Source of the DNA: Catajapyx aquilonaris
Lineage: Eukaryota
Length of the DNA: 34,704 bases
NCBI GenBank assembly: GCA_000934665.2
Contig: KZ539065.1
Span: forward strand, 1 to 34,704
Direction of reading: 5' to 3'
Program-made: the position numbers and the translations under genes
The notes under the pieces: generated by a model
Database searches by the model: none
What the model was told of the DNA's origin: nothing
Seen by the model: only the letters and a program-made list of their open reading frames with translations
Shown: piece by piece, positions 1-34,704 of the stretch
Numbering within the stretch: the first letter of the stretch is position 1
How the letters are laid out: each line of letters starts with the position of its first letter

Positions 1-54
1 CACGCGTCAGGATGAAAGGAACCTGTTAACTGGTTCCTTTCATCCTGACGCGTG
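1..54. repeat. Near-perfect palindrome, probably the centre of a foldback element cut by the window start
   Basis: cacgcgtcaggatgaaaggaacc (1-23) is the exact reverse complement of ggttcctttcatcctgacgcgtg (32-54); the spacer is tgttaact. Confidence 0.85.
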
Positions 55-290
55 GCTGCCCGCTCGACGCGATGGGACAATTCTTTTTGAACTGTTGATA
101 CACTGCAAAATCCAACCTGCAAGGGAACCTTTCAATGAAAACTTGAGATGCAATGTGCTCTACGTCTGCAGTAATGTTTTTCACCTACATTTTTGGATAT
201 GCTTAGTTTCAGCATTACTGAAGTGGTTTTGATTTTATGAGCATGTCACTGGCCCTGTTCCAGAGTGCATATTTTATGTTATGACACATA

Positions 291-450
291 CAGTGTTGGT
301 CATATATCGAGGCAATTGCCAGCGACATTTTCCGAAGCGGCAGAAGAAGGAATCGAAGATAAGGATACTTCAAGCCGGGCGAGCAAGATTATTTCTTCTG
401 CCGCTTCGTAAATTGTCGCTGGCGGTTGCCTCGATGTATGACCAACACTG
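291..450. mobile_element. MITE, Tc1/mariner-type (CAGT termini, TA target-site duplication)
   Basis: ~58-bp imperfect terminal inverted repeats: cagtgttggtcatatatcgaggcaattgccagcgac...gcggcagaagaa and ttcttctgccgc...gtcgctggcggttgcctcgatgtatgaccaacactg. Flanked by TA at 289-290 and 451-452. Confidence 0.85.
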
Positions 451-670
451 TACCATACACCTGTATTGTATATGACATACCTGCCCATGTACGATGTACT
501 GCAGTGATCTAGAGTCTAGACAGACCTGCAGATTCAAATGGATACCTGACTTGCATGACCCTGATAACCTTTTCACCTTCAATTGCTGTAATTACTACAC
601 GTAACTACTGTGAATGTCACGGATACCAGTTATGTGGCTCAAAGACAGAATGGGGTTTTAAAATAGTACA

Positions 671-676
671 TTTATT
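671..676 (-). terminator. Putative poly(A) signal of LDLR-like paralogue B
   Basis: AATAAA on the minus strand ~175 nt after the stop codon at 850-852. Confidence 0.55.
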
Positions 677-849
677 ACAGTTGTACACTACAAATCTAGT
701 GATGTGGAGACTAGAGGAGTTTGTGTTATGAGCTTGACTGAGTAGAATTGGTAGTGTTGCTCTGTTCTGTACTGACATATTTTGCCAGTAGGATGCAGCT
801 TTGAAGATAATTTTGTAGCCTCTTCCACAACAGACCTAGTTGTCTTCAC

Positions 850-3800
850 TTAGAGTGTCGTTCTTGATCCTTGATGGCGTCTGAGGTGGCGTGCATTACG
901 ATGATGCACCGTCACAAAGTAGATCTTGAATACAAGGTAAGTGCATTTTCCATTACCAACTTTTTCACATGGCAGAGTAGAAGGTAGTAAATCAGAAAAG
1001 TACTCACTGTCAGAGAACCAACTAGCGTTGCTGCAGCCAATGCAATCAATCCCACTGCTATTGGAACATTCATCCCCTCAGAATCCTCCGTGTCATTCTC
1101 TTGATGTTTTTGAATTCCTAGATATTTGTGGAGAAGGCAGTGATTAATTTCCTCCCTGAAACGATTAGTTTGCGGAAAACATACCAGTTTTATTTTTATC
1201 AGCATGTTTTTCAACTTCAAATTCAGGTAAGGTGTCTGTGGCATTTGTTGGAGATGTTGCCACCGTAACATTTGCGACGACATCCGCAATGCATATTTCG
1301 GGCGACTCGTCCTCCCCATTTGGGCATTCTTTTATCCCATTGCATACATTATCCCATGGAATGCAAGTGACGTTACACTGAAAGTCCGAAGGTGAACAGG
1401 GAACACCAGTGTTGCAATTCTGGCAACAAAAAATAGCGTACATATTATTGTATAGTATAGGGGTACTGTACATGTCTTCCTAAATGATGAAGGCTGCATT
1501 CCTGTAATGTGAACCCACTTGCGTTTGATGCACAGTACAGTACATTTTCATGCAAAACACAGGAAACTACCTGACACTTCATCCTGGAAAGTATGCCACA
1601 TTGCATCTTCGAACATTGGAAGTGCCATGCGGGTTGCCCTGATTAGTCAGGATTACTAGCATGTTCTTGGCCAAGATATCTCCCAGATCCCAGCGATAAG
1701 TGTTGTCGACGTACCGTATTGTTAACGCATTCTGGTTGACCTTCAGGTAGAGGCTTGACTGTAGGCTGGACTGGAGGCTGGATCGGAGGGTAGCAGATCC
1801 TGGCAAATTGGGCGTCGATAGCCGGGTTGCATCCCGTCTCGTCCGATCCGTCGTCGCAGTCCGAGGTCCCGTCGCAGACTTCCGTGCACTTCACGCACCC
1901 TCCAGACACGCAGGCAAACTGCCCCTTTCGACACACTTCTCTAGGTCAGTGTTACGTACTATGCACAATACATCGAGCAAGCTGATTCTTTGGCGAATGA
2001 ACCCTGACAATGTCAGTTCGCTTCTAGTGTGTACCTACTTGCGGGTCGAGTGCAGGTCCGTCCGTTGAGCCAGAGCTTGAGGTGGTCCGGACAGGTGCAG
2101 GTGGTCTTGCGAGATATGGACACGTCCTGGGGCGCTGGAAGGCACAGGTGGGAGCAGTACCCGTTCTTGTCGAAGCACTTGTTGTCCGCCATGGGCTGCA
2201 GGTACGGGTGGTACACCCGTACACCGTACGGGTACTGTCCTGCTTGAGACTGATTTTGAAAAGTAGGGGTTGGGTCACTGGAGAAAACTGGATGGACAGC
2301 ACCGAGGAAGATGACCACACAGGCTTACCGTCTTCCTGGCCGTAAGGTTGATCCGCTTGGCTCCGGTGAATTTGTCAGCGCCGATCAGCGACCTGGTGCC
2401 CCAGTCGGTCCAGTACACCGTGTCCTCGAACACTGCCAGGAAGGCGGGCGCGATGGAACCCTTGGCCACCACCATGCGTCGTTGTCCCTTCCAGTCGCAC
2501 GAGGAGATGGTCATGGTGGCCTGGTCCGCCCAGAAGATGCGCTTCATCACCACGTCCAGGGCCAGGCCCATGGGCAGGACAATGTCCGTGGAGACCATGC
2601 TCTGGTGGTTTGTGCCGTCCATACCGGCCTTCTCCAGCTGGGGGATGCTCCCTCTGGACGTCCAGAACATCCATCCTTCAGGTGGGTACACGACGATGTC
2701 CGCCGGGCTGTCGGTCTGGTCCTTGAGCAGGGTGGCTCGCTGGGTCCCATCCAGGTTGGACAGTTGGATGACACTTTCCATGCTGTTGGTCCAGTACAGG
2801 CGGTTGTAGATCCAGTCCACTGCCAGACCTGCGGCAGACACCGGGGAGGTGTCCGGACCACCAACCACGGCTGCCCAGGTCGTCTCACCGGAGCTCAGGT
2901 CAGTCCTGACCATCGTGGGAGTTACACAAAGAACCCGAAATTAGACAGTTTGCATCAAATAATGGACCGGGTTAATTTCTTCACTGACCTGTAAATCCCT
3001 TCGCGGAAGAGGTCTGACCAGTAGAGAACCCTGTTGGATAGATGGTAGTCGAGGGCTGCCACCCGGGCGTTGTGCTTTGAGACCAGGTTGATCACGCTCC
3101 CCGTTGTCATGTCCACTTGCTCCACGTTGTTGGAGTCTGAGTAAAGGATGATTGGCCTTCCATTGGCCGCCCTGCATCTGGTGGTGTCCTCCGGATCCGT
3201 CACGTAGTCATCGTAGCAGGAACACTCCACTTTCAGGAAGCTCTCCTGGCAAATCTGCGAGCATGTTCCTAGCACCTGGCAACCTGAGCATTGTCAGAGC
3301 CCTTCTCAAGTTATTTTTGGGCAGTCATCATGTAGATTTCGGAGATGTCAGGGAGAGTCGTGTAGGCTATATTTAACACTAATTTGGCTTAGTCATGAGC
3401 AGTGCCTAAGTGACTTGATAAAGTATAGCGAATGACACCGACAAACTCTTAATAGGTTGACCCTGTGCGAGCCAGAAGATGCAACCAAGGACACAACAGT
3501 ACAGTACTCAACCATTTTTGAAAATCACCCATTTTCTGTGTGGGTGCATTTTATATGCCCAAATGCATTTTACTTATTGGATTCATGGATTGATAATGAT
3601 ATGACGGTATTCAGTCTTTCTATCGGTGCCAGTGGAGCAAGATGGAATAATGATTTACGTGGAGCGAGGTTCAATTGGCGCCGAGAAAACCTCAGGTGAG
3701 CAGCACTGGACAAGGTGGGCCCATACCCTTGTCCCTTGACCTTTGCCTGACATAAATAAGGTACGTTAAATTTTCTCACCATGTATGCTCTTATTCAGCA

Positions 3801-4168
3801 GACCTTACTTTCCTATACATATACACAGGCTCAAGTATCATATTTTTTTCTGGTTTCTGCGAGTAATTCAGTGACACTGCTAAAACTTTTTTAAATGAAA
3901 CAGTTGACCTTATTGCTTTTGAAACAATGACAACTACTGAAAATATTACGCCTATTAGCTGGGAGAGCGAAAAATAAGTCAATAGTTAATAAATTCTGGT
4001 GGTATACCTCTTTCCGGTGAACGCCTCACACGACTTGACCTGTTCAATCTTCCAGTTGTTTCTGCAAGGAGTTCTGGATTTTAATACTTACTGACACTGT
4101 AAATAAGGCCATGACTAACCTTGAGCCAGGCAGGCGAGGAACGCAGCGAGTAAAATATACCTAATCAT
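850..4168 (-). CDS. LDL-receptor-family type I membrane protein, paralogue B (SP-EGF-YWTD propeller-EGF-LDLa-LDLa-TM-short tail), ~611 aa
   Basis: Exons (minus): 4120-4168 signal peptide MIRYILLAAFLACLAQ; 4008-4061; 2989-3283 EGF CQVLGTCSQIC...CSCYDDY...C plus LYSD/YWSD; 2329-2905 YWTN, FWTS, FWAD, YWTD; 2035-2249 EGF NGYCSHLCLPAP...CTCP; 1715-1940 LDLa CRKGQFAC...DCDDGSDE; 1185-1419 LDLa CSPSDFQC...CPNGEDE; 1008-1117 TM start VPIAVGLIALAAATLVGSLT; 850-924 IYFVTVHH...TTL*. All introns are GT-AG with compatible phases. Boundaries at 2249, 2035/1940 and 924 (AAG acceptor) are less certain. Confidence 0.88.
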
Positions 4169-4418
4169 AATTTTGTTGGATTAAACTAACTCGGGCGTAA
4201 GCTGTGCAGGTGACGGCCACTGACATTTTGACCAATCTTGTATACCAAAAACTGCTGCTTTTAGAATAAATTATGCACGAAATATTTAGATACAAGAATA
4301 ATGATTGTGTACACTAACAATGAAGCCCAGTTGCCTGGTGCCACGCGACACTCTCATTAGTTACCGTGGTCACGATTATTACAATGTGTTTATGTGCAAT
4401 TATATTCTGCTTGCTATA

Positions 4419-4514
4419 TGTACTATGGGCGCCAAAAGAATTGACCGGAGCTGTTGGGTATATGGCGCTATATACCCATCAACTCCGGTCAATTCTTTTG
4501 GCGCCCATAGTACA
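4419..4514. mobile_element. 96-bp spacerless palindrome / foldback MITE
   Basis: Arms tgtactatgggcgccaaaagaattgaccggagctgttgggtatatggc and gctatatacccatcaactccggtcaattcttttggcgcccatagtaca are reverse complements with 3 mismatches. TA flanks the ctatgg...ccatag ends. Confidence 0.85.
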
Positions 4515-4547
4515 AGATCAGTTGAGTCGGGCACAAATGCAAATGTG

Positions 4548-4810
4548 TGTTTTTATTTTTATTATTTAATTACCCCGATTCCACAGGGCAGAGTCCTTTA
4601 TATAGGGGGGACAAAACCCTCAGTATACAGTTACGGTATACAACACGGAATGAATAAATTACACAAAGTTACGGAAATCACTTTCAAAAATAAATTCTTT
4701 TTCTGACATTATCCAAAAATAATAATTTAATAAATGGAACGTCGCTTCCTTTTTCTTAAGCAGGTCCACCGCCAAAGAAAAATTGCCCTTGGAGGTGATC
4801 AAATGTGTTT
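4548..4810 (-). mobile_element. Possible 5'-truncated LINE 3' end
   Basis: The minus strand reads a short ORF-like remnant, then an AT-rich UTR-like stretch ending ...ggactctgccctgtggaatcggggtaattaaataataaaaataaaaaa (A-rich tail). No diagnostic reverse transcriptase motif is visible. Confidence 0.3.
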
Positions 4811-5057
4811 TAAATCACTCGAGTAGGCCTATAATACTACAAATACTGAGATTGACGCCTGTTATACAAAATATTCATCAGCTACGTTGTGTGAATATTT
4901 TGCAGCACTTCTGTGACTATATCAGTGAATCATACGAAAGTCCGAGTATAATCAGCGATATATTCCAGACTGTTTACAACATAGAATTTGCATCATATTA
5001 GGCAGGATCAAAATTACGAGTAAAATTGGAGTGGATAAATAACAGGCACGTAAACGG

Positions 5058-5063
5058 TTTATT
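5058..5063 (-). terminator. Putative poly(A) signal of LDLR-like paralogue A
   Basis: AATAAA on the minus strand ~70 nt after the stop codon at 5131-5133. Confidence 0.55.
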
Positions 5064-5130
5064 TGGAAGGTAAAAGTGACCGGAGACAGTGGTAGGGGAG
5101 AGCGAATTTGGCTACAGTGACATACTTTGA

Positions 5131-8127
5131 CTAATGAAATGCTGAGGAACAAGTGGAATCGTCCTCGTGATTGTGGAGGTATTCACATGACGAAACTGTA
5201 GGAGAAGGCTTGATGACAAGTTCCAGGACTGAACTGCTGGTTACGGAACCGGAACTGGGTGGCGATGGTGTCCACATGTCCCAAGTGGCACTCCGGTACC
5301 GACGCACCACGGACTGCTGCGCCAGTCTTCGGATTCTCTCCTGTCTCCTCCGTCGTGACACGAAGTATAACTAGAGTCAAATAGAATCACATTATCAGGC
5401 TCTATGTCCCAAAGGTGTATATTTATTAGGTCAACTTACGATGACAGATATTGTTGGTACGGCCAGTGCCAGAAACACCAGCCCCACTGCTAGCGGAACC
5501 TTATTGTTCTCGAGAAAGCTTGCTGATGCCATGTCGTTTTTCTCTTTGGGCGACCGACCTGTATCTGCGAGCGAATGAAGTTTATTAGTAGGGTGTGACT
5601 TTTGAGTGTCGTGGAGGCCATCGTTTGAAGTTTGCAGTAAAGGCTAGTAATGCTCTGCTATTCACATCCAAATGATGCCAGGGATGTCCCACTTTGGGTG
5701 GTACCAATTACCGAGATTCTGCTGTTCCTCTATTTGAAGCAAGGGTGCTGTACTAGTTGCAGGTGTAGTTGTAGGAATAGGTTCCACACCGACAGAGATG
5801 AAAGGATTTATCTTTCTGGTCAAGTTGGAGCATAATTGTGCGTATTCGTCCTCTCCGTGGGGACAGTCCTTCACCCCGTTGCACAGCTTGGTCAAAGGTA
5901 TGCATTTGGATCTGCACTTGAATTCCTTGGAGGAGCAAGGGCCTGCTGGGGGATCCTCAGGGCAACCCTGCGGTGCAGACATTGCGAAGTGCTTGTTAGA
6001 GGGTGTTCCTATATGCTAATATAGTTATCGGTGCTGTAAAACCCGCGCAGACTTTACCTTGGCGTGAGAGTGATTGGCACATGGACTTTCGGTGACCTCA
6101 GCCGGACAGGCTTGGATGATGGCGGGGTCGATGCCCGGATTGCAACCACTTTCATCCGAGCCGTCCTGGCAGTCGTTAATTCCGTTGCACACTTGGATGC
6201 ATTTGACGCAACCGCTCTGAACGCAACCGAACATACCCTTCTGACAACCTGAAAGTCAATCGGATTAAAAGAGAGGTTCAAACAATTTGTCCGATTATAA
6301 GAGCAGGCGCTGGTGTTGGTGGACACACCTGTGGGACGACAGCATGTGCGACCATTACTCCAGAGGGCCAGGTGGTCGGGGCACCAGCAGGAAGTCCGAG
6401 GGGCATCGATGGTGATGTAAGGGGCAGGGAGGCAGTGGTGAGAGCAGAATCCGTTGTTGTGCCGGCACATGTTATCCGCCGTGGGCTGCATGTACGGGTG
6501 GTACATCCGTACCCCGTACGGGTACGACACAGCCTGATCGGGGAGCTGTTGTGAATGTCATCGCTCTCTTGTTAGCTATAGTACATGGTGCTCCATATAA
6601 TGATTCAGATGAAATTGTATGCTCTGAAGGATCATTTAATGTTGACAAATGAACCCGGCAGTTTCTGGATCATTATGAAACACCCTGTACATGGCTGAAT
6701 CTGACAAGCAGGTTGATGTTGCAATTACTTACGGACGCCTTGTAAGTGGTAAGGCTGGTCTGCTTCATTCCGGTGAGCTTGTCTGCGAACATGACGCCTT
6801 TCCAGCCCCAGTCGCTCCAATATACCGAGTCCTCGAAGACTGCGAGGAACGCAGGCAGGATGGCAGATCCTCTGAGTACAATCTTCCGGTTAGCTCCGTC
6901 CCAATCGCAGGAGCCAATCACCTGTGTTTCCTGGTCTGCCCAAAAGAGCCTCCTCTGTACCAGGTCCAGGGCCAGACCCATGGGCAGGCGCATATCGGAG
7001 TTGATTAGCACCTGGCGTCTGCTACCGTCCATGCCCGCCCTTTCCACCTGAGGACGACTTCCTCGGCACGTCCAAAACATCCACCTATAAGTTGGACATG
7101 TCACTTTTTGTACAACGAGAGTGATTGCGCAATTTGCATACCCTTCCGGGGGGTACACCACGATGTCTGCCGGATTGTGCAGCTGGCCACCCATAAGGCT
7201 GCCCTTGTTGCTTCCATCCAGGTTGGAAAACTGGATGATTCCTTTGAGCAGGTCAGTCCAGTACAGGCGGTTGTAAACCCAGTCTACTGCCAAGCCCGCC
7301 GGGGACACTGGTTCAGAGTCTCGACCACCTACCACTGGTGCCCAGAAGGTTTCGCCTGTAGCCAAGGAGGTTCTGCCGGCCGCAAGACACTGCTTATAAA
7401 CCCGGCTCTATTATAGTACACACTGAATTCTCACCTGTATATCCCTTCCCGAAAGAGGTCCGCCCAGTAGAGGGTGCGGTAGGTGTAATGGTAGTCCAAG
7501 GCACCTATCCTGGAATTTTGCTTATACACTAGGTTTCTGACCACCCCGTTGGTCATGTCCACCTGCTCCACGTTGTTGGAGTCCGAGTAGAAGAGGATCG
7601 GGGTGCCTCTGTTGGCCTTGCATCGTTTGTTGTCGTTTGGATCCACCATGTAGTCATCGTAGCATGAGCATATAACTTCTGTTTCAGTCTCCTGGCAGAT
7701 CTGCGAGCATGTTCCCACCACCTGACAACCTAATGGGCATTTGAAGTACACTGTCTGATACGGCTGTTAAAATTTTTCACACATTGCTGTTTTTAAAAAG
7801 TGCGGAGTGACGTCACCTCTTTTGCTATTGCTATTGCAATTTGCTAATAATGACAACACTGGTGGGGCTATACTTGAGACCTTAATCGAAGTGTAGTAAT
7901 GCACACCATAATGGAATCAGTGATTTTAAACACTATGCGATATATGGACGATACCTTTTTCCTTGAGAGATCTCTTGATGCCTGCTGTCTCGTTCAAAGT
8001 AGCTGAAGATGCTGAAATATATTCAAATGATGTAAAGTTGGCAAGCATTAATGGAAGCTGAATCAGAGGCCTACTTACCCTGGAGGAGGCTACCGAAGGA
8101 CATGAGTAGGAGTATACTCTTAATCAT
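5131..8127 (-). CDS. LDL-receptor-family type I membrane protein, paralogue A (SP-EGF-YWTD propeller-EGF-LDLa-LDLa-TM-Ser-rich tail), ~670 aa
   Basis: Exons (minus): 8079-8127 signal peptide MIKSILLLMSFGSLLQ; 7955-8011; 7435-7729 EGF CQVVGTCSQIC plus FYSD/YWAD; 7142-7372 YWTD; 6733-7084 FWTC, FWAD, YWSD; 6329-6545 (alternative acceptor 6533) EGF NGFCSHHCLPAP; 6058-6248 LDLa; 5712-5967 LDLa plus Thr/Pro stalk; 5440-5564 TM start VPLAVGLVFLALAVPTISVI; 5131-5370 LYFVSRRRRQ...SAFH*. GT-AG introns with consistent phases; exons 1 and 3 have the same lengths (49 and 295 nt) as in paralogue B. Confidence 0.9.
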
Positions 8128-8964
8128 TTGTGTCTGAAGTGATTATCATTGATTTTATCCTCGAATATTCCCCGGCAGCGTTCGACTCATTTTCCTCCTA
8201 CCCACCTGCAGAAGCTGACTATAGGCTCAGAAGAGCTTCATTTGGGGGTAAAAACCAAAATATCCCGCTCTTGCAGCGGCGCTTCTTTGTTTACTGGCAT
8301 TTACTTGCAACAATCGGGCATTGTTGTGTGATGCCACGCAACACGCATCTAATGTCACATTGTAGCGTAGTATGGGAACCAGACAATGAATCGCTTCCTT
8401 GGTTTCTCATGCGGACACCCTGTGCTCAGTGTATATAGGAAGCAATAACTTTCACGTGCATGTAATATAGGCACTATTCCATCCGTACATAACTTGACCC
8501 TGTACACCTTGAAATGAGTCGATGAGAAGTGATGTAAAAATGATCGTGATGCTAAAAGCCCTTTTAGATGGGTCCAATATATAAGAGGGATGTGAATACT
8601 TTCTGGGGCTGCTTCAGGCTCATTACGGCCGCTTTTTATGAGTCGGAGCTTTTAGCGGGCGAGGCCCACCCAAGGGCCACTTATTTAGATAAGTGTATTT
8701 GCTATCGGGCTTTGTGATGCTGCTGCTGCTGATGCAAGGCTCCGCTGATTCGTACATCTCGATGCACTCCGATGCCCCATGAAGGCCAGGATACAGTCTG
8801 TGTTGCCGATTCTTTTCGCTGACATGTTCTTGTCCACATGGCTATCGTCGAATCGCATTTTCGTTGGAATATACAGTGTAACTTATTATCGAAGATCTGC
8901 GGCTCATTAATATGTGTTGACTAACAGTACGTGATCAGTCAGTAGCATACACATATATACGGGG

Positions 8965-9210
8965 TGTGTGTATAATGATGATAATATTATGCAATCGGGC
9001 ATGACACCACGCGTAAAAGATATAACTATACATATTATGACATGCTCATTCGCAATTGAGTGAAAAACTGGACACGTATGTTTATTGGACAAATTACACA
9101 TTACAAAAGTCTTTTTCAATTCAGAATGATGTTCTACACCTATAAGCGCATTGTCTTTGACGCATGGTATTATATCACTCTTATTGTATAGTATTATCAT
9201 TACAACGTGT
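8965..9210. repeat. Degenerate inverted repeat, probably an old MITE
   Basis: atgataatattatgcaat...acaccacgcgtaaaaga (from 8978) is similar to the reverse complement of tctttgacgcatggtat...attgtatagtattatcat (to 9200). The ends are not well defined. Confidence 0.45.
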
Positions 9211-12200
9211 AGAGCAGATATTCAGATTGAAAATTTGAAATTTAAAATCTAGCACGGATAATTTTCGTAGATATGTTTTTAAAATTTTCACTTGGACGCC
9301 TATAATGTTAGACATGATTTGTAAAGATAATTATATTGTTGCTTGTTTCTCAATCGTTACTTTGAAAACATCCAAGGAGCAAATAATGACTGTGACACCA
9401 ATAATTATGATAACTTACCCTTTGTATAAGTGTAGCTATGCTTTTCAAATACATCCAACTTTCACTTTAATACTTAAAACATGTTGCTAAAAGGTTGTAA
9501 TTTAGCAGTGCAATCAAAATAGCTGTAGAATATCATGAAAAATTATTTCAGGAGCTTTCAGTTACCTGAGTTTGCATAACTCCTATAGAATAAGGATGAG
9601 CGCTGCTCATGCCTCAAAGGCATAGTGCAGCAGACCACACATCGTTTTAATATAATACTGTATCAAAGTGGCACAGAGTTGAAAGTTCTTGAGACTTGTG
9701 TAAATGCAATGTGGAGTAGCCTATATATATATATAGGAGCACCATAAAAATTACCTTGTGCTTGACGTGGAAGAGAGTATTGGTAGGTCGGTGCGTAGAA
9801 AGGTCCGACGCATGTTAGCCGTATAGTGTTTCTGTCTGAATCGTGCATCCTAAACCTTTTAATTCGTTGCTTGGCTCATTTAAGCTTCCCCCAATTACTT
9901 TTTATCCCTCTCACCTCCACTTTCCTTATTAGAGCCGCCGGGAGTTTCATTAGCCGCTTCCGCCACCCAAAAAGGAACAACTTTTTCATCTAATCATTTG
10001 ACATTCCTGCAGCAAAGTGGGAAGCTTCTCCATTTGCCTTTATTGCTGCTCCAAGCCCATTCTTTCAAGGATTTTAGGGGTGGCGGGTGGGAGGGGGGCA
10101 ATTACTTATACTCAGGATATATTGCTGTTCTATCTTGCGCCAAGTACCATTCGTTACTTTTGTATTCTCACCTGCAGGAAAGTTTGCTGCTTGGAGACTC
10201 TCATATTACAAGTAATGCCTGTGTTCCTAACAGCACTTGCTCAAAAGTGGAGTTTTGAAAATTTATGCCGATGCGAATATGACCTTTTTTGCTTTCACTT
10301 AAACTTTACATAAGATTAAAGTCAGCACGATTTAGAATATATTTAGGCCAGGAAGACATTTCAGCCAAAATGAATAGCCCTATTGTTTTTGATATTTAGA
10401 CTCCGTACCATTATGAAAAATCGCCTATTACGTATATGAGTTCATAATATTTCTATGGCACAGTACAACCGGCAATTTAATAGACATGCTGATATGGCAA
10501 CAGCCTGTACGCCGGTTTCAGTGGTCGACTAGCGGTACATATCCAATATGGTATACTAGAGGGGTTTGAAAATGCTTGGAGCACCTGAGGAGTCCATTAG
10601 TGCAAGGGAAGAGTAAGGAAGAAGAAGGAGCATTAGAGGGGTATAGGAGGCGATAGCCATCAGTCTAGACTCATAAACCAATAAAAACCTGCCATAAAAG
10701 CCATTAAGGGAACTTAGCTGGCAGCTTCTTACTAGGCCTGATCCTCAGCTGGACTTTTAGATCCTTCTTTGTCCCACACACCTTTCGTTCGTTTTATTTT
10801 CTTCAATTCTTTTCTGTCTGGAGCCACTTCCATTGTTTCCATTAGACCAGAGGGATATATGGCGAGTCTGATGGTCGGCAGGGACACATGGACTTCCACT
10901 GGTTCGGATCCGACCTTGCTGGCAGTCAATTTTACTGTTCAGAAAAATTAGTGCCGCCGATTTCATCTTATAGGGCAAGGTCGTGATATTTTAAACTTGA
11001 CCACCAAAGCGACCGAAACTGGATTAGAAAAATGTACCCTAGCTCAAGAAAAGACAACATTGTCCGATCCTCCCACAGCAGACCCTTGCAATTACTAGCC
11101 TCAAAATGGAGGCCAGTCTCCTTTTATTCCCCCCTTACACTTCACCATCCATAAGCCATCATCCAGTAGCTTCCGCCATTTTCTTCATTACATTTATCAC
11201 TCTGATGGGCTCGGTAGAGAAAAAAAAAGTTATAAAGGTTTCATATCGTGCATCCCAGCCAAGAGCCAACCCGACCAAGCTGACAAACATTATTTGGCGA
11301 GTGACAAATGGGACCAATTTCAGCAAGAGGGCTGAGACGCTCTTTCTGTCTGTCTGATGTTGGTGGACACACTGGTGAATTTTCTAGACTCAATTGAAAG
11401 CCGGGTCATCCTGAAAGTTAGCTAATCCTTGAAACACTCAGGTTGTATGCAAATAGCCAAGTTACAAGGTGATGCAAAACGTACGAATTTTTAGTAACTT
11501 TTTGATGTAAGCTCCACCCTATGGATATTTCATTGGACGAACTTCAAGCTGGAAGGAGGGGCGTATAAATCAGCGAATCAGAACACACGCGTCATAATTG
11601 ATCGACCCCGTTTTTTTTATCCGTTTCTTCCTGGCATTCATTTGCTACTTTCCACGAGTTAGTAGGGTCTAATAGGACGTGATGAACCGCGCCTGGAAAC
11701 CGCCTCCAATTTATCATCTTGATGGCCAACCTCCCCCTCGACTTCTATTGTGTTTGAACCCAGGGTTTTGAAACAGCCGTAAAATTTTTAGGGATTTTAA
11801 GTATTTAAAAATCTGATGTAGTGAAAATTTGGCGCCAGATTGGAGGCGGGCTATGTTGAGGTAAAACCACAGAATGTGCCTGGAGGCTAATTTTGCACCA
11901 AAATGGCAGGGTGGGTTGGCAAGCATGTTTTGCAGGGTAGGATGGGTATAGGTGTTGGAAGGGGGGGGGGGGNNNNNNNNNNNNNNNNNNNNNNNNNNNN
12001 NNNNNNGGGGGGGGGCTCCATCTCGCCGAGCCTCGTTGGAAATTGGATTCCAGGCTTCTTGGCTTTGTTTGGGAGGCGGCTCATTGGCGCGCTGGGCCTC
12101 ATTAGCCGCTGCTCCATTAGCCCGCCTTTTGTAATTAACTGCCAGCTGACGTCACTTTAATTTAGACCCGCGCTAATTAGACCCCACCTATCTCCACCCC

Positions 12201-12924
12201 CCTCACTTTTCCCACCCGCCTACCCCACCCTGGCTAACTCCAAAAATGCGTGTCGCTGGCAATACAAGAGGAGCCACCCTGCTTTTTATGGTGGACTTTA
12301 TCCCCCCAGGGTGTAATGGGTATTGCGTTTATCCGGGTTATAACGTGAGAATTGTAGCGGAGTAACGGGATATGTGGATGTGACGTGATTTTGGAAGATT
12401 AGATGGTTCAATCTAAGACTGCTGATATTATGTAGCCTATATGTTAAGAACTTTTGCAACATGGCCACTCATGTTGTGAGGGTGTGAGGGGTAGCATGGT
12501 GTATTCTAGTGAGCAATTCATTTTTGGTGGCAATGAGTAAAGGGTTGGTTATAACTTTCAATGTTTTGTGTTTGTTGATCTGAAGTGCGGAAAGATCATA
12601 GACGCACTTATAAGAAATTGAAGTTTAATGATTGCAATGTCTCACATTAGATTAATTTTTTCAAACATTTCTCTGTACTGTATCAGAAAATGACATCTTT
12701 ATAGCAAGTGTCTGTGCTACACAAATAATTTACTGTAACTCAATTTTGAACAAAATTAAATTTTTATCCTTCTAGCTCTTCATATGAAGCGAAATATTTA
12801 TTGACCTGAATTTGTGTTTCTTTGAGTGGAACTCTGGTTAGTATACACTCGCTTCAGAATATTGCATTAACCAAATGAGCTGTTAGTTTACTCAGCAATC
12901 AGTTTTTTTTGGTTTGGATTTACA

Positions 12925-13170
12925 CTTAACACATCTACAATAGACACTGAGGTTTCGAGTTCAATCCCCGGATCGGACAGATGACACTTAGAAAAGTTTC
13001 GATGGGTTCTCTCCATGTTCACCTTGGTTTTCTCGGGATTCTCCCGTTCCCTCCCATAATAAAAATTATTCAGCAGCGAATTAATGAATCAAGTCGGATG
13101 TTGAAGTGCCCTAACAGCCTATCACCAATTAATCACGCGCAGAAAGTCATAATGACGCCGTTGTTATAGC
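12925..13170 (+). mobile_element. Degenerate tRNA-derived SINE with V-domain-like core
   Basis: Pol III B-box-like gagttcaatcc (12957-12967), followed by ttctctccatgttcaccttggttttctcgggattctcccgttccctccca, which resembles the V-SINE core as I recall it. Ends are approximate and the A box is not clear. Confidence 0.55.
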
Positions 13171-13646
13171 ATCATGGCGTGTTTGCTATACGATGTGTTA
13201 CATGTATTTAGAGCCCTTTGAGATACCGAATCGTATTAGTGTAGCCGGATGCTTTACTGATTAAAGTGTACATGCAATCGATGAGCGTATTAATTATAAT
13301 GTGCCCCATTTTTGTGTAATCAAACGTGAGCATTGCCCTTTGAGACGTCATAAGCGACTGTAAATCTCCATCAGACAAAAGACATCCCACTCTATACAAG
13401 CCCCCCACATCTTTTGTGACTTGGCGACGGTGACGTTGCACAAGTGGAGCGTCGAAAAAAGCCAATTGGTGAATTGGATAGTAGTAACAACAGGAGTGGA
13501 AAATCTACCCCTCCCTTTCCACCTCCCATCCCCCTCCAACCCCCCCAGAGGGTGACAGGGAGCGGTCGGTGGGCAAGCATGCCCGGTATTTCAATTAATC
13601 CCCGCATCAAAGAGCCGTGGCATGGAGGGGATGGGAAGTGGGGGAA

Positions 13647-13667
13647 GGGGGTGGGTGGGTGGGTGGG
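13647..13667 (+). other. G-quadruplex-forming motif (GGGT)4GGG
   Basis: gggggtgggtgggtgggtggg within a longer purine/G-rich tract at 13625-13697. Confidence 0.6.
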
Positions 13668-16600
13668 ATAGAGAGGGGGGTGAGGGGGAGGTAGGGACGT
13701 CAAAGTGCTGCTAACGCGCCTAATAAATCCTGGATCCGTGTTCATGACAATGTTAGTGGGTTGTAGGGGGGGGGGGGGCTTCCACCCGCTCCCTCCCCCA
13801 CTTTCTCCTTCCCTTGATGGAAAAATCGTTATCTGCTTAGCAAACCGAGGAAGAGGAGGGGCCTTTTGGTTGCTTGGTAACAGGAAGTGGGGGAGTCAGA
13901 GGGAGGCAAAACTGGGGGAGAAGGGGGAAAATGGCGGATACCAGTTAGAGAGCACCTTAATTTTACTGATAAATAGCTCTATAGATACACGCTTACTTTG
14001 GGGGATGTAAGCTTGTTCTGATTTACTTTTGTCATAATAAATTACAAGAAAATTTGAGTTTTTTTGTAGTAGGTACCGTATTTAGTAAGTTACATGTTGT
14101 TATTTTAGAGACTGTAAATCGGGGCTGTTTAAGTATGATCCGAAATACTGAATGGTTAGATATCACTGAGAGAGAATATCTTCGAATCTCCAATAATTTA
14201 ACTTTACGTTGGAATCTGCCAATCTATCGTCCAATTGTTAATTTTCCTTCGTGTTGGTGTTTTCTTGGTAGTCACTGACGTCATTTCGAAAAGAAATTTG
14301 GTGGCAAGCATATTACGAGTAATCTGATAATATGTTTATATTTGGCAATTTTTGGCAATTTTTTATCAATTGCTCTATACATTAGCCTACATTTTTCCAT
14401 TTGAATTATGTACAGGCCTATAAGGATCTGTTTATATGTAACAAATTGCTGCTCATGTACAATAGACAACAGCACAATCAGTTTTTGTCATTTCTGTTAT
14501 CTTTGAATGTTACATACTTAAACGTTATTAATATTCCACAAATGTGTCCTCTGCTGCATGTATGTATAGTAGTGACGCAATAATAACTGCAGCTGTCCAG
14601 TATGAAGTGTACGTATACATTACAATCCTGCCCCCAACCCCTTCACAGTTTGCACTCATTTCTATAACTTAATGAAAATAAAACAGTCGACAGATAGGAG
14701 GACAATGTCACTTTTGTTATCTAGTTGACTGATTATTATTATTTTTTAAATGATACCTAGATTGATGGGGTCATTATGCCTTCGAGTCAGTTGTCTGTCT
14801 CACAAACTATCTGCTTGCATTTGCAGACATCTCCCTTGAAACGCGTTTGTTGTGTTGAGGCGATGTGGCGACAGTTAATGAAGGTGAAGTATACGCCACG
14901 CAATGGTGCTGGTCGATCCGAGTGTCTCGAGTGAGTCATTCCACCTCATAACATGCCTGAAGAGGTTTAGAGTGCTGCACAAATCCAACCTTTGTGAGTG
15001 CCGTTAGAGTAACCGCCGGATCGGAATTATGATCAACATCCAACTGCCTGGCAGGTGTTGAAATTCTCCGGAGGAACGTCGATCATTACTTTACTGTATT
15101 ACCGTTGTATCAACTTCTCAAATAAATGTTAAATACTGTTAGGCGTAGACAATAATATTTGGCATGAAGTGTTTGTAATAAGCAGGTTATCTGGCTGAGC
15201 TATAGGTATTTCGCTGTTATCACGGCGTAATTTGAAGGCATTTTAGAAAGGCAACATTTATTGCGGTTCAGCAGCTAATATGCACCCTAGGGGGGGAAAA
15301 CGTTTGATGTTCATAATCTCATTACCCGCAAATGTGATATCTTTCCCCATCTCTCTGCCTGCTGCTGGTATTAGCTTGACATCTGAGGGATGGGAAAAAT
15401 GATTTGAAACACAGAGAAAATGATCCCTCGTGAAGGATTCCTGGGCCCTGAAATAATGAGGGTTAAATAGCGAAGTGTAATCATAGCTGCGGCCTGGTGG
15501 GTAAAAATTCCCCCCCTCCCCTCCCACATACACTCTGGACCTTCATCCCAGCCGCATAATCCGTCATATGCGCTCATATTGATAGTCCGGGCGTTTATTG
15601 CGGTCGGGCCAAATAGCTGGCGTGAATTTCCAATCATTTCATAATTCCAGCTTTGATGCTAGCGGGATCTCACACACACGCTCATGTGCACATGCACACA
15701 CGCATATGATTTTCCCCGTTTCTGGATGGAAGCTCTCTTTTATGGGGGGGGGGGGGGGGGGGGGGNNNNNNNNNNNNNNNNNNNNNNNNNNNNNNNNNNN
15801 NNNNNNNNNNNNNNNNNNNNNNNNNNNNNNNNNAAAAGCTCTCCGGATGGGGTTTTGCGGTTTCTGTCGGTGGCCTCCACAGCCCTCCCCCTCCTCCCCC
15901 CTGCCCTCCCCCATCCGAAATGCCAGCGCTTACTGCCACTCAACTTCATCCCCCACCTCCCCCTCACATCCACCTCCCATATACACACACATGTTAAGGC
16001 TCATAAATAATGGGAGCGACTTTTGTGTCATATTTTTCGTCTGTCCTCCGTATAGTCACATACAGTGTGCAGTTCGGTGCTATTCATCACCGATATCTGC
16101 TTGCTCGACTGTCAGCATGTTTTGCACTCACTTGAAAGTGTGTTGGATTTGCATGTTTTCGTCCATGCGAAATGCAGGATAGAGTGAGTGATCGTGATGC
16201 GAGGAGAGTTTAAATATACCAGAGATGATATTCAGAAACATTTTCCGGTACAAGTGCATAATAATAGCACAATAAACTATTCATAACAGAATGCGGGGAA
16301 GTAATAGGGGAATAAGGAATTAGCTCAAAAGTCGCGAATTAGTGACTTAGCACATTTTATTTGGGATTGCTTCTTTCCTTTATGGAGCCCCTTTCGCCAT
16401 TTGTATTGGCTGCTATTGGTGTCCAAAAACTCGCCATAAAAATCTTCGGCATCACAGCACTTAATATTGCCAGTGTGCTATACTGGTACAGTAGGCTATA
16501 TCTGATCACGATCCGCCCTTATAATGAGGTAAATGACCCTCAATTTTAAATATTTGCCCATTATGCGAGGCAGTGTGGGCAGCCACCAAAATTGTGAATC

Positions 16601-17744
16601 AAAATTGCTGAAATATTCAAACTCCCGCAATGCACGATGTATGGTTGGTAGCATTTTGGTAATAACATACTTTAATATGTATCTATTGCTGCCTTAACTT
16701 TGATGGCAGTGTCTATACGCTCAGGACATCACTTTGACCTATACTTCCTTAGGCTACTCTACAGAGAGCATGCGTAATAAGCAGAAACCCAGCTTGTATA
16801 TACTTTTTCATGGACCTATACTTTTCTAGTGTGCTCCTTTTTCAACGTCTCTTTTTTTCCGTCTGAAAAATCTTTTCTGGAATTCGCTCCAAGAAGATGA
16901 AGGAGCCTGGTTGGGAGGGGAAATGAGGGTGGTGGGTGGCAGTTGGGTGGGGAGAGGGAGCCAGGGGGAGTCGAGTGCTCCCTTTCCAACTTATTAAGAA
17001 GCCCTTCATATATCCGGAGCTATTGAGCCCTCAAACGCTCGCCGAGGCATTTTCCTCAAGCTCATTTGAACAACCTTTTCAATCCCCGTTGCCTTCTTCT
17101 TCCCCGTCCCCCCCCCCCNCCCCCCCCCCCCAAAACTTGCAGATCCCCAACAAAGCAGGATAATATAATATTACACGCAAATTTTGCTAACCGGTTGGTC
17201 CAAAACTTATCACACCATTACATAGCGAGGAAAAGTACATTTATTTAAATTGATTGCGCTGAAAGTCCCAATTTGAGATAACCCACTCGTTGTAAGGGGG
17301 TGGAGGAAGAGGAAGAAGAAAAAAAAACAATAAAAGACAATGCTCCGTCTTTGAAAGGCAATATCGAGCTAGGGCAGCATGCCTTAGCTTCTTGGCTCAA
17401 AGATTGAGTGGCCCCGCTTTTAGGAGGTGGGGGGGGGGGGGGGGGNNNNNNNNNNNNNNNNNNNNNNNNNNNNNNNNNNNNNNNNNNNNNNAACCCCCCC
17501 CCCCCAACCTCCACCCACTACCACCCTCAAGTCTTAAAAATGTCTTGGCGAGGTTATGTCGTAATTTCCTTCCCTTTTTTGTTGGGGGAAGCTTGGATTG
17601 CGAATTTTAATTATGGAGGATATCAAGCATTAATGGCTTAATTGGACGGGCTGACTTTTTTTTTGCCCAACTATGTATGAAAGATGTATCGTGCATATGC
17701 TGAGTGGTAGACTCGTATACTGTACAACTTGGAATTAGTATGCC

Positions 17745-17839
17745 TGTACTATCACCAAAGAAAGGATTGTCGGATCTGTGCAATGGGTTGCATCCAAGCC
17801 AGGATAACCCGCGACAATCCTTGTTTGGGCCATAGTACA
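17745..17839. mobile_element. ~95-bp foldback MITE with the same termini as 4419-4514
   Basis: tgtactatcaccaaagaaaggattgtcg ... cgacaatccttgtttgggccatagtaca form an imperfect inverted repeat with TGTACTAT/ATAGTACA ends. Confidence 0.6.
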
Positions 17840-18499
17840 CCATACATGTTTGCTGTACCGCAGTTTCTGTCCGGAAAATGAAATGTTAGAGGCATATATA
17901 AACGATCAAAGGAGGAATCCGGAGATGGAAATGACTGGATCGGAGAGAGTCGATGGACTCACATTCCACACATGTCAGTGCTAGTCGTATTTCGTGTCAC
18001 ATCTTGGCCATCAAAAGGATTCCGCAGCTGTATAGAGGGATGAAGGGGGTAGTCTGAAGGAAGAATTCGCAGTCGTGGTAACCTACTGCATGGTTTAATC
18101 CACACTATTAGACCATGGTCATGAAGCACACAGCCTTTGTACAGAACACTCGAGTCGAGATTGTGCAAACGGGATCTAACAATAACGTGCCAAGCCTATT
18201 ATCAAGAGTATTTACATCACATGAGCTAACAGGTCACTTGTCTAAGCGAGACACATCGTTTAATGCTGCTGATATGCTATATAGACTCGGGTACAAGAAG
18301 CGTAACAACCTGCGCTTTGACATTATTTTGGTCTCATAAGTACAGGTGGGGAACAAAAAACATGCACGGTGAGAAGATGAAAGGTACAGTAAAACTGTTG
18401 TGTCGATGTTGACAGTCGCTCTTAATGTTCGGATATGTACACAATTTTAGGGTGACTTGCAGTGAGTAAATGGAAGGATGGAGTCCGAATAGATAAATC

Positions 18500-21400
18500 T
18501 CACTTATCGTCGCGCTCGTCGTTGGCGTTGGTGGTGTCGCTGTCGTCTGCCTCGTCCTCCGCTTCTTGCTGCTGCTGTTTCAGGGCCGCCAGTCGACGCT
18601 GCTGAATCTCCAAATGCTGCTTCCGCCACTTGATACGCCGGTTTTGGAACCAGACCTTCACCTGATCCAAATGAAAACAGGTCTGGAGTCTTCAACTATA
18701 TACACTATAGTGTCTACTACTATTACGACCGACACTCTCATAATGACTTTTGTTGCTCCGACTAGGTTCTAACAGTACGTTTCACAGTACCGCACAATGC
18801 ATTTTGTCTTGGACCGCCGATACGGAATTGAAGCCCGGAAAGAGAATTGGCAGTCGATACCTCCTCCTTTGATTAATAGCCCGAAGGAGCAAAGGGCCCC
18901 AACATTCCTCAGACGGGTCAACTTGCCTAACATTCTATCGATTTATGGCTCCTCATTGGCTTCCTTATAGAGTAGACATATACGGTACAGAATGAAACCC
19001 CGTGTACTGTATCGGTGAAGCATGTCATGGCATCCCTGCAGAGTGGACATGTAGGTGGCAAGTGGCAACATGGAGGAGTCGGAGGCGCGACAAAGAAGGG
19101 GAATCGATACAGGGTGGCTGAGCTGATATTGTTCACGGCTCATTTGCATGGCTCGGGACGAGGGAAAGCGCTTTTATATATTGGAAGGAAAACGACGGCA
19201 CGAGAGGGGCTTGGATGAAGGGGGATGCTGCAACAGCACAGAACATGGCTTGGGTGGGGGAAAAAGACGCTGACATCAACTATCAGCCTGGTTGGGTCCT
19301 TTTGTCCTGTTTACGTATAGCCAATTGGGCCCGAACAAGGGAACCCGGTCCCACGACAACGCTTTGGAATGTTGTTGCTCAGAATGCTACGAGGAACCTA
19401 TAGGAAGGACAGGAGAGGTTGCGATAGACTACTTGATGCACCCTGTACCTATATAGATTTGTCTTTGCATTAAATATTTTAATGAGCAAGTGATTAGGCT
19501 ATGCACCAACATAGTTAGAGTGCATACCGTCTTAAGGGTTAACCAACCCATGCCATAATAAAAATTATTATTATTATAGTTAGAGTCCATACGGACTAAA
19601 TAATGTGGGCTAGAGATGAGTAAATTTGCTGTCATGAAGCCTGCAAAAATAGTGCGCAAAAACAGATGGAAGGCAATACCCGAGTGATTTTGTGTCCTTT
19701 TCTCGTCGGGTTTGAATTGCCGGAGTGAGCCGCCACTGCCTTCTTCCAGCCCCGTTATATTGGTTTGGGGACCAATCAAATAAATCAAGTGGGTCGTAAA
19801 TATAAAGGCGGAAGCCAATAAGCAGCTGGAGGATGCGCTCACAATAAAGGGGAGGGGGGGGGGATGAAAGGGGGGAGGACCGGCAGCGGGATTGTTATTA
19901 AGGATGGGGAGAGGGGTCGGTTGGGGTGCTCCATATAAGAGAGAGAGTGTTGAGAGAGCCGCTTGGTTAAGCCATTACGAGGCGGATTAGTCGCCACCGG
20001 CAAGTCCGATTAGCTTGCCTGATTAGCCCCTGCTTTATGACCTGCCAGTCAGGGCTGCCCAGGAGTCAAACCAGCTTCACTTGATGCACCAGCATCGCAC
20101 TTTACTGCACGCCCACCATATGATTGGTGCCAGTACGTGGTCCTTTGTTGTATACTCTGTGTATGGCCATATATTCTGACCGGGAATATCATATATCAGC
20201 GAGAGATTAGGATCGTGAGTTACAACAATGTTGTTTTTGAGAAGGTTGTAACTCAGGGGAGTGCGGATTATAGTGTGATGTTTCGGTAACACCTGCTGAG
20301 TGTAAGAATGGGTTGATAGGGGCGTATCTCAACTATATGGGCTTGTTGAGATGGACGTAACATGTAACCGCTTTCTCCACCTGGCACTCTTCACTCCCTT
20401 TTGCATATTTATTTAGCCTTGTGTCTCAATGCATTGAATCACCTCAGCGTATACGTATAGGTATAGGTATACGGGCATGCACTACGGAAACGTGCCGTAA
20501 CTACACTGCTAATATAGTCATAATATATGCAGACTAGTCCACTCATATATTCGATTGAATTCCGGCAATCAATTATATCTGACCCATCATCACTCGATTT
20601 GGTCATGGAGAGACGATATCAGTGCATTATAATTTTTGTTTTGCATGAAGGCAAGCACTTCACAAGTACAAATTGTGGTTAGATTCTCTGTCGCGAGGAT
20701 AAAATTTGGCGAGTAAATTATTGTAAACCCCCTTTCTTATTATGAGACACATTTTGTGTCATACGCAGACTGCTTTTCAGGAGTTATAAATGATCATATG
20801 TTGTCCAAGTGTGTAATCGCAGAACCACTGCCTTAAATAGCGCGGTGCAGAGGACATAAAGACGAGGTGATTCATAATTATATAGCCCTTTCAAACCAGC
20901 AAACTAGTTTACCAGGTTTAGCTGCATCGTAAAGGAATTTGGCAAGTGTGCCAATATCTGTTTCACGGTCTGTTCCATCACTGTTCAATTGACAGCTAAA
21001 CTTTCATTCTTAATTCTTAATATTCTTAATATATTGACTATATTTGATTGTCTATATTGATTGACTATATTCGACTATATTATTAATATTGAATTATGCC
21101 AGATTCCGTTGACAGAATATCAATAGCTCAACTGTTTTTGAAATATGAAGGCACAAATAATTTGTCGACATGTCTGCTCATTTTATTTACGAGGGATTAC
21201 TTTTTTTAAAATTAATAATCAAACGAGGGATTACTTAAAAGCATGTGTCTTAATGAATCCCGGCCTATTTTGAGTACCCATCGGACAAGGGACTTTGTAA
21301 GGGCACTGGTGTATAATGTATAGTTTACATGCATCATTCGAATTACGCAGCGGCCGGGCGTTGGTTTACTGTCACACCTCAGCGCGATGCTGCCCGGTGC

Positions 21401-23939
21401 AGCATAAGTTAGGTCCATAATTTCAATGTAGTGATATGGAGCCAATGTTTCGGTCATTTTGACTACCCAGACAATGCCATCGCTATTTAGTAATGTGTAT
21501 GGAACATAATGCTTCAGCGACCACGATATATTGCCATGCAGAATGGACTTTTGTATACAGGGGGGTAAATTGATATCCATGTTTTGTTACGGTGGTGTTA
21601 TTAAGGTCCGAGGAACATAATGAAATAGGCAGCAGTGATTTAACAAAAACTAGATATAGGCCATTGGAAATGAAATAATTTTTGCAGACAAAATGCATTG
21701 TTAAACAGCTATATATACATGACTTCCTTTATGACATGTGCAGTGCTATACAATCATTGTTCAATATCATACGAGTATACTGTATCTCACTTTTTTCCAT
21801 GCGCAAAAATTTGTAACCACTTTACGGCTGTATAGCTGCAGTATATGGTGATTGGAGCATTACTTAAAAACCTGAACATGTACTATTATCTGATAGGACG
21901 GGACGATAATAATCAGCAGTGAGGTGTGAAAGGAAGAGAATTTAAGTGAAACCTAATATACATATTCGAATCACAATGTTCCGCAAAAGGTTTTCGTGAA
22001 TACACTGTAAACCGCAAAACATTAAAAGAGCATCACTGTGGTGAGTCGCCTATGGAGCATCAATTTTTAATGCTTTTCTGATGCAACAAAAAAGCGTCAC
22101 AAGAGCATTAAAAGTTGATACTCCATGGGAGACTCACCAGTGATGCTCTTTTAATGTTTTGCGGTTTACAGTGCTGTATATATAGATGAACATTATAAAT
22201 TATCGGACAACACTACTGAAACCGCTAGGAAAAATTTAAGGCTCGTATCCGGATTGGCGTACGTTTTCCGAACATCAAACTCATGACACTCCTCGCCGAT
22301 TTTCGTTTGCGTCGTTTAGGTTTTCCCCATTTTACAAGAGCATTATGTGAATGTATTCCTATCGCAGTAAGTCTCATCACTCACTCGTTAACTTAGTAAG
22401 CTATTCAACAGTAAGCAGGGTGCTCGAATAAATTATCACATAATTTTTCAAGTTTTTTGAGAATATGTAAAAAACTATTGCGGATGTTGATTTTGGAAAT
22501 TCTGGACAATTTATTATACGGCGATGTTCGTACATTAATTTTCACAAATGTGTGAAATTTTGTTTTTGGCATAGAAGGTAACCTTTGACCTCGGAGGTCA
22601 CAAATGTGAGTAACAGGGGATAGCTTCTTTTGCAGGCTATATCACATGACCTCCCACCCCAACCAGTTGTGCTAGAAAAATTTCTAACTGGCATGGACAA
22701 ATAATATACTCAATATATATAGGGGCAAAAATTTGTACAATTTCGCAAGGAATCCGGGTCCAACATTCGCATTTTCCCGAACATCATGATGGATAATAGC
22801 CTAAACCATATTCAAGAGTGTTGCAGAACATTCTAACGCCATCCGGAAATTTTCCGTATAGAACCGTTTTGTTTAGCGGTAAAGTCATTTGTGCTGTATA
22901 TAATAATACCACAAGATTTTATAATTTAGGTTAGACAAAACCTTCCTTAATTTCTTCCCATTGCATCCAGCGAATTCTATTGTTCACTATGTAAGCTCTG
23001 GTTATACCGTCTACATCTTTATGCTCGCGACTGTACAGCCAAACATTTTGTTTGCATTTTACGTGACTCATCCCGAATAACCCTGATGCATGAAATAACT
23101 GTATATATGCAGAGAAATGTGAAACTAACCTGCGCCTCTGTCAGCTGAAGTGCTGAAGCCAGGTACAGCCTCTCCGGACCTACCATGTACTGCTGCCTCT
23201 CAAACTCGGCTTCGAGGCGTTCAAGTTGCTCGGGTGTGAAGATGGTCCTGACCCTTTTGGCCTTCCCTGGTCTTCTGGACGACTGACCCACCGAGGAACT
23301 CCCTCCGCTTCCTCCACCCCCTTTTTCTGCCGAACCAAACAACAGACTGTATGAAACATTACCAATCGGAAACCACCCGGTGCATCCCAGCAGCAGTCGA
23401 CATATACCTGAAGGGTTGGTTTGATGGTGCGGCCTCCGACAAGGCACGAAACCATGGTGGTGATGGTGATGGTGGTGATGGTGAGGAGCTTCCCTCCTGA
23501 GGGTGGACGGCACCCCTCCGATCTGGTGGTGCTGGCCTTGTCTGCCCTGCTGGTGGTGGTGATGGTGCGGATGGGGACCTAATCCCAGGATGGAGGCGAT
23601 GGTGAAGGACTTGGTGGTGGCTGCCCCTCGCTTGTCAAACAGGTGGTGGTGGTGATGGTGGTGGTGGTGACCTGGGACTGCTTCGGATGCCCCTTCAGCA
23701 GCACCCACGCCTGACGCTGCTGCTCCGGCAGACACCTCGTTGCCGCTACTGCTGCCCAGTCCCAGTCGGTTGACGTTGTTGTTCGAAGAGTTGGCTTCTG
23801 GTAAGGACGATGTCTCCGGAGATGAAGGGGGGCTTTGGGAGGAGGAAGAGGAGGCCAAGTAGGGGTACTGCAGGCTGGCCAAGTCCAGAAGGGGGCCGAG
23901 GGGGCTGAAGGGGTAGGTCAGAAGAGGTGTCTGCAACAT
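18500..23939 (-). CDS. Noto: Noto/Not-family (ANTP class, NK-like) homeobox transcription factor, ~296 aa
   Basis: Exons (minus): 23408-23939, 23130-23326, 18500-18661. Homeodomain AKRVRTIFTPEQLERLEAEFERQQYMVGPERLYLASALQLTEAQ|VKVWFQNRRIKWRKQ has the Noto-type QQYMVG..R and RRIKWRK motifs, with a phase-0 intron at the common Q|VKVWF position. Also an eh1 motif FTIASIL (23586-23606), poly-His tracts and an acidic C-terminus ending ...DERDDK*. Confidence 0.93.
22003..22173. mobile_element. MITE with CACTG...CAGTG termini, in Noto intron 2
   Basis: Long TIRs cactgtaaaccgcaaaacattaaaagagcatcactg and cagtgatgctcttttaatgttttgcggtttacagtg; imperfect pairing continues almost to the centre. A second copy lies at 29394-29536. 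Confidence 0.88.
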
Positions 23940-25499
23940 TGTCCACCTTTGGATGGTTGCTTCAGCACTGACTAGTCACTCATGTGGAGGAAACTAGATG
24001 GATTCAGGTATTAGGCGGGNGGGGGGGCACGCGATGTCCACTCGCGCCGGTACTCACTAGCGTATGCGAATTACACACTCACGCGCATGCTGCCAAGAGA
24101 AAGCAATTTCGACACTGTTACATCACCTGTTCTCTGGTAAACCATCACTTATCATGCACAGCATGTAGCATATTATTATCAGTAATTTATACTAAACCAA
24201 AATTTAGGACAAAATATAGAGCATTAGTTCATCATGCAAGTGGTAAATGCGATGATCAACAGAAACATTGTTCGTTGTATATGGTGGGCAATAATTTCAT
24301 GTTCTTTTTAAATAGTTCAATAACTTATGTAGTGTGTAAAATAGTATATTTTGAATGGCTATAACACTACAGGCTATGGGCAATACACTGTACCACTTTA
24401 TTCGTGATGTGCATACAGAAGCAAGAGATGCATCCGAAATTAGGCAGGCATTTTCATGATAATAATTGCCACACCAGCTCTACATACACAGTAAAAGTAC
24501 AAAACTGACCCTAACAAAAACTAATAAATGTTTCATTCGTGACACATTACGTTTGATCTCTAGCCTAAGTCCTGAAAACGCAGTAATACGAGATGTAGAT
24601 GTAGTACAATGGCATGCAACGTAAGCATTTCTCGCACAAGCGATTATATGCATTAATATTAATTTCCACATCTATCGATCCGAAATATCTATCAGAAAAC
24701 AGTGTGTCGCTACTTGAATATGTCGTAGGCCTACAGAGAGTGCTTTAGAACTTACAGGTAGCATAATAATTCCCAACGGCAATTTTTCTCGACATAGCGC
24801 CAAAGGCATGTGATTCCTTAATTTCCTTAATTCCTTAATTTCAACAGATAACATCTCTAAATGTGAAATTGCTTTAGGCATAGAGCCCGTATGGCTGTTT
24901 CATTAGGCATACTCATTAACGTGCCGCAATGAAGAATTATTCAGTGTACTGAATTATATAGTAGGCCTATATCATGTAACACGCGGGGCACAAATGCACT
25001 CAATCAAACTTGGAATAGCTCAAAGCAGAGTTGTACCACATAGATTAATGTTTTACGCTGCTTTCCCATGCGCTGATACGCAGTACCAAACAATAACATC
25101 GGCGAAATACTCGAAATGTAACATACCGGTACGCGTAAATGCCACTCTAAGTCAGAATCTTACACGTGAAACCCCAACCGACACACTCGCATACCAGCCA
25201 CGAAAGATGAAAGGTTGTACATTACGTGACGGACAAGTGACGAACATCTGTCAGCCTGATGACGGACGCGTGTCCTCTTGAGTCCCACCTCACTGTCTCC
25301 CCGATCTTGCTGGAATAATCAGCGTGCAATTAACACCGGTAGGATGATGGTCTGCTGCGCAGGTAGTAAAACGTGGGTTATGTTGTGGTGAGTGTGAGAG
25401 GAAGGCAAGATGGGGGTGTGAAGAGAGAGGGCCTGCCTGGACTGGTTTGAGCAGAGAAGGCAGCAAGCAGGCAGCTCCAGGCCGTGATGGAGCTTAGGG

Positions 25500-25672
25500 A
25501 GAAAGGGGCGGGGCCTGTTCTGTGTAGTACAGTGAGTATAGGTCCGTGGGGCGGAGGGTTTTGGCACTGGAGCCCCGCCCCTCTTTGCCCCCAATCTGCG
25601 GTCGCCTGATGGAGCCAATTCCCCGGCTGCATGCCGCGGTTGCCTTCATCAGACCCAAATGCTCATTAGCCT
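25500..25672. promoter_or_regulatory. GC-box/CCAAT cluster upstream of Noto (candidate promoter or enhancer)
   Basis: ggggcgggg 25505-25513, ggggcggagg 25548-25557, ccccgcccc 25573-25581, ccaat at 25591 and 25615, ctcattagcc near 25663. Motif evidence only. Confidence 0.35.
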
Positions 25673-28336
25673 AAGCCATGTCGCAGCACTGTTGCCACCT
25701 CCACTTGCATTTTGTCGCGGCACACCCCGACACGTTTAGTTGTCGGATATGGGGCAGGGCAGTATCACTTGATTCAGTCTAAAAACAAACTCTATAAACG
25801 GTGTGATGTTGAAATGTTTTTACGATTTGAGGAATTGAGGCAATGTTTCTTATGAACACTCTCGAAGGTGGAGCAAGTTCCCAATTCATTGTTCCCAAGT
25901 AAAGTGCCTCCTATAATAATGACAACATAAACAAATGGGAGGAAGACTTATTTGACCTACATGTATGTACGTATCTCTGATGTCGATCTTCTTGTCAGTG
26001 TCTGCGGTTGTTGTTCGGCTGTGTGCAATACACCGGGTTATCTGATCGGCTCTCCTGCTGATGGAATGATGAACTGAATGTATACACTCGGAGGGTACAC
26101 TTGGGCTGAGCTCCCCAAAGTCACTTTGATCCCTTTTGCGGATGGCCGACGTCCACCAATAAACCCACTGGTAATCCTCACTGAAAAGGATTTACACCGA
26201 GCTTGACTTTTGCTGACCTTTTCCAGCCGGTGGTCGTCCTGCTGGAAATAACACTTCCCAAAATCTGACCCCCCCCNNNNNNNNNNNNNNNNNNNNNNNN
26301 NNNNNNCCCCCCCCCCCCCCCGGGAGTCTTGCCCCGGAATGTCAAGGAGAAGGCAGGGACTCCGAAGAATAAATGGGTCAGGAGGCAAGGGAGCTGTAAT
26401 TTTGGCACTGTTGTCCCATTTTAAAGCCCCGGGGTAAAAACGGCTTAGAGCGGCAAAATGCAACGAGGATTATCTCTATTTTGGGAAAACCAAGAGGTCC
26501 ACCCAGACACCAAGGCCAGTAGATAGACCAAGCTGTAGACGCTGCCCTGGAGGAGAAAAGTAATGAATGGCAACCAGTGATTCATAAACTGTTTCGTATG
26601 GCAAGAATTTCCATTCTTCCCCAAATGCTAATATATAGGGTTTTTAACCAGTGGCGTACTGTACTGCTACAGAGGCATATTCTGCTACATACAAATCATA
26701 AACATTCGCCCATACACCATACTAAAATAATTTCGCTGTGAGAGTAAACAGATGAGACTGATTATTATTTAAAAATATATGATTCGCACCGAAATATATA
26801 TTTTTTTACGTCAGCAGGCAATGACTTCCGACATTGTTGCATTAACAACTCGATTTGAGTATGCTGTAATATGGTGTATTAATAAAAATCTGACAGATCC
26901 CAAACAAAGACATGAATTAGCTCATCGTCAGATATGCACATTTACAAACTTCTCCCGGGGCGGCACACCATATGACACAGTTTATCTGGAGTGTCCTTCA
27001 GAAAAAAAAATGAACAGCCTTCCGCCATAAGAGAAACTGTTCATTTCATTTATTCCTCATTGCTATAATAATCTCTGGTTAATGACATACTTGGCAATAT
27101 GAATTCAGTTGGCCTTGGTGAAGGGTTCTGATTGACAACATTAACAGGTATTGAATTGATAAAATAATACTTCTTTGTGTGTGCCTCAATTGATACTTAT
27201 ATTTTGAATCCTGCTGCCAATCAATTCATTTCATTTTCTCCATTAGGCTCACAGAACATGTATTACTGTGTGCACCCATTGGAATTTCATTACAATAATG
27301 TTGCATGTCTTTTACGTATGTGGCTGATCAACTCATACTATGAGGCGCGCAACATCCAGTAATACCTGCAGACGCTGCAGTCAATCCAGTGTGCATCCAG
27401 CATCTGTCCATTGCTGTAGATGAGTGAGTGACGAGCGAGGCATCCATCCATCCATCCAGCAAGAGGGTCTGGTAGTGAGCTAGACGAGCAGCAGTGAGGC
27501 CCAAATTGAAATCAATGAAAGGGGTTGGGGAGGAAAAGCGTCGGGGCTCCGGCTTTGAATTCCCCGATTATTAACAGTGAACTGGCCAAATTCCTGAAAC
27601 CCAATTACTGGGCGGGGACAAGAGGAAAAGGCAATAACGACAATCTCGGTGACATAGTTGAGGCGGCAGGGAGGCAGCGCTGGCTTTCAGGGGGACGACT
27701 TTTATTCCCCCAGCCCCCCACCTAGTCATCCTCTTCTACTTCGGTTATTATGTATTGGGACACATATCGGTTTCCGATTGTAGTCAGGAGACATTATGTA
27801 GGGGACGGGCGGGTCGGGGGAGGAACAACAACATGTCAGTGGAGGGAAGTATAGATGCGGGGCTGCAAAATCTGTCCTTGTTTTTGGGAGGGAAATGTTA
27901 CTGTACAGAATAATTATGGTAGTCGAGTTTCGGAAGGTGACCAAATTGCCGACATTGTCAGAACAAGTTTATAATACAAATAATTACGCAAGATTTAGAG
28001 AGAGAAAATATCCTTCTTTGGAGCCAGGTCTTCTTTTGTACAAGCACATTGAAAGTCCGTTCTTTTGAAGTGCCAATATATTGTAAAAATGCCTCGCCGC
28101 AGCAGATGCTGGCCCATTTGATCTAATTGCACTCATCTAGCAGTTGATGCTTTGTATATGCCTACACCTGTCATGGAATGACTGATTGGGGGTTTTAATA
28201 TTATCATGTCATTCCGGTCCTTTCTCATCTTCCTATTCTCCCCGTCTCCCCAACGCTGTTTGCTGATTTAGTACTAGTAATTAGATTCTGTGAAGCAAGG
28301 GAGGTGGACGAAGACTAATACAGTTTTAATAAAAAT

Positions 28337-28363
28337 AACAACAACAACAACAACAACAACAAC
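28337..28363 (+). repeat. (AAC)9 microsatellite
   Basis: Read directly from the sequence. Confidence 0.9.
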
Positions 28364-28906
28364 AAAGCAATGCATTAATTCACATTCCCAGTATGGCACA
28401 AACTTGTACAGTATTATTATCATTATAATACAACAATAAAATAGCTGGAACTGGCAGGGAAGGGTCCCCGAGAGGGTAGTTTTCAAGTCACATCAGACAA
28501 TGGGGAATTACAGACCATTTCTCTAAGCCCTGGGTAGATTAATGGTGTGAAACAGTGCAAGCCTGCCTCCGATAGACATGTGGAAAAGTGGTAAAAGACG
28601 CAACCATCGGAAGGTGACAGGGGCAGGATCCTGTGCACAGCCTTCATGATGGCCTTGGCAGAGGCTCAACAATCAGATGGTCACTAATCTTACCTGAGTG
28701 AGGTAGCAAGTGTTGAAAGCAATAATCCTGATTAATTCCAATAGTGACGGCGGAGATATAGGGGGGATAATGCTTGCCCGTTCAGGTGCGTTCAGGCCCA
28801 CAAATCGAAAAAAAGCCTGTCGTGGTACGTATACACTGTCACTCTAGTGAAACCTGATTGAACTACTTGCACTGCTTCTGATTATCATCATGACCATTGT
28901 TTAGAC

Positions 28907-29161
28907 AAGTGTTCCCAACCTGTGGATCGCGACCCCCAAGCCTTTTCCGGGCCAGGTCGCGCGTGGCCGCGGTTATTTTTCTAAATTAAAAAATAACTGA
29001 AATAAAAAAATAATAATAAACTAAATTTTACATGGAATTTCATCACGAAGGTTTTTCTCAACACCTAACTTACTAATAACACTTGGTGAGGAGGAGGGGG
29101 TCGCAGGTTACTTGACTATCATAAAAGAGGGTCGCGACCCGAAAAAGGTTGGGAACCATTG
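28907..29161. mobile_element. Non-autonomous hAT (Charlie-like) MITE
   Basis: Termini aagtgttcccaacct and aggttgggaaccattg; repeated subterminal ggtcgc/gcgacc motifs; 8-bp flanks gtttagac (28899-28906) and gtttagag (29162-29169). Confidence 0.8.
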
Positions 29162-29393
29162 GTTTAGAGTTTAGACAGTCTGCCTTGATTTGTTTATACA
29201 CAAGTGCAAGCGTCCAGATGATAACCCCTTGTGTGAACATGCATGTTCACCAAGTAGGCCTACAAAGTACTTGCCCTAAGTCATAATTATTGGGCTACCC
29301 CCTAAGAAATGGAGCGGTGGGGTTATACACAGGATGTGATAAAAAGTTTCCATTAAGATTATTTGGACTTTAGAAATCACTATTGTCCGAATA

Positions 29394-29536
29394 CACTGTA
29401 AACTGTAAAACATTAAAAGAGCATCAATGATGAGTGTCCCATGGAGCATCAATTTTTATTGCTCTTCTAATGTTCTTGTGATGCTTTTTTGTTGCTAAAA
29501 ATGATCTCTTATTAATGTTTTGCGGTTTATACAGTG
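29394..29536. mobile_element. Second, degenerate copy of the CACTG-ended MITE
   Basis: cactgtaaactgtaaaacattaaaagagcatca...atggagcatcaattttta...ttaatgttttgcggtttatacagtg; clear similarity to 22003-22173. Confidence 0.8.
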
Positions 29537-30234
29537 CAATCCTATAATAAGTCAAACTGAATATACTTGGTAATGTCAAACGAGTGCAGTGTAATTCAAA
29601 AGCCATGCTGATAGCAGGAGCTGCATATGTGCAATGCAAATTTGGTCACATCATGGGTTCAGATTTTTGGGAATTTTTTACTCAACAAAATGTAAGTTGC
29701 AGAATTTCATGACAATATTTTAATTGGTTTTGTTGCATGTCGACTTACCATGACAAAATTAGAGCATGACGCTATGACTATATAAATCTGATATAAATTG
29801 CTGCAAAGGGTTTGGGCTACACTTTCACTTCGGGAGATGCCCCACTTTTACCTACTTTACTAGGCTTGTACCTGCTGAAGGATAGGTGTGTATCCGCCTC
29901 GCCAGGAAGGAAAGTTAGGTCATGGGTTATGTTGGTAGTGTACCCATACTCCTTCCAAATTCGGTCAGCCGATATGAAAGTCCTTCCAGGGTTTGTTTAC
30001 AATGATCTATTTTGTCAACCTATGATGTCATGTCATTTAAGACATATCATGCATAATTATGGTGTCAACATTAATGAACATAAAAACAAGTTTCCCCTGA
30101 AGGTTGTGGGGAAAGAAATCCATTGGCGTGATACCAATGAAATATGTAGGAATACATAAGGTTAAAATGCAACAAAACTTCCTCACTGTAAAATGCCAAA
30201 GTCAGGACCTTCTTGTGGTACTCAAAATGAAAGC

Positions 30235-30240
30235 TTTATT
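30235..30240 (-). terminator. Putative Bub3 poly(A) signal
   Basis: AATAAA on the minus strand ~70 nt after the stop codon at 30311-30313. Confidence 0.6.
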
Positions 30241-30310
30241 ATTTTACTTGATGTTTCTTAGAATACAATAGTTAAATACAAATGGTGAACTTAGAAACGG
30301 GCACGACACA

Positions 30311-33300
30311 TTATTTTGGCTTGGTTTCTTGGTCAGTTACGTAACGAATGTAGACACTGTCTTCAGCAATTGTCTCAGGTGGTTCATAATGCTCGAAAAG
30401 GTATGAGCAAGCAATTGCCAGGGCAGATCCTGAAAAACAAGAAAACAATATTAAACATTAATTTTATTATGAAAATGCTTGGGAGATAGTAGGTACTGAT
30501 AACTGAAGTCTGGATTTTTAGGAAAATGGCTATTTGGTTCCTTTACAGTTAGGATGGTATTGTGAAGAGATCTATCCATTTCATAAGTGCAGGATGTGGA
30601 AAATCCAGGTTTTATAGTGCCTAAAATTGCGTTTTCATGGCTTTGGGAACTCTTTTGCCTATTCTGGCCTTTTCCGCCTATTTGGTCTTTTTTGGGATAG
30701 TTTTTGACCTTTTTGAAGCAATTTCGGGACTTGGCCTATTCCAGACCTATTCCTTCAGAGGCATATTATTTTAGCTGAGTATTTTTGTGCTCTTGAAAGG
30801 ACCAAAATCGTTCACAAGTAATACGAATCATGTTGCCGTGACGAGTACGAGCCGGAAAGCCTTTGAAATCAGAGGAAAACTTTAAGACAAATATTTGGCA
30901 ACATACAGTGCAAGTGGAAACTGGCTATGAGTGGTAGAGTCCAGAGCAAGTGATGCTTGCACTTCATGTCTTTTGCCCAAGTTTTGTGATTCTCTGTCAG
31001 TTTATCGTTGTTATTAGGTTTTTGCTCTGGTTTGTGACCTTATATTGATACTTTAGGCCTATAAAATTTGTTTTTCGCTTTTAAATTTTCTGTCACATTA
31101 TCCTCCATATGCCCGCAAAAGTAAAATTTTCGTGCCTACTGGAGGTGTGTTTGTGCCTATTTCAGAGTTTTCTTCGTGCCTAAAAATCCGGACTAGACTG
31201 ATAACACACAATAACAACTATTATAACATCAAATTTCACTACTTTTCAACAAAAAAAAAATCTGTTTCAATTGCAGACCAATCCAATCAGATATGACCTA
31301 TCCTGATTTGGTATTCTACATGATTTTTCAAGTTGCTCTTGACCTTACAAGTCAAATCTACCATTTTAACCTTACAAGTGCACCAAGAAAAGTCCAAAAA
31401 TTTAGAAGAAATGGGAAGAAATTTTTTCCAATAAATATTCCCTGCGAATGAGGCAAGAAAAAGCTCACCATCATGGCTGAAGCACAGTGAGGAGATGGAG
31501 GTTGGATATCGATGGAACTGACACAAACGCTTCTTGTTGAAGCCATCCCATATGTTAACGTATCCATCAGATCCTCCAGTTGCAAAGGTATTGTAAGCAC
31601 TGTGAAAGCTGCACAAACAAAAGATATTAGTGATTGACTTGAATAATTATAAAGTACATGATAATAACCTGATTGCATTGACAGGGAAGATTCTCTCAAT
31701 CCCATTTTCCTTTATCCGATGGCACTTAAATGCATATTTCTTCTTTTGTATCTCAGGATTGGGGTCCAGGTACTCCACTGCTACTCGGCCTTCAATACTG
31801 CTCAATACGTATCCCTGGAAAATCCCAACAGAATTGCAGGCATTAATCATAACTCTTGGGGACCTATGCACACAACTTTGCTGTGCAATGGTGCATAGCA
31901 TTCCATCAATGAGCATGATACACTTGACAATTTTATAACTGAAACCCTTGGGAACCACCATTTTCGGAATTAAAAATGGTACAGATATGCACATACTGCA
32001 TCTCCTCATATAAGTGCAGTATGCACGTAATACTGTATATTCAGAATTTTAGATGACGGTATTGTCAATTGTATGCACTTGTGTATGGTCTGAGAAGAAT
32101 AGGTCGAGACACTCGCTGCCATCTTCCGTGCCGTTAACCCTTCCCACATTGGCGCTACTATATCTGCAATGGAATCACGGTGAGAAATACTACTCGCTGG
32201 GTTCATCCGGCAGCCATCTTGGTGTAGCGCTATTGGTAGCACGTGTTAATGCAGAGTTGTACTGTCAGGGTCCCCAGTTGTTATGATGCAGCGAGTAGTA
32301 TTCCAGTGGGAATACACTAGTGCTTGGGTGGGAAGAAATAACGGCACATTTTTATATTGGGCTGGGATAGAAGTGTCCAGGGGCTGCTCCTGTGCCACTA
32401 CATTGCTGTGTGGGAGAACTATGCACCCATTGAAACACATACCTGTTTGTTTGGAAAGCATCGGATGCATCTCGTCTGGTACTTGAGGGATGATTCACGT
32501 CGGAGCTGGACGTAACCCATGTTGCGCAGGTCCCACATGAACACCTTTCGTCCTGCTGTACCAACCACCAACTTTTCTCCACACAAACTCATGGTGTACA
32601 CCTGATGTAAAGTAATTGCACATGGTTTAATTCTTATGACCTCACAATTATATACCTTAGCTTTAAATTGCACAACAAAAAATCACTGTACCAAGAAGAC
32701 TTGAGCAGAAGAGAAGCGATCACGCAATGTAAAAAGTGTGACTGGCTCAAGCCCTGTTATAGTTCAAATTGGAGCTGCTGCAGCCCTGGCGTTGCCAATG
32801 GACATGACGTCACCTACCATATGTCAGTGCAGTACCGTATTCAAATTTCAGTTCGACTAAGTTTTTATTTTGTTTCGATTTTATTTTGGGTCGTGTTGAT
32901 CGTATTCAATTTTGTTGATTATTCCCGCTCAACTTTTCAAAACTAGCCATAAAGAGTCGAACGCAATGAGATAGAACACGGCGGACTCCTTCCACTTCCT
33001 GCCATCAACCGATGGTTTTTCCAGGGCGTTGCAGAACGTTTGCGAAACTCTTTTCCATGCATTATGCCATGGCCTACTGTGTCATAATACTGCAGGTGAA
33101 GTGATAATACCAAATTATTAAATAACTTGGAATTTACAATTTTGGGTCGACTACAGCACTGCATCCGCTCCAATCGGAAACTCTCTGTTCCTTTCCCGGG
33201 TTGTCAATAGGCGAATTACATTAAGTCGTCCCCTCTCCTCTTTCTACTCCTGTTGACTGTACCTTATCTGGTTGTGTGTATGTTCCAGAGCAACATGGAG

Positions 33301-33546
33301 TCCGAGGGTCCCACAGTTTGACAGTTGCATCCCAGCTCCCTGTGACCATCACGTTGACTTCAGGACAATACTCAATGCATCTTATGGCATTGTCATGGCG
33401 TCCTACCACCATTTCTGAAAGTAAGACCACCATTTACTAGCTGATATAGTATTGCACAAGCTTTACACAGACATACCAGTGTTGCTGTTAAAGTCATACA
33501 CCTTGAGAGTGTTGTCCAGGCCTCCACTGTAGGAATGTACTGCATC
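30311..33546 (-). CDS. Bub3: Mitotic checkpoint protein Bub3 (WD40), 5'-partial
   Basis: Exons (minus): 33477-33546 [20 protein letters not shown]; 33263-33414 [32 protein letters not shown]; 32443-32601 [20 protein letters not shown]...[20 protein letters not shown]; 31669-31814 [18 protein letters not shown]...[10 protein letters not shown]; 31469-31608 [27 protein letters not shown]; 30311-30429 ...[13 protein letters not shown]. The N-terminal exon(s) are not found in the window. Confidence 0.96.
30504..31197. mobile_element. Non-autonomous hAT-like DNA transposon in the last Bub3 intron
   Basis: TIR cores gtctggatttttagg and cctaaaaatccggac; perfect 8-bp TSD ctgataac at 30496-30503 and 31198-31205; repeated internal gccta(tt) motifs. 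Confidence 0.82.
32128..32347. repeat. Imperfect inverted repeat in a Bub3 intron (degenerate MITE or hairpin)
   Basis: gtgccgtta..ttcccac...aatactactcgctg pairs with cagcgagtagtatt...gtgggaa..taacggcac; 14-bp perfect inner stem and 9-bp perfect outer stem. Confidence 0.7.
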
Positions 33547-33677
33547 CTGAAATTTAAGTTACTGAGTTAGGACATTTCATGCTACTCTGTTTACATTTTT
33601 AAAAAGCAGTGCAGCCTTGGCAGTAGGCCAGGTAATACAGATTAGGACTAGAAATAGGCAACATTCATATCGTGTCA

Positions 33678-34054
33678 GGGAGGCGGAGTGGCGCTGCGGT
33701 AATATATGTGCCCACAGATGTTAAGGTCCCGGGTTCAAACCCAACCTGGGGTTCCCCCCTTCATCTCGTGAAGAGTTGGGCCACCTCTGGCTTTGTCTCG
33801 GGTGGAAATTTCCTCTAGAGTCTAGACTAATCCACCCGAGGGAGTTCACAAAATGACCAAGCAATGACATTGGACTTGCACTTTGCACATTACATCCCCT
33901 CCTAGCTACCTTGATTGTGGACCAACTAAATAATAGTAAAATTATACACATGGTTTCAAATAGGGTGGTATTCCCACCCCCCTTTAGAGGGCCTTTCGGC
34001 CCTAGCACCGGGACACATATTTAATAAATCTCTATCTCTTCTCTTCTCTTCTCT
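33678..34054 (+). mobile_element. tRNA-derived SINE, copy 1
   Basis: A box tggcgctgcgg (33689-33699), B box ggttcaaacc (33732-33741), body shared with the inverted copy at 34340-34587, 3' hairpin agggcc-tttc-ggccct (33988-34003), AATAAA and a (tctct)n tail. Confidence 0.75.
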
Positions 34055-34339
34055 ATATCTATAAATAAGGAAGTTTGGATGTTTGTCCCTTATAGAAATC
34101 CAGGGGAAGGCCCTTACACCGCCTTAAATTAGCATATCGGGGGTTACTTTTTCCAAGGAATCTAACGCCGCATGTTTCAGCTTCCGAAAATGTACCTAAC
34201 TCCCACAACACGCATATTCCTGCCTCAACAATTACCGTAGCTTACATCAATCACAATAAATCAATTTGCATTCCCATGGAAATGCCTCTCTTTTTTTTAA
34301 CTATTTACCTCCCTGCATCGTACCGCAGGGAGGGAACCT

Positions 34340-34587
34340 TTATTTCGTCTTGATGGAACCTTTTTGACGTAGCGCCCGGGCCCATGGGCAGGGTGACTGG
34401 GAGATGTGCAAGGTGCAAGTGCAATTCTCAAACGGTATATTTTGTGAACTCCCCGGGTGGATTAGTCTGATGAGATTCCACCCGAAACGAAGCCAGAGAC
34501 GACCCAACTCTGCACGGGATGAAAGGGGGAACCCCGGGCTGATGGGATCGAACCCGACGTTTCCGCAGCGCCACTTTATATTACTCC
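34340..34587 (-). mobile_element. tRNA-derived SINE, copy 2 (inverted)
   Basis: Minus strand: A box tggcgctgcgg (34563-34573), B box ggttcgatcc (34545-34554), shared core including agactaatccacccg and gggagttcacaaaat. The A-B spacer is shortened by a deletion. Confidence 0.75.
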
Positions 34588-34704
34588 GTGTTGAAAACAA
34601 AATTTCCCATCATACATCTGTACGTACATTTCTAAAGTTATCCAGAGCAAACATATGGAACGAGATGGGGGTGTGAAGTGGGGTTGGGGGGGAGGGGGGG
34701 TCAA

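Follow-up and report, generated by a model that had tools for sequence, protein, structure and literature searches.

Receptors of the LDLR/VLDLR/ApoER2/insect lipophorin receptor (LpR) group are type-I single-pass proteins in which an N-terminal cluster of 7-8 LDLa repeats is followed by two EGFs (A and B), a propeller, an O-linked stalk and a tail containing NPxY. LRP5/LRP6/Arrow proteins have no N-terminal LDLa cluster; four propeller-EGF units are followed by three LDLa repeats, the transmembrane segment (TM) and a tail with PPP[ST]P. LDLa repeats behind propellers are also found in SorLA/LR11, where a propeller, an EGF and then LDLa repeats lead to the membrane, and inside LRP1, LRP2 and LRP4, where EGF-propeller-EGF is directly followed by LDLa repeats. 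In CD320, two LDLa modules parted by a cysteine-bearing linker precede a stalk and TM. In fishes and other vertebrates, Lrp13 (LRX+1) has an LDLa C-terminal of the propeller region (PMC9935665, PMC11772764); the first of these papers gives 7-13 N-terminal LDLa repeats and one C-terminal repeat. LDLa modules posterior to a propeller are therefore not unique to the two genes described here (A and B), since LRP5/6 and fish Lrp13 share such placement, and the background on LDLa placement offered by an earlier sequence-only reading of the locus was too narrow in passing over Lrp13 (PMC9935665) as well as SorLA and LRP1/2/4. Within the well-known LDL-receptor superfamily, the predicted LDLa pair behind a single propeller is nevertheless an unusual domain order.

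Two tandem genes on the minus strand

The minus strand of the window (the whole 34.7 kb stretch of DNA analysed) carries two intact genes arranged head-to-tail, A running from 8127 to 5131 and B from 4168 to 850. The models are as follows.

Gene A, 5131..8127, minus strand: 10 exons, 670 aa, GT-AG junctions, open frame; gene model built from coordinates
Gene A exons, minus strand: 8127-8079, 8011-7955, 7729-7435, 7372-7142, 7084-6733, 6545-6329, 6248-6058, 5967-5712, 5564-5440, 5370-5131 (including stop)
Gene A introns: 67, 225, 62, 57, 187, 80, 90, 147, 69 nt
Gene B, 850..4168, minus strand: 9 exons, 608 aa, GT-AG junctions, open frame
Gene B exons, minus strand: 4168-4120, 4061-4008, 3283-2989, 2905-2329, 2249-2039, 1935-1715, 1419-1185, 1117-1008, 924-850 (including stop)
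Gene B introns: 58, 724, 83, 79, 103, 295, 67, 83 nt

GT-AG borders are present in 17/17 introns of the two genes. The junction between exons 5 and 6 of B (2039/1935) was picked to preserve phase 1 as in A; the alternative pair 2035/1940 alters only a few residues. The two genes each begin with a 49-nt exon 1, and their protein N-termini align. A 57-nt in-frame intron (7141-7085) divides the propeller part of A between exons 4 and 5 and is absent from B, where exon 4 is continuous. AATAAA motifs are located at 5063, 68 nt beyond the stop of A, and at 676 for B. The sizes of 67 and 225 nt reported earlier for the introns between exons 1 and 3 of A are exact, and the accompanying claim that there is no room for N-terminal LDLa exons holds for A; the second intron of B is 724 nt.

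The A and B proteins are 52% identical (327/625), with 28 aligned cysteines conserved. Over 589 codons, positions 1/2/3 differ by 0.33/0.27/0.54, and the NG86 method gives dN 0.369 and dS 1.72 (dN/dS ~0.2). These values, the open frames and the GT-AG introns uphold the proposal that A and B are tandem duplicates, both retained intact. A tblastn search of the window with both models found no third copy. Orthologues were not found in large protein collections, where the window's own proteins are likewise unlisted; the source proteome is thus probably missing from those collections, and the absence of orthologues says little about the lineage-specific family proposed earlier.

Domain order of the two proteins

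Both genes share a common order: a signal-like start and ~18-aa segment, a YWTD propeller with an EGF on either side, two LDLa modules with a cysteine-bearing linker between them, then stalk, predicted TM and short tail. Pfam searches of the 14 exon translations gave the same series in each: EGF (FXa_inhibition), Ldl_recept_b, EGF, Ldl_recept_a, Ldl_recept_a. The gene models and these matches bear out the architecture of the sequence-only reading for both genes. All features lie on the minus strand.

A exons 1-2, 7955..8127, minus strand: ATG, hydrophobic signal-like segment, ~18-aa segment with an N-glycosylation sequon and dibasic KR (translation, motif scan)
A exon 3, 7435..7729, minus strand: N-terminal EGF and first propeller blades; FXa_inhibition 3.7e-06, 27.4 bits
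A exons 4-5, 6733..7372, minus strand: remainder of the YWTD propeller; Ldl_recept_b 4.7e-11 and 3.5e-16
A exon 6, 6329..6545, minus strand: propeller end and second EGF; FXa_inhibition 1e-08, 35.6 bits
A exon 7, 6058..6248, minus strand: LDLa-1 with a seventh cysteine and start of the cysteine-bearing linker; Ldl_recept_a 1.1e-07, cysteine columns
A exon 8, 5712..5967, minus strand: linker end, LDLa-2, Thr/Pro-rich stalk; Ldl_recept_a 2.9e-09
A exons 9-10, 5131..5564, minus strand: stalk, predicted TM and 78-aa basic Ser-rich tail; hydrophobic segment from residue 570
B exons 1-2, 4008..4168, minus strand: ATG, signal-like segment, ~18-aa segment with a sequon and furin-type RVRR (translation, motif scan)
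B exon 3, 2989..3283, minus strand: N-terminal EGF and first blades; FXa_inhibition 0.0035, 17.9 bits
B exon 4, 2329..2905, minus strand: remainder of the YWTD propeller; Ldl_recept_b 1.3e-21
B exon 5, 2039..2249, minus strand: propeller end and second EGF; FXa_inhibition 1e-08, 35.7 bits
B exon 6, 1715..1935, minus strand: LDLa-1 with a seventh cysteine and Pro-rich cysteine-bearing linker; Ldl_recept_a 4.6e-09
B exon 7, 1185..1419, minus strand: linker end, LDLa-2, stalk with several N-glycosylation sequons; Ldl_recept_a 2.2e-07
B exons 8-9, 850..1117, minus strand: stalk, predicted TM and 24-aa basic tail; hydrophobic segment from residue 562

Each gene encodes one EGF-propeller-EGF cassette, in which the ~18-aa segment is followed by a single EGF before the propeller starts. 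The second EGF exceeds the FXa_inhibition cut-off of 33.4 bits in both genes and the first falls under it in both (A 27.4, B 17.9 bits); the first EGF is still supported by its six cysteines, which are conserved between A and B, and by end-to-end alignment with the pre-propeller EGF of lipophorin/VLDL receptors. The exon 3 translations are 69% identical. Three Ldl_recept_b matches (43-77 bits) in A and B together exceed the cut-off of 21. The six blades originally assigned to each propeller are read from full-length alignment to six-bladed cassettes, whereas a regular expression matches only four YWTD-type motifs per gene.

The four Ldl_recept_a matches, two per gene, score 31.4-37.4 bits, above the 24.1 cut-off. 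A scan of all six frames of the 34.7 kb window found the LDLa signature at these four places only, and neither Pfam nor the scan placed an LDLa ahead of the propeller in either gene. The seventh cysteine of LDLa-1 and the linker together supply four extra cysteines conserved in both copies. Canonical lysine-docking LDLa modules carry a tryptophan, as in the LDLR module structures; the modules of A and B lack that tryptophan and keep the acidic calcium-cage residues. No LDLa donor was identifiable: of the 1749 and 1530 modules scored, the best reached ~30-37 bits. The two LDLa exons combined have outer phases 1 to 1, and they are flanked by an EGF exon ending in phase 1 and a stalk/TM exon starting in phase 1.

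Besides the hydrophobic N-terminal leader, a sequence scan found in each protein a single hydrophobic 19-mer close to the C-terminus. Motif scans found no NP.Y over the full length of either protein, no NPxY, PPPSP, YxxPhi or di-Leu in the A tail, and no sorting motifs, including NPxY and PPPSP, in the B tail.

Origin of the cassette and of the LDLa pair

Residues 36-396, which make up the cassette, align end to end with insect VLDLR/lipophorin-receptor-type proteins at 36-39% identity. For each gene the top 25 HSPs come from these proteins, and the same set gives the top HMM cassette scores (>300 bits). In a 64-row tree A+B lie within the LDLR/VLDLR/LpR-type cassette clade (SH-aLRT 94). For the 48-row trees, 20 of the 64 rows were removed, most of them for being long or redundant; a quick tree gave the same placement (SH-aLRT 98), and a careful 48-row tree placed A+B in a 16-row LDLR/VLDLR/LpR-type clade with SH-aLRT 99 and a bootstrap of 91 that was unsettled (correlation 0.964). 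In the 48-row trees the clade with A+B excludes Lrp13-like, LRP4, LRP6, LRP1/2, VgR and pro-EGF cassettes. A+B sit on a long stem (1.06-1.3 changes per column), and exon 4 of B alone, compared with single propellers in the PDB, scores 145 bits with LRP6-P1, 141 with LRP4, 134 with VLDLR and 125 with LDLR. The affinity to the LDLR/VLDLR/LpR branch asserted earlier is supported by the end-to-end HSPs and the 16-row clade but is weaker than claimed, as a topology with A+B next to the full set of LRP4/LRP6 cassettes is not rejected by the AU test (delta lnL 2.9, p 0.44).

That test result would also suit an origin from part of a large LRP gene, in which an internal LRP1/LRP2/LRP4-type stretch was duplicated and gained signal and TM exons, the LDLa pair never having moved. 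The local order exists inside LRP1/2/4, two-propeller fragments (P0061 and P0114) end in LDLa, and the highest summed matches of the exon-3 profile are to proteins of >4400 aa with nine matched stretches. The best trees, however, join A+B to single-propeller LDLR/VLDLR/LpR-type cassettes and not to LRP1, LRP2-like or LRP4 rows, and LpR/VLDLR-type proteins give the best end-to-end HSPs, which makes a partial LRP copy unlikely. Truncation of an LRP5/6/Arrow protein to its last propeller, the EGF of that propeller, two of three LDLa and the TM would account for an order that is identical from the last propeller to the membrane, and grouping A+B with the fourth LRP6 cassette narrowly escapes rejection by the AU test (p 0.057). 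That placement nevertheless costs 22.6 log-likelihood units, the fourth LRP6 cassette is distant from A+B in free trees, PPPSP is missing from both tails, the LDLa modules number two rather than three, and an EGF precedes the propeller; we regard such a truncation as very improbable. Even less credence is due to descent from an Lrp13-type (X+1) receptor through loss of the N-terminal repeat cluster: Lrp13 does have an LDLa repeat behind the propeller region (PMC9935665), and two fish proteins, P0119 and P0120, have a TM and signatures of 6+1 and 3+1, but both cassettes of each lie outside the A+B clade and Lrp13 has one C-terminal repeat where A and B have two.

Ab initio models of mosaic proteins are prone to error, a theme taken up in PMC3927612, and further 5' exons including an LDLa cluster might lie outside the models, or the genes might be decaying fragments. 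Both genes, however, open with a conserved 49-nt ATG exon whose hydrophobic leader aligns between the copies, the 26 kb upstream of A and the intergenic stretch are free of LDLa signatures, and frames are open, every junction is GT-AG and dN/dS is ~0.2. An artefact of this kind is quite improbable.

Taken together, the data point, with somewhat better than even probability, to A and B as rearranged type-I LDL-receptor-superfamily paralogues that combine an LpR-lineage cassette with a shuffled LDLa pair, arose by tandem duplication and would act as propeller-headed surface binding or co-receptor subunits. The cassette would derive from the LDLR/VLDLR/lipophorin-receptor lineage, whose N-terminal LDLa cluster and first EGF are absent from A and B, and the two-exon LDLa unit would have taken over the position of the O-linked stalk. 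The 1-to-1 outer phases of that unit and its phase-1 flanks are as expected for exon shuffling into a phase-1 intron; they are consistent with the shuffling proposed earlier and do not prove it. Tandem duplication would have followed, long ago as judged from the saturated dS, with both copies kept under purifying selection. The propeller may form a membrane-distal head and the likelier ligand-binding face, by analogy with LRP4, LRP5/6 and nidogen, above a disulfide-stiffened membrane-proximal base made of the two calcium-cage LDLa modules. The short N-terminal segment holds a dibasic or furin-type site, and the stalk is predicted to be glycosylatable. With NPxY and PPPSP missing from the tails, neither A nor B is likely to serve as a classical Dab/ARH-dependent endocytic lipoprotein receptor or, by itself, as an Arrow-type Wnt co-receptor; a role as surface binding or co-receptor subunits appears more likely.

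Comparison with known receptors

The LDLR/VLDLR/ApoER2/LpR group resembles A and B in its cassette (36-39% identity over ~360 aa, same clade), in the acidic calcium-cage residues of its LDLa modules and in its type-I single-pass topology, which is predicted for A and B. In contrast to that group, A and B have no N-terminal LDLa cluster, one EGF rather than two before the propeller, two LDLa modules in place of the O-linked stalk, and no NPxY. LRP5/LRP6/Arrow share the propeller-EGF-LDLa-TM order and the absence of an N-terminal LDLa cluster, but their four propeller units, three LDLa and PPP[ST]P compare with one, two and none in A and B, and none of the four LRP6 cassettes groups with A and B in free trees.

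SorLA/LR11 resembles A and B in leading from propeller and EGF through LDLa repeats to the membrane. In addition to 11 LDLa repeats, that receptor has a VPS10 domain and FN3 repeats, whereas A and B have only two LDLa and no exon of either gives a Pfam match to VPS10 or FN3 (SorLA features also appear in a figure legend of PMC11772764). CD320 chains are among the matches to LDLa-1 at 32.7 bits, no better than many other LDLa modules, and CD320, which shares the linker-parted LDLa pair, stalk and TM, differs from A and B in lacking propeller and EGF. Lrp13, of ~1230 aa with 7-13 N-terminal and one C-terminal LDLa, compares with 670 and 608 aa, no N-terminal and two C-terminal LDLa in A and B, and its cassettes (P0119, P0120) branch at other positions in the tree.

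Gene models and domain order

Models of A and B, the tandem LDL-receptor-like genes on the minus strand, were assembled from stop-to-stop frames with exons defined by their coordinates. A lies upstream of B.

8127-5131, minus strand: gene A, 10 exons, 670 aa; introns of 67, 225, 62, 57, 187, 80, 90, 147 and 69 nt
4168-850, minus strand: gene B, 9 exons, 608 aa; introns of 58, 724, 83, 79, 103, 295, 67 and 83 nt

The 17 introns of the two models are all bounded by GT-AG, and the proteins are 52% identical over their full length (327/625), in agreement with the sequence-only reading of this DNA, which had described two intact tandem genes. Exon layout is common to both except for one additional intron in A (7085-7141, minus strand, 57 nt, GT-AG), which lies inside the propeller, is in frame and stop-free, and if retained would add 19 residues to one blade. 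B and all homologues are continuous across this site, and the intron would have been either gained in A or lost from B after the duplication. Because gene A closes with a stop codon after a transmembrane (TM) segment and tail, with AATAAA 68 nt downstream, and gene B opens with its own ATG and hydrophobic leader, A and B as modeled are two separate genes and not one. No third copy was detected by tblastn with both models. Comparison of A with B by NG86 gave dN of 0.369 and dS of 1.72, codon differences amounted to 33%, 27% and 54% at positions 1, 2 and 3 (589 aligned codons), and 28 aligned cysteines are kept between the two proteins. By these measures the duplication is old, and purifying selection has acted on both copies.

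Pfam searches with the in-frame translations of 14 exons returned an identical series for A and B: an EGF module of the FXa_inhibition type, Ldl_recept_b repeats, a second EGF and two Ldl_recept_a (LDLa) modules. Every LDLa match, every class-B match and the second EGF passed the Pfam cut-offs. The first EGF scored 27.4 and 17.9 bits, under its cut-off of 33.4; it contains six conserved cysteines and opens an end-to-end alignment with the pre-propeller EGF of lipophorin and VLDL receptors. A single hydrophobic segment lies toward the C-terminus of each protein. In six frames across the whole 34.7 kb, the LDLa signature occurs at four sites only, two per gene and solely behind the propeller, so that the domain description given earlier was right. 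The six propeller blades it had counted are predicted from homology, with four motif matches per gene seen directly. An ESM Atlas search with the propeller exon returned generic Ldl_recept_b clusters only.

Three hairpin-like inverted repeats flank and separate A and B and resemble miniature transposon remnants. They lie at 1-54 (27-nt arms, 96% complementary, no spacer), at 289-452 (66-nt arms, 89% complementary, 32-nt spacer) and, between the two genes, at 4419-4514 (48-nt arms, 94% complementary, no spacer). Besides LDLR-family genes with short introns, the window includes a homeodomain gene and a WD40 gene. A 318-aa open frame at 23022-23975 (minus strand), with long poly-His runs and Ser-rich tracts, matches the homeodomain profile at 4.7e-12 until an intron interrupts it after profile position 46; it may be a Not/Noto-class homeobox gene. 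Exons of a WD40-repeat gene at 31290-32048 (minus strand; WD40 match 1.4e-08) may belong to a BUB3-like gene, and a PDB search with the WD40 exon returned generic WD40 matches and RAE1 only (~33 bits). Rfam families matching the window numbered zero. Six runs of N, from 1 to 68 bases long (11973-12006, 15766-15833, 17119, 17446-17491, 24020 and 26277-26306), several of them beside Gly/Pro-coding simple sequence, mark the window as part of a scaffolded draft assembly.

Origin of the EGF-propeller-EGF cassette and the LDLa exons

The propeller exon alone matched, in PDB, the first propeller of LRP6 at 145 bits, LRP4 at 141, VLDLR at 134, LDLR at 125, ApoER2 at 119 and nidogen at 89 bits; these single-propeller scores discriminate poorly. 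With the whole EGF-propeller-EGF cassette, the best 25 HSPs for each gene were to insect proteins of the VLDLR/LDLR/lipophorin receptor (LpR) type and to unnamed look-alikes, covering residues 36-396 at 36-39% identity. The top scorers with a cassette HMM were this same set of proteins, at >300 bits. Trees were built from cassettes cut from LRP4, LRP6, LRP1, LRP2-like proteins, pro-EGF, vitellogenin receptor (VgR) and VLDLR/LDLR, together with 12 unnamed single-propeller proteins. A quick tree of 64 rows placed A and B within a 17-row clade of the LDLR/VLDLR/LpR type (SH-aLRT 94), on a stem of 1.06. After 20 long or redundant rows were removed and four cassettes from P0119 and P0120, which are fish Lrp13-like proteins, were added, the corresponding 16-row clade was obtained with SH-aLRT of 98 in a quick tree, and with bootstrap of 91 (not fully settled) and SH-aLRT of 99 in a careful one. 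The cassettes of LRP4, all four of LRP6, and those of Lrp13-like proteins, VgR, LRP1/2 and pro-EGF fell outside the clade containing A and B.

The trees, the end-to-end HSPs and the HMM all favor the lipoprotein-receptor branch proposed in the sequence-only reading, but AU tests leave placements with LRP4/LRP6 standing. Holding A and B with all 28 LRP4/LRP6 rows cost 2.9 lnL units (p 0.44) and was not rejected; holding them with the fourth LRP6 cassette cost 22.6 lnL units and fell narrowly short of rejection (p 0.057). On balance, the LDLR/VLDLR/LpR lineage has the best support as the source of the cassette, without being proven.

For the LDLa pair no donor stands out, the best score for LDLa-1 being 30.9 bits among 1749 modules scored and that for LDLa-2 37.0 among 1530. 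The two modules are encoded by separate exons and together span phase 1 to phase 1, between an EGF exon that ends in phase 1 and a stalk/TM exon that starts in phase 1. These phases would be the expected trace of a two-exon unit inserted into a phase-1 intron; they are consistent with the exon shuffling suggested earlier, a fit that falls short of proof.

Occurrence of the architecture in other proteins

Of 1385 candidates from a search with the propeller exon against proteins of 337-2000 aa, 197 passed E<=1e-10, the highest identity being 48%. An exon-3 profile gave four of 52 candidates, of which the best was 32% identical, and by HMMER against 1.84 billion representatives it matched 272 proteins at E<=1e-3, single stretches scoring ~60-75 bits. 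Two matches below 1e-30 were proteins of >4400 aa with nine stretches, and none of the 272 scored as the query itself would. A profile of LDLa-1 plus linker gave 13 of 57 candidates, the linker being covered only by a mosquito vitellogenin receptor (40% identity). No orthologue of A or B was found in the propeller, exon-3 or LDLa-1/linker searches, which did not return the proteins of the window itself either; the collections searched probably do not include the source proteome, nor perhaps the proteomes of relatives. Since the A and B proteins themselves were not returned, absence of orthologues cannot establish the lineage specificity that had been proposed.

Among 284 fetched proteins, 20 carry an LDLa signature behind the last YWTD motif, but not one of them has both a single propeller and a TM segment while lacking N-terminal LDLa. 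P0061 and P0114, which end in LDLa and resembled this architecture at first sight, proved to be truncated fragments with two propellers. Known receptors with LDLa repeats behind a propeller include SorLA and, in their interior, LRP1/2/4. In the open-access literature searched, no description of an EGF-propeller-EGF-LDLa2-TM family was found. The literature showed the earlier account of LDLa placement, in which propeller-then-LDLa order was assigned to the Arrow (LRP5/6) layout, to be incomplete: fish Lrp13, with 7-13 N-terminal LDLa repeats, has one more on the C-terminal side of its propeller region (PMC9935665).

Predicted working and comparison with known receptors

A segment of ~18 aa follows the leader in both proteins (A 8011-7955, B 4061-4008, minus strand). 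It contains a conserved N-glycosylation sequon and terminates in KR (A) or RVRR (B) directly N-terminal of the first EGF; these residues may form a convertase site, and the segment may be a propeptide that is removed. LDLa-1 (A 6058-6248, B 1715-1935, minus strand) has in both copies a seventh cysteine between the canonical third and fourth, a position without cysteine in each of the 15 top-scoring LDLa modules of other proteins. Three further cysteines are conserved in the linker to LDLa-2, and the four together would be enough for two additional disulfides. The calcium-cage positions remain occupied by acidic or amide residues in all four LDLa modules. Tryptophan, which in LDLR module structures stands two residues N-terminal of the fourth cysteine and contributes to the usual lysine-docking site, is absent from this position in all of them. 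The tails are basic, 78 aa in A and 24 aa in B, and neither contains an NPxY, PPPSP, YxxPhi or acidic di-leucine motif. With LDLa modules that lack the usual tryptophan and tails that lack NPxY and PPPSP, A and B are unlikely to act as classical endocytic lipoprotein receptors or as Wnt co-receptors of the Arrow type.

Most economically, each protein would bind at the cell surface or serve as a subunit of a co-receptor, working via the propeller face, as LRP4, LRP5/6 and nidogen do. Of the folded modules the propeller would lie farthest from the membrane and the LDLa pair close to it, stiffened by the additional disulfides; uptake or signaling would depend on a partner. We think it rather unlikely that A and B represent an undescribed, taxonomically restricted family in which a lipoprotein-receptor head (EGF-propeller-EGF) on a membrane-proximal, extra-disulfide LDLa pair has converged independently on the layout shared by Arrow/LRP5/6 and Lrp13, with the propeller outermost and LDLa beside the membrane. 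In such a family the propeller, and not the LDLa modules, would serve as ligand sensor, and a partner would mediate signaling or uptake since the tails carry no known sorting motif. Receptors of mosaic build with reshuffled modules are common in animal genomes, as are mosaic extracellular proteins of unusual module order in those of invertebrates. A and B are a real, conserved LDL-receptor-superfamily pair with an unusual module order, and similar local orders are already known; at present the pair amounts to an annotation-level curiosity.

Exon shuffling has a textbook example in the LDL-receptor superfamily, whose module order is thought to be functionally important. LDLR releases ligand when its N-terminal LDLa cluster folds back onto the propeller, and LRP5/6 bind Wnt and Wnt antagonists through the propellers themselves. 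A and B would document a second route to an Arrow-like layout and offer a natural, simple test of what a propeller does alone: they keep a propeller of the LDLR type, whereas their sole LDLa modules are adjacent to the membrane and not N-terminal as in LDLR.
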